Shown here: positions 1-64,000 of the stretch, in pieces
Layout of the letters: the number at the start of each line of letters is the position of its first letter
Numbering within the stretch: position 1 is the first letter of the stretch
Assembly (NCBI GenBank): GCA_963714675.1
Contig: CAVQPG010000001.1
Coordinates: 44,598 to 108,597, forward strand
DNA from: an uncultured Chloroflexia bacterium
GTDB taxonomy: Bacteria > Chloroflexota > Limnocylindria > Limnocylindrales > CSP1-4
Direction of reading: 5' to 3'
DNA length: 64,000 bases
The notes under the pieces: model-generated
Databases searched by the model: none
The model's input: only the letters and a program-made list of their open reading frames with translations
Told to the model about the DNA's origin: nothing
Position numbers and translations under genes: made by a program

Positions 1-283
1 GGCTCCAGCAGTTCGATCAACAGCCCGAACATCAGGACCACCACGACAGCGGCTGAGACGACGATCCCAGCCCTTGCCGGATCGTGCAGGAGCCACGTGA
101 GCAGGGCCAGCCCGCCAAGAGCCACGACCTCGACGATCAAGAGCGGCACGAGCACATCGCCCACGGGCACCTCGTACCTGTTCTCGGCGTACATGCGGAC
201 GACGGGGTAGAGCGCGAACAGGACCGTATGGAACGGCACGGTCGATGCCAGACCGGGACGGCGTTCGACCGAGGGGGTCACCA
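1..283 (-). CDS. hypothetical membrane protein, partial (gene continues past window start)
   Basis: Minus-strand frame open to the window edge; hydrophobic segments (LVPLLIVEVVALGGLALLTWLL, IVVSAAVVVVLMFGLLIELL); candidate starts GTG 283 or ATG 194; no family recognised. Confidence 0.3.
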
Positions 284-591
284 CAGCGGCGATTCTACGG
301 CAGGGCGATCCCGCGAGACCACGGGACTGCTGGGCTAGCGACAGCCAGCCCGGCGTTCCAGGGCCACCGCGGCACGCGGTACGCGAGGCCACGGCTCCAC
401 GCCTGCCACCGCCGGGCCAAGTCACATCAGGCATGGACCGTGCCACCGCGGAGTGCCTCGCGGCTCGAACCACCGCTGCTCCCGGCCCGTCGTGCGATGG
501 ATGGCGAAGGATCGGGCCAGAAGCGGGTCGAGCGACGGATATGGACAGCGGGGCCGCCGGACCTGCTGACCGCGGGCGAGGGTCAGTCCGG

Positions 592-1626
592 TTAGGCGAA
601 TGGCAGCGAGAAGCTGAACGTCGAGCCCTCGCCCTCGACGGAGTCGAGCCAGAGGCTGCCGCCGTGAGCCTCCGCGATGTGGCGGGCGATGGCCAGACCA
701 AGGCCCGTGCCCCCCTGGCCGCGCTGGCGGGCTCGGTCGACCTTGTAGAAGCGCTCGAAGACCCGCTGCTGGTCCCTGGTCGGGATGCCGACCCCGTGGT
801 CGATGACCGAGACCACGGCTGCGTCGGGATGTTCGTCGGCGGCCACCGTGACCTCGCCCCCGTCGGGCGAGAACTTGATGGCGTTGTGCAGCAGGTTCAG
901 GAGCAGCTGATCCAGGCGCTCCTCGTCGCCACGGACCGGGGGCAGGTCGTCCGGTACCCGGACCATGAGCGTCACACCCTGGCGCTGGGCGAACGTCTCG
1001 ACGTGTCGCAGGCTGGCGCGCACGAGCGGCCCCAGGGCGACCTCGTCGTGGCGCACTCGCACCGCGGCGTTCTCCATCCGCGAGAGGTCGAGCAACTCGT
1101 TGATCATCTGCACGAGGTGGCCGGTCTCGACGTCGATGGTGGCCACTCGCTCACGCACCCGCTCCGGGACGTCGAGCTCCGCCAGCTCGTCGCTGAGCAT
1201 CTCGGTGAGCAGACGCACGTTGGCCAGCGGCGTCCGCAACTCGTGACTGAGGTTGTCGATGAACTCGTTGCGGATGCGCCGCAGGCGCTGCAGCTCGGTC
1301 ACGTTCTCGATGGTGACCCAGGCCCCACCCCCGGACGCGGGGCGAGCTCGGACGATCAGGCTGGCACGATCGCGCGGGTCCGATTCGTAGGTCCCGACCT
1401 GCCCTTTACTGGCCGTGCGCACGAGGGCTTCCAGACGGTGATCGACGAACGTCTCCATCACCGACCGGCCCACGAGCGAGCCAGGACGGCGTTCGAGGGC
1501 GCGGTGGGCGGAGAGGTTGGCGGCGCGGACGCGGAGCTGCGGGTCGAAGCGGATCAGCCCGAGGGAGGCCTGATCGGCGACCTGGGCGACCTCGTCAGCG
1601 AGATGGTCGGGGGGCTCACCTGGCAT
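592..1626 (-). CDS. PAS-domain sensor histidine kinase (SenX3/PhoR-like)
   Basis: H-box NLSHELRTPLANV, HATPase N/G boxes (LLHNAIKF, GTGLGLAIA); start chosen at the internal ATG (MPGEPPDH) to avoid a 125-nt overlap with the upstream regulator gene. Confidence 0.85.
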   Translation of the reverse strand: MPGEPPDHLADEVAQVADQASLGLIRFDPQLRVRAANLSAHRALERRPGSLVGRSVMETFVDHRLEALVRTASKGQVGTYESDPRDRASLIVRARPASGGGAWVTIENVTELQRLRRIRNEFIDNLSHELRTPLANVRLLTEMLSDELAELDVPERVRERVATIDVETGHLVQMINELLDLSRMENAAVRVRHDEVALGPLVRASLRHVETFAQRQGVTLMVRVPDDLPPVRGDEERLDQLLLNLLHNAIKFSPDGGEVTVAADEHPDAAVVSVIDHGVGIPTRDQQRVFERFYKVDRARQRGQGGTGLGLAIARHIAEAHGGSLWLDSVEGEGSTFSFSLPFA

Positions 1627-1687
1627 GGTCGTAGGATAGGCGTGCAGCCGTTCGCGTCCAGCCTGCCAGCGACGGATGCGGATCGAG

Positions 1688-2407
1688 CTACTGAGGCAGG
1701 CGCAGCACGTAGCCGACGCCTCGCACCGTTTGCAGGTACTGAGGCTTGCTCGGTTCCGCCTCGATGGCTGAGCGCAGCCAGTGCACGTGCACGTCGACGG
1801 TGCGGGTCTCACCCGCGTAGTCGTAGCCCCACACCTGCTCGAGCAGCTGGTCGCGACTGAAGACGTGGCCGGGGTTGCGCACCAGGAAGGCCAGCAGCTC
1901 GAAGGCCTTGGGTTTCAACGGCAGAGCAGCGTGATCACGCACCAGCTGATGGCCGCTCAGGTCGACGGTGACCGCGCCCAGCTGGACTGACGATGGAGTG
2001 GCCTCGCCCGAGCCCCTGGACTCGCCGCTGGTCGACGGGCTCGCATCGAGTCGGCGCAGCTGGGCCCGGATACGAGCCATGAGCTCGCGCAGGCTGAAGG
2101 GCTTGGTGACGTAGTCATCGGCGCCCAGCTCGAGACCTACGACCTTGTCGATCTCGCTGTCCTTGGCGGTGAGCATGATGATCGGCAGTGACGACTCCCG
2201 ACGCACGATCCGGCAGACCTCGATGCCATTGACCTGAGGGAGCATGAGATCGAGCAGCATCAGGTCCGGTCTGACCGCACGGAACTGCTCGAGTGCCTCC
2301 TTGCCGTCTGCGGCGGTGATCACCCGCAGGCCCTCCTGCTCGAGCGCCTCCGCGAGCGTCTCGCGCAACGTGGGCTCGTCATCGACCACCAGGATGGTGC
2401 GGGCCAC
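1688..2407 (-). CDS. OmpR-family response regulator (RegX3/PhoP-like)
   Basis: Receiver motif ILVVDDEP...MLTAKD...[10 protein letters not shown] and wHTH C-terminus (TVRGVGY); GTG start ([10 protein letters not shown]) lies 2 nt after the upstream gene's stop, rather than the longer ATG start at 2455. Confidence 0.85.
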
Positions 2408-2409
2408 GG

Positions 2410-2808
2410 TCAGCTGTCGAGTCGTGCCACGGGGCTGGGTGCTCGCATCCACCATTCGCGAAGATCGCAGCAGCGACCCTCGTCGTCGAAGCGGCAGACG
2501 AAGATGTTGCTGAAGTCCTCACGGGTGCCGTCCTCGCGGCGGTAGCGCGTGGAGCCCACCCCGACGTGCACCTGGTCCTCGATCGCCAACGGCTCGTAAG
2601 CCGCCTCCCAGGCGAGTTCAGGCTCATACGCATGATCCAGCCAGGTCTTCACGACTGCCTCGCGGCCTTCGGTCGCGGTCTGCCCACCGTCCTGGCTGTA
2701 GGTCACGTCCTCGCTGAAGAGATCTCCGATGTGGGCAGGGTCGCCGCTACGCCAGGCCGCGATGTAGCGGTCCAGCCAGCTCGCGAAATCGTCGCGCGTG
2801 AGATGCAT
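2410..2808 (-). CDS. SnoaL-like / NTF2-fold domain protein
   Basis: 132 aa with the typical SnoaL/DUF4440 pattern (DFASWLDRYIAAWRSGD); RBS GAGGAG upstream of the ATG; abuts the gltX stop. Confidence 0.6.
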   Translation of the reverse strand: MHLTRDDFASWLDRYIAAWRSGDPAHIGDLFSEDVTYSQDGGQTATEGREAVVKTWLDHAYEPELAWEAAYEPLAIEDQVHVGVGSTRYRREDGTREDFSNIFVCRFDDEGRCCDLREWWMRAPSPVARLDS

Positions 2809-2809
2809 G

Positions 2810-4312
2810 TCACTCCTCGCTGGTCAGGGCAGTGGCCAGCACGGTGGCGGCCTTCAAGCGGTCGATGGTGGTCTCGTAGCCGATGGCGACCATGACGTCG
2901 AACAGGGGCGGCGTGGCGACCCGTCCGGTGATCGCGACACGGATGGCCATGAAGAGGTCGCCGACCTTCCAGCCTCGCTGCTCGCACAGCGCTCGCAGCG
3001 GTGGCTCCAGCTCGTCGGCCTCGAAGCTCACTTTGCCCACGGCCTCGATGACCCGCCTGGCCTCGGCCAGGCCCATCGCGGTGGTGGCAGCATCCCAGCG
3101 CCTGGGCACGAGGACGGCCGGGTCCACCTCGATGTCCTCGATGAACACGAAGTCGATCATGGGTCCGATGGCGTCGAGGCGGGGCAGGCGCTCGACGACC
3201 ATGGGCAAGAGCGGCGCCAGCGCGTCGGCCGTGGGTCGGCGCACGCGGTGGCCCTCGGCCGCTGCGACCTCCACGGCGGTCGCCAGGAACGGCAGCGCCC
3301 GCTCCACGAGATCGTCCTGCGGCAACCGGCGGATCCACTGCCCGTTGAGCCAGTCGAGTCGCTCGGCATCGAAGATGGCGCCGGACGGCTGGACCCGCGA
3401 AAGCTCGAAGCGGGCGGCCAGCTCGTCGAGGCTGAAGAGGTCCTCGTCATCGCCGCTGCTCCAGCCGAGGAGCGCCAGGTGGTTGACGATGGCCTCCTTC
3501 ACGTAGCCTTGCTCACGATACGCATCCATGGCCGTCTGACTCTTGCGCTTGGACATCTTGGAGCGGTCGGGGTTGAGGATCAGCGGCAGGTGTGCGAAGA
3601 GCGGCGGTTCGACGCCGAGGGCGCGAAAGAGCAGCACGTGTTTGGGCGTGTTGGAGAGATGGTCCTCACCTCGGATGACGTGGGTGATGGCCATCGCGAT
3701 GTCATCGACCACGACCACGAAGTGGTATAGCGGCGAGCCGTCCGAGCGGGCGATGACGAGGTCGCCGCCGAGCTGCGCGGTATCGATGCTGACGTGGCCA
3801 CGAACGAGGTCGTCGAACTCCACGACTCCCGCTCCGATACGGAAGCGGACCACCGACTCGCGGCCCTCGGCGCGCCTGGCCGCGCGTTCTGCCTCGCTCA
3901 GCCCCGCACAGCGGCCGCTGTAGCCGGACAGTTCCGGGTCAGCCTGCTTGTCAGCAGCCCGCTCCTCGGCGGTGCAGAAGCAGGGATAGGCCTTGTCTTC
4001 GGCCAGCAGGCGCTCGATGGCTTCCGCGTACAGGTCTCCGCGCTCGGATTGGCGATAGGGACCGAAGGCGCCGACGGCGTCCCGACCTGCCACCTCGGGT
4101 CCCTCGTCCCACTCGATGCCCAGCCAATGCAGCCCCTCGAGGATGTCCTGCTCGAACCCCACCGTCGAACGCGCCTTGTCGGTGTCTTCGAGGCGCAGCA
4201 CGAAGGTGCCGCCCGTCTGGCGCGCGAAGAGATAGTTGAACAACGCGGTCCGGGCCGTGCCGATGTGCAGCGGTCCGGTCGGGCTGGGCGCGATGCGGCA
4301 CCGCGTCGTCAT
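2810..4312 (-). CDS. gltX: glutamate--tRNA ligase
   Basis: Class I HIGH motif (PSPTGPLHIGTART) and KMSKS (SKMSKRK); start taken at MTTRCRIAPSPTG rather than the longer ORF-track start. Confidence 0.9.
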   Translation of the reverse strand: MTTRCRIAPSPTGPLHIGTARTALFNYLFARQTGGTFVLRLEDTDKARSTVGFEQDILEGLHWLGIEWDEGPEVAGRDAVGAFGPYRQSERGDLYAEAIERLLAEDKAYPCFCTAEERAADKQADPELSGYSGRCAGLSEAERAARRAEGRESVVRFRIGAGVVEFDDLVRGHVSIDTAQLGGDLVIARSDGSPLYHFVVVVDDIAMAITHVIRGEDHLSNTPKHVLLFRALGVEPPLFAHLPLILNPDRSKMSKRKSQTAMDAYREQGYVKEAIVNHLALLGWSSGDDEDLFSLDELAARFELSRVQPSGAIFDAERLDWLNGQWIRRLPQDDLVERALPFLATAVEVAAAEGHRVRRPTADALAPLLPMVVERLPRLDAIGPMIDFVFIEDIEVDPAVLVPRRWDAATTAMGLAEARRVIEAVGKVSFEADELEPPLRALCEQRGWKVGDLFMAIRVAITGRVATPPLFDVMVAIGYETTIDRLKAATVLATALTSEE

Positions 4313-4953
4313 CTTCTGGGCTTCTCCTCTTCTTCGGCCGCGATCCTGCGCGCTTCGGCGCCGGTCACGACCTGCGTCCCACGGTAGCGCCACACGCCGC
4401 GCGAGGGAAGGTCGTCCGTACCGCGCCGGAAATGCTTCCTCGCCGCGGCGGACCAGGCCGCACCGCTGGAGCGGTCGAAGACGTCGAAGTCGCCGGGGGC
4501 CTCATCGTCCGATGGCGGCTGCGACGGCGGCTGCGGTCTCGTCGACATTGGGGGCGGTCGCGCACCGGGCTGGAAGTCTTCCCACCAGGGCACGTGCTCG
4601 GCCGACCAGGTACGCGACCGGGGGGTGGGCCTCCGCGGCCGTCGTCGGATCCGCGTCGTGCCACGCTTCGGTCGTGGCCTCGGCGCGGCAGCCCCGGTCG
4701 TGGGCCGGCGGCTACCGGCTGCCCGGACCGGCCCTGGAGCGTGGGCCCGATCCCACTCGTAGCGACGACGCGGATCCGACAGCAGCTGGTAGGCCTCCTG
4801 GACCGCCAGGAAGCGCGCTTCGTCGCCGCTGGAGCCATCGGGGTGGTAGCGCTTGGCCAGGTGACGATGCGCGGCCTTGATCTGGGCCGGGGTGGCAGCA
4901 CGAAGGACACCCAGGATGCGGTAGGGGTCGCTGCTCGGCTGAAGGTGCGCCAT
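4309..4953 (-). CDS. J-domain (DnaJ-like) protein with Pro/Arg-rich C-terminus
   Basis: J-domain YRILGV...AKRYHPD with HPD tripeptide; low-complexity tail; its stop abuts the gltX start. Confidence 0.7.
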   Translation of the reverse strand: MAHLQPSSDPYRILGVLRAATPAQIKAAHRHLAKRYHPDGSSGDEARFLAVQEAYQLLSDPRRRYEWDRAHAPGPVRAAGSRRPTTGAAAPRPRPKRGTTRIRRRPRRPTPRSRTWSAEHVPWWEDFQPGARPPPMSTRPQPPSQPPSDDEAPGDFDVFDRSSGAAWSAAARKHFRRGTDDLPSRGVWRYRGTQVVTGAEARRIAAEEEEKPRR

Positions 4954-4971
4954 CGCTTGTCGTGAGCCTCG

Positions 4972-6147
4972 CTACGGACGTTTGCCCTGGCCGACCAACT
5001 CGAAGCGCGCGACGGCGCTGGCGGCCTCGGCTCCCCCCGGGGCATCGACGGTAGGGTGGTGATAGGCGGCCAGGGCGCGGAGGTCGCGATCGTCGAGGAC
5101 CCCGACCTGCGCAAGCGTCTCCACCGAGGCGGCTTTCACCGCACGGCGCGACTGATCGCCGTCCTCGATCTTGATGGCGATGGCGCTGGCCTCGACGCCA
5201 TCGGCCGCCACCAGGCCGATGGCCCGCATGCCGTCCGCGCCGGCCTTGACCACCAGCCGGCCCGGCCGACGCCGCATGAGCTCGGTGTCGAGGTTGTCGT
5301 AGGTGCCGCCGACCATCTCGGGCGCGCCCATCATCGCGTCCCGCACCCGCAGCAGAGCCGGGGCTGACTCGGCGCGCGCAGCGTCGAGCGACGGGCCTTC
5401 GGGGTCGGCCAGCATCAGGTAGGCCCGAGCCAGCTCCAGGAGCGTGGTCTCGTAGGTGCGCAGGCCGCAGTTGTCGGTGGCGGTCCGGAGCGTGTGCGGG
5501 TCGCGCCCGAAGAGGCGGGCCACGGTCTGGAGCACGGCGACCTGGCTGGGGTGACGGGGGTCGACGTAGTCGTCGAGCGACCACCCGGCGTAGGCGCTCA
5601 GCAGGATCGACGCGGCGTGGAAGCCGGAGCAGCCATGGCGTACCGCGCCGGGCGTCTCCCCGTCACGTGCCAGGCGGGCCGCGGTGAGGGCATCGGCGGG
5701 CGCTCCGTCGGTGCCGCACTGCAGCAACGCCTGGGTCACGTTCGCGCGGCGGAAGATGGCCTGCAGCGTCCGCACGTGCTTGTCCTCGCCGGTGTGCGAA
5801 GCACACATGATGGCCAGCTCCGACGGTGTCAGGGCCAGGTCGTCGGCGGCACCGGACTCGATGAGTGCGACCACGCCGAAGGGCTTCACCGTGGAGCGGA
5901 GCATGATCTCCGTGCTGGGGGCGCCCACGACCCGTACCGTCTTGCCCGCAGCGTCCACCTGCACGATGTGGCCACGGTGGCGGCTCTCGACGGTGTCGCC
6001 GCGGCGCACCTCCACCAGCACTGGCGGTGCCGAACCCTTGCGTGTTCGCGAGGATCGTCTGCGCGGGCGTGGCGAGGCGGGATCGGGCACGTCGGGGGCG
6101 TCACCGCCCTCGCTGGGGAACGGGGGCAGGGACGGTCGTTCAGGCAC
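4972..6147 (-). CDS. asparaginase family protein (L-asparaginase II type)
   Basis: VLVEVRRGDTVESRHRGHIVQVD and overall similarity to the PF06089 asparaginase family; the low-complexity N-terminal extension is uncertain (alternative GTG start near 6021). Confidence 0.7.
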   Translation of the reverse strand: MPERPSLPPFPSEGGDAPDVPDPASPRPRRRSSRTRKGSAPPVLVEVRRGDTVESRHRGHIVQVDAAGKTVRVVGAPSTEIMLRSTVKPFGVVALIESGAADDLALTPSELAIMCASHTGEDKHVRTLQAIFRRANVTQALLQCGTDGAPADALTAARLARDGETPGAVRHGCSGFHAASILLSAYAGWSLDDYVDPRHPSQVAVLQTVARLFGRDPHTLRTATDNCGLRTYETTLLELARAYLMLADPEGPSLDAARAESAPALLRVRDAMMGAPEMVGGTYDNLDTELMRRRPGRLVVKAGADGMRAIGLVAADGVEASAIAIKIEDGDQSRRAVKAASVETLAQVGVLDDRDLRALAAYHHPTVDAPGGAEAASAVARFELVGQGKRP

Positions 6148-6239
6148 GACCCGATGGTATCGCGGGTGCGCCCGACCGGTGAGAGGCCGGGGCCGTAGAA
6201 TCGGGACTCGCCATCCTGTTCGTACCTCGGAGGCGGCAC

Positions 6240-6878
6240 GTGTCCGACCAGCCCAACCTCTTCGTCTCGAAGCATCCCGCAGTGCTGCACAAGCTGGCGC
6301 TGCTGCGCGACGAGCGGACCGAACCCAAGAAGTTCCGGGAGCTTGTCCGCGAGATCAGCTGGCTCGTGGGCTACGAAGCCCTCGCTGACACGCCCCTCAA
6401 CAAGATCGAGATCCGAACGCCGCTCGAGATGACCACCGGTCACGAGCTGGCCGAGCGCATCGGGCTGGTGCCCATCCTGCGGGCCGGCCTGGGCATGGTC
6501 GACGCCTTCCTCGAGCTCTTCCCCGTGTCACAGGTCTGGCACCTGGGCCTCTTCCGCGACGAGCGCACGCTACGACCGGTGGAGTACTACAACAAGCTGC
6601 CCGACCAGACCACCGTCGATACCTGCCTCATCCTCGACCCCATGCTCGCGACGGGTGGCTCAGCCACCGCCGCTATCGAGGTGCTCAAGGACTGGGGTGC
6701 CAAACGTATCAAGATGGTCAACCTCATCGCCGCCCCCGAGGGTGTGGCGGCGGTCAGCGAGGCTCACCCGGACGTGGCCATGTACTGCGCCGCCCTCGAC
6801 CGCCAGCTCAACGAGAAGGGCTACATCCAGCCTGGGCTCGGCGACGCCGGTGACCGCCAGTTCGGCACCGGCCTCTAG
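6240..6878 (+). CDS. upp: uracil phosphoribosyltransferase
   Basis: Conserved N-terminus ([14 protein letters not shown]) and PRPP-binding loop ([12 protein letters not shown]); GTG start with GGAGG 6 nt upstream. Confidence 0.9.
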
Positions 6879-6904
6879 CGTCGCTCGACGTCGACATCGC
6901 TGGC

Positions 6905-7856
6905 ATGGCACAGGATCCACGCCCGGCCCTGCTGTGCATCACGCCGGCTCCGGCCATCGATCGGACCGCACACGTGGAGCGCATCGCACACGACGAGGTG
7001 CTGCGCCCGGTGGAGATGTTCGTGCTGCCCGGCGGCAAGGGCGTGAATGCGGCCCGCGCAGCGGTGGCCCTGGGCGGTCGCGTCATCACCACCGGCATCG
7101 CCGGCGGTCATGCCGGGCGCTGGATCGTGGAAGGGCTCGCGGCTGAAGGCCTCGAGCCGCACTGGTCGTTCGCCAGGGCCGAGGCTCGGACCGCCTACGT
7201 GATCGTCGATGCGTCGGGCGAGTCCGTCCTGGTGTACGAACGACCGACCGTCGCGACCGCTGACGAGTTCGCATCGTTCCTGCGCCTGCTCGAGGAGCGG
7301 CTGTTGCCCGCCAGTGCCCGCGCCGTGGTGGCCGGGTCCATCCCCGCTGGTCCGCCGGCTTGCTGGCCACGGCGCCATCGTGGAAGCTGCGCGCCGAGCG
7401 CGGGTGCCGCTGCTGGTGGACGCCTCCGGACCGGGACTGGTGGTCGCGCTCGCAGCCGGCCCCGACATCGTCAAGATCGGCCGGGTCGAGGCGGTGGAGT
7501 CGGGGATCGTCGAGGCAGACGCATCGGCCGTCGCTGCCGCCGTGGCGCTGGTCGAGCGTGGCGCACGCCTGGCCGTGGTCACCGACGGCGCCGAGGAGGT
7601 CGCAGCCGCCGACGGCGCGACGGTCTGGCGCCTGGCCGTGCCCCGGCTGCGGGCCGTGAACCCGGTGGGCTCCGGCGACAGCTTCAATGCCGCGCTCTCG
7701 CTGGCGCTCATGGATGGCGCCGACACCCGGACGGCGCTGGTCAAGGGCGTCGCTGCGGGGTCAGCCAACGCGCTCACCAAGAGTGCCGCCTCGCTCGACC
7801 CGCAGGTCGCGGCCGGGCTCGAGGATGATGTGCAGGTCACGACCATCGAGAGGTGA
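6905..7856 (+). pseudogene. PfkB-family sugar kinase (1-phosphofructokinase/tagatose-6-P kinase-like) with an apparent +1 frameshift near 7361
   Basis: N-terminal half (ITPAPAIDRT...GGKGVNAARA) in frame 1 (6905..7360) and C-terminal half (LLVDASGPGL...NPVGSGDSFNAAL) in frame 3 (7362..7856); one extra base in gcTTgc joins them. Confidence 0.6.
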
Positions 7857-7863
7857 TCCAGAC

Positions 7864-8667
7864 ATGGACCGACTCAAGGGACGCGGGGTCATCATCACCG
7901 GCGCTACCGGCATCGCTGCGGCCTCCGCTCGGCGCTTCGCGGCCGAGGGCGCGACGGTGGCTCTGGTCTCGCGCACGGCGGAGTCGGTGGAGGCCCTGGC
8001 GCAGGAGCTCATCGATGCGGGCGGCCGTGCCTACGCCGCCACGGCCGACCTCACCGACCCACCCGCGGCGCAGGCGGCGATCGCGTACGTCATCGATGCG
8101 CTCGGTCGCGTCGACGGGCTCTTCAACGTGGCCGGCGGCTCCGGCCGGCGGATGGGTGACGGCCCGTTGCACGAGCTCACGACCGAAGCCTACGAGGCCA
8201 CCATGCGTCTCAACGCCACCACCCACGTGACGGTCACCGCGCCGGTGCTGCGGGCCATGCTGGCGCAGGAACCGGACGCCGATGGGGCTCGCGGAGCCAT
8301 CCTCAACATGGGCTCCGTGCTGGCCAGCCGACCGGTGCCGGAGCTCTTCGCGACCCACGCCTACGCTACCGCCAAAGGGGCGCTGGCAGCGCTGACCACC
8401 ACGGCCGCGGCCTATTACGCGCCACACGGCATCCGGGTCAACATGGTGGCGCCGGCCCTGACGGTCTCGCGCATGTCCCAGCGCGCGCAGGCGGATGCGG
8501 CCACGCTGGACTTCTCCCGGCGCAAGCAGCCCCTCGCCGGTGGCTTCATCCCGGCCGAGGACGTGGCCGAGGCGGCGGTGTACCTTCTCTCCCCGGAGTC
8601 GCGAGCGGTGACCGGCCAGACGATCGCCATCGACGGCGGCTGGTCGGTGCTGCCGATCGGCGACTGA
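7864..8667 (+). CDS. SDR-family oxidoreductase
   Basis: TGATGIAAASARRF Rossmann motif, NMGS and YxxxK-like catalytic region; start at ATG 7864 with GAGGTG RBS. Confidence 0.85.
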   Translation: MDRLKGRGVIITGATGIAAASARRFAAEGATVALVSRTAESVEALAQELIDAGGRAYAATADLTDPPAAQAAIAYVIDALGRVDGLFNVAGGSGRRMGDGPLHELTTEAYEATMRLNATTHVTVTAPVLRAMLAQEPDADGARGAILNMGSVLASRPVPELFATHAYATAKGALAALTTTAAAYYAPHGIRVNMVAPALTVSRMSQRAQADAATLDFSRRKQPLAGGFIPAEDVAEAAVYLLSPESRAVTGQTIAIDGGWSVLPIGD

Positions 8668-8721
8668 CGCAGGTTCGCGCGACCACGGCACCACGGCACT
8701 GCCACCCCAGGAGGACGATCG

Positions 8722-9771
8722 ATGGCCCAGCCCTACCAACCCACTCCCCTGACCACCTCGGTCGTGGGCTCGCACACGCACCCAGGCTGGCTGGACCTGG
8801 CGGTGGCGGCGGCCGAACGCGGGGAGCTGGGCCCGCGGGACATCCGCGAGTTCGGTGACGATGCGGTCGATACCGCTATCCGTGACCAGGAGGACGCCGG
8901 AGTCGATGTCGTCTCGGAGGGCGAGATGCGCCGCGTGGGCTTCTTCACCGCCGAGTTCTACCGCCACCTCACCGGGGTGAGCCCGCTCGAGCCCGAGCGG
9001 CGCCTTGGTCCGGCGGGCCACGACCAGCAGCACCGCTTCGAGGTCTTCGAGGCCATCGAGGCCCCGAACGGGCTGGGCGTGGTGGAGGAGTTCGAATACG
9101 CCCGCACCCGGACCACACGGCCCATCAAGGTCACCATCCCGGGGCCGTTCACGCTCTCGGGCCGTCTCTCCTATGGCCCCGGAGAGGTCTACGCCGATCG
9201 CATCGCGGCGGCACGTGCCTTCGTGCCCATCCTCGCCGCCGAGTTCGAGGGGCTGGTCGGAGCCGGTGCCACGTACATCCAGATCGACGAGCCGTCGCCG
9301 GCCATCCACCCCGAGGCTTCCGACGAGTTCGCGGCGCTCTTCAACGACGCCGCGGCTGCGGTGCAGGGCCGGGTCACGCTGGCGGCACACCTCTGCTTCG
9401 GCAACTTCTACGGGCGGCCGCTGTCGCGACGGCTCTATCGACCGGTGCTCGAGCAGGCCCTGGCCTTCGAGGTCAGCGAGTTCGTGCTCGAGTTCGCCAA
9501 CCGTGAGATGGCCGAGCTGGACGTGGCCGCCGACATCACCGCTGCCGGGCGGCACCTGTCGGCCGGCGTCATCGACGTCAAGAACTACTACCTCGAGACG
9601 GCCGACGACGTGGCCTGGCGGATCGATCGGCTGCTGGAGGCGGGCGTGCCCGAAGCGCAGCTCTCGGTCGTGCCCGACTGCGGCTTCAGCCAGACCGCAC
9701 GCTGGGCCGTGAAGCCCAAGCTGGCCGCCATGGTCGCCGGCCGCGACGTCGTCCGGGGCCGCTCCGCATAG
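8722..9771 (+). CDS. cobalamin-independent methionine synthase (MetE) C-terminal-domain family protein
   Basis: 349 aa resembling the MetE C-terminal/UROD-like domain (VGSHTHPGWLD...IQIDEP...CFGNF). Confidence 0.7.
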   Translation: MAQPYQPTPLTTSVVGSHTHPGWLDLAVAAAERGELGPRDIREFGDDAVDTAIRDQEDAGVDVVSEGEMRRVGFFTAEFYRHLTGVSPLEPERRLGPAGHDQQHRFEVFEAIEAPNGLGVVEEFEYARTRTTRPIKVTIPGPFTLSGRLSYGPGEVYADRIAAARAFVPILAAEFEGLVGAGATYIQIDEPSPAIHPEASDEFAALFNDAAAAVQGRVTLAAHLCFGNFYGRPLSRRLYRPVLEQALAFEVSEFVLEFANREMAELDVAADITAAGRHLSAGVIDVKNYYLETADDVAWRIDRLLEAGVPEAQLSVVPDCGFSQTARWAVKPKLAAMVAGRDVVRGRSA

Positions 9772-10102
9772 CACCGACCCACCGCGTGCGGCGAGTGCTG
9801 TCGTTCGCGTGCGGCGGGTGCCGTCGCTCATCGCTGGCGGCTGTCCCGTGGCTGGTGCCGATCGACCGGCGGACGGGCACTCCCTGATCGCTGGTCCCAC
9901 CAGCAGGCCCATCCGACGCCTGAGCGCGGGCGCTGGGGCATCCGGCCGGTCGAGTGGCACCGGTCATGGGACAAGCCGACCCCGGGGAGCCGCGCCGACG
10001 CCGCGCGAGTGGGCGAGGCCAGCCGGGTGACCGCAAGCCCTGTCAAATCCGCGCCTTGCGCTTCGAAGCCGCATCCGTGAACAGGGAGCGCCGCCCATGA
10101 CG

Positions 10103-10130
10103 AAGGGCCGGCCTCGTCGGGCCGGCCCTT
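10103..10130. terminator. GC-rich hairpin between convergent genes
   Basis: Perfect 11-bp inverted repeat AAGGGCCGGCC/GGCCGGCCCTT with a 6-nt loop, followed by a T-rich stretch. Confidence 0.45.
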
Positions 10131-10192
10131 GCCGTTCTGTGATCCGCGGCGGGGTGGCCGCGATGGGATCGCTGGTGGCGAACCGCCAGCGA

Positions 10193-11290
10193 CTACTCGC
10201 CGCCTGGAGTGACCTCGACCTCGCCCTTGACGAAGTCGGCGCCGAAGAGATCGACCTCGTCGCCGAGCAGCGCCCACGCGGCCTCGGTCAGGTCGGTGCG
10301 CACCGCGTCATCGCCGGGGGGCTCGCTGATGAGACCTGCGTCGAGCATGATCTGCACGGTCGTGTCGTAGGTATCCTGCGGCACGGCACCGATACCATCG
10401 GGGGACGGCCAGATGAGCGGGTTGATCTCGTTCATCATCCAGCGCTGGTGGCCCATGCCCAACGTCGAGCCGGCGTCGACCGTGAACTGCACGCAGTCCT
10501 CGGGGTTGTCGCGGCAGAACGCCCAGCCCTTGTAGGCCCCGGCCAGGAACTTGGTAGCGATCTCCTCGTTGCCGTCCTCGGCGAGCCAGCTGGCGCGCGC
10601 GTGGATGGCGTCCTGGAGCATGGCTGTGCCCACCTCGTTGTAGTCGATGACCACGAGATCCTCGGGCTGGTACAGCTCGCCCGTGTCGGGGTTCACCGTC
10701 TCGAGCACCTGGGCGTACTCGTTGTAGGTCATGGCCTCAGCCGCATCGACCTCGCGGTTGAGCAGCAGCGACATATCGAACGGCTGGATGACCCGCTCGA
10801 AGTCCTGACCCGGCTCCAGGCCGGCCGCTCGTGCGGCTGCGGTCACCTCGAACTCGTTGCCGAAGTCCCACACGCCGATCTTCTTGCCGGCGAACTCCTC
10901 GGGCGAGTTGACGGGCGCGTCAGCCCACGACACCGAGAGCGTGCCCGAACGCTGGAAGGTCTGGCCGATGTTGACCAGGTCCGAGCCCTGGTCGCGGACG
11001 GCCAGCACCCGCGGCACCCACGAGACCGCGAACTCGGGACCGGTCGGCAGCGAGCCCTCGACCTGCGGTGCGACGTCAGGACCGCCATCGACGATGGTCA
11101 CGTCGAGGCCCTGCTCCTCCCAATAACCGAGCGCGTCGGCGGCGAAGTAGCCGGCGAACTGCGCCTGTGGCACCCACTGGAGGACGACGCTCACCGGCGT
11201 CAAGTCCTGCGCGGCTGCAGTACCGATCGAAGATGCGACGAGGAGACCGGCTGCTCCCATGGAGATACCGACGTTCCGTGTCCTGCTCAT
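10193..11290 (-). CDS. ABC transporter substrate-binding protein (NMT1/ThiY-like, NitT/TauT family)
   Basis: Signal peptide (GISMGAAGLLVASSIGTAAAQ) followed by VLQWVPQAQFAGYFAA...; RBS GGTGG. Confidence 0.8.
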   Translation of the reverse strand: MSRTRNVGISMGAAGLLVASSIGTAAAQDLTPVSVVLQWVPQAQFAGYFAADALGYWEEQGLDVTIVDGGPDVAPQVEGSLPTGPEFAVSWVPRVLAVRDQGSDLVNIGQTFQRSGTLSVSWADAPVNSPEEFAGKKIGVWDFGNEFEVTAAARAAGLEPGQDFERVIQPFDMSLLLNREVDAAEAMTYNEYAQVLETVNPDTGELYQPEDLVVIDYNEVGTAMLQDAIHARASWLAEDGNEEIATKFLAGAYKGWAFCRDNPEDCVQFTVDAGSTLGMGHQRWMMNEINPLIWPSPDGIGAVPQDTYDTTVQIMLDAGLISEPPGDDAVRTDLTEAAWALLGDEVDLFGADFVKGEVEVTPGGE

Positions 11291-11474
11291 TCACCCACCT
11301 CTGTTGCGGACTGACCCCTGACCCGACATCCGGGCCAGGATGGTGCCCTCCTCTATTGGACGCGCGAACCATAGCGCAGAAAGGCGCAGTAATCGAGTGG
11401 GAGAATGGCGGCGGTCGGGTTGCGCCGGCCGGTCGCACGGTTGCGGTCTCGTGCCCTCAGCGCGTGAGAGACGT

Positions 11475-12289
11475 CTATTCGGGCGTGTCGTGGATGTGCC
11501 AGTACCAGGGGATGACCGCACGCTCGATGAGCGTGACCGCGACGTAGGCGAGGATGGCCACGGTCGCGCCGATGATGATCGCCGCCCAGGCCACGTCGAA
11601 CTTGCCGCCACTGATGGCCTGCAGCACGACCCGACCGAGCACGTTCGAGGTACCCCCGAAGAACTCGCCCACGATGGCGCCGATGAAGGCGAGCGTGGTG
11701 CCGACCTTCAGGGCCGTGAAGAAGAAGGGCAGCATGTGGGGCACGCGCAGCTTGCGCAGGACCGTCGTGTCATCAGCGGCATACGAACGCATCAGCTCGA
11801 GCTTGGCGGGGCCGACCTCGACGAGGCCGCGGGTGACGTTGATGACGATGGGGAAGAACACCAGCAAGGCCGCCATCGACATCTTCGAGAGCGGGTTGAG
11901 CACGCCGAACCAGTTGTTGAGGATGGGTGCGACCGCGATGATGGGGATGGTCGAGGCGCCGATCGCCAGCGGCAGCAGGACATCGCGGGCGATGGCCCAG
12001 CGAGAGGTCAGGAAGCCCACGGTGAGGCCCGCGACGGTGCCGATGACCAGCCCACCAAGGGCTTCGATGACGGTGGCCAGGGCCGAGGACGAGAGCAGAT
12101 CCCACTCCCGGAAGAGCGCGCTCCAGATAGCGGTCGGCGTGGGGATGGGATTGAAGAAGCCGCCCCCGCTGGCCCAGGCCTCCCAGGCGATGATGACCGC
12201 GACGAAGACGATGATCGGCGGCGCCCAGTGGCGCAGGCCGCTGCTCAGCGCGGATGGCACCGGGGAGCGAGCGCGGCTGGTGGACGCCG

Positions 12290-12293
<4 letters not shown>
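11475..12293 (-). CDS. ABC transporter permease (NitT/TauT family)
   Basis: Six-TM BPD-transport permease; its end overlaps the start of the ATPase gene. Confidence 0.85.
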
Positions 12294-13123
<830 letters not shown>

Positions 13124-13128
13124 GGACG

Positions 13129-14292
13129 TCACGCTCCCTTGGCCGACGCGGAGCCGGACTGACCACCCGGCGAGCGCGCGCCGCGCTGACGGGTGCTGAC
13201 GACCTCCGCGATGCGGACCATCACGAAGAAGAGGATGCCGGTGAGGGCGGCGATGAGGATGGTGGCCCACAGCTTCTCGGGGCCGGAGATGTACTGCTGG
13301 TTGAAGTTGATGATGGCGCGGCCGAGCCCATCCTTCACGCCGCCCGGGCCCTCGCCGATGATGGCGCCGACGATGGCCGCCGCAGCCGCCACCTTGAGGG
13401 CCGTGAAGAAGTAGGGCAGCGAGGCTGGCAGGCGCACCTTGCGGTAGATGTCCCACTTGCTCGCCGCGAACGAGCGCATCAGTTCGAGCGAGCGCGGGTC
13501 GGGCGATCGCAAGCCACGAGCCTGGGCCACGGTCACCGGGAAGAAGGTGAGGTAGACCGCGATGATGATGACCGAGGTGGCGCCACGGCCCGCAGCGGCT
13601 GCGATGATGGGCGCGAGAGCCACGATGGGGATGGCCTGGCTGGCGATGACGTAGGGCATGAAAGCTCGCTCGGTCAGTCGCGAGTGCACGAAGATCGAGG
13701 CCAGCGCGACGCCGACGAAGGCGCCGATGGCGAAGCCGAGGACGGCATTGCGCCAGGTGGAGAAGGCAGCGCCGACGAGGTAGATGAGCAGCGAGTCATC
13801 CTGGTTGCGCTGCACCGGCTGGGACAGTGCGTAGAAGATGTCCCACACGTGCGGCAACTGCAGGTCGCTGGCCTGGATGAGGTGGAACGGCGGCTGGTGG
13901 AAGTAGTCCCGTCCGGTGCCGAGCACGTTGTCGAACCGCCACGGATCACCGAAGAGCCACTTGAACAGTTCCCAGACCACGAAGACGAGGGCGAAGAAGA
14001 TGATGAGGGCAAGGGCGGTTCGCGTCAGCCGGCCCAGCGGTGAGGTCCAGCGGCCGACGATGGCCTCGGCGCCGGAGCTGGAGCCCTTGGCGATCTCGTC
14101 GGCCGTGCCCTCGAAGTCGAGGGTCTCCTCGATGGCCTCGGCGTTCGAAAGGTCATCGCGCTCCGTACTCCACGAAGCGGACGCATTCGGCCCCAGGGCG
14201 CGATAGGGCATCGGCTTGCGCCGCTCTTCGGTCGCGGTGGGGTCTTCGGGCGAGCCGGCTGGCTTGCTCCGATCCTTGCCCTCGTCGCTCAT
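13129..14292 (-). CDS. ABC transporter permease with ~90-aa hydrophilic N-terminal extension
   Basis: BPD-transport permease core downstream of an acidic N-terminal region. Confidence 0.8.
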   Translation of the reverse strand: MSDEGKDRSKPAGSPEDPTATEERRKPMPYRALGPNASASWSTERDDLSNAEAIEETLDFEGTADEIAKGSSSGAEAIVGRWTSPLGRLTRTALALIIFFALVFVVWELFKWLFGDPWRFDNVLGTGRDYFHQPPFHLIQASDLQLPHVWDIFYALSQPVQRNQDDSLLIYLVGAAFSTWRNAVLGFAIGAFVGVALASIFVHSRLTERAFMPYVIASQAIPIVALAPIIAAAAGRGATSVIIIAVYLTFFPVTVAQARGLRSPDPRSLELMRSFAASKWDIYRKVRLPASLPYFFTALKVAAAAAIVGAIIGEGPGGVKDGLGRAIINFNQQYISGPEKLWATILIAALTGILFFVMVRIAEVVSTRQRGARSPGGQSGSASAKGA

Positions 14293-14325
14293 GCCATGCT
14301 CGTGTGCGAGCCCCCGCGTCGCACG

Positions 14326-15660
14326 CTAGGCGCGCACGGCCTTGTCGGCCAGCTCGAGGGCGCCGTCGATGATGTCGAAGCCTTCGGCCATCTCTTCCTC
14401 GCTGATGGTCAGCGGCGGGTTGGTGTGGATCATGCCGAAGCGCAGGAAGGTGAAGAGCCCATGCTCCTTGAAGTAGGCGCCGATAGCCTTCATCTCGTCG
14501 CTGGTGCCGTTGTACGGCGCCATCGGCTCGTAGGGGTCGTGGCTGCGCACCAGCTCGATGATCCCGAACATGCCCTTGTTGCGCGTGCGCCCCACGCTGG
14601 GGTGCGACGCTGCGAGCCGACGATGGTGCTCGGCCATGACCTCGCCCATGCGCCTGGCCCGGGCGATGAGGTCGTCCTGCTCGTAGACGTCGATGACCGC
14701 GAGGGCCGTGGCACAGGCCAGCGCGTGGCTGTTGTAGGTCAAGCCACCGATGAAGGGCTTGGTGGCCCAGGTGTCGGCGATCTCGCGGCTCATGCCCACG
14801 GCACCGAGCTGCACGTACGAGGAGGTCAGGCCCTTGGCGATGGACATGAGGTCGGGCACGACGCCCCAGTTGTCCACGGCGAACCACTCGCCGGTGCGGC
14901 CGAAGCCGCTCATGACCTCGTCGGCGATGAGCAGGATGCCGTGCTGGGTGCAGATGTCTCGCACGCCCTGCATGTAACCGTCGGGCGGGATGAGGATGCC
15001 GTTGGTGCCGACGATGGGCTCCATGATGAAGGCCGCGATGTTGGCCGGGCCCTCGTACATGATCACGTCTTCGAGCTCGCGCAGTGCGACATCGATGGGC
15101 TCCGGATCGGGCTTCCCCCACTTGTGGAAGTCGGGTGCGCGGACGATCCCGGAGATGCCGATCTCGGCGCCCCAGCGGCGCGGGTCGCCGGTGGCCACCA
15201 TGGTGGCGCCGGAGGCACCGTGGTACGAGCGGTAGCGGGCGAGGACCTTCTGCCGTCCGGTGTAGTGGCGGGCGATCTTGATGGCGTTCTCGTTGGCCTC
15301 GGCACCGCCGTTGGTGAAGAACCAGACCTCGAGGTCGCCGGGCGTGATCTCGGCCAGCTTCTGCCCCAGCCGAGCGCGCGGCTCGGTAGCGGTATAGGGG
15401 TGGACGTAGCAGACCTTCTGTGCCTGGGCCGCGATGGCGTCGATGACGCGCTGGTCACCGTGGCCGATGTTCACCGACATCAGCTGGCTGTTGAAGTCGA
15501 GGATGCGGTCGCCGTCGGGCGTGTACATGTAGACGCCCTTGGCGTATTCGACGGGCATGGGCACGACCGCGTCCTGGGCCACCCAGTCGAACATCGTGTG
15601 CTTCTTCGAGAGCGCCGACATCTCCTCGGCACTCATGAACTCGCGGCTCTCCTCGACCAT
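14326..15660 (-). CDS. class III (aspartate aminotransferase family) pyridoxal-phosphate aminotransferase
   Basis: 444 aa with the AT-III fold (ILDFNSQLMSVNIGHG...GGAEANE...); first gene of the transporter operon. Confidence 0.9.
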   Translation of the reverse strand: MVEESREFMSAEEMSALSKKHTMFDWVAQDAVVPMPVEYAKGVYMYTPDGDRILDFNSQLMSVNIGHGDQRVIDAIAAQAQKVCYVHPYTATEPRARLGQKLAEITPGDLEVWFFTNGGAEANENAIKIARHYTGRQKVLARYRSYHGASGATMVATGDPRRWGAEIGISGIVRAPDFHKWGKPDPEPIDVALRELEDVIMYEGPANIAAFIMEPIVGTNGILIPPDGYMQGVRDICTQHGILLIADEVMSGFGRTGEWFAVDNWGVVPDLMSIAKGLTSSYVQLGAVGMSREIADTWATKPFIGGLTYNSHALACATALAVIDVYEQDDLIARARRMGEVMAEHHRRLAASHPSVGRTRNKGMFGIIELVRSHDPYEPMAPYNGTSDEMKAIGAYFKEHGLFTFLRFGMIHTNPPLTISEEEMAEGFDIIDGALELADKAVRA

Positions 15661-15870
15661 GCCTCACCTCGGTTCCACCGCGCGCGACCTCGGGAGCGGA
15701 TCTGGATCCCCGCGAGTGTCGCTGCGCCGGTTCGTGCGCGGACTATGCCACGGGCAGGGGCTCACGTGGGTGCGGGGACGACCGATCAGGCCAACCTGTC
15801 CTCGATCGCGCCTGAGGTGTAACCGCGTGGCATCCACCGTGCGACCGACCGATCCGGAGAACGCTTGGCG

Positions 15871-16053
15871 CTATCGCCGGTCGCTGCCCGAGGCCAAGAT
15901 CTCCGCTCGCAGCCAGTCTGGCGGCTGCACTCGCGAGACCTCCAGTGTCGGGCCACCGACGGGCGTCCGAAGCGCACCCGTGTCGGGCGCTGCGGTCTGC
16001 TCCTCGTGTTGGCCGGCCGCGAGCGCGAGCATGATCACGACCAGCAGGACCAC
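15871..16053 (-). CDS. small single-TM protein (hypothetical)
   Basis: GTG start; hydrophobic helix VLLVVIMLALAAG then a Pro/Thr-rich tail; the in-frame upstream sequence is also hydrophobic, so the start is uncertain. Confidence 0.3.
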   Translation of the reverse strand: MVLLVVIMLALAAGQHEEQTAAPDTGALRTPVGGPTLEVSRVQPPDWLRAEILASGSDRR

Positions 16054-16252
16054 GCCGACCAGCGCCGCGGCCAGCAGCAGGCGACGACCAGCCGACTCGG
16101 GCTCAGCCTGACCCGGCCACTTCTATGCGCGCAGGCCGCGGCCGCGCTCCTCGTCAGCGAGGCGATGCGGCACGGTCTCCTCGAGCAGGCGCTGCGAGCC
16201 GCGATCGAGCTGGTCCATCAGGCCACCAGCGTGCACCGTTCGCGGCCGCGAC

Positions 16253-16609
16253 TCAAGCGGCGGACGGCCTCTCCGTCTTGACAGGCGACGGCCCCGTGGA
16301 GGGCGGAGCGGACGTCGATGACTCCGCGGTGGCGGGGTCTGTGCTCGGGGATGGCCCTGAGGGATCGTCGGGAGCGGCGCAGTCACCCACGAGGACCAGC
16401 ATGATCGCGACAGAGATCAGGCCCAGGGCGCCAGCCGCGCCGAGCCACGTACGCGGACGCTTCGGTGGACCCCCAGGATCCTGCCGCAGCTCACTCTTGA
16501 CCAGCTCCTCCACGGATCGCTGGCTCAAGCCTCGACCCCACATACCCCTATCGCCTCGAACCACGCTGCGAGTCGACCACATGGTGGGCATCACCCCGTA
16601 TGGCCTCAA
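16253..16609 (-). CDS. small single-TM protein (hypothetical), paralog-like to 15871..16053
   Basis: TM helix LGAAGALGLISVAIMLVLVG followed by a Pro/Ser/Thr-rich tail. Confidence 0.35.
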   Translation of the reverse strand: MRPYGVMPTMWSTRSVVRGDRGMWGRGLSQRSVEELVKSELRQDPGGPPKRPRTWLGAAGALGLISVAIMLVLVGDCAAPDDPSGPSPSTDPATAESSTSAPPSTGPSPVKTERPSAA

Positions 16610-16636
16610 GGGTCCGATGGCCCCAAGCCATGAGGC

Positions 16637-17023
16637 TCAGGCCGATTGCAGGTACCCGTCCTCGAAGAGGACCTCGATGACCGGGGAGCCGGCCGCGAAT
16701 GCCTCGACTTGATTCGGCCGGTTCCAGGCCCTGCAGGCGGTCTCGACGACCGACCGACGCTCGGCTTCCTCGGTGACGATGCGGGCGGTCCCGGGCAGGT
16801 CGGCCACGGGGCCACGCTTGAGGTGGAACGTGAGTCGCGGATCGGCCTTGAGGTTGGCGAGCCAGCCACGGGTGCCAGGCAAGCCGGTGATGTAGACGCG
16901 GCCGTCCACGTTGAAGAAGACGATCTCGATGCGCCGGGGCTGGCCGGAAGAGCGCCCGGTGGTGGTGATGTCGATGATGCCGCCCTGCGCCAGAGCGTGG
17001 GCGACGCGGTCGTGGTCGGTCAT
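16637..17023 (-). CDS. deazaflavin (F420)-dependent nitroreductase family protein (Ddn/DUF385)
   Basis: TTGRSSGQPRRIEIVF and WLANLKADP motifs typical of the Ddn family. Confidence 0.8.
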   Translation of the reverse strand: MTDHDRVAHALAQGGIIDITTTGRSSGQPRRIEIVFFNVDGRVYITGLPGTRGWLANLKADPRLTFHLKRGPVADLPGTARIVTEEAERRSVVETACRAWNRPNQVEAFAAGSPVIEVLFEDGYLQSA

Positions 17024-17122
17024 GGTCTACCTGTGCGAAATGAGAGCGACAGGATACTGGGTGGGAGTATCTCCCGACAAGGACACCCCGTGCCAGGCCG
17101 GTGCCGCTGCTAGCATCCATCG

Positions 17123-17821
17123 ATGCCCACTGACGCCCGTCGAGTGGTCTATCGACCGCCACGTTTCGAGCTCGAAGAGATGGCTGCCCGCGCCACGGCC
17201 TTCCGCGTGGAGATGGACGGCCGGCGCTCGGTTCGTGCCTTCAGCCCCGACCCGGTGCCGCGGCGCCTCATCGAGGAGGCCATCATCACGGCCTCGACCG
17301 CGCCCAGCGGGGCTCACCAGCAACCGTGGACCTTCGTGGCCATCAGCGACCCGGAGATGAAGTGGCGCATCCGCGTCGCGGCCGAGGCCGAGGAGCGCCG
17401 CTCCTACGAGAGCCGCATGTCGGAGGAGTGGCTCGAAGCGCTCGTGCCACTGGGTACCGACTGGCAGAAGCCCTACCTCGAGATCGCGCCCTGGCTGGTG
17501 GTGCTCTTCGAGCAGGTCCACGGCACCTACCCCGACGGCACCCACAAGAAGCACTACTACGCGCGGGAGTCGGTGGGCATCGCGGCCGGGATGTTCATCA
17601 CCGCGGTCCACCACATGGGCCTGGCCACGTTGACGCACACGCCCAGCCCCATGGGCTTCCTCACCACCATCCTCGAGCGGCCGCGCAGTGAACGGCCGTT
17701 CGTGCTCTTCCCGGTCGGCTACCCCGCGGATGACGCGACCGTGCCCGACCTGCAGCGCAAACCGCTCTCGGGGGTGGCGGTCTTCGATCCGCCGCTGGCC
17801 GATCCGGACGAGGACGAGTAG
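17123..17821 (+). CDS. nitroreductase family protein
   Basis: RRSVRAF and the conserved nitroreductase fold. Confidence 0.8.
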   Translation: MPTDARRVVYRPPRFELEEMAARATAFRVEMDGRRSVRAFSPDPVPRRLIEEAIITASTAPSGAHQQPWTFVAISDPEMKWRIRVAAEAEERRSYESRMSEEWLEALVPLGTDWQKPYLEIAPWLVVLFEQVHGTYPDGTHKKHYYARESVGIAAGMFITAVHHMGLATLTHTPSPMGFLTTILERPRSERPFVLFPVGYPADDATVPDLQRKPLSGVAVFDPPLADPDEDE

Positions 17822-17851
17822 CGGGGCCAGCGTTCGGCCCTCGAACAGCGG

Positions 17852-18697
17852 CTACTCGACGGCCGTCTCGTCCTCCAGCTCGCGACCGATCTCCTCGGTG
17901 CGTCGGTAGGCCGCGAAGACGGCCTCGGAGAGGACCGTTCGGAGCCGCCCCTTCTCCATCTCGGCGATGGCGGCGGCCGAGGTGCCGGCGGGCGACGTGA
18001 CCATGTTGCGCAGGTAGGCGGGATGGTCGCCACTTTCCTTGGCCAGGAGCGTGCCCCCCAGCAGCGTCTCGATGACCAGGTCGTGGGCGATGTGGCGCGG
18101 GAAGCCCAGGTGGACGGCCGCGTCGATGAGGGCCTCCATGACCATGAAGACGTAGGCCGGGCCGGTGCCGCTGACGGCCGTCGACATCGAGACGTACTTC
18201 TCGTCTTCGACCTGGATCTCCTTGCCCAGGCTCGAGAGCAGGGCCGCGGCCTGCTCGCGCTGCAGCTCGGTGACCTGCTCCGTGGCGCACCAGACGGTCA
18301 TGCCCTTGCCCAGCTGGGCCGGCGTGTTGGGCATGGCCCGCACGATGGCATCGTGGCGCATGGCGTTGCCGAGGGCCTTTGTCGTACAACCCGCGAGGAT
18401 GGAGATGACCAGCTGGTCCGGGCGCAGTACCGACGAGAGCTCGCGTCCGACTCGGAGCAGCATCTGGGGCTTGATCGCGAGCACGACCACGTGCGCCCCC
18501 GCGATGGCTTCGCTGTTGGAGCCCGTCGTACCGATGCTGTACCTGGCCTCGACCGCTTCGCGGCGCTCGGCGCGCGGATCGCTCGCGACGAGCTGGGCGG
18601 CCGCGACATGCCCACCCGAAAGCAGGCCGGCGATCATGGCTTCCGCCATCGCGCCGGTGCCGACGATCGCGATGGTCGCTTCCTTCAGTGGTGACAC
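17852..18697 (-). CDS. proC: pyrroline-5-carboxylate reductase
   Basis: Rossmann motif IAIVGTGAMAEAM and the P5CR C-terminal dimerisation domain; GTG start chosen to include the GxGxxG motif. Confidence 0.85.
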   Translation of the reverse strand: MSPLKEATIAIVGTGAMAEAMIAGLLSGGHVAAAQLVASDPRAERREAVEARYSIGTTGSNSEAIAGAHVVVLAIKPQMLLRVGRELSSVLRPDQLVISILAGCTTKALGNAMRHDAIVRAMPNTPAQLGKGMTVWCATEQVTELQREQAAALLSSLGKEIQVEDEKYVSMSTAVSGTGPAYVFMVMEALIDAAVHLGFPRHIAHDLVIETLLGGTLLAKESGDHPAYLRNMVTSPAGTSAAAIAEMEKGRLRTVLSEAVFAAYRRTEEIGRELEDETAVE

Positions 18698-18723
18698 GCT
18701 CGCGAGTATAGGCGGCGCGGCCC

Positions 18724-19647
18724 TCAGGACGCGGGTGCCAGCGCCTCCAGCGTCGCGGTCGGCAGATCCCTGCCGTCCGTGCCCAGCGGGATGACCGCCA
18801 CGTGATCGGCGCCGGCGGCGTGGAACTCGGCGATCCGTGCCCGGACCTGCTCGGCAGAGCCCCAGGCCACCAGCGAGTCGACGAGTCGATCCGAGTAGGG
18901 CGGCTCCCAGTCCGCGGGCCTGAAGCCCTGGGCGGTCAGGCTGCGTTGATAGTTCTCGGCGCGACAGTAGGGCTGCATCCACGTTCGAGCCGCGGCACGA
19001 GCGGGCTCGGCGGCTCCGACGACCGCAGCCAGGGCGGTGGCGATGATGGGTCGAGGTCGATCGACGGAGGCAGCGCCGTCGAGCACCTCACGCATCCAGG
19101 CGATGCGCTCGGCGCTGACGAAGAACGGCAGCGTGCCATCGGTGGCCGTCGCCGCCAGCTCGAGCAGACGGGGGCCGAGGGCAGCGATGAGCACTGGTGG
19201 CTGGGTCGGTGTCCCATCCGGGTCCTCGATGACGGGGCCGCGGTAGGGCATCTGCTCGTAGGCCTCGAGGTACTCACGCATGCGCGTCAGAGGCTTCTCG
19301 TAGGTGTGCCCGCGCAGTTTCTGCACGAGGTGGACATGGGAGACGCCGAGCCCCAATACGAAGCGGCCGCCGGTCAGCTCGTGGAGGGTCATGGCACCCA
19401 TGCGCGAAGCCATCGGGTCGCGCCCGAAGATGTTGACGATGCTGGTGCCGAGCGTCATCGAACCTGAGACATCAGCCACGGCCGCGAGCTGCGCGAAGGG
19501 GTCTCGGCCGGAGCCTTCTCCGACCCAAAGAGCGCCGTAACCGAGCTCGGCAGCACGGGCCACGGCCGGGCGCAGCTGTGCCACCGGGGTGGAACCGACG
19601 AGCCCCCAGATCCCGAGCGGGCCGATGAGCGTTCGTGTGTCAGTCAT
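18724..19647 (-). CDS. LLM-class F420-dependent oxidoreductase (luciferase-like monooxygenase family)
   Basis: 307 aa TIM-barrel LLM family (LGYGALWVGE...GLGVSHVHLV). Confidence 0.85.
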   Translation of the reverse strand: MTDTRTLIGPLGIWGLVGSTPVAQLRPAVARAAELGYGALWVGEGSGRDPFAQLAAVADVSGSMTLGTSIVNIFGRDPMASRMGAMTLHELTGGRFVLGLGVSHVHLVQKLRGHTYEKPLTRMREYLEAYEQMPYRGPVIEDPDGTPTQPPVLIAALGPRLLELAATATDGTLPFFVSAERIAWMREVLDGAASVDRPRPIIATALAAVVGAAEPARAAARTWMQPYCRAENYQRSLTAQGFRPADWEPPYSDRLVDSLVAWGSAEQVRARIAEFHAAGADHVAVIPLGTDGRDLPTATLEALAPAS

Positions 19648-19656
19648 GGCCAGAGT

Positions 19657-20448
19657 CTATTCCGGAGCGACAGCCTCGCCGTAGACGAAGGCGCGGCGGG
19701 TGCCCGCGATCTCCACTGGTCCGAAGCCCTGCGCCACGAGGTGGCCGCCGAGGGCCTCCGCGTCCCAGGCACGCAGTTCACCACCGGGGCCATCGAAGAC
19801 CTCGTTGCCCTGCGCCTCGACGAAGACGAACGAGCCGCCCGGTCGCAGCCAGGAGGTGACCGTGGCCAGGCGCGCATCGAACGTCTCGGGCCGATCCTCG
19901 CGACCGAGCAGGTAGGCCGCGAAGACGACGTCCACGCGCTTGTCCGGACGCGCCAGCGGATCGCGCTCGTGCACGTGAGCCAGGAGGCCGTGGGCCATCA
20001 GCCGCGTGCGCGCCGCATCGAGCGAGGCGCCGTCGCTGTCGTAGACCCACAGCTCGCCCTTCTCCGCAAGCAGGGCCGTCCACCAGCCCATGCCCGCACC
20101 CAGCTCGACCAGCGTGCCACGCAGGCCGAGCCCATCGAGCCAGCGGGTGACCTCTTCGAGCTCCATGGTCCAGGGTCCATCGTGGATCGGGCCGCGAGCG
20201 TAGCGACCCCGGCGCAGGTACCAGTCTTCCCAGTCACCCGGTGGACCGGCGATTCCCGCAGCGTCAGCGGCCGCGGCAGCTGCACGGTCTCGCAGCGCGG
20301 TGCGCAGCCGGCTGCGCAGGAACCCGTTGTCGTCGGCCTTGGCCAGGCAGTCGGGACAGAGAGCGGCCCAGCCCTCAAGGTCGTCATCGAAGCGCGTTTC
20401 CCACGCGCGGCCACACCAGAGGCAGTCGAAACGCCGTCGGAAGGGCAT
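19657..20448 (-). CDS. class I SAM-dependent methyltransferase with N-terminal Cys4 zinc-ribbon
   Basis: CLWCGRAW...CPDC ribbon followed by the SAM motif I VELGAGMGW. Confidence 0.75.
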   Translation of the reverse strand: MPFRRRFDCLWCGRAWETRFDDDLEGWAALCPDCLAKADDNGFLRSRLRTALRDRAAAAAADAAGIAGPPGDWEDWYLRRGRYARGPIHDGPWTMELEEVTRWLDGLGLRGTLVELGAGMGWWTALLAEKGELWVYDSDGASLDAARTRLMAHGLLAHVHERDPLARPDKRVDVVFAAYLLGREDRPETFDARLATVTSWLRPGGSFVFVEAQGNEVFDGPGGELRAWDAEALGGHLVAQGFGPVEIAGTRRAFVYGEAVAPE

Positions 20449-20460
20449 GGCTTCAGTGTC

Positions 20461-21360
20461 TCAGGGCTGGCCAGCTTCCGGATCGACGGCGGATCTCCCA
20501 GCGATGCCGATGGGCGCCAGCGGGCGCCAGGCCTCGACCGGTCCAGCACCGGCGAAGATCTCCGGGTAGCACAGCTCGGCAAGCACCGCGATGCCCTCGA
20601 CCACGCGCGGACCGGGTCGATCGAAAAGGCCCGCACCATCGACCGCGAAGAACTCGCCGTCGCGGACGGCCGACAGCTCGTCGAACCAGGGTGGCAGCGC
20701 CACCGACTCGAGGGCCGCCTCAGCGCCGGCAGCATCCGTATCTCGCAGCGCCAGCACGAGCACCTGTGGATCGACCTCCTGCACCTGCTCCCAAGTCGTG
20801 GGAGAGGCCGCGTCCCCTTCCCTGCCGAGCAGCTCCCAGCCACCGGCACGACGGACCATCTCGGGCACCCAGCGGCCTGCAGCGCACAGCGGATCGAGGC
20901 TCTCGATGACCACCACGCGTCGCGTAGCAGGCCCGAAGCTGATATCGATGGCACCGAGGCGCTCGCGCAGCATCTCGACCAGACCGACGGCCTCGTACTC
21001 CGATTCGGTATAGGCGCCGACCGTGGAGACGCTGTTGAGGATGCCCTCCACGGTGTGGGCGGCGAGCGCCACCAGCGTGGTCTCGCGTGACATGCCAGCG
21101 ACGACATCACTGACCTCGCCGTAGTCCACGACGGGACGGTCCTCCGAACCATCGGTGAGCACCAGATCGGGCTCGAGCTTGGCCAACAGAACGCCATCGA
21201 GCGAGCGTCCGGCGGCATCGGGATGGGCGGCAGTCACGACCGGCACCTCGAGCGCCTCGGCAGGGTAGTCGCAGCGGTGTGTGCGGCCTACGAGCTCGTT
21301 CCCGAGGCCCAGGGCATAGACGATCTCCGTGGCGGATGGCGTGAGGGAGACGATGCGCAT
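20461..21360 (-). CDS. cobalamin/siderophore-type periplasmic-binding-protein-fold protein (BtuF-like), no signal peptide
   Basis: MRIVSLTPSATEIVYALGLGNELVGRTHRCDYP matches the class III SBP N-terminus; no N-terminal hydrophobic leader is seen. Confidence 0.7.
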   Translation of the reverse strand: MRIVSLTPSATEIVYALGLGNELVGRTHRCDYPAEALEVPVVTAAHPDAAGRSLDGVLLAKLEPDLVLTDGSEDRPVVDYGEVSDVVAGMSRETTLVALAAHTVEGILNSVSTVGAYTESEYEAVGLVEMLRERLGAIDISFGPATRRVVVIESLDPLCAAGRWVPEMVRRAGGWELLGREGDAASPTTWEQVQEVDPQVLVLALRDTDAAGAEAALESVALPPWFDELSAVRDGEFFAVDGAGLFDRPGPRVVEGIAVLAELCYPEIFAGAGPVEAWRPLAPIGIAGRSAVDPEAGQP

Positions 21361-21391
21361 GGCGCGGCCATCGTCCCACGCCTCGAGCGAC

Positions 21392-22366
21392 ATGTCCCGC
21401 GGTGGTGCCCCGCTCGGGAGTGATGCAGTAGGCTTCGGCCATGACCGCTGCCGCGGTCGATGTCCAAGGATCTGGAAGCGCTACGGCGATACGGACGTGG
21501 TCATCGACCTCTCCTTCGACGTGCGCCCCGGCGAAGTGCTCGGCTTCCTCGGTCCCAACGGTTCCGGAAAGACCACCACCATGCGCATGATCCTCGATAT
21601 CGTGCGCCCGGGCCGGGGGCACATCGAGGTCTTCGGTGAGGCGCCGGGAGTGGAGCATCAAGCCCGCGTCGGCTACCTGCCCGAGGACCGAGGCCTGTAT
21701 CGCGACGTCAAGATCATCGACACGCTGAGCTACTTCGGGGCGCTCCGCGGCATGTCCCGCAAGCAGGCCCACGACCGGGCCATGGCCCTGCTGAACGAGA
21801 TGGGGCTGGCCGACGCGGCCGAGAAGAAGGCCGCCGAGCTCTCTCGCGGCATGCACCAGAAGGCCCAGCTCATCGCGACCATCCTCAACGATCCCGACCT
21901 GCTCATCGTCGATGAGCCCTTCCAGGGCCTCGACCCGGTCAACGCCGACATGCTCAAGGGCGTCGTCCGGGCCCAGAAGGACCGGGGCGCGGCGGTGGTC
22001 ATGAGCACCCACGACATGGGCGATGCCCAGACGCTGTGCGACCGTATCCTGCTCATCGACCACGGGAAGCGACTGCTTTACGGCACCGTCGACCAGGTGC
22101 GTGATGCGTTCAGCGACGGCGCGGTCGAGGTGAGCGGTACGGACATCCCCCGCACGGCGGACCGACTGCAGAGCGTGACGGACATCTCCGAGGTCGATGG
22201 TGCGGTGCGCTTCCTGATCTCCGAGGGCGCCACACCGCAGGACCTCTTCCGCGAGCTGGCCACGACCGGTGCCCAGGTGGAGCGCTTCGCGGTGCAGGCC
22301 CCCAGCCTCGACGAGATCTTCATCCGGACCGTGGCCGGTGACCCGCGTGCGGAGGCGGTGCGATGA
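21392..22366 (+). CDS. ABC transporter ATP-binding protein; N-terminus probably disrupted by a 1-nt deletion near 21471
   Basis: Walker A GPNGSGKTT, signature LSRGMHQK, Walker B LLIVDEP. The ATG at 21441 in the +1 frame gives MTAAAVDVQG, which would join WKRYGD to form a consensus start; the uninterrupted ORF from 21392 is reported here. Confidence 0.8.
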   Translation: MSRGGAPLGSDAVGFGHDRCRGRCPRIWKRYGDTDVVIDLSFDVRPGEVLGFLGPNGSGKTTTMRMILDIVRPGRGHIEVFGEAPGVEHQARVGYLPEDRGLYRDVKIIDTLSYFGALRGMSRKQAHDRAMALLNEMGLADAAEKKAAELSRGMHQKAQLIATILNDPDLLIVDEPFQGLDPVNADMLKGVVRAQKDRGAAVVMSTHDMGDAQTLCDRILLIDHGKRLLYGTVDQVRDAFSDGAVEVSGTDIPRTADRLQSVTDISEVDGAVRFLISEGATPQDLFRELATTGAQVERFAVQAPSLDEIFIRTVAGDPRAEAVR

Positions 22367-23625
22367 GCCGGGCACAGGGCGACGCGAGTCGCGGCCGCTT
22401 GACGGCCCTGGTGGCCCGCCGCGAGTACCTGCGCACCGTGCGTCGGCGCGGCTACATCTTCGGCACCTTGCTCCTGCCCTTGGGTATCGCGGTTCTCATG
22501 GGCATCTCGGTGTTCTTCTCCACCAGCGGCTTCGACGTCAGCAGCGAGGCCAGCGGCGCGATCGTGGTGGTCAACGACTCGGACGTGCCCATCAGCGACT
22601 TCGAGACCGACCGGGCCAGCCTGCGCACGACCAGCCAGGAGGATGCGGCGGCACAACTCGAGGACGGGGTGATCAGCGAGTACTACGTGGTGCCTGCCGC
22701 GTTCCGCGAGGAGGGCGTCATCACGCGTGTCGAGACCGGCGCCGGCCTCGACCTCTCACGACTCGATAGCACGGAGAACAAAGAGGCTCTCCTGCGCTAC
22801 ATCATCCGCAGCGCCTTGCTGAACGAAGCCGGCGTGCCACCCGAAGACGCCGCACGCATCCTCCAGGACGCGACCGTCAGCGTCGTCACCGTGGAGGGCG
22901 ACGAGGTCTCTGGCGCAGACATCGCGGCCGGCTTCGCGCTGCCCATGGTCTTCGTGGCCATCTTCATGATCAGCATCTTCATGACCAGTGGCTACCTGCT
23001 CCAATCGGTCACGGAGGAGAAGGAGAACCGGGTCGTGGAGATCGTGCTCAGCAGCGTCCCGGCCACGCCGCTGATGGCTGGCAAGATCCTCGGCCTCGGC
23101 GGGGCGGGCCTGACGCAGGTCGGGATCTGGGTCGGCTCGGCGCTCATCGCGGTGCCGCTGCTCTCGAGTCAGATCCCGGACCTGGGCCCGATCGAGCTCG
23201 ACACCACGATGCTGATCCTGGCCCTCTCCTACTTCGTGCTGGGCTACCTGGCCTTTGGCGCCATCTTCGCCGCCATCGGCGCCATCGCCCCCGGCAACCG
23301 AGAGGCCCAGCAGTACTCGGGCTTCCTCGGATTCGCGGCGGCCGTGCCCTTCATCGTCTTCTCCGTGTTCCTTGCCGATCCCCTGTCACCGGTGGTGTAC
23401 GCGCTGGCGCTGTTCCCGCTGACCGCGCCGACATCGATGCTCATCGTGCTGGGCATCTCCGAGCAGATCCCGTGGCCGCTGGTGGGCGCCTCGCTCACGA
23501 GCCTGACGCTGTTCGCGTTGCTCGCGACCTGGGCCTCGGCCCGGATCTTCCGTGCCACCGTGCTGCTCTATGGCGTACGACCCTCACTGCAGCAGCTGGT
23601 CAGCGCCGTCCGCTCGCCACGCTGA
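22363..23625 (+). CDS. ABC-2 family transporter permease (NatB-like)
   Basis: N-terminal TM, a large extracytoplasmic loop, then six TM helices; its start is coupled to the ATPase stop. Confidence 0.8.
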   Translation: MSRAQGDASRGRLTALVARREYLRTVRRRGYIFGTLLLPLGIAVLMGISVFFSTSGFDVSSEASGAIVVVNDSDVPISDFETDRASLRTTSQEDAAAQLEDGVISEYYVVPAAFREEGVITRVETGAGLDLSRLDSTENKEALLRYIIRSALLNEAGVPPEDAARILQDATVSVVTVEGDEVSGADIAAGFALPMVFVAIFMISIFMTSGYLLQSVTEEKENRVVEIVLSSVPATPLMAGKILGLGGAGLTQVGIWVGSALIAVPLLSSQIPDLGPIELDTTMLILALSYFVLGYLAFGAIFAAIGAIAPGNREAQQYSGFLGFAAAVPFIVFSVFLADPLSPVVYALALFPLTAPTSMLIVLGISEQIPWPLVGASLTSLTLFALLATWASARIFRATVLLYGVRPSLQQLVSAVRSPR

Positions 23626-23661
23626 CCCGTCAACACGAAGGCGAGAGCGCCCGGACATGAG

Positions 23662-23687
23662 CAGACCCCGCGCCGCGGCGGGGTCTG
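23662..23687. terminator. GC-rich hairpin between convergent genes
   Basis: Perfect 10-bp inverted repeat CAGACCCCGC/GCGGGGTCTG with a 6-nt loop; a second hairpin GCCCCGG-AGT-CCGGGGC follows. Confidence 0.4.
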
Positions 23688-23726
23688 ACCCGGGGATGGA
23701 GCGGCCCCGGAGTCCGGGGCTGTACG

Positions 23727-24014
23727 TCAGGCCGGCTTGAGCTCGTTGATCATCGCGCGCGCCGCGTCCTTGTCCTGGAACCAGAGCGCGTTGACCTCGG
23801 TGTACTTGGCCTGGTCGGCGGGCACGCTGTCCTCGGGGTAGATCGCCGCGACTGGGCACTCGGGCTCACAGGCGCCACAGTCGATGCACTCGTCAGGGTC
23901 GATGTACAGGGTGCGGTCCACACCCTCATCGAAGTGGATGCAGTCCACGGGACAGACGGCCACACAGGCCTGATCCATCACGTCGACGCATGGCTCGGCG
24001 ATGGTGTAGGTCAT
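23727..24014 (-). CDS. fdxA: 7Fe ferredoxin
   Basis: CxxAxxCPV (3Fe-4S) and CIDCGACEPECP (4Fe-4S) motifs; strong AAGGAG RBS. Confidence 0.9.
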   Translation of the reverse strand: MTYTIAEPCVDVMDQACVAVCPVDCIHFDEGVDRTLYIDPDECIDCGACEPECPVAAIYPEDSVPADQAKYTEVNALWFQDKDAARAMINELKPA

Positions 24015-24187
24015 TGACGCGCTCCTTCGCTCTTGTTCCTCCGGGAGAGGCCCGGGTTGGGGTCGGTACGTAGCCCGCTCATCCTACCCCGCGATTCGGC
24101 GCGTGTGTGTGCGTTATGGACCGGTCCGGGGGTGCGGTTCGTCCCGGAATCCCAGGGCGGCTGGCGAGGCCCCGCCGCCCCATGGGA

Positions 24188-24565
24188 TCAGGCGCTGATC
24201 GAAGCATCGCGCATGTCGACGCGACCGATCATGCCCTTCTCGATGTGGCCGGGGATGTGGCACAGCAGCGAGAGCTGCTCATCGCTGGGCACCGCGTAGT
24301 CGACGCTGGCCTGCTGGCCTGAGCGGAGGTAGACACGCAGCCCGCCGGTGCCGGGCGGAACGCTCGCAGGCGGCGCCGTGGCCAGCAGGTTGGGCGGCGT
24401 GGCTGCTGCGTCAGCTGCACTCCAGGCCTGCTGCACAGCGGCGTCGCCGAGGACGAAGTCGTGGACCTCGAGGCCGGCGTTGAAGACCGTGAAACGCACG
24501 GTCTCGCCGGGCACCAGCACCACCGGCGTGGGATCGAAACGGTAGTCGCGCATGATGACCGTCAC
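24188..24565 (-). CDS. cupredoxin-like (type-1 copper) domain protein; membrane anchor appears separated by a frameshift
   Basis: Copper ligand set H...CHIPGHIEKGM. The 24566..24719 ORF in another frame encodes a TM helix plus linker, joinable by a 1-nt change near 24585. Confidence 0.6.
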   Translation of the reverse strand: MTVIMRDYRFDPTPVVLVPGETVRFTVFNAGLEVHDFVLGDAAVQQAWSAADAAATPPNLLATAPPASVPPGTGGLRVYLRSGQQASVDYAVPSDEQLSLLCHIPGHIEKGMIGRVDMRDASISA

Positions 24566-24976
24566 CGGGCGCGGCTCCTCGGCCGTGCCTGCGGTCGTCG
24601 ATCTCGACGTCGGGCGGCGGCTCGCTGGGGCGTTGCATGCCGATGAGCACGAGCGTCGTGGCCACGATCGCGAAGACGACGACCACCACGACGGGCGCTC
24701 GGGAGACGGGTTGCTGCACCGGCGCAGCGTAGCCGCTCTCCGGCCGATCGGCCGCGGCGCCGGAGCGCTATCGTCGCGCCATGGCCCCCGACGACGAACC
24801 CACGGCTGCCCTGACCTCGCGCGCGGCGGTCATCGCGACCCTGCTGCTCTTCGGCGCCATCGTGCTGCTCGCAGCCCTGACGCAGTTCTGATCCCCGCGC
24901 GCGGCCGCGACGCCCGGTAACTCCGGGGATGGGCCGCAAGAGCGGCCCTGTCCCTGCTTGTCTACAGCCGTCAGCG

Positions 24977-25165
24977 TCAGCTGACACCCCAGCGGACGGG
25001 CGCCGTCAGGATCGGCTCGGGTGCGGCCGCGATGAGCTCCGCCCCGACGAACGCCAGGACGAAAGCCATCACCGCGAGTGCCACGGCCAGCGCCAGGAGC
25101 ATGGGGGTGCCGATGGAGCCCAGGCGCTGCTGGAGGTAGATGAGGAGTCCGCTGGTGGTATGCAT
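24977..25165 (-). CDS. small hydrophobic protein (62 aa, hypothetical)
   Basis: AAGGA RBS 8 nt before the second ATG; one strong TM segment MLLALAVALAVMAFVLAFVGAELI. Confidence 0.4.
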   Translation of the reverse strand: MHTTSGLLIYLQQRLGSIGTPMLLALAVALAVMAFVLAFVGAELIAAAPEPILTAPVRWGVS

Positions 25166-25370
25166 GGTCGCCGTCCTTCTGTGCATCGGTGGATCGATGC
25201 AGGGAGGCTAGGAACAGCGCTTTCGGCGACGCTTGGCGACCACTTCACCGCGACTTAGCCGGATGTGGACAAGTCGCGCATCGACGCCCGGACAGACCGA
25301 AGGCGCCTTCCTCGCGGAAGGCGCCTTCCTGGCGTTGCCTGTTCGCGGCCGAAGTGGCCGCGGCGCTTGC

Positions 25371-25739
25371 CTAGCGGCGAGCGCGGAAACAATCGTTGCA
25401 GTAGACCGGGCGGCTGCCGGTCGGCTGGAACGGCACCTGCGCCGTCTTGCCACAGTCAGCACAAACCGCGTCGTAGAGCTGACGCGGGGGACGGTCGTAC
25501 CCGCCGCCACCGCCACCGTAGCCACCGCTGCTGCCGCCGTAGCTGCTGCTGCCGCCGCCGTAGCTGTCATCACCGTAGCCGCTGCCAGCGTTGCGCTGGG
25601 CCTTGCGGGCCTGGCGACAGGTCTTGCAGCGCTTGGGCGAGTCGGTGAAGCCCTTCTCGGCGTAGAACGCCTGCTCTGACGCGGTGAACGTGAACTCCTG
25701 TCCGCAATCAGCGCAGACGATCGTCTTGTCCTCGTACAC
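25371..25739 (-). CDS. zinc-ribbon domain protein (zf-trcl-like) with Gly/Tyr-rich linker
   Basis: Two CxxC...CxxC ribbons (CADCGQEF...CKTCR; CADCGK...CNDC) separated by GGYGGGGGGY; AGGAGG RBS. Confidence 0.8.
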   Translation of the reverse strand: MYEDKTIVCADCGQEFTFTASEQAFYAEKGFTDSPKRCKTCRQARKAQRNAGSGYGDDSYGGGSSSYGGSSGGYGGGGGGYDRPPRQLYDAVCADCGKTAQVPFQPTGSRPVYCNDCFRARR

Positions 25740-25902
25740 GAACGAACGAACCTCCTAGGTTCCTAAACTCTGACCAGGACCGTTCGAGCGAGATACGGGA
25801 CCACGTTGGAGCGTTCCTGAGATTACCGACTCGGACTATAGCGACCGCGCACCGAGAACGCTAGGCGTCTATGACCACCAGACCGCACGTATCCACATGC
25901 AC

Positions 25903-26094
25903 TTACATGTGTGGCTCGTAGTCGGGGTCCAGGACCCGCTTCGGGTCATCCTCGAAGTCCAGCTTGCAGCCCTTGCCACAGAAGTAATACCTGGTGCCCT
26001 CGTAGTCGCTCACGTGCTGAGCATCCTCGATGACGACCTGCATCCCGCAGACGGGGTCGATAGCGGTGCCGCTCGGCGTTTCGTTCTCGTTCAT
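25903..26094 (-). CDS. YHS-domain metal-binding protein
   Basis: DPVCGMQV...YYFCGKGCKLDFEDDP is the YHS/TRASH signature. Confidence 0.8.
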   Translation of the reverse strand: MNENETPSGTAIDPVCGMQVVIEDAQHVSDYEGTRYYFCGKGCKLDFEDDPKRVLDPDYEPHM

Positions 26095-26208
26095 GGCGGA
26101 AGTCTACGACCAACCCGTCCATCGGCCCTCGCGCGTATCCTCAATACGGTGAGCGACCGATCGAACCACCCCCGTTCCGACCGCACCCCCGACGATCGCA
26201 AGCTGCTC

Positions 26209-26889
26209 ATGCAGCGACCGGTCGCCGACACCTCGTTCCTGGAGTCCGACGCCTGGCGCGCGCTGCGCATCATGGGCGAGTTCATCGAGGGCTTCGACGC
26301 CCTCGCACGACTCGGCCCGGCCGTGAGCATCTTCGGCTCCGCGCGCACGAAGCCGGACGACCCCATGTACCAGACGGCACGGGAGCTGGCGGGCAAGCTC
26401 TCCGACCAGGGCTTCACCGTCATCACCGGCGGTGGCCCGGGCATCATGGAGGCGGCCAACCGCGGCGCCAAGGAGGCTGACGGCGTGTCGGTGGGACTGG
26501 CCATCGAGCTGCCGCACGAACACGGACCCAATCCCTACGTCGACATCGCCCAGTACTTCCGCTACTTCTTCGTGCGCAAGACGATGTTCGTGAAGTACGC
26601 ACAGGCATTCGTCATCTTCCCCGGTGGTTTCGGCACCTTCGACGAGCTCTTCGAATCGCTGACCCTGGTCCAGACCGAGAAGATCGACCACTTCCCCATC
26701 ATCCTGTTCGGGAAGGACTACTGGTCAGGGCTCATCGACTGGATCGGATCCGAGGTCGTCCAGCACGGCAACGTCTTCGAGGGGGACCTCGACCTCCTCA
26801 AGGTCTCCGATGACATCGACGAGGTCGTGAGCATCATCACCGAGTCGTATCGGACGCGCGATGACGGGTCCGAACGGGAGGACATCTGA
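26209..26889 (+). CDS. LOG-family protein (cytokinin riboside 5'-monophosphate phosphoribohydrolase-like, TIGR00730)
   Basis: Hallmark PGGFGTFDE and GGGPGIMEAANRGA motifs; an in-frame GTG at 26149 is an alternative start. Confidence 0.85.
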   Translation: MQRPVADTSFLESDAWRALRIMGEFIEGFDALARLGPAVSIFGSARTKPDDPMYQTARELAGKLSDQGFTVITGGGPGIMEAANRGAKEADGVSVGLAIELPHEHGPNPYVDIAQYFRYFFVRKTMFVKYAQAFVIFPGGFGTFDELFESLTLVQTEKIDHFPIILFGKDYWSGLIDWIGSEVVQHGNVFEGDLDLLKVSDDIDEVVSIITESYRTRDDGSEREDI

Positions 26890-27330
26890 ATGCGTATCGC
26901 GGTCGGCACCGACCACGCGGGCCTGCCACTCAAGCAGATCGTGGTGGCCTGGCTGGAGGAGCACGGCTACGAGGTCGTGGATTTCGGCGTGAACTCGCCT
27001 GACAGGGTGGACTACCCCGATCTGGTCGCGCCGGCGGCACGGGCGGTGGCCTCGGGCGACTGCCGCTTCGGCTTCGTCTTCGGTGGCAGCGGCACCGGCG
27101 AGCAGATCGTGGCCAACAAGATCAAGGGCATCCGTTGCTGCCAGGCGACCGAGCCGGTGACGGCCGCGCTCTCCCGACAGCACAACGACGCCAACGTCCT
27201 CTCGATGGGCGCGCGCATCGTCGGTGAGCAGCTCGCCATCGGCTGCGTCGAGGCCTTCCTCTCCGCGGAGTTCGAGGGTGGTCGTCACGTCGCGCGGGTG
27301 GAGAAGATCATGGTTCTCGAGGCAGAGTAG
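26890..27330 (+). CDS. rpiB: ribose-5-phosphate isomerase B
   Basis: MRIAVGTDHAG...RCCQ conserved RpiB/LacAB motifs; the start abuts the LOG gene stop. Confidence 0.9.
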   Translation: MRIAVGTDHAGLPLKQIVVAWLEEHGYEVVDFGVNSPDRVDYPDLVAPAARAVASGDCRFGFVFGGSGTGEQIVANKIKGIRCCQATEPVTAALSRQHNDANVLSMGARIVGEQLAIGCVEAFLSAEFEGGRHVARVEKIMVLEAE

Positions 27331-27588
27331 GCCCGCCGTAGGAGCCGTCTGCGTGCTGGCTCGGCGGGGTGCTGCTACTCGCGTGCCGACGTGCGGGCCG
27401 GCTCGGCTGCGTGCGCGCCAATCACGTATCCGCCATGTCCATGCGGCTCCGTCACGTTCTTGTGCGTGGCACGTACGTGGCGCACGGTCATGGCAGTCGG
27501 CTTGCCTGACACGCACTGCAGCCCGCGCCGGGCGCTTGCCTGCGACATACGTGCCTGATACGAAGGTGCCGCGATCCGCTCCGGATGG

Positions 27589-28308
27589 CTACAGCTTGCG
27601 CTTCGCCTTCGCCGCTCGCCTCCGAGCCTGCGCCTCGCGATAGGCCTTCGTCTTCTCGAGGTACTCGATCGGGTCCGGCATGACGCACGAGGTCTCTCCG
27701 GGATCGAACTCGACCTGGCCCATCGCGGCAGCCGTCTCACGGGCCGCGGACTCGAGGGTGTCGTTGCGCAGGCCGATGCCGGTGATGGTGTTGCTCGCGG
27801 AGCGGCGGGTCCAGTTGCCGTAGCCCTCGATGCGCTCGGCGATGAGCGCGAGCTGGGCCGCGAAGACCTCGTCGGATACAGCGTCGTCGCTGAGGGCCAC
27901 GAGGTTCATGAGGTCCCAGCCGGCCTGGGCGGTGCGATCACGATCGGAGGCGATCCAGCGCTGGGCGCGCGCCAGGCGACCAGGCGCGTTAGCGGCGATC
28001 TCGACCACGAAGGTGTCGACCAGGAAATAGGTGTCGATATCTGCCAGCCAGGCGTCGAGCTCGCCCTCGGAGACCGCCGAGGGGTCGGCCACCATGCAGG
28101 CCAGGAGCCGAGCGTCGGCGTTGCCGCTGGCCCACAGCCGCAGGGCCAGCTGGTGGTCGGTGCCGATGCGCCTGGCCAGCGGGCGCAGGTCCCCGAACTT
28201 GACCCCGAAGAGCGGATCGGAGGCGCCGTGGCGCCGATACGTCTTGCGCGTCTGCTCCGTGCCGGCCGCCTCCAACGCCGCCATGGCCTCGTCGAAGGTC
28301 AGACTCAC
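27589..28308 (-). CDS. DNA alkylation repair protein (AlkD-like HEAT-repeat family)
   Basis: LFGVKFGDLRPLARRIGTDHQLALRLW pattern; GTG start overlaps the upstream stop (GTGA); the longer ORF start at 28353 is the alternative. Confidence 0.7.
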   Translation of the reverse strand: MSLTFDEAMAALEAAGTEQTRKTYRRHGASDPLFGVKFGDLRPLARRIGTDHQLALRLWASGNADARLLACMVADPSAVSEGELDAWLADIDTYFLVDTFVVEIAANAPGRLARAQRWIASDRDRTAQAGWDLMNLVALSDDAVSDEVFAAQLALIAERIEGYGNWTRRSASNTITGIGLRNDTLESAARETAAAMGQVEFDPGETSCVMPDPIEYLEKTKAYREAQARRRAAKAKRKL

Positions 28309-28805
28309 GAGTCCGGCATCTCCTGGAGCTGGCTGGCGATCGATTCGGCCCACGTGGCGATCTCGGACCAGGGTCGGAAGTCACCGTCGGGCGCGCGCAC
28401 GAGCGCGACCAGGGCGCGCTCGCTGATACCCAGGTCGGAGCCCTCGATGCGGCCTGGGAAGAGGCGGTGTCCGCGTGCCCCCAGGCGCTTGACCACGTCT
28501 GCGACCTCAGCCGGGTTCTCCAGGGGCTTGGGCGGGTCTCCCACGGGGCCGCTGGAGAAGAGCCACACCGGGAGCCGCTTGAGCTCACCCTCGTGGACCT
28601 CCACGAACTCACGCGCGGCGCGCATCCAGTGACCGGAGTAGACGCCGCTGCCGATCACGACCGCGCCGTAGGGGCCAAGGGAAGTGACCTCGTCGATGGG
28701 GCTGAGCTCGACGTCGAGCCCGCTCGAACCGATCGAGGCCTCGATGACCTGGCCGATCTCGGTGGTGGCGCCGTGCTTGGAGGCGATGGCGACGAGGACC
28801 TTCAT
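28305..28805 (-). CDS. flavodoxin-like protein (HemG-like)
   Basis: MKVLVAIASKHGATTEI...VVIGSGVYSGHW matches the flavodoxin/HemG fold. Confidence 0.7.
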   Translation of the reverse strand: MKVLVAIASKHGATTEIGQVIEASIGSSGLDVELSPIDEVTSLGPYGAVVIGSGVYSGHWMRAAREFVEVHEGELKRLPVWLFSSGPVGDPPKPLENPAEVADVVKRLGARGHRLFPGRIEGSDLGISERALVALVRAPDGDFRPWSEIATWAESIASQLQEMPDS

Positions 28806-28979
28806 CAGGTGGGTTCTCCGTATCGGGGCAAGGCGTACCCGAAGGACGATGGCGACAGGCGGCCTCCCGGCGTAGTGCCGAGGGTACCGTCATCGGTGGG
28901 CCGACGGTGGCCACTGTCACAGCCTCGACATGGCCCGGGCCTGACACTCCGCCCAGACCTCGACGGCAGACAAGGATGA

Positions 28980-29933
28980 GTGATGGCCCTCGGCGCGCGT
29001 GGAGCCGCCTCGACCCCGGAAGCAGGCCTCGTGCGCATGCGCCCGGGGCGTGCCCTCGTGGCCATGGCCCGCCCCAGCCAGCTGGCCCTGGTGTGGGCCG
29101 TCTACGCTGCGGGCGTGCTGCTCGGCCTCGCGCGTATTGGCACCGCCTCGGAGCCGTGGCCGGTGCTCATGGGCGCGCTGCTGATCGGGGCCGCCGCCGT
29201 CTCGGCCCACCTGGTCAACGAAGCCGAGGACGCAGCGACCGACCGCCGGACCGTACGCACCCCCTTCTCTGGGGGCAGCGGTGCGCTCGCCGCGAGCGGA
29301 CTCGACCCCTCGATCCCGCTCCGTGCAGGCCTGGCCCTGGCCGCCGTGGTGGTCGCTGCCACGTGGCTGGCGTGGGTCGGGTTGGGCCTGCCTGCGCCGG
29401 CCGCTACGCTGGTGCTGGCCGGGCTGGCCGGTGCCCTCTTCTACTCGCTGCCACCGCTGGCGGCCATGCGCCACGGCTGGGGCGAGCCCCTCAACGCGCT
29501 GCTGGGCGGCCTGCTGTTGCCGCTGGCGGGTGTGGCCGTGGTCGTGGGCTCGGTGGGCCTGGCTGACCTGCTGGCCTTCGCGCCGTTCGCGCTGGTGGTG
29601 CTCGCCAGCGTCATGGCCACGGCCTGGCCCGACCGCGAGGCTGATGCCGCGACCGGCAAGGTCACGCTGCAGGTGCGGCTGCGACCGACGACGTTGCGGC
29701 GCATCCACGCGGGCGTCTCGGCCGGGTTCGTGGTGGCCACGGCCCTCGTGGCCGTGGCCGGGGCCGCACCGTATGCCCTTGCCGGCCTGGTCGTCGTGCC
29801 CGCGCTCGTGATCGGCACCATGGGCTACACGCGACGCCCGTCGCCGCTGCCAAGCGTGGCGGCCATGGTCGGCCTGGTGGTCGTGTCGATGGTCACGAAC
29901 GCCGTCGGACTGATCAGCGGGTGGGGCACATGA
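28980..29933 (+). CDS. UbiA-family prenyltransferase
   Basis: First Asp-rich motif NEAEDAATD; eight to nine predicted TM helices. Confidence 0.8.
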   Translation: MMALGARGAASTPEAGLVRMRPGRALVAMARPSQLALVWAVYAAGVLLGLARIGTASEPWPVLMGALLIGAAAVSAHLVNEAEDAATDRRTVRTPFSGGSGALAASGLDPSIPLRAGLALAAVVVAATWLAWVGLGLPAPAATLVLAGLAGALFYSLPPLAAMRHGWGEPLNALLGGLLLPLAGVAVVVGSVGLADLLAFAPFALVVLASVMATAWPDREADAATGKVTLQVRLRPTTLRRIHAGVSAGFVVATALVAVAGAAPYALAGLVVVPALVIGTMGYTRRPSPLPSVAAMVGLVVVSMVTNAVGLISGWGT

Positions 29934-30631
29934 CCGGGCACGAAGCGAACGACCTCGCTGTCGAGTACCTGCTCGCGACCCGCCTGGGTGGCCCGGGTGT
30001 CGACGAGCTCGCGCGCCGCCTGGCGCAGCTCGATGAGCAAGACCTCCGTCGCAGCCTCGATGACGACGCTGCGCGGGTAGCCTTCTGGCTCGATATCTAC
30101 AACGCGGCCGTGGTGCGGGCGGGCGCCGTCGACCTGCTCAAGCGCCACGTCCGCTGGCGGCACTTCGCTCGCCGCTCCCTCGTGATCGCCGGGCAGCGAC
30201 TGTCCCTCGATGACATCGAGCACGGTGTGCTCCGGCGCTCGCGCTGGAAGCTGGGGCTCGGGTACCTCGGCAACCCGCGGCCGGGGCGGTTCGAACGCGC
30301 GCACCGAGTGGCCCGGGTCGATCCGCGCATCCACTTCGCGCTCAACTGCGGCGCCACTTCGTGCCCACCGATCGCGGCCTACGAGCGGGCACGATGGGAC
30401 GAGCAGCTGGAGCTGGCGACGAAGAGCTACCTGCGCACCGAGACCCGCCACGACGGCGACGTCCTGCGCGTGCCCTCGCTTCTACTCTGGTACATCGGCG
30501 ACTTCGGTGGGCCACCCGGCATCCGACGGATGCTGCGCGAGACCGGCATCGAGGGCTGGTCAGGGCCGCTGCGCTTCTCCGCCTGGGACTGGCGGCCAGC
30601 CCCGGACAAGTGGATGGGCGACGCCGGCTGA
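29930..30631 (+). CDS. DUF547 domain protein
   Basis: FWLDIYNAAV and IHFALNCGATSCPPI motifs of DUF547; ATGA overlap with the UbiA stop. Confidence 0.8.
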   Translation: MTGHEANDLAVEYLLATRLGGPGVDELARRLAQLDEQDLRRSLDDDAARVAFWLDIYNAAVVRAGAVDLLKRHVRWRHFARRSLVIAGQRLSLDDIEHGVLRRSRWKLGLGYLGNPRPGRFERAHRVARVDPRIHFALNCGATSCPPIAAYERARWDEQLELATKSYLRTETRHDGDVLRVPSLLLWYIGDFGGPPGIRRMLRETGIEGWSGPLRFSAWDWRPAPDKWMGDAG

Positions 30632-30650
30632 GGGGAGGAACGGGGTCCCG

Positions 30651-31382
30651 TCAGCTCAGGTCACAGGCTCCGCCAGGCACCGGCATCACGTGCGGCCTGC
30701 CGCCCTCATCGAGGAGGAGCCCGAAGTAGTCGGACTCCCCGTAGTACGTGGTGGGAAGATCCAGCTCCATGTGATGCCGCGGCGGCCGGCCGCAGTCGAT
30801 CTCGTACTGGGCCACCCCCTCCTCGAAGCGGCGCCGCATCGACTCGCAGTGGTCCGCGACCTCGACGTCGGACATGTCTGCCCAGCCGGACGGTCGATCG
30901 GACTGGCCGGGCAAGCCGACGACCAGGGGCAGGTCCGGACAGCCGGTGAGGGCCACGTCGATCAGCGTCTCCGCGGCGGCGATGGTCGCGGTATCCCAGG
31001 TCGGTCGTTCGCCCTCGCCACTCAGGCTCCAGCGCAAGCGTCGCTGGGTGAAGTCGACGAGGTGCTCCACCGCTGGCGCGGCTGCCTCGGGCACGTCGTC
31101 CAGCTCCGAGAACGCGTCCACCCACACCTGCATCGGAACGAGGGCGTCGACGGCCCAGCGCAGGGGCACCGTGCCCGCAGCCTCGCAGAACGTGCCCGCG
31201 TCGTCGAAGCGCACGCCGAACGACTGCAGGTCCACGCTCTCCACCGTCGCAGGGTCGTAGGCGCCGGTGAAGAGCTGGGCCATCGTCACCGGCCGCGGGT
31301 CGGCTCCCAGCAGGGCGCAGCCGCTCGCCACCATCGCCAGGGCAAGCCCGAGGGGCGCCATCGAGGTCACGCTGCCGACCAT
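30651..31382 (-). CDS. putative lipoprotein (hypothetical)
   Basis: Signal peptide with a lipobox-like AMVASGC; acidic secreted domain with paired Cys residues. Confidence 0.55.
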   Translation of the reverse strand: MVGSVTSMAPLGLALAMVASGCALLGADPRPVTMAQLFTGAYDPATVESVDLQSFGVRFDDAGTFCEAAGTVPLRWAVDALVPMQVWVDAFSELDDVPEAAAPAVEHLVDFTQRRLRWSLSGEGERPTWDTATIAAAETLIDVALTGCPDLPLVVGLPGQSDRPSGWADMSDVEVADHCESMRRRFEEGVAQYEIDCGRPPRHHMELDLPTTYYGESDYFGLLLDEGGRPHVMPVPGGACDLS

Positions 31383-31463
31383 CGAGGCGATGATACTGCC
31401 GTCAACGCCAGACGCTTCTAGCGTCGGCGCGACGACCGCACCGTGATGCGCCTCACAGGCGGA

Positions 31464-31880
31464 TCAGCCACGCAGGAGCGTGCGGACGGCCTTGGCCAGC
31501 AGGAGCACGGCGAATGCGACCGAGACGACAAGCCCGGCGTCCTGCCACGGCTGACGGATCGGCTTGAAGTCCGTGCCGGCCGCGGTGATCTCGACGTAGC
31601 CGAGCGGTCGCGTGAGGGCACCGCCGCCGGCAGCGGAGCCTGTCTCGGCATCGGCGCTGCTGCCGCCACCAGCGCTGCTGCCGCCACCAGCGCCCGTCCC
31701 GATGATCACCTGCGCCACGGGGATGACCGTCACCCCGTCACGCTCCACCGGCTCGCCGAAGACGGCCCGCGCGCCCGTGTTCAGGCCGATGGTGCCAGCA
31801 ACGCGCTCGAACAGCGCCCCCACACCGTCGCGGGCTGCGGACTGGGCGGCCTCGAAGGCCTGTGCCTGCTCGTCGCTCAT
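31464..31880 (-). CDS. GerW/YtfJ-family protein
   Basis: FGEPVERDGVTVIPVAQV then a Gly-rich loop and a C-terminal hydrophobic helix; excellent GAAGGAGG RBS. Confidence 0.75.
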   Translation of the reverse strand: MSDEQAQAFEAAQSAARDGVGALFERVAGTIGLNTGARAVFGEPVERDGVTVIPVAQVIIGTGAGGGSSAGGGSSADAETGSAAGGGALTRPLGYVEITAAGTDFKPIRQPWQDAGLVVSVAFAVLLLAKAVRTLLRG

Positions 31881-31941
31881 GCGTCTGGTCCTCCTTCTCG
31901 ATCGGTCAGCGAACGCGCGATCGTGGCTCTAGCATGACGCC

Positions 31942-32289
31942 GTGATCGATCCACGCAACCGACCAGCTCTCATCGGCTCCGTCATCGCCGGTATCACGGC
32001 CTTCGTGCTGCTGTGGTGGCTGGGGCTTCCCCCGCTCATCGCCTGGATCGGCGGCTGGACGCTGCCGGCCTTCGCCATGTACGGCATCGACAAGCGACAG
32101 GCCGAACAGGGCGGCTGGCGCGTACCGGAGGTCCTGTTGCATGGGCTTGCGCTCATCGGCGGCGTCATCGGAGCGTGGGCCGGGCGCGCGGTCTTCCGCC
32201 ACAAGACCCAGAAGCGGGAGTTCACGCTCGTGCTCATCGTGGCCAGCGTGGCCTGGGCCGTGATCGCCCTGTGGGCCCTGCTGGGCTGA
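31942..32289 (+). CDS. DUF1294-domain membrane protein
   Basis: YGIDKRQAEQGGWRVPE motif; GTG start. Confidence 0.7.
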   Translation: MIDPRNRPALIGSVIAGITAFVLLWWLGLPPLIAWIGGWTLPAFAMYGIDKRQAEQGGWRVPEVLLHGLALIGGVIGAWAGRAVFRHKTQKREFTLVLIVASVAWAVIALWALLG

Positions 32290-32349
32290 CCCCGGCGGCG
32301 CCCTTGGACCCGGCAGCGCAGTTCCGAGCGGAAGCGCAGAATCACGGCC

Positions 32350-33270
32350 ATGCGATCCCCACACCGCGCCTTCTTGGCGCTTGCCTTGTCCAGCCTCGTC
32401 ACGCTCGTGAGCAGCGCTGCCACGCTCGCCCAGGATCCACTCTCGTTCACCGACGTCAACGGCGACCAGGTCGTCATCGAGGACACCAGCAACGTGGCCA
32501 CCCTTGGCGGCGTCTTCACCGAGACGGTCTATGCCCTGGGCGCACAGGACCACATCGGAGCCGTCGACGCGTCCAGCTTCTACCCACCTGAGGCCCTCGC
32601 GGAGAAGCCGAACTTCGGCTACTACCGCTTCCTCTCGGCGGAGCCGGTCCTGGCCCAGGACCCCAGCCTCATCATCGGCAACGAGGAGACCGGTCCGCCG
32701 GAGGTGGTGCAGCAGCTGCGCGACGCAGGCGTGCCCATCCTGCTCCTGCCGGACAACAACGACGTGCAAGCCGCACGTGACCTCATCAGCACGCTCGGAG
32801 CCATCTTCGACAAGGGCCCGGAGGCGGAGGCGCTCATCGAGCAGCTCGACGCCGACGTGGCTGAGGCAGAAGCGCTCGTGGCCCGGGCCGAGAGCAGCCC
32901 GCGCGTGCTCTTCGTGCTGCAGCCGCCTGAGGCGCCGCTGCTCATCAGCGGTGAGATCAGCGCGGCCGGCAACATGATCACGCTCGCGGGTGGCTCTCAC
33001 GTCTTCCCCGGGTTCCCCGGCTATCTGCCCATGACGCCCGAGGGCATCGTCGAGTCCGCACCGGACGTCATCCTCACCACGGAGGCCTCGGTGGAGCGGC
33101 TCGGCGGCTGGGACGCGGTCATGGACCATCCCGGCATCGGCCAGACACCGGCTGCTGACAACGGACGGGTCTACGCCATGGAGGACCTCTACCTCATGGG
33201 CTTCGGGCCGCGCACCGGCCAGGCCATCGCCGACCTCGCGCTCCTGCTGCACCCGGAGCTGGAGCCGTAA
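32350..33270 (+). CDS. hmuT: heme/siderophore-type ABC transporter substrate-binding protein (HmuT-like)
   Basis: Signal peptide and class III SBP fold, in context with the FecCD permease and HmuV-like ATPase downstream. Confidence 0.75.
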   Translation: MRSPHRAFLALALSSLVTLVSSAATLAQDPLSFTDVNGDQVVIEDTSNVATLGGVFTETVYALGAQDHIGAVDASSFYPPEALAEKPNFGYYRFLSAEPVLAQDPSLIIGNEETGPPEVVQQLRDAGVPILLLPDNNDVQAARDLISTLGAIFDKGPEAEALIEQLDADVAEAEALVARAESSPRVLFVLQPPEAPLLISGEISAAGNMITLAGGSHVFPGFPGYLPMTPEGIVESAPDVILTTEASVERLGGWDAVMDHPGIGQTPAADNGRVYAMEDLYLMGFGPRTGQAIADLALLLHPELEP

Positions 33271-33323
33271 CCCGCGCGGGGCTGCGGCTCGCCATCCTCG
33301 CGCTCGTCCTCGTCGCGGCCATC

Positions 33324-34307
33324 GTGGTCGCGATGGGCATCGGCGCGGTGAGCATCGCCCCGACGGAGGTGCTGGCCATCCTCGCGGGGCAGCTGGGGCT
33401 GGACCTCGGAGCCGCCTACAGCGAGCGCCAGGAGACCGTGCTCACCGCCATCCGCCTGCCGCGCGTGCTGGCGACGGCGCTGGTGGGGGCTGCCTGGGCC
33501 GTGGCCGGCGTGGCCATGCAGGGGCTCTACCGCACACCGCTCGCGGATCCGGCCCTCGTGGGCATCGGCGGTGGCGCCGCGCTGGGTGCCACGCTCGGGA
33601 CCGCAGCCGCCGTCTCGCTCGGCATCGTGGCCGGCTACGGCGGCACCGTGCTCGTCATCGCGGCGGCCTTCGTGGCGGCATCGGTCGCGGCCTCGGTCGT
33701 GTACCGCGTGGCCTCGTCCTCCGGCCGCGTCGTGGTCGCCACCATGCTGCTGGCCGGGATCGCCTTGACGGCCTTCTTCGGTGCCGTCACGGCCCTGGTG
33801 GTGGCCGCTGGCCGCACGCCCGAGCTGGGCTCGGTGCAGTTCTGGACCCTCGGCTCGTTCGCCGGCATCGTCGGGCGCGACGTGGTCGTGGGCGCGCTGC
33901 TGGTCATCCCCGCGGTCACCGTCCTGTGGCGCGTGGGACCCCGGCTCGATGCCCTGGCCCTGGGCGCGCCCGAAGCCGGCCATCTCGGTGTCGACGTACC
34001 CAGGCTGACGCGCATCGTGAGCGTGGTCTTCGCCCTGCTCACGGCCGTGGCCGTGGCCACCGCCGGCGTCATCGCCTTCGTCGCGCTCATGGTGCCGAGC
34101 CTCGTCCGTGGCTGGATCGGCCAGGCCCATCGCGACGTGGTCATGGGCTCGGCGCTGCTCGGCGGCACGCTGCTGGTCGTCGCCGATGTGCTCGCGCGCA
34201 GCCTCTTCTCGCCCGCAGAGCTCTCCATCGGCGTCATCACCACCCTCATCGGCGCACCCTTCTTCCTGTGGCTGCTGCTGCGTGACCGGGGCCTGCTGGC
34301 CCGATGA
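33324..34307 (+). CDS. hmuU: FecCD-family iron-complex ABC permease (HmuU-like); N-terminus probably extends upstream
   Basis: FecCD core present. The in-frame upstream codons encode TM1 (TRAGLRLAILALVLVAAIVV) but begin with GTA overlapping the hmuT TAA stop (GTAA, where GTGA would be expected), so there is no canonical start. Confidence 0.8.
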   Translation: MVAMGIGAVSIAPTEVLAILAGQLGLDLGAAYSERQETVLTAIRLPRVLATALVGAAWAVAGVAMQGLYRTPLADPALVGIGGGAALGATLGTAAAVSLGIVAGYGGTVLVIAAAFVAASVAASVVYRVASSSGRVVVATMLLAGIALTAFFGAVTALVVAAGRTPELGSVQFWTLGSFAGIVGRDVVVGALLVIPAVTVLWRVGPRLDALALGAPEAGHLGVDVPRLTRIVSVVFALLTAVAVATAGVIAFVALMVPSLVRGWIGQAHRDVVMGSALLGGTLLVVADVLARSLFSPAELSIGVITTLIGAPFFLWLLLRDRGLLAR

Positions 34308-35107
34308 CCTACCGTGCGATCGAGGTCGCCGTCCGCATCGGCGGAGCCAGCCTGCTCGACGGGGTCTCGGTGGAGATCCAGCCCGGCCAGATCGTGGCCG
34401 TGGCCGGGCCGAACGGTGCCGGCAAGACGACGCTGCTGAGCGTCCTCGCCGGTGACCGCCCGCCGTCGGCCGGCGTGGTCACGCTCGACGAACGACCCCT
34501 CGACCAGTGGCCCGGAGGGGAGCTGGCGCGACGCCGCGCCGTGATGGGCACCGATCGTGCGGTGGCCTTTGCCTTCAGCGCCGCGGAAGTGGCCATGCTC
34601 GGTCGGATGCCGCTGCATGGTGGTGACCCGGACGATGCTGACGATGTCGTGATCGAGGAACTGCTCGGAGCGGTCGATTGCGCGGGTCTGGGTGAACGGG
34701 TCTACGCCACGCTCTCCACCGGTGAGCAGCAGCGGGTGAGCCTGGCGCGCGCCGTGGCCCAGGTCACCGATGCCCCCGGTGTGACCCAGCCAGAGGCTCG
34801 CTATCTCCTGCTCGACGAGCCCACCTCCAGCCTCGATCCAGCACACCAGCACACGGCCATGCGCCTGCTCCGCCGGGTCGCCGATGGCGGCCGTGGGGTG
34901 CTCGCCATCGTGCACGACCTGAACCTGGCCGCCGCCTACGCCGATCGCGTGGTGCTGATGCGTGAGGCCCGGGTGGTCGAGGACGGGACGCCTGCGCAGG
35001 TCCTGCGGGCCGACCTGCTGGAGGCGGTGTTCGATATCCCCATGCTCGTCATCCCGCACCCGCAGCTGGCGCACCCCATCGTGATCGCCGAACCGCACGA
35101 GGGCTGA
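34304..35107 (+). CDS. hmuV: heme ABC transporter ATP-binding protein (HmuV-like)
   Basis: Walker A GPNGAGKTT, signature LSTGEQQR, Walker B LLLDEP. Confidence 0.85.
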   Translation: MTYRAIEVAVRIGGASLLDGVSVEIQPGQIVAVAGPNGAGKTTLLSVLAGDRPPSAGVVTLDERPLDQWPGGELARRRAVMGTDRAVAFAFSAAEVAMLGRMPLHGGDPDDADDVVIEELLGAVDCAGLGERVYATLSTGEQQRVSLARAVAQVTDAPGVTQPEARYLLLDEPTSSLDPAHQHTAMRLLRRVADGGRGVLAIVHDLNLAAAYADRVVLMREARVVEDGTPAQVLRADLLEAVFDIPMLVIPHPQLAHPIVIAEPHEG

Positions 35108-35296
35108 GATGCCCGGGCTCGCCGTGGCGTCGGTCGTGGCCCGCTCGCTGCAGGCCCTCGGGTCCCCAACACCGTTCGTCGCATGATCGGACGTGCAGGC
35201 ACTGCGCGGATGATGGCGGAGGTAGCCAAGTGCGATATCTTGTGTGTGAACCGCCGCCGCGATCGAGGATCGTCGACGCGAGGTGGGTTCTTCCGA

Positions 35297-35372
35297 GCGG
35301 GAGTAGCTCAGTTGGTAGAGCGCTAGCCTTCCAAGCTGGATGTCGCGGGTTCGAATCCCGTCTCCCGCTCCA
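35297..35372 (+). tRNA. tRNA-Gly (anticodon TCC)
   Basis: 76-nt cloverleaf GCGGGAG-TA-GCTC-AGTTGGTA-GAGC-G-CTAGC-CTTCCAA-GCTGG-ATGTC-GCGGG-TTCGAAT-CCCGT-CTCCCGC-T-CCA; anticodon loop CTTCCAA; CCA encoded. Confidence 0.9.
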
Positions 35373-35527
35373 ATCCTCTCTTTCACGCTCGCGGCGACGC
35401 GCTTCCAGCCCTTCCACGGTCCCACCCCGGTGACTGCAAGCTCGGCTGGGCGGCCAGACCAGCCAACGTCTCCGGCTCCCGCCTCGTCGGCGTGACCGCG
35501 GGAGGGACGTGCCTGTCCTGGGCGGGG

Positions 35528-35968
35528 CTACTCCACAAGCCGCACGAAGGCGTAGATCCCCTGGATGACGCCGAAGGCGGGCCACATCCCCCAGATGACG
35601 ACCCAGTAGACAAACCCTTCCTTGCGGAAGCCCATGTCCCGGTCCCACACGAAGATGGGGATGGCCGAGTAAAGGTACGGGACCGAGGCGGCCAGGGCCA
35701 GGACGAAGCCCCACTCCCGGCCAAGGAGCATGCCGATGCTCCCGATGATCTGCAGCGGCGCCCACAGGAGCACGTCGGCCCAGGCAAACCCCTGGTTGAA
35801 GGCGAAGTAGGCCTTCGGGTCGGTTGAACCGGGGTCGCCTCCGTAGACCATCTCGACCGTCCGGGGCGCACGCGGCCGTACGATCGCGACCAGCTGCAGC
35901 GATGCCAGCAGACCGATCAGGACGAGCCCGGCGATGGCCACGACCCACGTCAGCACGGTGACTTCCAT
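35528..35968 (-). CDS. hypothetical integral membrane protein
   Basis: Four predicted TM helices; shares a WAD/LW/PxxGxLL/YxYxA pattern with the neighbouring ORF. Confidence 0.5.
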   Translation of the reverse strand: MEVTVLTWVVAIAGLVLIGLLASLQLVAIVRPRAPRTVEMVYGGDPGSTDPKAYFAFNQGFAWADVLLWAPLQIIGSIGMLLGREWGFVLALAASVPYLYSAIPIFVWDRDMGFRKEGFVYWVVIWGMWPAFGVIQGIYAFVRLVE

Positions 35969-35995
35969 GCCACTACCCCCCTCTATTCCCCCAGA

Positions 35996-36466
35996 TCAGG
36001 CCAGGTCGGCCACGGCTACGCCGATGGTGATGAGGCCGGCCGCAGCCCACACGCTGAGCATCGCCAGACCGAGCCGGACGCTGCCCGGTTCGCCGATACG
36101 GAACCCCCGACGCTGCAGCTCCAGGCGGGTGAGGATGCCGCGACCGGCAAAGTAGACGTACATGCTGCCGCCGATGAGCCCGAGATAGGCCCACGTGGCG
36201 TGGCCGGCGATGAGCAAGATCCCTGCCGCCGGCAGCACCCACAGGACTCCTAGGTCCCAGAGCGCCTCACCCCGGATGTCCGCCCAGTAGACGTCCTCGA
36301 CCGTGTCCTCGCGCTCCACGAGGCTCAGCCGGGCAGCCGTGCCGGGCGCGAACCCTGTCAGGGCCTGGCCGCCCCACGCCAGGAGCCCCAGAACGGCGAT
36401 GGTGATGCCCCATACCAACTCCACAGCGGCCTCCTCAGACGTACTCGGCGGATCCGCCGGAGCCAT
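35996..36466 (-). CDS. hypothetical integral membrane protein, paralog of 35528..35968
   Basis: Similar TM topology and shared motifs (VYWADIRGEALWDLGVLWVLPAAGILLIAG). Confidence 0.5.
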   Translation of the reverse strand: MAPADPPSTSEEAAVELVWGITIAVLGLLAWGGQALTGFAPGTAARLSLVEREDTVEDVYWADIRGEALWDLGVLWVLPAAGILLIAGHATWAYLGLIGGSMYVYFAGRGILTRLELQRRGFRIGEPGSVRLGLAMLSVWAAAGLITIGVAVADLA

Positions 36467-36770
36467 GTTTCGTCAGGTCCCCGAGGACCTCATCGCCGCG
36501 GACGACTTGTCCTCGCCAGCCGCCTGAACGTATGCCAGCACTTCGTCGGCCTTGGCGACTGGCTGCTCGGTCGATGTCCCCGAGCTCGAGTACATCGGGT
36601 GAGCCGTATTCGTGCCGGACGATCGCTTTGATGGTGTCCTCCTCATCCCTCGTCGGCTCAGTGAAGGGGGCCAGCTGCACGCCATCGGCCCCTTCGTCAG
36701 GTGCGGGATCGGATGTACCTAGACACCATAGCTGGACGACGAATGCTCGTGCCTCTGAGCACGGTGCCAC
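36435..36770 (-). pseudogene. N-terminal fragment of an MDR-family quinone oxidoreductase/alcohol dehydrogenase
   Basis: IKAIVRHEYGSPDVLELGDIDRAA and GDEVLGDL...GGSAEYV match MDR N-termini (compare the intact genes at 46115 and 47545); interrupted by out-of-frame stretches; its 5' end is fused to the attR-like arm. Confidence 0.5.
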
Positions 36771-36834
36771 TGCGCTCAGGCGTTTCGGCCTACCAAGCTG
36801 GATGTCGCGGGTTCGAATCCCGTCTCCCGCTCCA
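36755..36834 (+). repeat. attR-like direct repeat, copy 2: 47-nt 3' half of tRNA-Gly preceded by a conserved non-tRNA arm
   Basis: 36788..36834 matches the tRNA 3' half with one mismatch; the upstream CTGAGCACGGTGCCACTGCGCTCAGGCG arm is shared with copies 3 and 4 but not with the tRNA gene. Confidence 0.6.
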
Positions 36835-36914
36835 CCCCTTCAGTTCCCTGCCTCGGCTACCGTCGGTGTCAGTTGGGCGCGGTCGAGCGTAGGATCGGTT
36901 GCCTGACGCGGCGC

Positions 36915-37532
36915 TCAGCCCGTCGGCATCGCGAGGATCGCCTCGAGCGCGGGAGTGGCGCGGTCGAACGTGTCAGCGACCACGTCCGCCGGTGTGCCGA
37001 GGGTCTCATCCTGGAGCCAGGCAGCGATGCCGGCCCGCATGATGGCGACCGTGGCGTGGGCCAGGATCCGAGGCCGCGGGTCGGCCGCGATGTCTACACG
37101 CAGATCGACCGCGACCTCCCTGGCCAGTTCGTCCTCCCAGCGCACCTGATAGGCCAGACCAGCCGCCATCACCGCGGGCTCCCTCGCTCCGACGCGAGCC
37201 TCTGCGCGTACCAGGTCGGGCTCGAAGTAGGCGGCGGTCAGGGCCAGGAGCCCCCGCCGAACGGCAGCGATCGTCGGCTCATCGGGCGGCCCTTCCGCGA
37301 GGGCCACATGGAGCGCTTCCAGCTTGCCCGCGGGGTCCACGATGAAGGCCTCGTCCTTGCTCTCGAAGTAGCGAAAGAACGTGCGGCGGGAGACGTTCGC
37401 CTCCGCCGCGATGTCATCGATGGTGGTGGCCGCGTAGCCGCGCTCCTCGAACAGGCGCATCGCCGCCCGTGCCAGCGCCAGCCGCGTCTGCAGCTTCTTG
37501 CGGGCGCGCAGCCCTGTCGCCTCGGTACCCAT
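36915..37532 (-). CDS. TetR-family transcriptional regulator
   Basis: TetR HTH (RLALARAAMRLFEERGYAATTIDDIAAEANVSRRTFFRYF); divergent from the MFS gene. Confidence 0.85.
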   Translation of the reverse strand: MGTEATGLRARKKLQTRLALARAAMRLFEERGYAATTIDDIAAEANVSRRTFFRYFESKDEAFIVDPAGKLEALHVALAEGPPDEPTIAAVRRGLLALTAAYFEPDLVRAEARVGAREPAVMAAGLAYQVRWEDELAREVAVDLRVDIAADPRPRILAHATVAIMRAGIAAWLQDETLGTPADVVADTFDRATPALEAILAMPTG

Positions 37533-37551
37533 GGCCGAAGCGTAGGGCGTC

Positions 37552-37603
37552 GACACTCTGGTGTCAAAGGACATCTTAGTGTCAAATGGCACTGTGATGT
37601 CAA
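37552..37603. promoter_or_regulatory. candidate TetR operator / divergent promoter region
   Basis: Relatively AT-rich stretch with the palindrome GACACTCTGGTGTC and three TGTCAA motifs spaced 17-18 bp apart, between the divergent TetR and MFS genes. Confidence 0.4.
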
Positions 37604-37704
37604 TATGTGGGCTGCCAGGATCGTGCTGCGCGGTGGACCGGACCGGACAGGCACCGCGCTCGACAGCTCACTCGAACAGGTCCGACATCTCGAAGGAGGT
37701 CGAG

Positions 37705-39411
37705 ATGGCCGCCAGCGTCATCCAACGCGGCGTACCCACGCCTGATTTCTCGGATCGCTACCTCACGCTCGCCCCGCGCGCGCTGCGCGGGGTCCTCGCC
37801 AGCCTCGCCCTGGTCATGCTTACCGCCTCGCTCAATTCGACGGCGGTCGGCACGGCGCTGCCCCGCATGGTCAGCGACCTCCGGGGCAACGATCTCTATG
37901 CCTGGGTCTTCACCGTCTATCTGCTCACGATGACCGCCACCATGCCGTTGTGGGGCTCCCTGTCCGACCGGTTCGGGCGGCGGCCGGTCCTGTTCACCGG
38001 ACTCGCCGTCTTCCTGGGGGGCTCCGCCCTGTGCGGGCTGAGCCAGGAGATGTGGCAACTGGTCGTCTTCCGCGGCATCCAGGGCCTGGGCGCCGGTGCC
38101 ATCGTGCCGGTGTCACTGGCCATCATCGGCGATCTCTTCCCACCCGCTGACCGCGCTCGCTACCAGGCGGCCTTCAGCTCCCTGTTCGTCCTGGCCTTCC
38201 TCATCGGCCCCACCGTCGGAGGCGTCCTGACCGATTCCGTCAGCTGGCGGTGGGTCTTCTACATCAACCTGCCCATCGGCCTGTTCGCACTCGCGGTCAT
38301 GTGGCGCTTCATGCCACAGCTCAAGAGCAGCGCCCAGGTGGCGCGCTTCGACGCCCTGGGGGTCGTCCTGTTCGCGGCCGCGATCGTGCCCCTGCTCGTG
38401 GGCATCCGGAATCTGCCCGATGGGACCTTGACCGATCCCACAGTCGGAGGGCTGATGCTTCTTGGTCTCCTCATCGGGATCCTCTTCCTCGCGGTGGAGT
38501 GGCGAGCCGAGTCGCCGATCATCCCCGTTCGCCTCTTCCGTGACCGGACGTTCGCGGTCGCATCCGCGGTGGTGCTGCTCGGCGTGGCCGGATTGTTCAT
38601 CGCGATCGTCTTCCTACCCCGCTACTTCCAGCTGGTCCACGGTGCGAGCGCGACCGAGTCCGGCTGGCAGATCATGACGCTGCTGATGGGACTCATCGTG
38701 GGCGCCGTGGGCGCCAGCCAGATCGTGGCCCGGACGGGCCACTGGAAGGTGCCGCTCCTGTCAGCGATGGTCGTCGGCGCCGTCGGCATGCTGCTGCTCT
38801 CGGGCCTGCACGCTGACTCGTCCATGCCGGTCGTCTGGAGCGCCATGTTCCTGACGGGCCTGGGCCTCGGACCGATCAGCGCGGTGCTGACCGCGGTGGT
38901 GCAGACGACCTCGCCCCCGGCCGTGCTCGGGGTCGCGACCAGCACCCTGACCTTCTTCCGCCAGCTCGGAGCGTCGATCTGGCTGGCGGTGGGAGGCTCG
39001 ATGTTCTCTGCCACCTTCCGCGAGCAGTTGCCGAACCAGCTGGTCGCGAACGGCGTCCCGGCGGACGTGACCGCGGGCCTCACCACTGGCTCAGGGGCAG
39101 TGGCGTCCGAGGGGACGGCCACCGTCGGCGACCTCGGCGCGGCCATCCTCGGCAACCTTCCCGACGAGGCTCGGCCCGCGATCGAGCCGTTCATCGGAGG
39201 GATCGTGGCCGGCATGCACGAGGCCTTCAGCCTCGCGAGCGGCTCGGCCTTCTGGCTCGGGATCGGTGCGGTCGTGGCCGCGTTCCTGGTCCTGCTTCCG
39301 CTCCCCGAGCAGCGACTCCCGACGGAGCGACTCGCCGAGATGCGGGGTCGAGCTCGGGACGATGGACCCACCCCTTCGACGCCCGATCCGGTGGCGGTGC
39401 GGGGCAGCTGA
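37705..39411 (+). CDS. MFS transporter, DHA2 (14-TMS drug:H+ antiporter) family
   Basis: 14 predicted TM helices and MFS motif A-like GRRPVL; perfect GAAGGAGG RBS before ATG 37705 (the ORF-track start at 37561 is rejected). Confidence 0.85.
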   Translation: MAASVIQRGVPTPDFSDRYLTLAPRALRGVLASLALVMLTASLNSTAVGTALPRMVSDLRGNDLYAWVFTVYLLTMTATMPLWGSLSDRFGRRPVLFTGLAVFLGGSALCGLSQEMWQLVVFRGIQGLGAGAIVPVSLAIIGDLFPPADRARYQAAFSSLFVLAFLIGPTVGGVLTDSVSWRWVFYINLPIGLFALAVMWRFMPQLKSSAQVARFDALGVVLFAAAIVPLLVGIRNLPDGTLTDPTVGGLMLLGLLIGILFLAVEWRAESPIIPVRLFRDRTFAVASAVVLLGVAGLFIAIVFLPRYFQLVHGASATESGWQIMTLLMGLIVGAVGASQIVARTGHWKVPLLSAMVVGAVGMLLLSGLHADSSMPVVWSAMFLTGLGLGPISAVLTAVVQTTSPPAVLGVATSTLTFFRQLGASIWLAVGGSMFSATFREQLPNQLVANGVPADVTAGLTTGSGAVASEGTATVGDLGAAILGNLPDEARPAIEPFIGGIVAGMHEAFSLASGSAFWLGIGAVVAAFLVLLPLPEQRLPTERLAEMRGRARDDGPTPSTPDPVAVRGS

Positions 39412-39435
39412 CCTGATCGACCCCGGACCTCACTC

Positions 39436-39473
39436 GCGTGGACGGCCCCGCCTCGATGGCAGGCCGTCCACGC
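39436..39473. terminator. bidirectional terminator hairpin between convergent MFS and ATPase genes
   Basis: Perfect 12-bp inverted repeat GCGTGGACGGCC/GGCCGTCCACGC with a 14-nt loop. Confidence 0.5.
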
Positions 39474-39568
39474 GCTCTGCGGCAGCACCGCTCGGTTCGT
39501 GTCGCATCTCCTTGCCGACTTCGCAAGCTGCTGGGTCGGCGAGCCGGTGTCGTCCATCCGGCTGCGAG

Positions 39569-41917
39569 TCACACCGACGCGGTCACCGGTGCGGACGCGG
39601 CGGGGTGGTCATCGCCGAGCGCCAGGTAGAGCTCCTCCTCCTGCGCCATGTGCAGCCGCAGGATGGCGTCCAGCCCGTAGAGCACGCGCCGCAGGTCGTT
39701 GAGATCCTCGGGCGCCGGCCCTTCCTCGGGCAGCTCGCCCACCATCCGGTCAGCGAGACGGATGAGGTGGAAGATCTCCGTGTGGGTGCGGTGCAACGCC
39801 GAGGTCAGATCGTCGCTCCGTGCCGCTTGTGCGAGCATGGGGAAGATCTCGCGGTCCTCGTGCTCCTCGTGCGGCACCAGCGTCTCGATGAGGAACGAGC
39901 GGGCATCGGCCAAGCGTGCCATGGCCTCAGCGGGAGACAGGTCCCCGAGGGCATCCGCGAGGGAGCGCAATCCAGCGATGGCCGGCGCAAGGTCGCGGTG
40001 TTCGGCCTGCAGACGCGCACTGAGATCGCCCCAGCCGGGGATCCTCGGTGCGCGCTCGACGCCACCGGTGAGGGCTCGCAGGGCGTTGAGGATGACGATG
40101 ACGTCGATGGCCTCCTGGACCAGAGCGCCAGCCACCGGCTGCAGGAAGCCCGCCGCCGCGACGAGCATGGCGGCGATCGACAGCCCCATGCCGATGACGA
40201 CCGACTGAACGGCGATGTGGCGAGCTCGCTGGGCGATCCGGATGCCCTCGGGGAGCCGGTCGAGTCGGTCGACGGTGATGACCACGTCGGCGGCCTCCGA
40301 GCTGGCTGTGGCCCCGCGGGCGCCCATGGCCACGCCGACGTCCGCGCCCGCGAGCGCTGGCGCGTCGTTGATGCCATCGCCGACCATGACGAGTACGCCA
40401 TCGGCCTCCCGTCGCTCCCCGATCACGGCATCGACCTTGTCGGCAGGGGTGCGCTCCGCGAGGACATTGTCGACCCCGATCGCGGCTGCCACGAGGTCGG
40501 CCACGCCGTAGTGGTCGCCGGTCACCATCACGACACGTCGCACACCGACCCGGCGGAGCGAGCGGATGACGCGAGGGGTCTCGGGCCTGATGGGATCATC
40601 GAGGACGAGGGCGCCCACCAGGACCCCGTCCGCGGCGACGTACACGCTCGTGGCCCCCTCCAGGCTGACGCGACGCCGCACGTCGCGCGCCCAGGGCGGC
40701 AGGGACCTCCCGCCGCTCGCAAAGTCGGCGGTACCGGCCAGGACGCTGACGCCAGCGACCGTCCCGGAGACGCCGGCTCCAGGCAGCTCGGTGGCGTCGA
40801 CGGGCAGTGTCAGCGCCACGCCACGCTCCCGCGCACCGCCCACGATGGAAGCGGCCAGGACGTGGGGCGAGACCTGTTCGAGCGAGGCCGCGAGGGCGAG
40901 GACCTCCTCCGGCGTTCGGTCCGGCGCCGTGACCACCTCGGCGAGGCGCGGCCGACCCGCCGTCAGGGTGCCCGTCTTGTCGAAGAGCATGACCCGGGCC
41001 CGGGCCAGGGTCTCCAGGGCTCCGCCGCCCTTGACGATGATGCCGCGCTTGGCCGAGCGACTGATACCCGAGACGATGGCGATGGGTGCCGCCAACAGGA
41101 GCGGGCAGGGCGTGGCCACCACGAGGACGGCCAGGGCTCGTACGGGATCTCCGGAGACGAGCCAGGCGATGCCGGCGAGGACGAGCGTGAGCGGTACGAA
41201 GAGGATCGCGTATCGATCAGCCATGCGCACGAAGGGGGCCTTGGAAGTCTGGGCCTCCTTGACGAGGCGGACGATGCCGGCGTAGGTGCTGTGCTCTGCG
41301 GTGGCCGTGGCGAGCAGGTCGAACGGCGCCCCGGCGTTGACGGTCCCGGAGCTGACGGGGTCGCCGGCCTCGCGCGTGGCCAGGCGGGCTTCACCGGTGA
41401 GGGCCGATTCGTCGAGGACGGCGGGGTCGCCCATGACCGTGCCGTCCACGGGGACCACCTCGCCCGGCTTGACGAGGAGTCGGTCACCTACCGACACATC
41501 AGCGATCTCGCGGTCCTCGATGCCATCGGCTCGATAGCGATGGACGACACGAGGCGCGCGGGAGACGAGCGCGGAGAGCTCCCGGTTGGCACGTCCGGCG
41601 GCATAGCGCTCCAGCCACTCCCCGGTCGCGAGCATGACGCCGATGACGGCCGCGGCCAGCGCCTCTCCGAGCAGCAGCGCACCGCCGATGGCCAGCACGG
41701 CGATGAGGTCGACGCCGGCCTCCCGGTGCAGGAGATCGCGGATGATCGAGATGGCTAGCCAGGCGCCGACCAGCAGCGAGGGGATGGTCCAGGACCACGT
41801 CGCCGCGGCTTCGTCACCGGCGAACGAGAAGGCCAGGCCCAGAAGGAGGCCACCGAGCGTGAGGGGCAGCAGGAGGCGCGCCGTATAGGCGTCCGATCTC
41901 TCGAGTACTCCGCCCAT
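39569..41917 (-). CDS. P1B-type heavy-metal-translocating ATPase with C-terminal hemerythrin/HHE cation-binding domain (P1B-5 subtype)
   Basis: TPCP in the metal-binding TM helix, DKTGT phosphorylation site, GDGINDAPAL hinge; no N-terminal HMA domain; C-terminal ~170 aa carry HxxxE/HHE motifs (LVPHEEHEDREIFPML, HRTHTEIFHL, LRLHMAQEEELY). Confidence 0.85.
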   Translation of the reverse strand: MGGVLERSDAYTARLLLPLTLGGLLLGLAFSFAGDEAAATWSWTIPSLLVGAWLAISIIRDLLHREAGVDLIAVLAIGGALLLGEALAAAVIGVMLATGEWLERYAAGRANRELSALVSRAPRVVHRYRADGIEDREIADVSVGDRLLVKPGEVVPVDGTVMGDPAVLDESALTGEARLATREAGDPVSSGTVNAGAPFDLLATATAEHSTYAGIVRLVKEAQTSKAPFVRMADRYAILFVPLTLVLAGIAWLVSGDPVRALAVLVVATPCPLLLAAPIAIVSGISRSAKRGIIVKGGGALETLARARVMLFDKTGTLTAGRPRLAEVVTAPDRTPEEVLALAASLEQVSPHVLAASIVGGARERGVALTLPVDATELPGAGVSGTVAGVSVLAGTADFASGGRSLPPWARDVRRRVSLEGATSVYVAADGVLVGALVLDDPIRPETPRVIRSLRRVGVRRVVMVTGDHYGVADLVAAAIGVDNVLAERTPADKVDAVIGERREADGVLVMVGDGINDAPALAGADVGVAMGARGATASSEAADVVITVDRLDRLPEGIRIAQRARHIAVQSVVIGMGLSIAAMLVAAAGFLQPVAGALVQEAIDVIVILNALRALTGGVERAPRIPGWGDLSARLQAEHRDLAPAIAGLRSLADALGDLSPAEAMARLADARSFLIETLVPHEEHEDREIFPMLAQAARSDDLTSALHRTHTEIFHLIRLADRMVGELPEEGPAPEDLNDLRRVLYGLDAILRLHMAQEEELYLALGDDHPAASAPVTASV

Positions 41918-42330
41918 GCCCTGCTCTCCGTGGTCTCGTCGTGTTGGCGCCAGTCGATCGAGACTATCGACCAGGCAGCCGGCATGCGAGGGCTGCGTGG
42001 ACCCTCACCGGTGTGCTCGGTGGCAGGTCACGGGCCGTCGCGGTCCCGATGGTCATCGCCCTCCGTGCGAACTCATGGAGCAGTACCGATGGCCTGGCCG
42101 ATGACGTACGTCACGAGCGCGGCCGCTCCACCGAGTGCGAGTTGGAGTAGGCCGCAGCGGACAGGCGAGCGTTCGGTCAGCAGTCTGGTCGCACCGGCCA
42201 ACCGAGACCCGGCAGATGTCAGTCGTGCCAACCTGCGGCTCTCCCGGGACATGCCGGATGACCCTGTGACATCTCAGTGTTCGATGACACATTCAGCGAT
42301 GAGGTCACACGCAACGGTCACCGGGGGTCC

Positions 42331-43440
42331 ATGAACGCCAGCCGTCTACTCGAGAAGCTCGAGGACTTCCGCTTGCTGCCCGTCTTCGTCATCGTGGCCA
42401 TGGCGGTCGGCATCGCCCTCGGCAAGGCACTCTCGATCTCCGACTTCGAGCTGACCCCACCCATCGACGCCATCAAGTCCATCGCGGGGGGCACGTTCGA
42501 TCCGAGCGTGGCGGGCCTCATCAGCCTGGGCGTGCCGGTCGGGCTCTTCCTGATGATGTACCCGGCCATGACGAACGTGCGCCTGGGCGAGGTCGGCCAG
42601 GCCTTCCGCTCGCCGCGCCAGCTCGGGGTCGTGCTCCTCTTCAACTACCTCGTCGCACCGTTTCTCATGCTCCTGCTGGCGAATGTCTTCGTCAGCGATC
42701 CCGAGCTCCACACGGGCCTCGTGCTCTACGGTCTCGCGCCCTGCATCGCCATGGTCATCGTCTTCACGTATCTCGCCAAGGGCAACGTGCCCATGGCCCT
42801 CGTCTTCGTGGCCATCAACTCGGTCGCCCAGATGCTGCTCATCCCGCTCTATGCGCGCCTGCTCATCGGCACCGTCGACTTCGACGTCCTCCTCGTGGGC
42901 GAGAGCGTCCTGTTGTATCTCGGGCTGCCGCTGCTTGCGGGCGTGCTCACCCGCATGGCCGTCGTGCGCCGTGGAGGCGAGGCCGCCATGGAGCGCCTGA
43001 AGCCGGGCTTGAACGCGCTCTCGATCATCGGACTGCTCTTCACGCTCATCGTCATGTTCTCCCTCAAGGGCGACCTCATCCTCGAGCGTCCCGCCATCGT
43101 GGTCGAGATGGCCATCCCGATGACCATCTTCTTCGGGGTCATGTTCTTCGTCGTCCTGCTCATCGGCTCGCGTCTCGGGTTCGGATACGCGGACGGCGTA
43201 GCCGTGGCCTTCAGCACGACGGGACGCGACTTCGAGATCGCCATCGCCATCGCCATCACGGCCTTCAGCCCGACGGTCGCCCTGGCCACGGTCGTGGGCC
43301 CGCTCATCGAGGTCCCGGTCATGCTCTTCCTGGTGTGGGCCGCGATGCGCTTGCGGCCCCGACTCTTCGGGGGCTCGGCCGGCGCGGGCGAGGACCTGTC
43401 CGCACCCGGCTCGGCGAGACCGGGGACCATGCGCTCATGA
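42331..43440 (+). CDS. ACR3-family arsenite/antimonite efflux transporter (BASS-related)
   Basis: ACR3-type 10-TM fold; start at MNASRLLEKL. Confidence 0.75.
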   Translation: MNASRLLEKLEDFRLLPVFVIVAMAVGIALGKALSISDFELTPPIDAIKSIAGGTFDPSVAGLISLGVPVGLFLMMYPAMTNVRLGEVGQAFRSPRQLGVVLLFNYLVAPFLMLLLANVFVSDPELHTGLVLYGLAPCIAMVIVFTYLAKGNVPMALVFVAINSVAQMLLIPLYARLLIGTVDFDVLLVGESVLLYLGLPLLAGVLTRMAVVRRGGEAAMERLKPGLNALSIIGLLFTLIVMFSLKGDLILERPAIVVEMAIPMTIFFGVMFFVVLLIGSRLGFGYADGVAVAFSTTGRDFEIAIAIAITAFSPTVALATVVGPLIEVPVMLFLVWAAMRLRPRLFGGSAGAGEDLSAPGSARPGTMRS

Positions 43441-43523
43441 TCGCCCCTCGAGCCGAGCCGCCGGCCTGTCGGTTCTGCCTGGGTCTGGGGAGACGATATC
43501 CGGACAGTGCCACTCGGATCTCC

Positions 43524-43600
43524 AGCACGGTGCCACAGCGCGACACGGAGGCGGCCTTCCAAGCTGGATGTCGCGAGTTCGAGTCTCGCCTCCCGCTCCA
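43524..43600 (+). repeat. attR-like direct repeat, copy 3: tRNA-Gly 3' half with compensatory T-stem substitutions
   Basis: 43554..43600 GCCTTCCAAGCTGGATGTCGCGAGTTCGAGTCTCGCCTCCCGCTCCA; the T-stem reads GCGAG/CTCGC versus GCGGG/CCCGT in the resident tRNA; the arm motif AGCACGGTGCCAC is conserved. Confidence 0.6.
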
Positions 43601-43763
43601 CTTCCGTTGTTCACGCATGTGACGGGGCAGTGGCTGCGTCGCATCGTTGCCCTCGAAGTGACTTGGTCAGCAGCCCAGGGCCATCCCGACTTGACCAAGG
43701 CCACACTGGCTCGCTGATGGTGCGAAGCCAGACACCATGACGGGACACGAAACGCCGGGGGGT

Positions 43764-43843
43764 CAGAGCACGGTGCCACTGCGCTCAGGCGTCTCGGCCT
43801 TCCGACCTGGATGTCGCGCGTTCGAATGCCGTCTCCCGCTCCA
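43764..43843 (+). repeat. attR-like direct repeat, copy 4: arm plus a degenerate tRNA-Gly 3' half
   Basis: About 90% identical to copy 2 over ~80 nt; the T-stem carries two unpaired substitutions. Confidence 0.55.
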
Positions 43844-43933
43844 CTCCCTCCGCCTGCGCTGCGCGTGACCTCCAGCCCTTGTCGCCCGGGCCGCGACCGA
43901 CCAGGGTGATGGTCGACCGACCGGAGGGGGACG

Positions 43934-44668
43934 ATGCCGCAGCCGGCAGAGGGCGATCACCCGGGCGTGGCCCGACGCTACGAGAGGATCCTCGAACCAC
44001 AGGTGCTCGAAGCCATGCGTCGTGGCTGCAACCTGATGAACAAGGGCATGGTGCCGTTGTGGCGGCTGGGCCTCGGTCGCACGATGAACAGCTGGCCCGA
44101 AGGCGCCGGCCGGATGCTCGTGCTCGAGCACGTGGGTCGGCGGAGCGGTGCCGAGTACCGCACGCCCGTCGACTTCTCGAGGGTCGGTGATGACCTCTAT
44201 TGCCTGGCCGCGTTCGGCGAGAAGACCCACTGGTACCGCAACATCCTGGCCGCACGCGAGTTCGCGGTATGGCTCCCCGATGGGCGCTGGCTGGCCAGCG
44301 CCGAAGATGCCTCGGATGACCCCCGGCGCCTGGACCTCGTGCGCCAGGTCCTGATCGACTCCGGCTTCGCGGCCCGGCTCATCGGGCTCGACCCAGGCCA
44401 GCTGTCGGACGAAGACCTCGACCGGGCCACCTCGACGTACCGACTCCTGCGCATCCACCCGCTGCGCCCGGAAGCCTCGAGCGATGGTCCCGGCAGCCTC
44501 GCTTGGGTCTGGGCGTTCAGCGCGATCGCCATCCTGGTCGTGGTACTTGGCTGGTGGCTTCGTGGTCGGCGCGATTGGGCGCGAGGACGCAACCTGGACG
44601 GCAAGACGAAGGGCGCCACGGATCATCGCGTCGTCGTGACGCGCTGGCGGACCGAAGATGTCGGCTGA
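43934..44668 (+). CDS. deazaflavin (F420)-dependent nitroreductase family protein (Ddn/DUF385) with C-terminal TM helix
   Basis: GRRSGAEYRTPVDF and WYRNILAAREF motifs; GGAGGGGG RBS. Confidence 0.8.
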   Translation: MPQPAEGDHPGVARRYERILEPQVLEAMRRGCNLMNKGMVPLWRLGLGRTMNSWPEGAGRMLVLEHVGRRSGAEYRTPVDFSRVGDDLYCLAAFGEKTHWYRNILAAREFAVWLPDGRWLASAEDASDDPRRLDLVRQVLIDSGFAARLIGLDPGQLSDEDLDRATSTYRLLRIHPLRPEASSDGPGSLAWVWAFSAIAILVVVLGWWLRGRRDWARGRNLDGKTKGATDHRVVVTRWRTEDVG

Positions 44669-44680
44669 CACAATGGCTGC

Positions 44681-45340
44681 GTGACGATCCCGGTCTCGCC
44701 TGCCCCTGCCGCTGCCGTCTTCACCTTTGCCGGCGTCGGTGTCCGCCTGGGGGCCAGCCAGGTCCTCCACGGCATCGATCTGGAGATCCCGGCGGACGGC
44801 ATCACGGTGGTGCTTGGCCCATCAGGGTCGGGCAAGTCGACGCTGACGCGACTCACCAACCGCTTGCTTGACGCCTCGGCCGGAACGGTCAGCCTGCGCG
44901 GCACCGACGTCCGTACCCTGGATGTGCTCGAGCTGCGCCGCACGGTGGGGATGGTCTTCCAGCGCCCGACGCTCTTCGACGGCACCGTCCGCGACAACCT
45001 CATCGCCACGCACGTCGAGGAGCCCGACGCCCACGAGGAGATGCTCGATGCCGTCGGGCTGGAGGCGACCTTCCTCGGGCGCATGGGGGCCACGCTCTCT
45101 GGCGGCGAGGCCCAGCGCGTCTGCCTTGCCCGTGCGCTGCTGATGCGGCCGGACGTGCTGGTGGCGGACGAACCCACGGCCTCCCTGGATCACGAGGCCA
45201 CGTTGGCATTGGAGAGCCTCGCTCGCGGCCTCGCCGACCGAGGCGTACCGATCTTGTGGGTCACCCACGATCTCGGGCAGGTCGAGCGCATCGCCGACCA
45301 GCGCGTGACGCTCGAAGCCGGACGGGTGGTGCCCACGTGA
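44681..45340 (+). CDS. ABC transporter ATP-binding protein (FetA/YbbL-like iron export)
   Basis: Walker A GPSGSGKST, signature LSGGEAQR, Walker B LVADEP; paired with a FetB-like permease. Confidence 0.8.
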   Translation: MTIPVSPAPAAAVFTFAGVGVRLGASQVLHGIDLEIPADGITVVLGPSGSGKSTLTRLTNRLLDASAGTVSLRGTDVRTLDVLELRRTVGMVFQRPTLFDGTVRDNLIATHVEEPDAHEEMLDAVGLEATFLGRMGATLSGGEAQRVCLARALLMRPDVLVADEPTASLDHEATLALESLARGLADRGVPILWVTHDLGQVERIADQRVTLEAGRVVPT

Positions 45341-46110
45341 GCGGACCGGTCGAGCTGGTCGGTGCCATCGCCTCCGGGCTGCTCGTACTGGTCGCCGTCG
45401 GCATCAGCTGGTGGGCCGGCCTGCGCCTCGAACGCGACCTCATCACGGCCGCGCTGCGTGCTGCGGCCCAGCTGGCGCTCCTGGGCCTCGTGCTGGTGGC
45501 CATCCTCACACCGGGTCAACCGCTGCTCCTGTCCTGGCTGTGGGTGGCGGTGATGATCCTCTTCGCGGCCTGGACCGTGCAGCGCCGGGTGCCGAACGTG
45601 CCCCGCATCTGGCTGCTGTCGATGGGCGCCTTCGCGGCTTCAGCCGTGGTCACCCTGGGCATCCTCTTCGGGGCGGGCGTCTTCCCCCTCGACAGCACGA
45701 CCCTGGTACCCCTGGCCGGCCTGATGATCGGCAACTCCATGACCGCGACCGTGCTGGTCGCCCGCCGCATCACGACCGAGTTCAAGGACAAGCGCCTCGA
45801 GGTCGAGGCGCGGCTGGCGCTCGGCCAGCCCTCGTCGGAGGCCGCGGTGCCCTACCTGCGCGAGGCGTTGCGGACAGCCCTCATCCCGCAGATCGAGACG
45901 ACCAAGGCCGTGGGCATCGTCTTCCTGCCGGGCATGATGGTCGGCCTCCTGCTCGCGGGGGTGACGCCGCTCGATGCGGTGCAGGCACAGCTCGTGATCA
46001 TGTACCTCGTGCTCGGCTCGGTCGCGGTCACCACCAGCGTGGTGGCGCTGGGTATGCGCCGCATCCTCTTCACGCCAGCACACCAGCTGCGGCATCTGGT
46101 GAAGGAGTAG
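45337..46110 (+). CDS. ABC transporter permease (FetB/YbbM, UPF0014 family)
   Basis: Eight-TM UPF0014 fold; GTG start overlaps the upstream TGA (GTGA). Confidence 0.8.
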   Translation: MSGPVELVGAIASGLLVLVAVGISWWAGLRLERDLITAALRAAAQLALLGLVLVAILTPGQPLLLSWLWVAVMILFAAWTVQRRVPNVPRIWLLSMGAFAASAVVTLGILFGAGVFPLDSTTLVPLAGLMIGNSMTATVLVARRITTEFKDKRLEVEARLALGQPSSEAAVPYLREALRTALIPQIETTKAVGIVFLPGMMVGLLLAGVTPLDAVQAQLVIMYLVLGSVAVTTSVVALGMRRILFTPAHQLRHLVKE

Positions 46111-46114
46111 CCCG

Positions 46115-47077
46115 ATGCGAGCCATCGTCCAGCCGGGGTACGGCCCGCCCGAATTGGTCGAGCTGCGTGACATGCCGACCCCCAGCCCGGGGGACGGCCA
46201 GGTGCTCGTTCGGGTGCGCAGCTCGTCGGTCAACGCCGCTGATGTCGAGGTCCTCGACGGCTTCTTCTTCAGCCGCATGGTCGCGCCCATCCGGCCGGCC
46301 CATCGGGTGGTCGGCTCCGACGTCGCCGGGGTGGTCCAGCGCGTCGGCGCCGGGGTGACCGACCTGGTGCCAGGTGACGAGGTCATGGGTGACCTCTCCG
46401 AGCACGGCTATGGCGCGTTCGCTGAGTACGCCGTCGCGCCAGCCGAAGCCGTCTGCCGGCTGCCGGTCGGGATCTCACTCGAGGACGCCGGCGCCGTGCC
46501 TTCGGCCGCGTGGGTGGCCATCAAGGGCGTGCGCGACGTTCAGCCGGGCGAGCGCGTCCTGGTCAACGGCGGCGGCGGCGGCATGGGCACGTTCGCCGTG
46601 CAGATGGCCAAGGCGCGCGGAGCTCACGTCACCGGCGTGGACAGCGCGGCCAAGCTGGAGCTCATGCGCTCGCTCGGTGCCGACGAGGTCATCGACTACC
46701 GCGCCGACGACGTGGTCTCCCTGGGCGACCGCTATGACATGGTGCTCGATGTCTTCGCCCGCCGCTCGGTGGCCGAATGGCAGCGAGTCCTGGCGCCGAC
46801 CGGGAAGTACCGCATGGTCGGCGGATCGGCCCTCCGTATCCTGGCGGGCTTCCTGCGTGGACGCATGCTCTCGCGGGCCGATGGACAGAGCCTGGGCCTG
46901 CTCATGGGCTGGCCGCAGACGCGCCTGGACATGGAGGAGACGAACGCGCTGCTCGAGAGCGGACAGGTGCGACCGGTGATCGGGGACCGCTTCCCGCTGG
47001 AGGAGGCCGCGACGGCCCTGCGGCAGGTGAAGGATGGTCGTGCCATGGGCAAGGTGGTCGTCGACATCGGGGCGTGA
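46115..47077 (+). CDS. NADPH:quinone oxidoreductase / zinc-type alcohol dehydrogenase-like (MDR family)
   Basis: MRAIVQPGYGPPELVEL...GGGGGMGTFAVQMAK Rossmann motif. Confidence 0.85.
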   Translation: MRAIVQPGYGPPELVELRDMPTPSPGDGQVLVRVRSSSVNAADVEVLDGFFFSRMVAPIRPAHRVVGSDVAGVVQRVGAGVTDLVPGDEVMGDLSEHGYGAFAEYAVAPAEAVCRLPVGISLEDAGAVPSAAWVAIKGVRDVQPGERVLVNGGGGGMGTFAVQMAKARGAHVTGVDSAAKLELMRSLGADEVIDYRADDVVSLGDRYDMVLDVFARRSVAEWQRVLAPTGKYRMVGGSALRILAGFLRGRMLSRADGQSLGLLMGWPQTRLDMEETNALLESGQVRPVIGDRFPLEEAATALRQVKDGRAMGKVVVDIGA

Positions 47078-47150
47078 GCGCGAGGCCGTTCGCGCAGCTG
47101 ACGGGGGGCTGGGCCGGGCCTGTTGCCTGGGCCCCAGAAGCGCAGCTGTC

Positions 47151-47330
47151 CCTCCCGGGACGCCACGCGACCGGCGGGCCCTCGGTGGCCCCCAGCCGTC
47201 CCACCCGGGACGCCACGCGACCGGTGGGCCTTCGGTGGCCCCCAGCCGTCCCACCCGGGACGCCACGCGACCGGCGGGCCCTCGGTGGCCCCCAGCCGTC
47301 CCACCCGGGACGCCACTCGACCGGTGGGGC
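47151..47330. repeat. 50-bp tandem repeat, about 3.5 copies, each bounded by GGGACG...CGTCCC inverted ends
   Basis: Unit GGGACGCCACGCGACCGGCGGGCCCTCGGTGGCCCCCAGCCGTCCCACCC starting at 47157, 47207, 47257 and 47307 (partial); copies 1 and 3 are identical, copy 2 differs at two positions; the region is intergenic. Confidence 0.8.
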
Positions 47331-47544
47331 GGCCGAATGGGTCTGCTCAGCGGCCGTTTGGCCCTCCCCAGGGGACAAGCAGCGAACGAGACCGTGCCCG
47401 ACGGTCGAGTGGCGTCCCATACGGGACGACTCGGGACCAGGGGCGCTCAGCTTGCGGGACCGGCCGATACCGGGCATCAGCCCTGCTGGACCGGCCGCGG
47501 ACCAGGCCACCTGAGCCGATCTCACGAATCGCGGAGCGGAGCGG

Positions 47545-48522
47545 CTAGGAGCCCGAGATCGTGATGACGGTCTTGCCCTGCGCGTGACCGCTGGCCACGT
47601 GCGCCACGGCTTGGGGTCCCTCATCGAGCGAGAAGGTGCGATCCATGGCGGGCCTGAGCTTGCCCTCATCGACCAGCGCCTTGAGGGCCAGCGCATCAGC
47701 CCCGGTGCTCTGGGAGATGAAGGGCCGGAGCTGCTGCTTGTTGATGATCGAGGTCGCCAAGGCCCTGACCACGTTGTCGACCCCGCCGAACCAGCCGCTC
47801 ACAGAGGCGCCGTTCGAAAGCAGCTTGCCCTCGGGTGTGAGCAACTGCCGCATCTGCCCCATGGGGTAGGCGGCCACATTGTCGAGGATGCGATCGTAGC
47901 GCTCGCTGCTGCCGATGTGATCCTCGGTCTCGTAGTCGATCACGTAATCGGCCCCGAGCGAACGCACCATCGCGACGTTGCGGGTGCTGCACACGCCAGT
48001 GACCTCCGCGCCCATGGCCTTCGCGATCTGGACCGCGAAGCTGCCGACACCGCCCGAGGCGCCGATGACGAGCAGCCGCTGCCCGGGCTCGATCCTGAGC
48101 TGGTCGCGCAGCGCCTGGAGCGCTGTCTGGGCTGAGACTCCCAGGGCCGCGGTCTCGGCGAACGAGAGCGACGCCGGCTTGGGTGCGAGCTTGTCGGTCT
48201 TGGCCACTGCGTACTCCGCGAACGCTCCGGTGCCGTTACCGAACACCTCATCACCGACCGTCACCCCCGAAGCCGAGCTGCCCACGGCCTCGACCACGCC
48301 GGCGAGGTCCATCCCCGGGATGGGGTTCCTCGGCCGGCGCAGGCCGAACATCACGCGCATCGACTTGGGCACCCCGCGGATCACATGGCAGTCACCGATG
48401 TGGATCGACGCCGCGTGGACCCGCACGAGCACAGCGTCCTCCGGCAACTCCGGTCGATCGACCTCACGAACCGACAGCACCGCCTCCGGCTCGCCGTAGA
48501 CCTCCTGGAACAACGCGCGCAT
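47545..48522 (-). CDS. NAD(P)-dependent alcohol dehydrogenase / quinone oxidoreductase (MDR family)
   Basis: MRALFQEVYGEPEAVL...GASGGVGSFAVQIAK; AGGGAG RBS (the ORF-track N-terminal extension over the repeat is rejected). Confidence 0.85.
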   Translation of the reverse strand: MRALFQEVYGEPEAVLSVREVDRPELPEDAVLVRVHAASIHIGDCHVIRGVPKSMRVMFGLRRPRNPIPGMDLAGVVEAVGSSASGVTVGDEVFGNGTGAFAEYAVAKTDKLAPKPASLSFAETAALGVSAQTALQALRDQLRIEPGQRLLVIGASGGVGSFAVQIAKAMGAEVTGVCSTRNVAMVRSLGADYVIDYETEDHIGSSERYDRILDNVAAYPMGQMRQLLTPEGKLLSNGASVSGWFGGVDNVVRALATSIINKQQLRPFISQSTGADALALKALVDEGKLRPAMDRTFSLDEGPQAVAHVASGHAQGKTVITISGS

Positions 48523-48593
48523 CTTCGCTCCCTTTCCACGAGTTCCCGGCGAGGTGACACGACCACACGGTCGTTCGTGGGGTCGAGACCAGC

Positions 48594-49625
48594 TCAGGCG
48601 GCAGGACGCCTCGCGATGACCAGTGTATCGAGGGCGGTCCGGGTGCCCTCCTCGGTCTCGACACGACGCCTGGCGACCTCGGCCACGTCGATCGCGAGCG
48701 TGGACAGCGCCGCCACTGTCTCGTCGAGGTCGTAGCAGCGGTCGGGGGTGGGCGGTCCGCCGTAGCCGTGCTTGATGTTGGTCCGGTCGTGGGCCACCAC
48801 CAGGACGCGTCCGCCGGGTCGCAGCCAGGTGGCCGCGTGCTCCAGGACCGTGCGCACCTGTGCGGGCGGGAGCTGGAGGTAGGCGATGACGACGAGGTCG
48901 ACGGGCTCGGTCGGCGTCCACGTCAGCGCATCGGCGTTGACGGTGACCACGCGGTCGGACACGCCCTTGTCAGCGGCCAGCCGGGCGGCCTTGTCAAGTC
49001 CGCCCTGTGAGAAGTCCACGGCGCTGACGTGCCAGCCATGGGTCGCGAGCCAGACCGCGTTACGGCCCTCTCCGGCGGCGAGGTCGACCGCGCGACCCGG
49101 CGCCAGCCCGCTGATGTGCCGCTCCACGAACTGGTTGGGCTTCACGTCCCAGAGGTACTCGCGACCCGCGTAGCGCTCATCCCAGCGCTCGACCGAGGCG
49201 GCGACCTGGCACTCGGGACAGAGGCCATAGAGCTCGAGCCGATGCTTCTGCACGGTCCAGCCGGTCTTGTGCTCCATGTCCGCGATGGCCCTGCCCAATC
49301 CCAGGTCCGCGACCTCCGTCACGCGCGCGCAGCGCTGGCAGATGACGTGATGGTGGTGGTGGCCCGGGAGGCAGGGCACATAGGCGTGGTCGCCGTTGGG
49401 CAGGTCGATGCGCTCGAGCAGCTGGAGCTCGGTGAACAGGTCGAGGGCGCGGAAGATCGTCGCCCGGCCGATGTCCGCATCGGTGGCCTGGGCATCAGCG
49501 ATGAGGTCGTTGGCAGTGAAGTGGCCGCTGCGGCCGGAGACGAGCCCAGCCACCACGCGTCGCGGCTCGGTCAGCCGATAGCCCGCTTCGCTGAGAGCGT
49601 CGACAAGGGGGTCGGTCATCGTCAT
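48594..49625 (-). CDS. Fur-family transcriptional regulator fused to a C-terminal class I SAM-dependent methyltransferase domain
   Basis: N-terminal ~145 aa Fur/Zur-like (winged HTH, HHHHH, CQRC...CPEC); C-terminal ~200 aa MTase (motif I VDLAAGEGRNAVWLA); a single uninterrupted ORF. Confidence 0.75.
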   Translation of the reverse strand: MTMTDPLVDALSEAGYRLTEPRRVVAGLVSGRSGHFTANDLIADAQATDADIGRATIFRALDLFTELQLLERIDLPNGDHAYVPCLPGHHHHHVICQRCARVTEVADLGLGRAIADMEHKTGWTVQKHRLELYGLCPECQVAASVERWDERYAGREYLWDVKPNQFVERHISGLAPGRAVDLAAGEGRNAVWLATHGWHVSAVDFSQGGLDKAARLAADKGVSDRVVTVNADALTWTPTEPVDLVVIAYLQLPPAQVRTVLEHAATWLRPGGRVLVVAHDRTNIKHGYGGPPTPDRCYDLDETVAALSTLAIDVAEVARRRVETEEGTRTALDTLVIARRPAA

Positions 49626-49637
49626 CTCCGCACCATG

Positions 49638-49660
49638 TTAACGAGATTCAGTCTCGTTTG
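49638..49660. promoter_or_regulatory. Fur-box-like inverted repeat upstream of the fur-MTase gene
   Basis: TTAACGAGA-TTCAG-TCTCGTTT (perfect 7-bp arms AACGAGA/TCTCGTT) 15 nt upstream of the start codon, in the divergent intergenic region shared with the DUF302 gene. Confidence 0.5.
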
Positions 49661-49747
49661 CGTTCGAGGCCATCTCGGATCGACCGACATCGTTTGGCTA
49701 TGCTCGGAGCAGCAGCGAGCCGTAGCGCGCTTGCGAGCAGGGGGAAC

Positions 49748-50159
49748 GATGAGCGACACACTGGGCGAGTACGCCTTCACCATCCATCTCGATGCTTCCT
49801 ACGAGGAAATCCGTGAGCGCACCGAGGCTGCACTGAAGGAGCAGGGCTTCGGCGTCGTCACGGAGATCGACATGCGCGCGACGATGCGCGACAAGCTCGA
49901 CGTCGACTTCCGCAGGTACGCCATCCTGGGCGCCTGTAACCCGAAGCTCGCATTCAAGGCGCTCAGCACCGAGCCGCAGGTCGGGCTCCTGCTGCCCTGC
50001 AACATCATCGTCTACGAGGACGATGACGGCCGAGGCACGACCGTGTCGGTCGTGGATCCGCTGGGCATGCTCGGCGATATCAAGGCACCGGAGCTTCGGA
50101 CGGTCGCCGACGAGGCCCACGCCCGGCTGGCAAAGGTGGCTCAAGCACTCGCCGGCTGA
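49748..50159 (+). CDS. DUF302 domain protein
   Basis: 136 aa with the DUF302 pattern (GFGVVTEIDM...AILGACNP); AGGGGGA RBS. Confidence 0.75.
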
Positions 50160-50184
50160 CCGAGCGACCTGTGGCGCCAACGCA

Positions 50185-50214
50185 AGAGGCCGGCCCCGTG
50201 AAGGGCCGGCCTCT
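50185..50214. terminator. bidirectional terminator hairpin between DUF302 and csp
   Basis: Perfect 12-bp inverted repeat AGAGGCCGGCCC/GGGCCGGCCTCT with a 6-nt loop. Confidence 0.5.
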
Positions 50215-50252
50215 CTGGCGTCTGGGTGGCGCGTCAAGCGCGCCGCGCAGCG

Positions 50253-50456
50253 TTAGACCAGGCGAACGCGCTGGGCCTGCGGGCCCTTCTGGCTCTGCCC
50301 GATCTCGAACTCGACCTTCTCGCCGCCGACGAGGCGGTCGAAGTCGGACGAGCTTTCGAGCTCGTTGCGGTGGAAGAAGTATTCCTTGCCATCATCAGCG
50401 GCGAGGAAACCGAAGCCTCGATCAGAGACGAGCTTCTTGACAGTACCGGTGGCCAT
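50253..50456 (-). CDS. cold-shock protein (CspA family)
   Basis: RNP1/RNP2 motifs (KGFGFL, VFFHxxxL) in a 67-aa protein; strong AAGGAGG RBS. Confidence 0.9.
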   Translation of the reverse strand: MATGTVKKLVSDRGFGFLAADDGKEYFFHRNELESSSDFDRLVGGEKVEFEIGQSQKGPQAQRVRLV

Positions 50457-50638
50457 CGTGGCCCTCCTTGGTAATCCCGAACGAAAGACGAAGAGCGCAC
50501 GGTCCGTTCGAGACAAGAGGCGACCACGCGGGCGAGCTGCGACTTGCAGCGACCTCAAAGAGTACCACTCAACTCAAAATTGGGCTCACCCGAGACTCGG
50601 ACCTGGTGCGCCTGTCATGCGGCGCGTCACCTGACCGG

Positions 50639-52291
50639 TCAGCTGGGCCACGTGGACGCGCTCAGCTCCACGACGCGGTCAACGTGCGTGTCGATGGTGG
50701 GGCGGTGGGAGATGACCAGCACCGTCTTGCCCTCCAGCCACGGGTCCATGGCCGCCCACAGCGCTGCCTCAGTGGTGCTGTCGAGGTCGGCGGTGGCCTC
50801 GTCAAGGACTACCACCGGTGCGTCCTTCAGCACCGCGCGTGCGACCGCCAACCGACGCCGCTCCCCGCCAGAGAGGAGCGTCCCGTCCTCACCCACGACC
50901 GTGTCGTAGCCACTCGGCAGCGACGCGATGAAGCCGTCGAGCTGCGCGATCCCGCAGGCCCGGTCAAGATCCCCGGTCGTCGCGTAGGCATCGGCCACCA
51001 TCAGGTTGTCCGCGATCGTGGCATTGAAGAGATGGACTTCCTGAGGCACCACCGCGAGCAGCGCACGTGTCGCTTCCTGGTCCAGCTCGTGCAGCTCCCG
51101 ACCTCCCAGGCGGATGGTGCCCACGTCGTAGTCCCAGAAGCGCAACAGCAGCGAGACCAGCGTCGACTTGCCGCTGCCCGACGGACCGACGAGCGCCACG
51201 CGCTGCCCTTCCCCGATGGCCAGGCTCAGATCTCGCAGCACCCATGGCTCGGACTCGCCGAAGCGGAACGACAAGCCCTCGATCTCGAGCGTGTGGGCCG
51301 CGGGGAGCGGCGCCGGCTCGACCGGATCGATCACCGGCGGCTGCTCGTCGACCAGCTCGAACACGCGTCTCGCCGAGGCCTTGGTGCTGTCATAGAGCTG
51401 CAGCGAACGCGACAACGGCTGCACGGCCTCGAAGGCAGCGATGGCGGCCAGCGGAAGAGCTGCGAGGAACACGCCTTCGAGCTCACCGGCAGTGACCATC
51501 GGGATGGCCAGGGCGAGGATGACCAGGCCCGCGAGTGACGCGAACAGGCCCGCGAGCGCGTTGGCCACACCTTCGATGGCACCGAGACGCTGTCGGGCGT
51601 CGTCAAGCTCGGCTGCGCGAGCCAGCAGTCGGGCGCGATGTCCGGCCGCAGCATCGAGCGCCACCAGGTCAGCCACGCCGCCGACCTCGTCGCTGAGCAT
51701 CGCGCCGACGTCTCCGCGAAGACTGGCCAGGGCAGCCGACGGAGCGAGCGAGAGCCAGCGGGAGACCAGCGGCAGCACGACCCCGGTGAGCACCAGGAAG
51801 CAGGCCAGGGCGAGGCCGATGGCCAGGTCGAACAGGCCGTAGACGACCGAGACACCCGCGACCACCACGGCAGCTACGACCGGCGGCACCAGCACCCTGA
51901 TGTAGAAGTCCTCGAGCGTGTCGACGTCGTTGACCGAACGCGTCAGCAGGTCGCCGCTGCGTCGGTCGACGAGACGTGCCGGCGCCAGCGGCTCGACCGC
52001 GCGGTAGAACCACACGCGTACGGTCGAGAGGATGCGGAACATGGCGCGGTGGGTGGTGTAGCGCTCCAGGTAGCGGAAGGCAGCCCGCGAGATGGCCAGC
52101 ACGCGCACGCCGGTGATCGCGAGCGCCAGCTCGGCCACGCCGCTAGCGATCGCGGCCTTGGAGATGAGATACGCCGAGAGGCCCATGAGGGCCACGTTCG
52201 AGGCCACGGCCACGACGCCGAACAACCCGCCCGCCACCAGCCATGGCCAGTGCTCGAATACGAGCCTCGAGAGGCGACGCAGGTCGCTCAC
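50639..52291 (-). CDS. cydC: thiol reductant ABC exporter subunit CydC
   Basis: Fused TMD-NBD ABC half-transporter; GTG start overlaps the cydD stop (GTGA). Confidence 0.85.
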   Translation of the reverse strand: MSDLRRLSRLVFEHWPWLVAGGLFGVVAVASNVALMGLSAYLISKAAIASGVAELALAITGVRVLAISRAAFRYLERYTTHRAMFRILSTVRVWFYRAVEPLAPARLVDRRSGDLLTRSVNDVDTLEDFYIRVLVPPVVAAVVVAGVSVVYGLFDLAIGLALACFLVLTGVVLPLVSRWLSLAPSAALASLRGDVGAMLSDEVGGVADLVALDAAAGHRARLLARAAELDDARQRLGAIEGVANALAGLFASLAGLVILALAIPMVTAGELEGVFLAALPLAAIAAFEAVQPLSRSLQLYDSTKASARRVFELVDEQPPVIDPVEPAPLPAAHTLEIEGLSFRFGESEPWVLRDLSLAIGEGQRVALVGPSGSGKSTLVSLLLRFWDYDVGTIRLGGRELHELDQEATRALLAVVPQEVHLFNATIADNLMVADAYATTGDLDRACGIAQLDGFIASLPSGYDTVVGEDGTLLSGGERRRLAVARAVLKDAPVVVLDEATADLDSTTEAALWAAMDPWLEGKTVLVISHRPTIDTHVDRVVELSASTWPS

Positions 52292-54081
52292 GCGTCCACC
52301 TCGCGGTCCTCGCCGAAGTCCTCGACGAGCCGGTAGTAGGCGCCGCCGTCAGCCAGCAGCTCGGCCGGGAGCCCCTGTTCCACCACCCGGCCAGCGTCAA
52401 GCACCACGACCCGGTCGGCACGCTGCGCCAGCCGCAGCCGGTGGGCGATGAGCAGCACGGTCCGGTCCTCCACCAGCCGGTCCAGCGCGTCGGCGATGGC
52501 GATCTCGCTGGCCTCGTCCTGGTGCGAGGTGGCCTCGTCGAGGACGAGCACCGGAGCGTCGCGCAGATAGGCACGGGCGATGGCCACACGCTGCCGCTGC
52601 CCGCCTGACAGCCGCGCGCCGACCTCGCCGACCTCGGTGTCCAAGCCCCTCGGCAGCCGTTCGACGAACTCGGTCACGTTGGCTGCTCGCGCCGCGGCAG
52701 CCACCTCCTCGTCGTGGGCGCCGGGACGCGCGAGGCGGATGTTGTCCGCGATGGAGCCCGCGAAGAGGTACGGCCGCTGCGGCACCCACGCCACCGCCGA
52801 ACGCCAGGCCGCGAGCCCATGCGCCTCGAGCAGGCGGCCGTCGACGCTGATGGTGCCGTGGTCCCGGTCGATGAAGCGCAGGAGCAGACTGCTGATCGTC
52901 GACTTGCCGGCCCCGCTGGCCCCCACCAGTGCCACCGACTCACCCGGGCGCAGCTCGAAGGTGGCGCCGTCGAGCGCCGGGACCTCGCGGCCCGGGTACG
53001 TGAATCGGACGCCGTCGAAGGTGATCCGGGGAGGCTCGGTCACGCCGGCTTCGCTCGGTCCTTCGGCCACTGCGGCCAGCTCGATCATGGCAGACCGGGT
53101 CGGCGTCGGCTCGTCGAGGATCTCGAAGGTGCGGGTGATGACCGCCCGGCCTGCGGTGCCCACGTGGAAGCGCACCGCGAGGGCACGGAGCGGCAGGAAG
53201 AACTCGGGGGTGATGAGCAGCACCGCGAGCGCACGGTCGAACGCGATGGAGCCCTCGAGCAGGCGCAGCCCGATCTCGACAGCCACGAGGGCGATGGCGA
53301 TGGTGGCGCCCCACTCGAGCACGAGCGAGGTCTGGAAGGCCGTCCGCAGCACCTCCATGGTGGCGTCGCCGTAGCGACCGCTGATGTGACGCAGGTTCTC
53401 GAGCTGTTCGCGACTTCGCCCGAACATCTTGAGCGTCCCGATCCCGCGCAGGATGTCGAGGAAGAAGGCGCTGAGCGTGCGCATCTCCATGAAGCGCTTC
53501 TCGCTGACCACGCGCGTGCGACCGCCGATGACGACCAGCAGGAGCAGCAGCAACGGACCGGTGAAGAGCAGCACCAGCACTGACGGCGGGTCCAGCACGA
53601 ACACCAGCAGCAGCACCAGCGCCGGCACGATCATCGCCAGCCAACGTGCCGGCAGGAACTGTGTGACGTAGTCCTCGATGGACTCGAGGCCCCCGATGAG
53701 CACACCGCTGAGCTCCCCTGACCGTTCGTGGCTGGACCAGGTGGGACCCAGGCGCAGCAGCTGTCCGGTGAGGTTGGCCCGAAGCGTGCCCACCAGCCTG
53801 TGCGCCGAGTGCCGAGCGGCCAGCTCCCCGCCCGCCCCAAGGGCCGTACGCAGGAGCAGCAGCAGCAGCGCAAGCCCCAGCAGCGGCAGCACATCGTCGA
53901 GCGTCTGGTCCTGGCGGAACACCCCGGCCACGGCGAGTGCCACCACGAGGAGCTGCGCTACCAGGGCCAGCGTGGCTCCGACGCCGGCGGCCACAGCCAC
54001 GATCATCCAGCGGCGGGCACTCCGGTCATGACGGAGCAGCCGACGCTCCGGGGAGGCGTCGGCAGTCCGTGATCTGATCAT
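52288..54081 (-). CDS. cydD: thiol reductant ABC exporter subunit CydD
   Basis: Fused TMD-NBD (Walker A GASGAGKST) immediately downstream of cydAB. Confidence 0.85.
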   Translation of the reverse strand: MIRSRTADASPERRLLRHDRSARRWMIVAVAAGVGATLALVAQLLVVALAVAGVFRQDQTLDDVLPLLGLALLLLLLRTALGAGGELAARHSAHRLVGTLRANLTGQLLRLGPTWSSHERSGELSGVLIGGLESIEDYVTQFLPARWLAMIVPALVLLLVFVLDPPSVLVLLFTGPLLLLLLVVIGGRTRVVSEKRFMEMRTLSAFFLDILRGIGTLKMFGRSREQLENLRHISGRYGDATMEVLRTAFQTSLVLEWGATIAIALVAVEIGLRLLEGSIAFDRALAVLLITPEFFLPLRALAVRFHVGTAGRAVITRTFEILDEPTPTRSAMIELAAVAEGPSEAGVTEPPRITFDGVRFTYPGREVPALDGATFELRPGESVALVGASGAGKSTISSLLLRFIDRDHGTISVDGRLLEAHGLAAWRSAVAWVPQRPYLFAGSIADNIRLARPGAHDEEVAAAARAANVTEFVERLPRGLDTEVGEVGARLSGGQRQRVAIARAYLRDAPVLVLDEATSHQDEASEIAIADALDRLVEDRTVLLIAHRLRLAQRADRVVVLDAGRVVEQGLPAELLADGGAYYRLVEDFGEDREVDA

Positions 54082-54120
54082 GCGCGGCCGGGCCCGCTCA
54101 CGGGGCGTCGACCACGGCGG

Positions 54121-55136
<1,016 letters not shown>

Positions 55137-55140
<4 letters not shown>

Positions 55141-56546
55141 CGTGTCGTCCGCTCCTCTCCACGGCCGCGGGCGGCGAAGATGCCGCGCAGGGTGTCAGGC
55201 AGGGCATCGACCGGTGTGGCCTCGACCTCCTCGAGCGGTGCCGGTCCGTGCTGGATCTTGCTGTTGAGCAGATAGACGAAGACCACGAAGAGCAGCGCAT
55301 AGATGAGCACGAAGAGGCCGATCGAGGACACGATCTCCCAGGCTTCGACGACCGGGGATGTCCCGGCGGCGGTGAACATCAGCCCGTAGACGATCCACGG
55401 CTGGCGACCGAACTCGGCCACGAACCAGCCCATGGTGATGACGAAGAGCGCGACGAACACCGACGACACCACGATCCAGAGCGCCCATCGGTGGTCGAGC
55501 AACTTCCGCTTCCAGAACCACAGTCCGGCCGACAGGAACGCGAACGGGATGATGGCCATGCCCAGGCCGACCATGAGGTGATACGACTGGAACGTCGCGT
55601 TGGGCATGGTCGGTGGGACGTCGAAGTCGTTGATGCCGGTGACGGTGTCGGCGCCGCTGAGGAAGCTCAGCAGGCCCGGGATCGCCAGGCCGACCGTCTC
55701 ACCGGAGCCTTCATCGACCCAACCGAAGGCATACGCGGCTGCGTTCTGCTCGGTGTTCCAGACGCCTTCCATGGCGGCCAGCTTCTCCGGCTGGTTCTCG
55801 GCCACCGATCGTGCCAATTCGGGGCCGAAGAGGAAGCCGTTGGCCACGGAAAAGACGATGAACAGCGGGAGCGCGACGCTGAGGCAGAGCTTGCCCAGCT
55901 CGGCGAACCCGGGTTTGCGCAGGACGTACCAGGCACCGACGCTGGCCATGAGCGCGGCGCCGGCGGTCCAGCTGGCGGCGAACACGTGCAGGATCCGCGG
56001 CATGAACGAGGGCGTGAAGACGGTCGCCCAGAAGTCGGTCATCACGGCGCGGGCAGGAACCGGGAGGGCCTGGATCTCATAGCCGGCCGGTGTCTGCATC
56101 CAGGAGTTGGCCATCACGATCCAGAGGGCGCTGAAGTGCGCGCCGACGACGACCATGAGGCTGGCAGTGAACCACATCCGTGGCCCCAGGCGGTTGCCGC
56201 CGAAGAGCATCAAGCCCAGGAAGCCACCTTCGAGGAAGAAGGCGAACACGCCTTCTGCTGCCAACAGCGACCCGAAGATGTTGCCCACGAAGCGCGAGTA
56301 TTCGGACCAGTTCATGCCGAACTCGAACTCCATGACGACGCCGGTGGCGACGCCCATGGCGAAGATGATGCCGTAGACCTTGACCCAGAAGAACTGCAGC
56401 TGGCGCCACTTGGGATCCTTGGTCCGCAAGTACATGCCGCTGACGAACAGCAGCATCAGGCCCAGTCCCATGGAGAGCGGCGGGAAGATGAAGTGGTAGC
56501 TCGCCGTCAGCGTGAACTGCAGCCGAGCGAGAAGTTCTGCGTCCAA
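55137..56546 (-). CDS. cydA: cytochrome bd ubiquinol oxidase subunit I
   Basis: (M)DAELLARLQFTLTASYHFIFPPLSMG matches the CydA N-terminus; the only in-frame start after the upstream stop is TTG. Confidence 0.9.
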
Positions 56547-56561
56547 GCGACTCGACCCCCG

Positions 56562-56981
56562 CTACGTGTTCGATGGCATGCGCACGCACCTCGCCCTCTC
56601 GAAGTCCGCGCTACGGGCATCCTCTACCTGCCTCAAACACGTAGGCTTGGGCCGTTCGGCCATCCCTCGCGGGCCGTTCGTCGGTGCGGGACGCGTCCGA
56701 GTCAGCGGAACAGCGTGAGCGCGTCGTCGGCCGTCGCCGGATCCGGTGGCAGCTGCGTAGGTCACGGCCACCCCATCATCCATGATGTAGCAGCCGCCCT
56801 TGACCGGACAGGAGGTGCAGCCGTCATCGACGAAGCGGATGGCCCGCAGCCGGCCCCGTGCGACCAGGGTCTCGAGCATGCCTTCGAGCGCCGAATCATC
56901 GATATGGAGCACGGAACTCAGGTCGGACAGGCACATCGGCTTGCCCGCATCGCGGATCGCCGCCAGCACCGCCGACAGCAT
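56562..56981 (-). CDS. feoC: FeoC-like winged-helix protein with extended C-terminal tail
   Basis: N-terminal ~75 aa resemble FeoC (wHTH plus Cys cluster CTSCPVKGGC); the start overlaps the feoB stop; the 65-aa tail is unconserved. Confidence 0.55.
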   Translation of the reverse strand: MLSAVLAAIRDAGKPMCLSDLSSVLHIDDSALEGMLETLVARGRLRAIRFVDDGCTSCPVKGGCYIMDDGVAVTYAAATGSGDGRRRAHAVPLTRTRPAPTNGPRGMAERPKPTCLRQVEDARSADFERARCVRMPSNT

Positions 56982-58684
56982 CAGACGTACCCGAGGAAGG
57001 TGCCGACCTGGAAGATGACCACGGCCAGCAGCCAGGCGATGCCGAACTGGTAGACCCCCGACAGTGCCGCCCAGCGCCAGCCGAACTCGTTGCGGATGGC
57101 CGCGAGCGTGGCCACGCACGGCGTGTAGACCAGCACGAACACGAGGAAGCCCACCGCGGCCAGCGGCGTGAAGGCAGCTCCGAGTGCCGCGCTCAGCTGC
57201 GTGTCCTCTGGCTGCGCCTCGTCGGCAACGACCAGGTCCACCCCGGGCAACAGGCTGAGCGTGGTCCGGACGGCGCCATCGACCGCGGCCACGAAGCCGG
57301 TGGCGATCGCGCGCACGTCTTCGCCGATCGATGGCGTGGCCGTCGCAGCCTCGTCGACATCTTCGCCACCGACGTAGATCTGGCCCATCGTCGAGACCAC
57401 GACCTCCTTGGCGATGAAGCCGGTGGCCAGCGCCCCGGTGGCCTGCCAGGTCCCGAAGCCGGCCGGCGCGAAGACCGGCGCGACCGCGGCGCTGGCCTGG
57501 CCGAAGTAGCTGTCACGCTGGTCCTCCACGCCCCACGGCAGGCTCATCGCGAACCAGAGGATGACCACGACCGTGAAGATGACGGTGCCGGCCTTGACCA
57601 CGAACTCGCGCGTCTTCTGCCCGGTATGGCGCAACAGCACCTTCAGCATCGGCACGCGATAGGGTGGCAGCTCCAGGGCGAAGACCGAGTCCTCCCGCTC
57701 GCGCAGGATCGTGCGGCTCATGACCGTGGCCACGATCGCCGCCATGACGATGCCGAAGACGTAGAGCGCGGTGATGACGTTGCCGGCGGCCGTCCCGAAG
57801 AACGCCAGCCCGAAGACGACGTACACCGGCAGCCGAGCCGAGCACGACATCAGCGGCAGCACGAGGCTGGTGAGGATGCGCTGGGTGCGGCTCTCGAGCG
57901 TTCGCGTCGAGTAGATGGCCGGGACCGCACAGCCGAAGCCCAGGATCATGGGCATGAACGACTTGCCGTGCAGGCCCGTGAAGCGCATCACGCGGTCCAT
58001 GACGAACGCGACACGAGCCATGTAGCCACTGTCCTCGAGCAGCGTCAGGAACAGGTAGAGCACGATGAGGCCGGGCACGAACACGAGCACCGCCCCCACC
58101 CCCGCGATGACGCCGCCGACCGCGAGCGAGATGAACCAGTCGGGTGCGGAGACGACGGTCAGGAAGCCGGTGACCCAGCGCGTGAACGGGCCGCTGATGA
58201 CCGCGTCCACCCAGTCGAGGAAGAAGGCCGAGACGTTGACCACCAGCTGGAACACGACGTACATCACGACCAGGAAGATGGGCAGCCCGACCCAGCGGTT
58301 GGTGAGGACCCGGTCGAGCCGGTCGGTGAAGGTGTAGCGCGAGGCCCGGGAAGTGTCCACGACCTCCATCGCGACGCCATGGACGTATCCGTAGCGGGCG
58401 TCGGCGATGGCCATGTCCGCCGTGTCGCCGTGAGCCGCCTCGATAGCGTCGCGACCGACCCTCGCCCGGGCCATGACCGGCGACGTTCCCTCGGTCGAGG
58501 CCAGGCGGGCGAGGATGTCGCGCTCGCCCTCGAGCAGCTTGATGGCCAGCCAGCGGGGCGGGAACTCGGCGAGCGACGGGGTCGCGGCGATGAGCTCCAC
58601 GAGCTGGTCGACCTCGGGCTCGACGTCCGCGCCGTAGTCGATGCGGAAGGGTGGCCGCGGGAGGGCGCCGGCGGAAGCGCTCAT
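56981..58684 (-). CDS. feoB: ferrous iron transporter FeoB, GDI/helical plus membrane domains (C-terminal portion of a split feoB)
   Basis: Gate-motif membrane domain; begins at an ATG two codons after an in-frame TAG that ends the G-domain ORF. Confidence 0.85.
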   Translation of the reverse strand: MSASAGALPRPPFRIDYGADVEPEVDQLVELIAATPSLAEFPPRWLAIKLLEGERDILARLASTEGTSPVMARARVGRDAIEAAHGDTADMAIADARYGYVHGVAMEVVDTSRASRYTFTDRLDRVLTNRWVGLPIFLVVMYVVFQLVVNVSAFFLDWVDAVISGPFTRWVTGFLTVVSAPDWFISLAVGGVIAGVGAVLVFVPGLIVLYLFLTLLEDSGYMARVAFVMDRVMRFTGLHGKSFMPMILGFGCAVPAIYSTRTLESRTQRILTSLVLPLMSCSARLPVYVVFGLAFFGTAAGNVITALYVFGIVMAAIVATVMSRTILREREDSVFALELPPYRVPMLKVLLRHTGQKTREFVVKAGTVIFTVVVILWFAMSLPWGVEDQRDSYFGQASAAVAPVFAPAGFGTWQATGALATGFIAKEVVVSTMGQIYVGGEDVDEAATATPSIGEDVRAIATGFVAAVDGAVRTTLSLLPGVDLVVADEAQPEDTQLSAALGAAFTPLAAVGFLVFVLVYTPCVATLAAIRNEFGWRWAALSGVYQFGIAWLLAVVIFQVGTFLGYV

Positions 58685-58687
58685 GAC

Positions 58688-59218
58688 CTAGGCCACCAGG
58701 CGCATCTGCGCCCGCTCGACCCCCACCAGACCGACCGCTGCCTCGATCAGCTCATCCATGCCGCGGCCGCGGTGTCCCACCGTCTCGACCACTGGCGAAC
58801 CACCGAGCAGGGCGCCGAGGCGCCCCTGGTCGATGCGGATGCCCTGGGCCGTGGCGCTGTCCATGACGTTGAGTGCGAGGATCAGGGGGATGCCCAGCTC
58901 GAGCAGTTGGGAGGTGAGATAGAGGTTGCGCTCGAGGTTCGTGGCATCGACCACGTTGACCACCGCATCGGGCTCGCGCGTGAGCAGGTAGTCGCGGGCG
59001 ATGACCTCCTCGGGCGAGAAGGCGCTGAGGCTGTAGGTGCCCGGCAGATCGACGATGCGCCCCACGATGTCGCGCCGCCGGAAGGTGCCCTCCATCTTGG
59101 CCACGGTCTTGCCAGGCCAGTTGCCCACGTGCTGATTGGAGCCGGTGAGGGCGTTGAAGATCGAGGTCTTGCCGGCGTTGGGATTGCCGGCCAGTGCCAG
59201 TGTGAGGACCTCGCGCAT
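58688..59218 (-). CDS. feoB: FeoB N-terminal G-protein domain (split from the membrane domain by an in-frame amber codon)
   Basis: G1 [10 protein letters not shown]3 DLPG, G4 NVVD; same frame as the downstream ORF, separated only by TAG-GTC. Confidence 0.85.
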
Positions 59219-59526
59219 CAGGCCGCGGCCGAGTGGGCAGGCTCCTCCAGCGCTTCGACCATGATGGTGGCGGCTTCACGCTTGCGGAGGGAGAGGTGAT
59301 AGCCCTTGACGACGAATTCGAGTGGATCGCCGAGCGGCGCCGCGCGCTGCAGCATGATCGTCTCGCCACGGACGACACCGAGCTCCAGCAGTCTGTGCCG
59401 CGCCGCTGGCCGACCACCGACACGCAGGATCCGGCCGGTCTGACCCTGGCCGAGCTGATCGAGGCTCACGATCGATGCGGCTGCAGGGCAGTACTTGCGA
59501 CATCGCTTGGGTACCGGACGGCCCAT
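59218..59526 (-). CDS. feoA: FeoA-domain protein with short Cys-containing N-terminal extension
   Basis: SH3-like FeoA core ([11 protein letters not shown]...[14 protein letters not shown]...PLEFVV); no good RBS, so the start is uncertain. Confidence 0.7.
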
Positions 59527-59610
59527 CGCGACGACGCGAGTCAGCCACTTGCAGGAGCGGTGCTCGCAATCCTGACCAGGCACGTCGGAGTTCACAGGCA
59601 CCAGTACACC

Positions 59611-59702
59611 TGAAGGCCAAGGTGGTCGATAGTGACCACCGGACGGGTCTACCGTGCCTTGTGGCCCCAAGACCGGATGACTTGTCTCACGATATCAACC
59701 AC
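59611..59702. promoter_or_regulatory. candidate operator palindromes upstream of feoA
   Basis: GGTGGTC-GATAGT-GACCACC (59611..59630) and the near-perfect 22-bp palindrome GATATCAACCACGGTTGATATC (59681..59702) in the most AT-rich patch of the region. Confidence 0.45.
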
Positions 59703-59717
59703 GGTTGATATCCAACA

Positions 59718-60836
59718 TCAACCCGCAGTGCCGTCAGCAGGGAGGCGGATCTCGAAGCGTGCCCCGTGTGGCGCCACGCTCGAGACCTCGGCCGTACCAC
59801 CCTGGGCATCGGCGAGCGCCCGAACGATGGACAACCCAAGACCCGAGGTGCCCGCGCCGGGCTGCGATCCGGGGTCGATGCGATAGAAGCGCTCGAAGAC
59901 GTGGGGCAGGTCCGCCGGTGGAATCCCGGGACCGTCGTCGCGAACGACCAGCTCGACGGTTTGGCCATCGTGCCGGCCCTCGATGACCACGGATCCACCG
60001 CTCGGGGTATGCCGCAAGGCGTTGTCTGCGAGCGCTCCCAGCATCTGGCCCAGGCGCTGGCGATCGGCCCGGACGCGGAGCGGGACGTCGCGCAGGTCCG
60101 CTGTCAGTCGGACGCCGGCCAGCTCGGCTGCAGGCCCAAAGGTGGTGACCGCCTCGCGCACGACCTCGGCAGCGTCCAGCGCCACCATCTCCAGCGGCAG
60201 CTGTCGGGCCTCAGCGAGGCTGACCGTGCGCAGGTCGTCCACGATGCGCGACAGTGCCTGCGATTGCCCACGGATCGTCTCGAGGTGGCGATCGTCGTGC
60301 TCGTAGACCCCGTCGAGGATGGCGGTGGTCGTGGCATCGATGACCGTCAGTGGCGTCTTGAGCTCGTGCGCGGCGTCCTGGAAGAGGCGGCGGCGGATGG
60401 CGTCCGAACGCTCGAGCGACGCGGCCATCGAATCGAACGAGCGGCCCAGGTCGCCGATCTCGTCGGATCGGTCGGCCACGTCGGACCGACGCTCGAGGTC
60501 CCCTGCCGCGAGGTCGGCCGCAGCGTCGCGCAGTCGGCCCAGCGGTGCGACGAGCCGGCGGGCCACGAGGAACCCGAGCACCGAGGCGCCCGCTGCGGCC
60601 GCGACCCCGAGGGCGATGATGGCGAGTGCGGTCTCGCGTTGAGCGCGACCGGGTCCCCTGCCCTCGCGCGGGCCGGGCCCGAGGCCCTGGCCCTGCGCCT
60701 GGGCGCGCGGCTCGACGTCATCGGCCAGCTGGGCGAACCCGCGATCCACGATGCCCGGGGTGGCGACCGCGATGATGCCGGCGGTCACGAGCGCGACGAG
60801 CGCGAAGATGAGCGCGAGCCTGACGCGGAGGCTCAT
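59718..60836 (-). CDS. sensor histidine kinase (two TM helices, HAMP, HisKA, HATPase)
   Basis: H-box [10 protein letters not shown] and G-boxes ([10 protein letters not shown]); the start overlaps the regulator's stop (ATGA). Confidence 0.85.
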
Positions 60837-61517
60837 CGTCGAGCGGCCCGATAGCCCACGCCGCGAACGGTCTCGACGTAGTCACCACCGCCGGGCGAGC
60901 GCCCGAGCTTGCGGCGCAGGTTCTTGACGTGGCTGTCCATCGTGCGATCGTCCGCCTCGAACGCTTCGCCGTAGATGCGCTCACCCAAGCTGACCTCGTC
61001 CCAGGACCGTGCCCGGCCGCTCGGTGAGGGTCGCGAACAGGTCGAACTCGACGCGGGTCAGGGAGATGGGCTCGCCGGCACGAGTGACCTCGCGGCCGTC
61101 GATATCGATCTCGAGGTCCAGGAATGCGGGGGCGGAGTGCGAGGGGGGCGCCTCGCCGCGACGACGGAGGACAGCGCCCACCCGGGCTACCAGCTCGCGC
61201 GGCTCGAATGGCTTGGTCACGTAGTCGTCCGCACCCATCTCCAGGCCGGCCACCCGGTCGATGAGGTCGTCGCGGGCGGTGAGCATGATGACGGCACTGT
61301 CCACACCCTCGGCACGGAGACCGCGCAGCACGTCGAAGCCGGAGCGACCCGGCAAGCCCACATCGAGCACGATGAGGTCCGGTCGGAGCGAGCACGCCAG
61401 CTCGAAGGCCGCATCTCCGTCAGATGCGGTGTCGACCTCGAGGCCCTCGCGGACAAGATAGGCACTGACCACGTCGGTGATGTGTGGCTCGTCGTCGACG
61501 ACGAGGATTCGTGGCAT
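60833..61517 (-). pseudogene. OmpR-family response regulator with a +1 frameshift at 60983 that severs the wHTH domain
   Basis: Receiver domain (ILVVDDEP...DVGLP...[10 protein letters not shown]) in one frame ends at a TGA; the conserved C-terminus (ERIYGEAF...TVRGVGYR) continues in the -1 frame to the ATGA overlap with the kinase gene. Confidence 0.7.
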
Positions 61518-61530
61518 GAGGCCTCGATGG

Positions 61531-61568
61531 TACGACGGCGGCCAGGGTCTCCCCCGGCCGCCGTCGTA
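61531..61568. terminator. terminator-like hairpin downstream of the DUF2202-like gene
   Basis: Perfect 13-bp inverted repeat TACGACGGCGGCC/GGCCGCCGTCGTA with a 12-nt loop. Confidence 0.45.
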
Positions 61569-61588
61569 GGTCAGCGTGGATTGCGGGG

Positions 61589-62500
61589 CTAGAGCCGGCC
61601 TTCGAAGGCGGCCAGGTGGTTTCGGCTGCCAGCCAGCAGGTGCGAGTACATCTCGAAGACGTCGGGCGCGTCCACTTCGAGGCCCTCCACTTCGAGGCCC
61701 TCCACTTCGAGGCCCGTCAGCCGTGACTCGAGGTCCGCGATGTCAAGCTCTTCGATCTGCACGCCCACACCGAGCGCCGCCTCGTAGCTGGCGGAGCCCT
61801 CCTCGAGAAGGCTGGTGTAGAGCGAGCCGAGGAGTTCGTTGTCGAAGTCGCCGGCGCCCGCAGGCAGGAAGGAGGTATCGATGCCGTAGCGCTCGAGCAC
61901 GATTCCGACGGCCGCCTGGTGGCGGGCCTCGGAGTCGGCGATGTTGCTGAAGATCGGGACGTCGTACAGCTCCGCGAACGCAGCGTAGACGTCGTGCGCC
62001 AGCTTCTCCTCCTCAGCCATGAAGATGAGGCCCTGCTCCTGCTCGGGGGTCAGGCTGCCCATCTGGACATCACAGTCATCGCAGGTGCCGGGGCCACGCT
62101 GGCCATCTTCGTTGGGCCCCTGGCCCGCGCCGCTCTTGCTGTTCTGACCATTGACGTTCGCGTTCGCGTTACCGCGGTTGCCGTTGGCACTCGCGATCCG
62201 ACGGCTGTTGTCGTTCCACGTCTGCGTCTCGGTGGTGTTGGCTACGCCTGCCCGCACCTGCCCGCCACCGCCGGCGTTGGCCTGAGTACCGGTCGACTGG
62301 TTGGCGCCCGAACCATCGCGCATACGCATCTGCTGCGCCTGGGGCGCGTCAGGGGTGCAGTCGCCGTCGCATGTGGCGTCGCCGCCTCCGCCGTTGGGAC
62401 CCTTGGCCAGGACAGCGGTGGGAGCAAGAGCGGCGACCGTCAGGGTCAGCGCGGTCGAGAATGCGAGGATCGTCCGTGGGGAGCGGGTCGTCATGTCCAT
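61589..62500 (-). CDS. secreted ferritin-like (DUF2202-like) domain protein with Gly/Asn-rich low-complexity region
   Basis: Signal peptide; the ferritin-like segment EEEKLAHDVY...IFSNIADSEARHQAA; AAGGAG RBS. Confidence 0.65.
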   Translation of the reverse strand: MDMTTRSPRTILAFSTALTLTVAALAPTAVLAKGPNGGGGDATCDGDCTPDAPQAQQMRMRDGSGANQSTGTQANAGGGGQVRAGVANTTETQTWNDNSRRIASANGNRGNANANVNGQNSKSGAGQGPNEDGQRGPGTCDDCDVQMGSLTPEQEQGLIFMAEEEKLAHDVYAAFAELYDVPIFSNIADSEARHQAAVGIVLERYGIDTSFLPAGAGDFDNELLGSLYTSLLEEGSASYEAALGVGVQIEELDIADLESRLTGLEVEGLEVEGLEVDAPDVFEMYSHLLAGSRNHLAAFEGRL

Positions 62501-62622
62501 ATCTCCTTGTGTCGCGCGTCAGGGACGCGCTGTCGGTTGACTACCCACAACCATGACTCGCGCACGCGCAGGCACGGTGGACCGCGGATGGAGATTGCGT
62601 GGAGATGTGCGCCCGGCCCGGT

Positions 62623-64000
62623 TCAGGCGTGCGGCCAGCCCTTCACGTAGCGCAGCTGGTCGGGCATGGTCAGGGTGTGCGCTCGAGCAGCGTGGACCCG
62701 GTCGATCGCGTCGGCGGCAGGAAGCCCCGCCTCGCGCAGCAGGCAGGCCGCGGTCATGCCGGCTCGATCGAGGCCACCCCGGCAGGCGATCGCGACGGTC
62801 GTGCCCGCACGCACCCGCTCCGCCAGGGCAGCGATGGTCCGGCGATAGGCCACATCGTCTCGGGGCGGCTGGGGGTCCTCGATAGGGTGGCGGATCAGCT
62901 CGATCCCGTGCTCCGGCAGGACCTCGGTCACGTGCGTCGCGTGGCAACGGCGAAGCTCCTTGTCCTCCACCAGCAGGAGGAGCACGTCCACGCCCTGGTC
63001 CCGCAGGCTGGCCGCGTCGCTGTCGAGGTCGCGCCAGTGCGGACCGGTGTAGTAGCCCATGTAGCGCTTGCCCGGCAGGAAGGTCATACCCGCACGGCCG
63101 CCTCCGTCGGCGAGCTCCGAGCCCGAGAGATCCATGAAGTCGACACGCAGGGCCCTCCCGTGCGATGTCCGCCAGGGCGTGCCATCCCACTCCGAACGGT
63201 CGGTCTCGATGAGCCGGTCGACGAGGGCCTGCGCGATGGGCCGGTCACGCAGGCGGCGCTGCCACCCCGATGGCACAGCCTCGATCCCGAAGGCCACGCC
63301 CGCGAGACCCCCAGCGATGGCGGCCGTGGTGTCGGTGTCCTCGCCGTAGCCGATCGCCGACGTCACGGCCGACACGTAGTCGGGTGCCACCGCGAAGGCA
63401 TCCCAGGCCGACCAGAAGCTGTCGACGACCCGCCCGCGTCCACCGCGACCACTCCAGGCCTCGAAGACCTCGAGCGCGGCGGACGCTTCGGTCGGTGCAG
63501 CGGCCTCCCGGGAGCCCGGGAGGCCTCGGACGCGCAGCTCACCTCGGAGGCATCGGAGGGCATCGGCCAGGATGGCTGGTCGGTCGTCATCACCGGCCAG
63601 CAGCCGGCGCACGACCAGGACATAGAGCCCGCAGGCGATCTGCGCCTCCGCGCTACCGTGCGTCACGCGTGAGGCGCGGAAGGCCAGAGCCAGCAGCTCG
63701 GCGTCATCGACATCGCGGCAGACCAGCGGGAGCGGCAGGATCCGCATCAAGGAGCCGTTGCCCTTGGCATCGGTCGCGCCCGCCTCCTCAGCTGGCGTCC
63801 CTGAACGCAACTCGTGCAGGGCAGCCGTGGTCGAGATGCCCACGTCGAAGACCACCCCGCCCGGGGCGTATGCGCCCGCATCGCGCCAGGCCAGGACCCG
63901 GCGGCCCTGGTCGGCCGGGTCGAAGCCAGCTGAGAGCAGCGAGTCGAGCAGCGCCAGCATCAGCGCACCATCGTCGCTCCAGGTGCCCGGCGGCTGGCCA
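62623..64000 (-). CDS. ADP-ribosylglycohydrolase-family domain fused to a C-terminal CX5R (PTP/dual-specificity-like) phosphatase domain; partial, N-terminus beyond window end
   Basis: ARH motifs (LEDDGALMLAL, DVGISTT, GNGSLMRI) followed by a phosphatase P-loop VAIACRGGLDRAGM; the frame stays open to position 64000. Confidence 0.7.
   Translation of the reverse strand, partial: GQPPGTWSDDGALMLALLDSLLSAGFDPADQGRRVLAWRDAGAYAPGGVVFDVGISTTAALHELRSGTPAEEAGATDAKGNGSLMRILPLPLVCRDVDDAELLALAFRASRVTHGSAEAQIACGLYVLVVRRLLAGDDDRPAILADALRCLRGELRVRGLPGSREAAAPTEASAALEVFEAWSGRGGRGRVVDSFWSAWDAFAVAPDYVSAVTSAIGYGEDTDTTAAIAGGLAGVAFGIEAVPSGWQRRLRDRPIAQALVDRLIETDRSEWDGTPWRTSHGRALRVDFMDLSGSELADGGGRAGMTFLPGKRYMGYYTGPHWRDLDSDAASLRDQGVDVLLLLVEDKELRRCHATHVTEVLPEHGIELIRHPIEDPQPPRDDVAYRRTIAALAERVRAGTTVAIACRGGLDRAGMTAACLLREAGLPAADAIDRVHAARAHTLTMPDQLRYVKGWPHA

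Follow-up and report, generated by a model that had tools for sequence, protein, structure and literature searches.

The segments that follow the tRNA-Gly(TCC) gene in the 64-kb stretch of soil Chloroflexota DNA analysed here (the window) are three gene cassettes in tandem, each closed by an attachment-site scar of ~115 bases. We consider it probable, at roughly three chances in four, that the array arose by serial site-specific integration of small, integrase-less, CIME-like cassettes at the 3′ half of the tRNA gene, and that it is now partly eroded. This reading is carried by the repeats and their architecture, by insertion polymorphism between related genomes, and by the finding of cassette A, and of the greater part of cassette B, independently and at high identity in other genomes.

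The tRNA-Gly gene and its attachment units

Using ARAGORN, we found a single tRNA in the window, an intact tRNA-Gly(TCC) at 35297–35372 on the + strand (Rfam tRNA, 73.9 bits). This gene would be the attachment target, the present attL and the regenerated gene that heads the array. Three copies of its last 47 nt (GCCTTCCAAGCTGG...CTCCCGCTCCA) lie 3′ of it on the + strand; the block of identity begins at the anticodon stem and extends to the 3′ end of the tRNA. Counted by eye, copy 1 (36788–36834) differs from the tRNA by one mismatch, located in the anticodon loop, copy 2 (43554–43600) by four, and copy 3 (43797–43843) also by four, which break both the anticodon and the T stems. A 35-nt probe for such copies gave three matches in the window and none in shuffled sequences. 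The arrangement is that of tRNA-borne islands: an intact tRNA gene and same-orientation 3′ fragments (at 36788, 43554 and 43797) that bound the inserts. The gene and its three copies had been recognised in the initial annotation, and ARAGORN and alignment reproduced its coordinates to the base.

The non-tRNA arm described there as common to the repeats is likewise present before all three copies. The tRNA gene lacks the block AGCACGGTGCCAC[T/A]GCGC, which is found 12 nt before each copy, at 36758, 43524 and 43767. With up to three mismatches allowed, the block was matched four times, against 0.29 expected. The fourth match, with two mismatches, is on the − strand at 31158. Copies 1 and 3 align over 121 nt (36721–36841 versus 43730–43850, 82% identity), and the arm of copy 2 is more diverged than theirs. 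A profile search of the window returned exactly three full units plus the tRNA. Unit 1 (36721–36834, + strand; nhmmer 111 bits) is the attR-type junction that closes cassette A; its arm (36721–36787) contains GACACCATA at 36722 and AGCACGGTGCCACTGCGC at 36758 and is followed by the 47-nt core (36788–36834). Unit 2 (43489–43600, + strand; arm 43489–43553, core 43554–43600) has a type-B arm and closes cassette B. Unit 3 (43730–43843, + strand), the last junction, consists of an arm at 43730–43796, with GACACGAAA at 43744, and a core at 43797–43843.

The layout of the units resembles that of an attP site, with arm-type repeats flanking a core. Two tandem 9-mers (GACACSAWA) at −66 and −53 precede the core in most units, and a third, at +69 to +72, follows it in four; all point forward. 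Exact copies of the 9-mer occur only twice in the window, both times inside units. Between genomes, both the P arm and the arm-type sites within it are well conserved. Related units were found by a genome scan with part of the arm as the probe, and the invariance of the arm block is therefore partly an effect of ascertainment. The trailer of the tRNA gene (35373–35410, + strand) carries a degenerate P′-type arm site (..TTCACGCTCGCGGCGACGCGCTTCCAG), as seen by comparison with the related loci L041, L075 and L090, whose trailers read TTCACGCTTG..CGACA.CATAACTG; L095 lacks 92 nt in this region.

Repetition of the unit could be functional, rather than a series of scars, if it were the gene of a structured tRNA-like RNA or formed a DNA hairpin similar to integron attC. 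We regard this as extremely improbable. Pairing of the anticodon stem is preserved at the arm–core junction, copy 2 has paired changes in its T stem, and the arm holds a 6-bp inverted repeat (CTGAGC..GCTCAG). However, the hairpin is not retained in type-B or L077-type arms, and the T arm of copy 2 (GCGAG/CTCG) is identical to that of the tRNA-Gly of L093; its changes are thus those of another natural tRNA-Gly allele, which fits a source of unit 2 in another genome. An Rfam scan at E ≤ 1 matched the true tRNA alone and no RNA family at the units. RNAalifold on 19 units gave a weak fold (−11.9 kcal/mol) in which the covariation term was positive and none of the pairs was compensatory, so that neither a covariance-model match nor covariation marks the units as structured RNA. 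The units also lack the 3-nt periodicity of coding DNA.

Cargo and flanking genes

The three segments measure 1.5, 6.8 and 0.24 kb. Cassette A (35373–36834), which ends in unit 1, contains two small ORFs on the − strand (35528–35968 and 35996–36466) with high third-position GC, whose hydrophobic translations suggest membrane proteins; neither gave a Pfam or NCBIfam match. By Pfam, cassette B encodes a TetR regulator (36915–37592, − strand), an MFS transporter (37561–39411, + strand), a P-type ATPase with a hemerythrin domain (39569–41917, − strand) and an ACR3/SBF transporter (42277–43440, + strand). The segment between units 2 and 3 (43601–43729, + strand) has no ORF with coding bias, and its trailer resembles a degenerate P′ region; together with unit 3 it makes up an "empty" cassette of 243 nt. 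The cargo named in the initial annotation (TetR, MFS, P-type ATPase, ACR3/SBF and membrane-like proteins) was found by Pfam and from the translations, whereas its description of the small proteins as paralogs did not hold: compared with each other by BLASTP they gave an E value of 0.5, that is, no detectable paralogy.

Directly past the last unit lies a Ddn-like gene for a deazaflavin-dependent reductase (43934–44668, + strand; Pfam F420H2_quin_red, TIGR00026), and fetAB-like genes are also located downstream of the array; domain matches thus agree with the earlier placement of Ddn and fetAB beyond the last repeat. In L075, a shortened copy of the Ddn-like gene precedes an additional unit (1126–1236). 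The Ddn-like gene of the window may be a former cassette.

On the 5′ side, the tRNA gene is preceded by a heme/iron ABC operon and by the dead remnant of an HNH-like ORF (35171–35266, + strand), identified by tblastn, translations and a family alignment. In related genomes this ORF abuts the 5′ end of the tRNA gene. The putative HNH-like protein has no Pfam or PDB match. Its gene could in principle drive the hotspot, if a double-strand break near tRNA-Gly stimulated recombinational uptake of DNA and the units were by-products of repair. Throughout the lineage the 5′ end of the tRNA gene is overlapped by a two-domain HNH-like ORF; some genomes have kept it whole while in others it has decayed, the pattern of selfish endonuclease genes. 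The flanks of the ORF–tRNA pair vary on both sides between relatives. Break repair would nevertheless leave the conserved non-tRNA arm, the positioned 9-mers and the clean 47-nt repeat unexplained, and two loci with an intact ORF, L094 and L118, have no unit nearby. We therefore consider this explanation highly unlikely; the remnant is described as context of the locus, and we claim no role for it in the array.

Related genomes and the proposed route of integration

The array was compared with loci from related genomes of Limnocylindria-like Chloroflexota (labelled L0xx or L1xx). In 11 related loci, a FecCD/ABC operon precedes the same tRNA-Gly gene. Units are missing from L092 and L093, where an SBP_bac_5 peptide-transporter operon follows the tRNA gene within about 150 nt. 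These are tRNA sites of the empty kind for which the initial annotation had proposed a search, here beside the peptide-transporter operon. The L092/L093-type operon recurs behind occupied sites: in L117 (83% identity) it follows the tRNA gene, a 5.7-kb sugar-transporter cassette and a unit, and in L076 (89%) it follows ACR3 and a type-B unit. The site is polymorphic for presence and absence, being unoccupied in L092 and L093 and otherwise occupied in L117, L041, L095 and L075.

Individual cassettes were found on their own in other genomes. The whole of cassette A is 91.7% identical to L095 (11492–12870), where it stands straight after the tRNA gene between flanks of about 74% identity. The TetR–MFS–ATPase part of cassette B (36912–42244) is 92.7% identical to L041, again straight after the tRNA gene; ACR3 is absent there. 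ACR3 and the type-B unit of the window recur in L076 at 86.6% identity. Identities of ~92% for the cassettes against 74–78% for the flanking and backbone DNA indicate that cassette A and the TetR–MFS–ATPase part moved recently relative to the divergence of the genomes. Neither of these modules contains an integrase gene in either genome compared. L075 has a homolog of unit 3 together with its downstream flank (1742–1927, 86%), but with other cargo between the tRNA gene and the unit. Taken together, the unit-less sites, the otherwise occupied sites and the cassettes standing alone after the tRNA gene uphold the earlier proposal that the repeats are attR-type junctions, P arm plus core, left by serial integration.

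Seven further loci (L025, L044, L058, L071, L074, L076 and L077) carry units. Arrays are present in L044 (three units 1.3–1.45 kb apart), L077 (three units and a tRNA fragment) and L075 (two units); over L044 and L077 the spacing ranges from 1.1 to 1.6 kb. In the window and the 11 loci with visible context, units lie downstream of tRNA-Gly, in the same orientation, and nowhere else. This distribution bears on the possibility that the 115-nt unit is a MITE or a tRNA-derived SINE-like element dispersed in the region, with ordinary chromosomal genes in between, an outcome that the initial annotation had named as one that would speak against integration. The unit is indeed short, conserved and multi-copy, and a variant in L077 and L102 ends with an inverted copy of the arm motif. 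A mobile repeat is nonetheless very improbable: apart from the constant position and orientation behind tRNA-Gly, terminal inverted repeats and target duplications were not seen, the genes between units are gained and lost jointly with them, and the arm had no match in phage or plasmid collections and only a chance match in a metagenome scan.

Cassettes A and B differ between genomes in their left (P′) boundaries, through deletions of 92 and about 330 nt. Since these boundaries are not conserved, exact site-specific end points are seen on the unit side only. Unit 1 and its L095 counterpart have a common left arm and 12-nt spacers of different types, which points to homologous recombination between units as well; such exchange could explain some of the sharing between genomes. 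On L102, an 8.2-kb IMG/VR contig, the variant unit is located beside genes for a primase, a DNA methylase and a small terminase, which suggests that larger mobile elements use related sites. No recombinase was found on this contig.

A domain search of the ORFs of the array interval and of further scanned ORFs of the window detected no recombinase, and thus no integrase in any of the three segments, as had been noted initially for the DNA between the copies. Pfam listings for ten related tRNA-Gly loci, gathered by way of homologs of the ABC-transporter ATPase gene that lies before the tRNA gene (34304–35107 in the window), contained none, nor did the tested ORFs beside units in further unit-bearing loci. 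Excised or circular forms of the cassettes were not seen either.

The segments might be decayed islands or prophages, as first suggested, that lost their integrase and most of their genes in place; the array would then be fixed, and sharing between genomes would reflect vertical descent or homologous recombination anchored on the tRNA gene and the units. The missing integrase, the P′ regions trimmed by deletions, the broken stems of unit 3 with its gene-free segment, the exchanged spacer and the gene content of L102 are all in line with such decay. Against it, integrase-less modules recur directly behind the tRNA gene at about 92% identity in a 74–78% backbone, L044 and L077 have regular cassettes of 1.1–1.6 kb, conservation of the P arm and the 9-mers extends across genomes, and every element in all fetched loci would have had to lose its integrase independently, which is unlikely. 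Decay from self-sufficient islands is therefore a serious possibility, though on balance an unlikely one. What stands of "old, eroded" islands is partial erosion: the P′ deletions and the mutated state of unit 3 suggest that some of the array has become fixed. An origin from elements that once had an integrase is the less likely part of that description. Recent transfer without an integrase, the lack of a recombinase among the ORFs tested beside units at other loci and the conserved P arm make the absence of an integrase look like the usual state of this cassette family and not like local decay.

Serial integration of CIME-like cassettes, our preferred reading, could proceed as follows. An incoming circle would carry an attP-like site made up of a P arm (two tandem GACACSAWA 9-mers and the block GAGCACGGTGCCAC), a 47-nt tRNA copy that begins at the anticodon stem and extends to the CCA end, and a P′ arm bearing one more 9-mer. 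Crossover within the common 47 nt would rebuild the tRNA gene, and the distal end of the insert would be left with the P arm followed by the tRNA 3′ half that had been displaced. Each new integration at the restored gene would move older inserts outward, giving the order tRNA, A, unit 1, B, unit 2, (empty), unit 3, chromosome. The mover would be a recombinase encoded elsewhere, probably a tyrosine integrase with an arm-binding domain, and the cassettes may also be reshuffled by homologous recombination between units. In this scheme the type of recombinase, the position of the crossover, a circular intermediate and mobilisation in trans are inferred from the anatomy of the locus and from analogy; because no recombinase was found in the window or the related loci scanned, the enzymatic step follows known systems.

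A broader and rather doubtful extension, which we offer tentatively, is that tRNA-Gly(TCC) in Limnocylindria-like Chloroflexota is the primary site of an integron-like platform. Recombinase-less cassettes of 1–7 kb, each with a conserved ~115-nt attP-type site at its end, would be captured, stacked and exchanged between genomes by a dedicated recombinase encoded elsewhere, and the conserved HNH-like gene overlapping the tRNA may aid recombinogenicity.

The array shows movement of flexible genes among genomes of an abundant, uncultured soil and freshwater lineage for which we found no literature report of a mobile element. The genes moved include those for metal and drug efflux, arsenic resistance, transporters and regulators. 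A profile of the 115-nt unit beside tRNA-Gly is a simple marker for delimiting cassettes in metagenome assemblies, and it can explain contig breaks at this locus. The integrase-less loci fetched here also raise the concrete question of which enzyme moves the cassettes.

Comparison with known systems

Sublocation classes for islands in tRNA and tmRNA genes were reportedly set out by Williams in 2002. In integrons, the tyrosine recombinase gene intI lies next to the primary site, and the cassettes end in attC sites, imperfect inverted repeats that fold as hairpins. The tRNA-Gly array is similar in having ordered, small, promoter-poor cassettes that each end in a recombination site and have no recombinase of their own, the newest being expected nearest the primary site. 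It differs in that no intI-like gene lies by the primary site upstream of the tRNA, a tRNA half with arm-type repeats takes the place of an attC hairpin (weak fold of −11.9 kcal/mol, no compensatory pairs), and cassette genes run in both directions.

In the tycheposons of Prochlorococcus, successive integrations push older elements inward, and partial tRNAs separate neighbours and are scattered in islands (Hackl et al.; bioRxiv 10.1101/2020.12.28.424599). Serial tRNA integration, partial tRNAs between neighbours and cargo for nutrient or metal handling are common to both systems. Tycheposons are, however, defined by hallmark genes, those for a deep-branching tyrosine recombinase and for replication or packaging. 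Neither the window nor the related tRNA-Gly loci contain them; the one link is the primase and small terminase of L102.

A rebuilt target tRNA and a displaced fragment are the expected geometry of a tRNA-integrating island (PMC4383910). Like the islands collected in Islander, which use tyrosine integrases, the array has the regenerated tRNA at one end and the displaced same-orientation 3′ fragment at the other, an identity block that starts from the anticodon stem-loop, and tandem occupation of one tRNA gene. Unlike them, it has no integrase in the three segments or the window, and its segments are very small. Islander accepts tandem arrays only where every member has its own integrase, and lists only four arrays of three or more among 3919 islands (PMC4383910).

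In Dehalococcoides, tandem islands at ssrA are bounded by direct repeats, each preceded by a conserved motif, and 15 of 31 lack an integration module and are proposed to be cis-mobilizable (McMurdie et al. 2011; PMC3146451). These islands belong to the same phylum and share with the present array their tandem position 3′ of one small RNA gene, 3′-end direct repeats and an extra upstream motif. Theirs is a tmRNA gene with a 20-bp repeat, a T-loop crossover and, in 16 of 31 islands, the serine recombinase pair DsiB/DsiA; here a tRNA-Gly gene has a 47-nt repeat from the anticodon stem and an arm of about 67 nt with tandem 9-mers, and no recombinase was found in the loci scanned. As cargo-only cassettes without a recombinase, the segments of the window resemble cis-mobilizable elements or the module-less ssrA islands.

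CIMEs and the accretion of integrative elements are concepts cited in PMC3146451; CIMEs are att-bounded segments without recombination or transfer functions. No integrase-bearing related element that could be a partner was found in any fetched locus. By Pfam, each segment of the window, from the tRNA gene or a unit to the next unit, contains cargo genes only, and the tandem arrangement of such att-bounded segments at one attachment site is the likeness to CIMEs. Hotspots of this kind for genomic islands are known; the present one belongs to a lineage that has received little study.

Structure of the tRNA-Gly repeat array

The only tRNA gene of the window, tRNA-Gly(TCC) (35297-35372, + strand; Rfam, 73.9 bits), is followed by three copies of its last 47 nt, a stretch that begins in the 3' part of the anticodon stem and includes the CCA end. 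The copies lie at 36788-36834 (one mismatch), 43554-43600 (four mismatches) and 43797-43843 (four mismatches), all on the + strand. Before each of them lies an arm that is missing from the tRNA gene, and the description of the gene and its copies in the initial annotation was thus correct. The arm block AGCACGGTGCCAC[T/A]GCGC was found 12 nt before all copies (0.29 matches expected by chance), and copies 1 and 3 are 82% alike across 121 nt. A profile of the arm-plus-core unit, searched against the 64 kb, recovered three full units and the tRNA, and no further match. The T-arm of copy 2 (43554-43600), GCGAGTTCGAGTCTCG, differs from that of the window's own tRNA-Gly and is identical to the T-arm in the genuine tRNA-Gly gene (12004-12079) of L093, a related locus. 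Since the T-stem changes (GCGAG/CTCG), which look compensatory, equal a natural tRNA-Gly allele, they speak for copy 2 having come from another genome and not for selection acting on a fold.

Upstream of the array lies a heme/iron-type ABC uptake operon (Peripla_BP_2, FecCD, ATPase); the ATPase gene ends at 35107, only 190 nt before the tRNA. Two small ORFs with membrane-protein-like translations and no family match separate the tRNA from unit 1. They had been taken for paralogues, but a relationship between the two was undetectable. The genes for TetR, an MFS transporter, a P-type ATPase with a C-terminal hemerythrin domain and an ACR3/SBF transporter lie between units 1 and 2, there is no gene between units 2 and 3, and a Ddn-like deazaflavin reductase gene followed by fetA/fetB-like genes comes after unit 3; these earlier gene assignments were borne out by gene annotation. 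A shortened Ddn-like gene sits between two units in the related locus L075 (1126-1927, - strand; compare 43731-44379 in the window), and the gene after the window's last unit may therefore be a former cassette. The GC content of the interval is slightly lower than that of the flanks (0.67-0.68 versus 0.70-0.74) and the GC3 of the cassette genes is within the range of the flanks. We discarded composition as a signal because the difference is so slight; such uninformative composition is expected if the donors were close relatives.

Three further features of the window were recorded. Two convergent zinc-dehydrogenase genes flank a 50-nt tandem repeat at 47143-47328 (3.7 copies, 94% matches), which is followed some 70 nt further on by a partial copy in inverted orientation (47396-47444). 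The ORF at 48594-49625 (- strand) unusually fuses a FUR-family regulator domain to a SAM-dependent methyltransferase domain (TehB/TPMT-like). FeoB (56981-59275, - strand) is split between two ORFs in the same frame: a TAG (58688-58690) closes the ORF for the G domain, and three bases further on is the ATG that opens the ORF for the membrane part.

To describe the unit, we aligned 19 to 23 units from the window and other genomes. These loci were found with an arm probe, and the GAGCACGGTGCCAC block of the unit is subject to the resulting ascertainment bias. Most units have two tandem copies of the 9-mer GACAC[C/G]A[A/T]A, at positions -66 and -53 relative to the core start, and four units have a third copy at +69 to +72, ≈ 22 nt past the CCA end; the orientation is forward in all cases. 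The only two exact copies in the window belong to units 1 and 3. The motif was also present in the tRNA trailers of the related loci L041, L075 and L090, as would be the case if the most recent insert had supplied the trailer as its P' arm. Judged from sequence, this layout is that of a putative attP site, with arm-type sites flanking the core on both sides. A 16-nt piece of the arm agrees at 12 of 16 positions with the tRNA leader and the two bases that open the tRNA, with the register relative to the core unchanged; this likeness suggests that the attP site may have descended from a captured tRNA locus. We also considered that the unit could act as RNA. This is unlikely: there was no Rfam match, and RNAalifold gave -11.9 kcal/mol with a positive covariation term and zero compensatory pairs. 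A coding function of the arm was rejected because codon periodicity was absent. A variant unit with the same junction occurs in the viral contig L102 (IMGVR_UViG_3300046505_000116; 7249-7345, - strand) and in L077, a Chloroflexota locus (2337-2429, - strand). Here the core breaks off in the T-loop (GCGGGTT), and what follows, ACGATCGTTCCATGGTG(T/A)CG, is the arm motif GACACCAT in inverted form.

Occupancy of related tRNA-Gly loci

Using homologs of the upstream ATPase gene, we retrieved ten related loci. The same tRNA-Gly follows the operon in every locus that reaches past it, and what comes after the tRNA differs. L092 and L093 carry no unit, and an SBP_bac_5 peptide-transporter operon begins ≈ 150 nt after the tRNA. 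In L117, a 5.7-kb sugar-transporter cassette and then one unit separate the tRNA from the same SBP_bac_5 operon (83% identity); in L076, ACR3 and a unit of the more divergent arm class to which unit 2 belongs (type B) precede this operon (89%). In L095, the tRNA is immediately followed by a 1.4-kb segment that is 91.7% identical to 35473-36841 of the window (cassette A and its unit), with flanks at ≈ 74%. Likewise, a 5.3-kb segment directly after the tRNA of L041 is 92.7% identical to 36912-42244 (TetR, MFS, ATPase) and is followed by a type-B unit; cassette A and ACR3 are missing from this locus, and identity to the window in the upstream flank is 78%. L075 and L090 hold other cargo between tRNA and unit (an ECF sigma and anti-sigma pair, secreted proteins), and the flank downstream of their unit matches the window sequence after unit 3. 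Given this varied content, the units mark the far ends of discrete inserts; these are gained and lost independently, and they are more alike between genomes than the backbone.

The loci also bear traces of erosion and of homologous exchange. The P' sides are not conserved between genomes: ≈ 330 nt between the tRNA and the TetR cassette of L041 are missing from the window, and 92 nt after the tRNA of the window are missing from L095. Unit 3, whose segment is without a gene, has mutations that break both stems. Unit 1 and its ortholog in L095 agree in the left arm and differ in spacer type, a swap indicating that units also recombine with one another. The closest relative found, L116 (contig_35088, ERZ25039603; ATPase 97% identical), is uninformative on the array: its contig reaches only 33 nt beyond the ATPase gene and stops just short of the expected tRNA position, which suggests that the locus breaks assemblies. 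The identical ATPase is present in Microflora-Danica-type assemblies (ERZ250395xx-ERZ250396xx) and in the runs SRR36096846-SRR36096867.

The loci L089-L096 also vary upstream of the tRNA. The stretch from the ABC ATPase gene to an HNH-like ORF or the tRNA contains an IS5-like transposase (L089), AlkZ-like and RHH/PIN genes (L090), a 728-aa secreted protein (L091) or ECF sigma and anti-sigma genes (L092, L096). The HNH-like ORF (≈ 210 aa) has two repeats CxxC..DFDHRDP..KCDxVCANCHRxRT with a Cys4 zinc site and is in every case found directly before tRNA-Gly(TCC). Because its stop codon falls within the tRNA (GCGGGAGTAG), family members end in ..ERE or ..GRE. The ORF is intact in some relatives (L117, 10810-11442; L094, 11002-11643; L090, 12672-13286; L118, 10001-10633) and frameshifted in others; the window retains a dead stub (35171-35266) in which CVNRR replaces CANCH. 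The protein has 2921 homologs at E ≤ 1e-5 and no Pfam or PDB match.

Distribution of the unit and search for a recombinase

With the 18-nt arm as probe, a scan of a genome collection in which each species is represented once gave 80 loci, 11 of which have the arm beside a tRNA core. Ten of these match the core at ≤ 10 mismatches; in L077, the 3' end is decayed. All 11 come from Chloroflexota MAGs (labeled uncultured Chloroflexia, Candidatus Limnocylindrales or Chloroflexi), and their likeness runs ≈ 45 nt further upstream. The other matches look like chance, in unrelated DNA of other phyla. Arrays were found in L044 (three units spaced 1.3-1.45 kb), L077 (three units and a longer tRNA fragment) and L075 (the tRNA and two units). 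BLAST with the arm gave nothing meaningful in phage and plasmid collections, and the sole metagenome match to the arm-plus-core pattern (L088) was a chance one in coding-looking DNA. Viral contigs gave one chance match to the arm, zero matches to the exact tRNA 3' half and 19 to the arm 9-mer block, among which only L102 has a unit, a divergent one.

No recombinase was detected with Pfam among ORFs of coding-type composition across the 64-kb window, in agreement with the initial annotation, which had reported no integrase in the interval. All-against-all BLASTP of the ORFs of the 11 loci revealed no conserved gene upstream of the arm, and Pfam found only cargo-type families in ORFs neighboring the units. 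Mobile-element hallmark genes were linked to the unit only on L102, where the divergent unit abuts an element with a D5-like primase, a DNA methylase and a small terminase; the primase had no relatives in viral contigs. A 714-aa protein (L067 537-2678, the same as L090 19035-20804) is encoded 115 nt after a unit, and the contig ends inside its gene, as at repeated insertion sequences. It contains two DUF4379 zinc fingers and has no PDB relative; its similarity to ISL3-like transposases is faint (E about 1e-3) and falls far short of the family cut-off. We treated it as an unrelated insertion. Judging by the arm-type repeats of the unit, the enzyme may be a tyrosine integrase that has an arm-binding domain. 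We found no published work combining Limnocylindria, integrase and tRNA.

Probable serial integration and known systems

Serial site-specific integration into the 3' half of tRNA-Gly is the best-supported account of the array. Every integration would rebuild the tRNA-Gly and leave a P arm with the displaced 3' half at the far end of the insert. A rebuilt target plus a displaced fragment is the principle used for mapping islands in tRNA genes (PMC4383910). The initial annotation had proposed a tandem array of old, decayed integrated elements. The array and its attR-type junctions stand; the age and decay are less secure, since cassette A (35373-36834) and most of cassette B, which ends in unit 2, are common to genomes at about 92% identity, whereas the backbones are much more divergent, and since these cassettes appear to travel without an integrase.

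The array belongs to a known kind of system. Its cassettes carry no recombinase, a trait of cis-mobilizable elements; they likewise resemble the 15 of 31 Dehalococcoides ssrA islands that are without an integration module (PMC3146451). The array also corresponds to the Prochlorococcus islands, with their stacked elements and scattered partial tRNAs (bioRxiv 10.1101/2020.12.28.424599).

Follow-up and report, generated by a model that had tools for sequence, protein, structure and literature searches.

The 64-kb window analysed here (the whole stretch of 64,000 nucleotides) encodes, at 39569..41917 on the minus strand, a 782-aa P-type ATPase with a C-terminal hemerythrin-like (Hr) domain which, judging by its motifs and predicted structure, appears to be a functional heavy-metal pump of the P1B-5 subgroup, a type that has already been described. 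We consider this classification, Hr tail included, to be almost certain. The broader reading, in which a P1B-5 pump with an Hr tail would carry out Fe2+/Ni2+ efflux under a regulatory tail and would be the cargo of a cassette, is probable when taken as a whole. The gene is a common, ordinary member of the P1B-5 family.

In the ORF list, a single frame with an ATG start occupies exactly this interval, and all the motifs quoted in the earlier note are present in its translation, which includes VVATPCPLLL, FDKTGTLT, MVGDGINDAPALAG, VPHEEHEDREIFPML, LHRTHTEIFHL and LRLHMAQEEELY; the observation is far above chance. The GC content by codon position (0.77/0.50/0.87) fits a real gene in a window of 69% GC. 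A Shine-Dalgarno sequence, GGAGAG, lies at 41924-41929, 6 nt upstream of the ATG, and the same start is supported by the aligned N-termini of orthologues. The 5' leader or promoter region that holds this Shine-Dalgarno sequence (41918..42110, minus strand) is conserved, aligning to the corresponding regions of the related loci L081, L084 and L082 despite the presence of a different upstream gene in L084 and L082. The leader contains an imperfect inverted repeat, CCAGGCAGCC-N10-GGCTGCGTGG, at 41971-42000; comparison of 41918..42110 with Rfam yielded no family match, and a search of the leader for a sigma-70 consensus found none.

The catalytic core is covered by the Pfam domains E1-E2_ATPase (residues 121-291, 1.8e-44) and Hydrolase (HAD; 308-526, 6.8e-21). 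Among the NCBIfam models, the protein scores 524.8 bits against TIGR01525 (ATPase-IB_hvy; cut-off 346.25) and is likewise above the cut-off of the Cd/Zn-type subfamily model TIGR01512, whereas its scores against the CopA and ZntA equivalog models are far under their cut-offs. The proposal that an N-terminal HMA domain is missing was borne out: Pfam gives no HMA match, the region upstream of the core lacks a CxxC, and the first transmembrane (TM) helix (MA) is preceded by only about 12 residues. The catalytic motifs are intact, namely TGE (174-176), D313KTGT317 (the phosphorylation motif; codons at 40967..40981, minus strand), S350 and H352 of the N-domain, TGD (466-468) and GDGINDAP (513-520), and DKTGT, TGE, TGD and GDGINDAP are invariant in 119 family sequences.

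The full-length AlphaFold2 (AF2) model (pLDDT 81.7) comprises eight TM helices, A, P and N domains, and a four-helix bundle. The helices at 2-32, 36-63, 70-82/86-119, 229-255, 258-267/271-290, 554-588 and 594-616 correspond to a predicted eight-TM topology (MA and MB followed by M1 to M6), with M4, broken at 267/271, modelled as unwound at xPCx. The M4 signature at this kink, T269-P-C-P272 (codons at 41102..41113, minus strand; A268-T-P-C-P-L273 in full), is invariant in the 119 family sequences and also in 12 sequences whose identity to the query is 48-59%, a protein encoded on Sinorhizobium meliloti pSymA among them. In M6, the signature QExID (Q601-E-A-I-D605; codons at 40103..40117, minus strand) has Q601, E602, I604 and D605 invariant in the family alignment, and the full set of ATPCPL in M4, QS..GM.LS in M5 and QExID in M6 is invariant family-wide and common to the pSymA protein. 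The predicted TM metal site is made up of Thr/Cys of ATPCPL, Gln/Ser of QS..GM.LS and Gln/Glu/Asp of QExID. When group consensus sequences are compared, a comparison made against sequences rather than against a printed definition of the subgroup motifs, the query group has QExID in M6, as opposed to HEGST in the SPC group (P1B-4) and M..SS in the CPC group (Cu).

These TM signatures, which differ from those of the Cu (CPC with M..SS), Zn and P1B-4 (SPC with HEGST) types, place the protein in the (T/S)PCP clade. A tree of 85 P1B cores agrees with this placement: the query falls within the (T/S)PCP clade, in a sub-clade defined by TPCP together with a C-terminal extension, in a neighbour-joining (distance) tree that carries no bootstrap and whose reference panel is labelled by motif alone. 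The best Foldseek matches of the model are CopA, ZntA and CoaT. In the literature, the hallmark of the P1B-5 subgroup is given as a 'PCP motif' in M4 (PMC13460109 and PMC4932525), and 'some' members are reported to carry a hemerythrin-like domain at the C-terminus (PMC9388753).

The soluble tail that follows M6 (after residue 616) measures 166 aa, close to the ~170 aa of the earlier note, and matches Pfam Hemerythrin (PF01814) over residues 634-766 (E = 5.2e-12; 46.8 bits, with the gathering score at 25.3). All three domain families, E1-E2_ATPase, HAD and Hemerythrin, are recovered in one protein, and its signatures are not those of a classical Cu or Zn pump, so that neither of the two findings named in the earlier note as a refutation was obtained. 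The domain-only AF2 model of the tail is of high confidence (pLDDT 90.5, pTM 0.83), with helices at 10-40, 43-80, 84-108 and 117-148 in fragment numbering, and in the full-length model the linker ahead of it falls below pLDDT 50 at 619-622. The bundle spans residues 629-767 (39617..40033, minus strand) and contains seven conserved candidate di-iron ligands, H640, H683, E687, H712, E714, H756 and E760; H640, H683, E684, H712, E714 and E760 are invariant in the tail, and E687 and H756 are at least 90% conserved. Taken together, the PF01814 match, the AF2 model, the ligand conservation and the profile match described next are indicative of a hemerythrin-type four-helix bundle with a candidate di-iron site.

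YtfE, a di-iron protein, is matched by the tail profile at E = 4e-4, the His/Glu ligand columns being in register (H...H(x3)E...H), and Escherichia coli YtfE/RIC (5fnn, 7bha) is the only solved structure that it matches. YtfE resembles the tail in being a four-helix bundle, with a di-iron site that is labile, and differs in being a soluble, stand-alone Fe-S repair protein; the match is weak (~22-24 bits over ~95 residues). A Foldseek search of the isolated tail against the PDB returned nothing at E ≤ 0.001, with generic helical bundles on top and the FBXL5 Hr domain at rank 25 of 41 (TM about 0.5, E 2.5-3.2). The ligand pattern H / HxxxE / HxE / HxxxE agrees with the P1B-5 variant described in PMC9388753. 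It is also the same as the motif H-HxxxE-HxE-HxxxxD of the Acidothermus cellulolyticus tail, as far as can be compared by the motif reported in that review, the last ligand pair of the query family being H756-x3-E760 (H.AQE) as against HxxxxD.

The architecture had been regarded as rare, which the searches contradict. In each of two large searches, 120 of the 120 best matches have the same three domains and a length of ~780 aa; at least 80 plasmid or chromid records carry full-length copies of the hemerythrin-tailed ATPase, and a search with the tail only gave 877 representative clusters at 50% identity. The nearest named relatives of the query are Limnocylindrales/Chloroflexota and Actinomycetota MAGs.

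Among proteins with an experimental record, one close comparison is the protein at 637,586-639,775 of S. meliloti 1021 pSymA, which we take to be Nia (SMa1163), the record itself being unannotated. This protein is 49.5% identical to the query over residues 35-767, likewise has no N-terminal metal-binding domain, and has ATPCPL in M4, QS..GM.LS in M5 and QEAID in M6, with EH, PHE..D, THxEI and HFAQE at the tail positions. At residue 709, His is found in the close clade of the query, whereas Ser is found elsewhere. Nia comes from a different phylum, a symbiotic megaplasmid and a nodule-expression setting, whereas the query gene shares a putative tRNA-Gly cassette with genes for an MFS pump and an ACR3-like transporter. 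The P1B-4 exporters of Fe2+/Co2+ (sCoaT 7qbz; PfeT/CtpD-type) share with the query the fold, the topology, the lack of a classical HMA domain and, on the proposed reading, divalent Fe/Co export, and sCoaT is among its best PDB matches (E = 3e-79; Foldseek E = 2.6e-35); these exporters differ in having SPC in M4 and HEGST in M6, in lacking a hemerythrin tail and in an identity of only ~29-30%. The P1B-5 subgroup itself was described by Traverso 2010 (Biochemistry) and Zielazinski 2013 (Metallomics), as cited in PMC9388753 and PMC4932525, and PMC9388753 credits the A. cellulolyticus ATPase (A0LQU2) with being the first P1B ATPase in which a di-iron hemerythrin-like domain was described at the C-terminus (Traverso 2010). 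Since pumps of this type were already known by 2010-2013, the present gene does not represent a new kind of system.

Export, substrate and the role of the tail are inferences from two characterised proteins, S. meliloti Nia and that of A. cellulolyticus, and from gene context. By this analogy, the pump would run a Post-Albers cycle, exporting a borderline-hard divalent cation out of the cytoplasm, most likely Fe2+ and, second, Ni2+; the tail would bind a di-iron centre reporting on iron in the cytosol, on the O2/redox state or on both and, as a cis-acting regulatory domain on a flexible linker (617-628), would tune pump turnover. Fe2+/Ni2+ efflux gated by a di-iron regulatory tail seems to us reasonably likely. 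For Nia, induction by Fe2+ and Ni2+ and accumulation of both metals in the mutant are reported in PMC4932525; a Delta-nia mutant of another S. meliloti shows no sensitivity to Ni, Cu, Zn, Cd or Pb. The earlier note described the substrate and the role of the Hr domain as poorly defined, in keeping with the literature, where the substrate of the subgroup is written 'Ni2+/Fe2+(?)' (PMC10246665, PMC13460109). Substrate and direction are carried over from a relative of only 49.5% identity.

The gene context bears on the choice of cation. The window contains iron-type genes (a PBP2-FecCD-ABC importer, a FetA/FetB-like pair, a Fur-family gene and FeoB); in an Acidimicrobiia relative of 58% identity, the gene order is PBP2-FecCD-ABC, ATPase, VIT1, F420H2_quin_red, and VIT1 adjoins the ATPase in L082 as well. 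Linkage of the pump to iron import and export genes thus recurs in different phyla and speaks for Fe2+ as its physiological substrate. The plasmid-borne members have heterogeneous gene neighbourhoods, and on a Cupriavidus plasmid a CDF transporter adjoins the gene. This last arrangement, the above-cut-off score against the Cd/Zn-type model, the substrate overlap common between P1B subgroups, and the naming of Nia as a nickel-iron ATPase that responds to Ni2+ would all suit a pump whose physiological substrate is mainly Ni2+/Co2+ or another divalent cation (Zn2+, Mn2+), with the iron neighbours coincidental. We deem this improbable: NikR/RcnR, urease, hydrogenase or cobalamin genes stand beside the ATPase in none of the loci examined, the recurrent neighbours are of Fe type (FecCD importers, VIT1, FetAB-like), and the M6 signature is unlike that of the Zn (P1B-2) and Co (P1B-4) types.

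A second question concerns what the tail would sense. Binding of two Fe and of O2 by such tails comes from spectroscopy on the A. cellulolyticus and S. meliloti proteins only, as given in PMC9388753, where the former tail is said to autoxidise fast and the Nia tail to have a stable oxy form. The same review treats Hr domains of bacteria as O2/redox sensors where they are fused to MCP, GGDEF and HD-GYP outputs (PMC9388753), and O2-related genes occur in the neighbourhoods, namely cydABDC in the window, peroxiredoxin and universal stress proteins on plasmids, and AhpC/OsmC in loci L091 and L092. Conceivably, then, the tail of the same pump could be mainly a sensor of O2 or peroxide rather than of iron availability, with oxidation of the diferrous centre switching the pump so that Fe2+ is expelled under Fenton threat. 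This variant appears rather unlikely: the ligand set is not the canonical one of O2-binding Hr proteins, HxE replacing HxxxH, and the closest relative of solved structure, judged by sequence, is YtfE, whose di-iron site is labile and which is no O2 carrier. The review itself leaves the role unsettled (PMC9388753), and this variant and iron sensing could both hold.

Turning to the genomic setting, the ATPase had also been proposed to be island cargo, and this claim stands in part. An intact tRNA-Gly(UCC) at 35297..35372 (plus strand; ARAGORN; Rfam 73.9 bits), which also lies beside the ATPase block in the syntenic loci L081 and L084, anchors an att-like repeat array. Besides the tRNA, the repeat search found three direct, plus-strand copies of a 47-nt core that equals the 3' part of the tRNA (positions ~30-76), each joined to a common non-tRNA arm, AGCACGGTGCCACTGCGC: copy 2 (36758..36834), copy 3 (43524..43600) and copy 4 (43767..43843), the last with a decayed core. 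The array thus has four core copies and three arm copies, against a chance expectation of 0, and copy 3 carries compensatory changes in the T-stem (GCGAG/CTCGC).

Copies 2 and 3 form the left and right boundaries of segment B, which contains the ATPase. Besides the pump, this segment encodes a TetR-family regulator with an MftR-like C-terminal domain (36915..37592, minus strand; Pfam, NCBIfam), syntenic in L081 and L084 and probably a repressor of the adjacent MFS pump; a 568-aa DHA2/EmrB-type MFS efflux transporter (37705..39411, plus strand; MFS_1 4e-56; TIGR00711); and, divergent from the ATPase, an ACR3-like transporter of the SBF family (42277..43440, plus strand; Pfam SBF 1e-44), which scores 247 bits against TIGR00832 (acr3), below the cut-off of 282.8. 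The ACR3-like gene is found in the window only and is absent from L081 and L084; in L081, the missing region is 42245-43506, with ~8 nt of microhomology at its edges. Between the tRNA and copy 2 lies segment A (35373..36757), a 1.4-kb cassette that L081 and L084 lack; its two small membrane-protein ORFs (35528-35968 and 35996-36466, minus strand in each case) gave no family match. In the metagenome contig L095, the right end of segment A (36754-36834, arm and core) is joined to its left part (35326-36477) at 98% identity, which could represent a circle or a tandem copy.

Tracts of this kind recall tRNA-integrated islands and integrase-less CIME-type elements, in which the att cores run from the anticodon loop to the 3' end of the tRNA. 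The locus resembles such elements in having an intact tRNA at one end, 3' direct repeats of 47 nt delimiting tandem modules, a common non-tRNA arm, and module content that differs between close relatives; it differs in that the 64-kb window shows no integrase, excisionase or transfer genes and has native composition. By this comparison, the ATPase would belong, together with TetR, the MFS efflux pump and the ACR3-like transporter, to an integrase-less cassette of 6.7 kb, bounded by att-type tRNA-Gly scars in a tandem array, that would have passed between related lineages later than the surrounding chromosome. Third-codon-position identity to L081/L084 is 0.91/0.85 for the ATPase and 0.86/0.77 for the MFS gene, compared with 0.55-0.72 for flanking genes, with sliding identity to the relatives of 0.93-0.99 versus 0.70-0.83, so that the proposal finds support in the bracketing repeats and in signs of a shared ancestry more recent than that of the flanks.

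What does not fit the proposal is the lack of integrase, transposase, relaxase and phage families among the ~60 ORFs scanned across the 64 kb, the absence of compositional deviation (GC 0.68-0.72 over the block, the window as a whole being at about 0.69; GC3 of 0.87, which is typical), and the position of the TetR-MFS-ATPase block, which the three syntenic genomes all have at one and the same site, with no empty site among them. These observations are as expected if the ATPase is a chromosomal resident located by chance in an integration hot spot at tRNA-Gly, with the scars left by other transient small elements and the high identity of the ATPase produced by homologous recombination or selection. 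The absence of the distal scar in L084 points the same way, as does the shape of the high-identity tract, which tops at the ATPase and declines through the MFS gene to TetR, where third-position identity is no higher than in the best-conserved flank genes, so that the tract ends elsewhere than at the scars. Furthermore, the sole excision-type junction found is that of segment A; one was looked for in the case of segment B, and none was found. Residence has, in our estimate, a substantial but less than even chance, because other observations are at odds with it: the blocks of the window and of L081, the latter closed by a homologous copy of the distal scar, are exactly bracketed by tRNA-Gly/core copies with the same non-tRNA arm, and third-position identities of 0.85-0.91 against 0.55-0.72 are hard to obtain by selection alone. 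In addition, the ATPase and its leader occur in quite different contexts at 77-88% protein identity, showing that the gene does move. On balance, we consider it fairly likely that the ATPase is cassette cargo.

A more far-reaching version of the cassette reading is unlikely. In it, the tRNA-Gly locus would be an integrase-less, att-delimited cassette array, mobilised in trans, that shuttles an Fe/Ni exporter and a drug-efflux module among soil Chloroflexota and Actinomycetota, with the tail as an iron/O2-gated switch that keeps Fe2+ efflux in step with the neighbouring genes for iron import (FecCD) and export (FetAB, VIT1).

For the family, these results indicate that the hemerythrin-tailed P1B-5 architecture is no curiosity, since it is frequent and spread widely over the phylogeny, both in soil metagenomes and among megaplasmids. 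On the question of substrate, still marked '(?)' in recent reviews, the iron-gene linkage favours Fe2+, and the locus may add a minor case of cargo carried by a tRNA-Gly cassette array that lacks an integrase. The PDB holds no P1B-5 structure, so a family member that behaves well would be of value as a structural target, and the predicted metal site (ATPCPL / QS..GM.LS / QExID), together with the seven candidate di-iron ligands, offers a guide for mutagenesis.

The P-type ATPase of 782 aa proposed in the earlier note corresponds to exactly one open reading frame in the ORF list (39569..41917, minus strand), and all of the motifs quoted from it are present in the translation (VVATPCPLLL, FDKTGTLT, MVGDGINDAPALAG, VPHEEHEDREIFPML, LHRTHTEIFHL and LRLHMAQEEELY). 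The codon-position GC of this ORF, 0.77/0.50/0.87 in a window with a GC content of 69%, identifies it as a genuine gene, whereas an overlapping plus-strand ORF of 830 aa is a shadow. A ribosome-binding site, GGAGAG, lies 6 nt ahead of the ATG, to which the N-termini of orthologues also align. The Pfam search returned E1-E2_ATPase (1.8e-44) and HAD hydrolase (6.8e-21) and, as had been claimed, no HMA match; the C-terminal tail (residues 634-766), described previously as hemerythrin-like, indeed matches Hemerythrin PF01814 above the gathering score (5.2e-12; 46.8 bits vs. 25.3). Among the NCBIfam models, the protein belongs to the heavy-metal P1B subfamily TIGR01525 (524.8 bits vs. a cut-off of 346) and scores far under the cut-offs of the CopA and ZntA equivalog models. 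No record identical to the 782-aa protein was found by exact protein look-up.

To place the protein among P1B ATPases, we compared it with a panel of 85 P1B cores from public genomes, with labels that record the M4 motif, any N-terminal CxxC and any C-terminal extension. In a neighbour-joining tree of these cores (a distance method, without bootstrap), the (T/S)PCP proteins form a separate clade that includes a sub-clade with a roughly 250-aa extension after the GDG motif; the query nests inside this sub-clade, at a clear distance from the CPC, SPC and CSC proteins. The signatures of transmembrane helices M4, M5 and M6, given here as group consensus, contrast clearly as well: ATPCPL, QSV.vGMGLS and QEaID in the TPCP group and the query, compared to ASPCA, KQNi and HEGST in the SPC group (P1B-4 type), and CPCA, kqNlfwa..yN and M..SS in the CPC group. 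The placement and the signatures uphold the P1B-5-type classification. One full-length relative is encoded on pSymA of S. meliloti 1021 (637,586-639,775; 49.5% identical over query residues 35-767), with every signature position in common with the query; the record itself is unannotated, and this protein is presumably Nia (SMa1163), the P1B-5 ATPase that the literature places on pSymA (PMC4932525).

Conservation was assessed in two sets, namely 119 family sequences and 12 whose identity to the query is only 48-59%. Invariant in both sets are T269-P-C-P272, D313KTGT, S572/G576/M584 and Q601/E602/I604/D605 and, in the tail, H640, H683/E684, H712/E714 and Q759/E760; E687 and H756 of the tail are at least 90% conserved. 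The tail has the non-canonical H / HxxxE / HxE / HxxxE pattern that PMC9388753 reports for P1B-5 tails. An AlphaFold2 model built on a 119-sequence alignment (pLDDT 81.7, pTM 0.71) comprises eight transmembrane helices, with M4 broken at TPCP, the A, P and N domains, a linker of low confidence at 619-622 and, at 629-767, a bundle of four helices. By fold, the closest PDB entries were CopA, ZntA and the P1B-4 pump 7qbz, all with identity of at most 30%, which indicates that there is no solved P1B-5 structure. The tail modelled by itself had a pLDDT of 90.5; a Foldseek search with the isolated tail retrieved only generic helical bundles at non-significant E-values and no significant hemerythrin (FBXL5 hemerythrin domain, E about 2.5-3), which lends the hemerythrin assignment no added structural weight. 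Of solved proteins, the tail sequence profile retrieved a single one, YtfE/RIC, which is di-iron and hemerythrin-like (E 4e-4); its His/Glu columns align with those of the tail. The catalytic motifs are intact, the tail is conserved and of the di-iron type, and the transmembrane site has more O/N donors than the sites of Cu or Zn pumps.

This domain architecture, previously described as rare, turned out to be abundant. All of the best 120 matches in a single-sequence search (73-97% identity; about 780 aa) and all of the best 120 in a profile search (54-97% identity) combine PF00122, PF00702 and PF01814; the named matches among them come from Limnocylindrales/Chloroflexota and Actinomycetota MAGs. 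Full-length relatives at 50-58% identity are found in Acidimicrobiia, Nitrosotalea, Alpha- and Gammaproteobacteria and Chloroflexia, at least 80 plasmid or chromid records carry full-length relatives (Cupriavidus, Burkholderia, Rhizobium, Streptomyces, Rhodococcus), and a search with the tail only yielded 877 cluster representatives at 50% identity clustering, 355 of these at E<=1e-10. Many of the short matches in the tail search (160-200 aa) may be stand-alone versions of the hemerythrin domain; such proteins are encoded within 5-9 kb of the ATPase in two relatives (L082, 20949-21671; L092, 12977-13429). The ATPase is a member of an already known, fairly common family, which the earlier note classified correctly.

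The same note regarded the ATPase as island cargo. Pfam and NCBIfam scans of about 60 window ORFs detected no integrase, transposase or phage gene, and GC is flat across the window; the reading that these two observations suggest, no support for an island, was revised in view of repeats of tRNA-Gly. According to a repeat search, the 3' 47 nt of tRNA-Gly(UCC) (gene at 35297-35372), which span the anticodon loop through CCA, are repeated three times in direct orientation, in partial copies that end at 36834, 43600 and 43843, with the same non-tRNA arm, AGCACGGTGCCACWGCGC, ahead of each. The number of such copies expected by chance is zero. With the tRNA gene itself counted as copy 1, copies 2 and 3 (ending at 36834 and 43600) flank the genes for TetR, an MFS pump of the DHA2 type, the ATPase and an ACR3-like protein.

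Loci of relatives were gathered through exact-protein contig look-ups. Two of these, L081 and L084, encode ATPases 97% identical to the query and have the chromosomal synteny in common with the window. In L081, tRNA-Gly is followed by TetR-MFS-ATPase and then by the same arm and tRNA core, without the ACR3-like gene; L084 has the order tRNA-Gly-TetR-MFS-ATPase and lacks the distal scar. Third-codon identity to L081/L084 reaches 0.91/0.85 in the ATPase gene and 0.86/0.77 in the MFS gene, compared to 0.55-0.72 for all flanking genes, from which TetR (0.72/0.66) is not set apart, and the sliding identity profile vs. relatives has its maximum on the ATPase. The ATPase has therefore undergone exchange at a later time than the genes around it. 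In relatives whose protein is 77-88% identical, the gene and its conserved leader occur in unrelated contexts (beside VIT1, near dnaA and elsewhere).

Between tRNA-Gly and the first partial copy (35373-36834) lies a 1.4-kb cassette (35373..36757) that has two small ORFs for membrane proteins, lacks an integrase and is missing from both L081 and L084. A metagenome contig of 1,180 bp (L095, 1-1180; 98% identity to the window) joins the right end of this cassette, arm and core, to its left end. The junction points to an excised circle or else a tandem repeat of the cassette, and so to a mini-element that would be mobilised in trans, and the tRNA-Gly core seems to undergo recombination in the population. 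For the 6.7-kb segment with the ATPase, no junction of this kind was found. Two further close relatives carry the ATPase at 4.5-6.3 kb from, respectively, a tmRNA gene (L083, 18607-18978) and a tRNA-Leu gene (L085, 5458-5543); neither locus showed direct repeats derived from a tRNA, and the att signature is confined to the tRNA-Gly lineage. Island cargo is a plausible and somewhat favoured description of the ATPase: the cassette bracketed by copies 2 and 3 and the recent exchange speak for it, whereas the lack of an integrase or any other mobility gene and the flat GC speak against it, and the term island fits only if taken to mean a tRNA-Gly cassette that lacks an integrase.

The ACR3-like gene, missing from L081, lies in an indel (42245-43506) bounded by a microhomology of about 8 nt (GGCTCTCC / GGATCTCC), which suggests illegitimate recombination rather than site-specific insertion. 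Elsewhere in the window, a single 343-aa ORF (48594-49625, minus strand) is a fusion of two domains, a DNA-binding one of the Fur family (13-133) and a SAM methyltransferase (146-320); its counterpart in L084 consists of separate genes for FUR, ZnuA and the methyltransferase, and the ORF looks like the product of a precise znuA loss that left an in-frame fusion. The entire stretch 46111-48604 is missing from L084; within it, at 47143-47328, a 50-nt unit is repeated in tandem (about 4 copies, 94-97% identity) between two convergent Zn-ADH/quinone-oxidoreductase genes (46115-47077, plus strand; ~47545-48500, minus strand). FeoB is divided over two adjoining minus-strand ORFs a few bases apart (56981-58684 and 58688-59218), the membrane part of 567 aa and the G-domain of 176 aa; a natural split, a stop mutation and a sequencing error are all conceivable.

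With respect to regulation, an Rfam gathering search of the whole window gave tRNA as the sole match, and a NiCo/czcD-type riboswitch was rejected, given that a permissive Rfam search of 41850-42350 produced only a chance miRNA match (E 1.3). No promoter or terminator consensus was found in 39300-42400, nor was a dedicated metal regulator identified for the ATPase. About 110-190 nt ahead of the gene (41918-42110, minus strand; no Rfam family match) are kept in relatives, even with a different upstream gene, and contain the imperfect inverted repeat CCAGGCAGCC-N10-GGCTGCGTGG (41971-42000), the second arm of which is not kept in L082. This conserved leader is the only regulatory candidate and may be an operator.

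As to the substrate, PMC4932525 describes induction of Nia by Fe2+/Ni2+ and accumulation of both in the mutant, and reviews label the subgroup 'Ni2+/Fe2+(?)' (PMC10246665; PMC13460109). The ATPase surroundings in the window are chromosomal and metal- and oxygen-themed: Pfam/NCBIfam scans detected a PBP2-FecCD-ABC importer (32350-35107), a FetA/FetB-like pair (44681-46110), a Fur-family gene, cydABDC and FeoB. An Acidimicrobiia relative of 58% identity has the same neighbour families, in the order PBP2-FecCD-ABC, ATPase, VIT1 and F420H2_quin_red, and in L082 VIT1 adjoins the ATPase. Linkage with a Peripla_BP_2-FecCD-ABC importer, VIT1 and an F420H2-dependent quinone-reductase-like protein recurs among loci whose ATPases are only 58-88% identical (L091, 3053-9585; L082, 9089-9826; window, 32350-35107 and 43934-44668). 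From the findings on Nia and from iron genes that recur as neighbours even between distant lineages, we infer that Fe2+ (and Ni2+) would leave the cell via a Post-Albers cycle; weighing against this are the heterogeneous gene contexts of plasmid-borne family members and a Delta-nia strain that showed no sensitivity to Ni, Cu, Zn, Cd or Pb (PMC4932525). Under the efflux reading, the tail would modulate pump turnover by sensing iron and/or O2/redox state. The ATPase, the FecCD-ABC importer, VIT1 and the F420H2-dependent quinone-reductase-like protein may constitute a conserved iron-homeostasis gene set.

Follow-up and report, generated by a model that had tools for sequence, protein, structure and literature searches.

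A Fur-family regulator fused to a class I SAM methyltransferase in Candidatus Limnocylindrales: a probable merger with a former operon partner

Introduction

Fur-family metalloregulators are regarded as stand-alone two-domain sensors, and a clade in which such a regulator is covalently joined to an enzyme raises the question of whether the joined protein is real, how it came about and what the enzyme does in the same chain as a metal sensor. The locus considered here lies in a window of 64,000 nucleotides (the whole stretch of DNA that was analysed) from an uncultured Chloroflexia bacterium. An initial annotation had described a single 343-aa open reading frame joining a complete Fur/Zur-like domain to a class I SAM-dependent methyltransferase (MT), preceded by a palindrome in the divergent region shared with a DUF302 gene, and had called this architecture unusual. 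We have followed up that description by comparison with orthologous loci, domain and structure searches and structure modelling.

Results

The fused gene and its neighbours

The features of the locus are collected in Table 1. The ORF list and the Pfam matches bear out one uninterrupted frame that holds a complete Fur domain and a class I SAM methyltransferase domain; its 343 codons start with an ATG at 49625, and the frame runs through the junction (...LCPECQVAASVERWDERYAGREYLWD...) without a stop codon and without a frameshift. In the protein the junction residues are ...LCPECQ-VAAS-VERWDERY..., where VAASVE takes the place of the end of fur, its stop codon and the start and first codons of the MT gene in unfused relatives.

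Table 1. Coordinates of the features of the fused locus, counted from the first nucleotide of the window.
Feature	Position	Strand	Size or basis
Fused gene, putative Zur-like Fur-family regulator and class I SAM methyltransferase (MT)	48594..49625	-	343 aa; ORF list, Pfam, homologues
Fur-family domain, residues 1-140	49206..49625	-	PF01475 match
Fusion junction, residues 141-146 (VAASVE)	49188..49205	-	DNA and protein alignments with L005, L006, L007, L002
SAM methyltransferase domain, residues 147-343, Slr1183/TehB-like	48597..49187	-	Pfam, PDB sequence search, Foldseek
Divergent DUF302 gene	49749..50159	+	136 aa; Pfam PF03625, E 6.7e-24
MDR-family NAD(P)H quinone-oxidoreductase-like gene	47545..48522	-	Pfam ADH_N/ADH_zinc_N
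Candidate operator, perfect 7-5-7 inverted repeat AACGAGA-N5-TCTCGTT	49640..49658	.	Repeat search, conservation, PWM
-10-like hexamer TAACAT	49635..49640	-	Conserved columns, orthologous loci

A search of 5.8 billion proteins found the fused architecture in 26 protein clusters (63 sequences) of 333-348 aa with 69-92% identity, and the carriers belong to Ca. Limnocylindrales / Chloroflexota. One public entry from Candidatus Limnocylindrales, MEX1295995.1, is named 'transcriptional repressor', the enzyme half having been missed by the annotation. Genomic context was read from the loci of relatives, which are given L-numbers below.

The ATG of the fused gene and that of the divergent DUF302 gene (49749) are separated by an intergenic gap of 123 nt. 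The DUF302 gene adjoins fur in fused loci, in loci where fur and the MT gene are adjacent and in some loci that carry a znuA-like gene (L001, L005-L007, L084, L087). DUF302 is tied loosely to the genomes of sulfur oxidisers in the papers on this domain. On the other side, the MDR-family gene, for which the best NCBIfam match is the PIG3 family (below cut-off), begins 71 nt downstream of the stop codon of the fusion on the same strand, a position that is kept in L001 and L087, and it is possibly co-transcribed with the fused gene.

The Fur-family domain and its metal

The Pfam FUR model (PF01475) matches residues 13-133 with E 1.5e-23 and 83.7 bits against a cut-off of 23.1, and the match covers profile positions 1-121 of 121. 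The secondary structure of this part of an AlphaFold2 model is consistent with the Fur fold. The recognition helix, IGRATIFRAL, is invariant in 27 aligned fused sequences, and so is a Cys4 structural site formed by C96/C99 and C136/C139. These are the two CxxC pairs that had been noticed earlier together with an HHHHH run, which is located at residues 89-93.

Alignment with the Zur proteins of S. coelicolor (3MWM) and M. tuberculosis (2O03) places C85 on Zur C79/C76 and H90-H93 on H84-H87; H91/H93 thereby correspond to H85/H87, and E71 to D65, of S. coelicolor Zur. We take the regulatory site of the latter protein to be D65/C79/H85/H87, and C79 (C76 in M. tuberculosis Zur) to be a Zur-specific thiolate ligand. 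The fused protein thus has a Zur-type sensing set, E71/C85/H91/H93, which does not vary among the 27 sequences, while the third metal site is incomplete, with G111 where S. coelicolor Zur has E105. The partner gene in orthologous loci of the znuA type codes for a cluster A-I (PF01297) binding protein. Among curated models it is matched best by that of the zinc protein AztC, with 210 bits against a cut-off of 350, and next by that of MntC (158 bits). Read from its sequence, the binding protein of L002 has His (TGHGALGYF) at a position where Mn-type proteins presumably carry Glu. The alignment of the M-site and the binding-protein partner of the orthologues make it likely that the regulator is Zur-like, and zinc would then be its effector. 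The 64-kb window contains neither znuA nor a second operator, and no zinc genes are seen in it, so that it does not demonstrate a zinc regulon in this genome.

The regulator could instead belong to a non-zinc type of the family (Fur, Mur, Nur or PerR-like), with the MT taking part in a response to iron, manganese or oxidative stress. The NCBIfam models for Bacillus-type Fur (82 bits) and PerR (58 bits) score highest, the same MT family is fused elsewhere to proteins of the peroxiredoxin/thioredoxin fold, and PF01297 includes transporter proteins for Mn and Fe, with MntC as the second-best match. All these NCBIfam scores are far below cut-off, as is that of the E. coli-type Zur model NF008646 (51.6 bits against 167), and the models are built on distant phyla. 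The position of C85 is occupied by Asp85 in the ligand set of PerR, so that a cysteine at what we take to be the Zur-specific thiolate position argues against a PerR-like sensor. The set E71/C85/H91/H93 as a whole is that of the Zur M-site, AztC is ahead of MntC in score, and the His of the L002 binding protein stands at the presumed Glu position of the Mn type. We therefore regard a non-zinc regulator as unlikely.

The candidate operator and promoter

The palindrome had been placed 15 nt before the ATG. The perfect repeat is present, with arms at 49640-49646 and 49652-49658 that lie 5 nt apart, but the distance from its end to the start codon is 14 nt. It is the sole inverted repeat detected in 49560..49800, and at its centre (49642..49656) is a 7-1-7 box of the Fur type, CGAGACT-G-AATCTCG. 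A single perfect 7-nt repeat could be due to chance; its conservation cannot. Across eight orthologous loci the only well-conserved intergenic stretch is ATCGAGACTGA(A/G)TCTCG-TA--ATGG, immediately ahead of the start codon; the remainder of the intergenic region can hardly be aligned. The earlier suggestion that the palindrome is a likely operator is strengthened by this conserved block and by the occurrence of a 7-1-7 motif before fur or znuA in relatives.

A related box is found between fur and znuA, directly before the znuA/aztC-like gene, in L002 (TGATACT-G-AGTATCA), L084 (TGAGACT-A-AGTATCA) and L085 (TGAGACT-G-GGTATCA), and before a fur-znuA pair in L010 and L011. The box of L002 has one difference per half-site from what we take to be the classical Fur box, TGATAAT-N-ATTATCA. 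When the motif YGAKAYT-N-ARTMTCR was searched with at most one mismatch, most of 15 related loci gave one match, and L009 and L011 gave two nearby or overlapping matches each. Every match in the related loci precedes fur or znuA, and L088 is without any operator. There was no match elsewhere in about 200 kb of related loci, the 64-kb window included, and unrelated loci gave three matches in 764 kb. With a position weight matrix the operator of the window scores 31 bits and the next best site 15 bits; this second candidate, at 59458..59476, was rejected, as shuffled sequence reaches scores of up to 19.6.

The hexamer TAACAT overlaps the last base of the operator and lies 9 nt before the ATG. 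In every orthologous locus the right arm of the repeat runs up against a TAnnAT hexamer that precedes the start codon by 8-10 nt, and from these conserved columns we infer that TAnnAT may be the -10 element of a promoter whose transcript has little or no leader. A consensus promoter scan of 48400..50300 gave no full sigma-70 match. About 40 nt further from the operator there is a conserved CGAGCATAGCC block, which we read as a -10-like element of a putative DUF302 promoter. That the palindrome, lying in the shared divergent region, also controls DUF302 is not indicated. It coincides with the putative -10 region of the regulator itself and lies outside the putative core promoter of DUF302 by about 40 nt. 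The box is on the upstream side of the putative -35 region of that gene, and the DUF302 promoter block is kept in znuA-type loci that have no box there; such control was judged unlikely.

The methyltransferase domain

The second half of the protein matches Pfam Methyltransf_25 at residues 180-272 (E 1.2e-14), and the TehB and TPMT models span residues 146-320. It belongs to the class I SAM methyltransferases by its Rossmann-like fold, its motif I (DLAAGEGRN, 181-189) and the acidic D204, with fold matches at E 1e-14. These motifs, and the family motif AHDR..HGYGGP (278-291), are invariant in the fused clade. A sequence search of the PDB gave Slr1183 (2KW5) as the closest solved relative, with E 1.2e-18 over residues 148-317, and in Foldseek the MT domain superimposed on 3MER with a TM score of 0.90 and an rmsd of 2.1 Å and on TehB (2XVA) with about 0.77. 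Both TehB equivalog models fail (TIGR00477, 33.8 against 219.5; NF008405, 33.3 against 218), and the likeness to TehB is confined to the Pfam domain match (33 bits) and the fold.

The family is overwhelmingly made up of stand-alone proteins of about 200 aa. Its longer members are fused to OsmC, DsbA, Redoxin/AhpC and Suc_Fer-like domains, and these partners hint at thiol or chalcogen redox chemistry. Literature searches gave nothing relevant on the function of Slr1183, a structural-genomics protein without an assigned function. The actinobacterial homologues (Nocardia, Streptomyces) are 34-45% identical; their neighbours are MFS transporters, an Old-Yellow-Enzyme-type reductase, flavodoxin and DUF4185, and no zinc or Fur neighbours were found among them. 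The link to Fur is thus specific to the present lineage.

The domain most likely still functions as a SAM-dependent enzyme that methylates small molecules, of the Slr1183/TehB type, and its acceptor may be a thiol or a chalcogen compound. A Fur-directed DNA methyltransferase was considered and rejected, since the fold and the best matches are those of small-molecule enzymes (Slr1183, TehB) and no DNA methyltransferase family is among the Pfam or PDB matches. Nor does anything point to the metal-responsive modifying enzyme or the cofactor-sensing MT fold that had been proposed at the outset, the SAM-binding motifs having been kept.

A probable route from operon to fusion

Relatives of the locus hold the two genes in several arrangements. 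In L002/L003, L084 and L085 a fur gene (144 aa) is followed by a znuA-like binding-protein gene (316-319 aa) and an MT gene (199-201 aa) whose start codon overlaps the znuA stop codon. The identity of L002/L003 to the window is about 72% for Fur and about 71% for the MT. This syntenic block is flanked by cydDC-like ABC genes and a cold-shock gene on one side and by a UPF0014/ABC pair on the other. In L005, L006 and L007 (70-79% identical) there is no znuA, and the separate genes for Fur and the MT overlap by ATGA: fur ends with ...CQAAGR*, and its stop codon is shared with the MT start. Such an ATGA overlap is the classical arrangement for translational coupling. In the more distant L010 and L011 (fur 54-59% identical) there is a fur-znuA pair with no MT gene nearby.

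Compared with L005-L007, the main fused clade (the window, L001, L004 and others) shows a deletion of tens of bases in which the end of fur with its stop codon, and the start and first codons of the MT gene, are lost; the junction that it leaves has a conserved pattern, Q-x-x-x-S-V-E-R-W. In a neighbour-joining tree, calculated without bootstrap and rooted by assumption on the znuA-type loci, this clade of 25 clusters nests within the unfused forms. Two further fused proteins differ from it. P0025 (L087) groups with L006, has a different and longer linker (RQREEAARDPVARW) and shares the GCCPxC signature with the adjacent-gene group. P0026 (L088) is an earlier branch in which the initiation codons of the MT itself are in frame (…CQRR-MAMERW), with ATG GCC ATG GAG CGC TGG where L084 has ATG GCC ATC GAG CGC TGG. 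The context of L088 (YwiC/PAP2/APH) is like that of the znuA-type loci and would fit a deletion of roughly 1 kb that removed the box and znuA. There may thus have been up to three independent fusions (main clade, L087, L088), the second and third of which are each found on one short contig.

Overlapping genes under joint regulation are known to fuse in evolution. The series of arrangements suggests that the fusion in the window is probably a regulator merged with its former operon partner, by way of fur-znuA-MT, then fur-MT with an ATGA overlap, and finally the single frame.

Possible coupling of the two domains

The AlphaFold2 monomer model was made from the 27-sequence alignment and has pLDDT 85.8 and pTM 0.56; each domain is confident, while their relative orientation is not reliable. 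One helix (137-152) crosses the junction, and confidence is low at 151-160. The model bears on whether the fusion was selected for because it makes an allosteric 'trigger enzyme', in which SAM, SAH or a substrate would modulate DNA binding, or zinc would gate the MT. A linker of about 5 residues, modelled as a continuous helix, could pass on a conformational change, the main-clade junction pattern is conserved, and there are up to three fusions within one order. However, genes that overlap by ATGA merge easily by small indels, so that the recurrence can be mutational. The fused L088 has kept no operator and the lengths and sequences of the linkers differ among the three events, both of which fit neutral tolerance, and the inter-domain confidence of the model is low. 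We find selection for allosteric coupling improbable.

Conservation of the fusion

The fused sequences come from ENA, JGI, NCBI and Logan assemblies, that is, from independent projects and technologies. The junction of the window is shared by 25 other clusters, and in the DNA of L001 and L004 the reading frame is unbroken through the same junction. In the alignment of 27 fused proteins all metal ligands are invariant, as are the recognition helix and the SAM motifs. When five fused loci are compared in pairs, dN/dS ranges from 0.15 to 0.37 in the Fur half and from 0.19 to 0.33 in the MT half, so that both halves are under purifying selection and neither is decaying. A degenerate, cofactor-sensing MT fold is not indicated, given this equal constraint and the probable origin of the domain as the regulator's former operon partner. 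The initial annotation had taken orthologues that are always two separate genes, together with a stop codon in the reads, as evidence against the fusion; two genes are the arrangement of the nearest outgroups, L005-L007, yet the fused form recurs in 26 clusters across independent assemblies.

That an assembly or sequencing error (a lost stop codon or a frameshift) merged two normal genes in the window is very improbable, and effectively excluded because the 26 clusters share the fusion, L001 and L004 read through and both halves are constrained: although the two ATGA-overlapping genes of the outgroups could be merged by a single-base error and frameshifts are present in some related MAGs (e.g. 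in the MT gene of L007), the junction differs from the unfused state by tens of bases and not by one, is shared by clusters from different projects and technologies, and lies within an ORF that is under purifying selection along its whole length.

A HMMER search of a 1.84-billion-protein library gave no second Fur-MT family, and no match to both domains, among the best 150 cluster representatives, and searches of the literature for Fur-methyltransferase fusions and Fur-superfamily architectures gave nothing relevant. The architecture is unusual, as had been supposed; it appears to be confined to this order and, as far as searched, is undescribed.

Discussion

Taken together, the data favour, with a probability of roughly 0.6, an autoregulated Zur-like repressor that would carry the MT of the ancestral operon at its C-terminus. 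In the znuA-type relatives the MT would be expressed alongside a zinc-uptake gene behind a Fur box, and it is therefore predicted to be induced once the regulator leaves the DNA. In the closer relatives, with the box upstream of fur, fur and MT would be translationally coupled by the ATGA overlap, and in the clade of the window a short deletion that took the fur stop and the MT start would have made them a single polypeptide. The metal-loaded dimer would bind the 7-1-7 operator at 49642..49656, which overlaps its own putative -10 region, and by blocking that promoter repress its own gene. When zinc is scarce the apo-protein would come off the DNA and more fused protein would be made; MT activity would therefore rise, as in the ancestral operon. 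The fusion itself could have arisen by accident from the gene overlap and be tolerated, or it could couple the two activities physically.

In the latter case the fusion would be adaptive, DNA binding answering both zinc and SAM, SAH or a methyl acceptor, or the enzyme being switched by zinc, which we think rather doubtful. If true, it would mean that the up to three fusions in Limnocylindrales reflect selection for domain coupling, that the protein is the first member of the Fur family to contain a catalytic or second-signal domain of its own, and that the Slr1183-type methyltransferases have an unrecognised function in zinc starvation.

The likely merger of operon partners is of interest on its own account. 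A graded series of operon, overlapping genes and fusion is kept in living relatives, and so provides a clean natural example of the fusion of operon partners. In the manner of a 'Rosetta stone', the fusion would link the widespread, uncharacterised Slr1183-like family to zinc-limitation regulons, a link that echoes an unexplained Zur-dependent methyltransferase of M. smegmatis, and it therefore gives a testable handle on the role of a SAM methyltransferase in zinc starvation. The analysis also defines a candidate operator for a Zur-like regulator in an uncultured order of Chloroflexota that is abundant in soil and freshwater.

The regulator half can be compared with the Zur proteins of actinobacteria and Firmicutes, such as 3MWM and M. 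tuberculosis Zur/FurB (2O03), with which it shares the Fur fold and the Cys4 site. The Asp/Glu-Cys-His-His sensing residues are at matching positions, a palindromic 7-1-7 operator lies over the promoter, as predicted here for the window, and orthologues of the fused protein adjoin a znuA/aztC-like gene with a box in front of it. In contrast to these Zur proteins, the fused protein carries a C-terminal enzyme domain of 200 aa, its third site is without the Glu, and no curated Zur HMM passed. The half-site YGAKAYT also differs from the Zur boxes of model organisms, which we take to be AT-rich.

For the enzyme half, Slr1183 of Synechocystis (2KW5/3MER) has the same class I SAM-MT fold and size and the motifs WDERY, EGRN and GGP in common, but it is a stand-alone protein and only 25-28% identical to the MT of the window. 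The tellurite methyltransferase TehB (2XVA), likewise stand-alone, has the same fold (TM 0.77) at 17-20% identity. A parallel in regulation may be MSMEG_6055 of M. smegmatis, a class I SAM methyltransferase whose expression is roughly 500-fold dependent on Zur and zinc; few genes respond as strongly to the two, and it has Zur boxes and a location near znuABC (PMC7174638). It parallels the operons in which fur, a box, znuA and the MT gene follow each other, and it is a separate gene whereas the MT of the window is fused.

The order of domains recalls the O-methyltransferases DnrK, RdmB and SibL, in which an N-terminal winged helix precedes a Rossmann MT. When the whole chain was compared with enzymes of the DnrK/RdmB type in Foldseek, about 390 columns were aligned with an RMSD of 17-21 Å, and the likeness is therefore one of domain order only. 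In these enzymes the winged helix serves for dimerisation and not for metal-sensing binding to DNA, and it has no homology to Fur.

Bifunctional repressor-enzymes ('trigger enzymes') such as BirA, PutA and NadR are self-regulating and unite a repressor with an enzyme of its own pathway or regulon. The fused protein is like them in having DNA-binding and catalytic domains, both conserved, in one chain. It differs from them in that they use other DNA-binding folds and take the ligand of the enzyme as the signal, whereas the sensor of the fused protein would be the metal site of its Fur domain.

Gene order and the region upstream of fur

The order of genes around the fur or fusion locus is kept in the window (50253..54081 and 45256..46110), in the main-clade fused locus L001 and in L002, L084 and L085, where a znuA-like gene lies between fur and the methyltransferase gene. 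The conserved flank on one side consists of a pair of cydDC-like ABC exporter genes plus a gene for a 67-aa cold-shock protein, and that on the other of a UPF0014 (FetB-like) permease and an ABC ATPase. YwiC and DUF302, between the cold-shock gene and fur, are present in some loci and absent in others.

A short block (CGAGCATAGCC / CGAGGATAGCC) is shared by the window, L001, L004, L005, L007, L008 and L087, and is read as a putative -10-like TATGCT/TATCCT element of the divergent DUF302 promoter. L002 has no DUF302 gene, yet it carries the block as two direct copies (GTCCGAGGATAGGCGTCG) about 50-90 nt upstream of fur; the block is therefore possibly not a DUF302 promoter element, and may be something else, such as a site for another regulator.

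Coordinates of features in the window and related loci
Feature	Locus	Position	Remark
Conserved block	window	49696..49705	adjoins DUF302 start
50-nt tandem repeat	window	47143..47328	3.7 copies, 94% matches
MDR/quinone-oxidoreductase-like genes	window	46115..47077 (+); 47545..48522 (-)	convergent, flank the repeat
N-terminal extension missed by called start	L088	1431..1460	upstream in-frame ATG
N-terminal extension missed by called start	L084	2568..2597	upstream in-frame ATG
N-terminal extension missed by called start	L085	2565..2594	upstream in-frame ATG

The tandem repeat fills part of the gap between the two convergent genes. Repetitive DNA is also found at a comparable position, 3' of the methyltransferase gene, in L006.

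Gene models and fused proteins of relatives

The called start codons of fur (or of the fusion) in L088, L084 and L085 are 30 nt too late, and the upstream ATG recovers a conserved N-terminus, MT(S/A)AQPLV..., homologous to MTMTDPLV of the window protein. In L007, with adjacent fur and methyltransferase genes, the latter shifts frame past about codon 153 (at about 6890); its name suggests that this MAG was assembled from long reads, and the shift is therefore either an error of sequencing or the mark of a pseudogene.

The L088 fusion (P0026) apparently arose independently. A motif scan of its whole 4.8 kb contig found no recognisable Fur box, and the fused gene would be expressed without autoregulation.

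In the representative library, Slr1183-like methyltransferases of other lineages are joined to OsmC, DsbA, Redoxin/AhpC-TSA and Suc_Fer-like domains (P0136, P0145, P0188, P0199), and this repeated tie to thiol-redox proteins may indicate the substrate class of the family.
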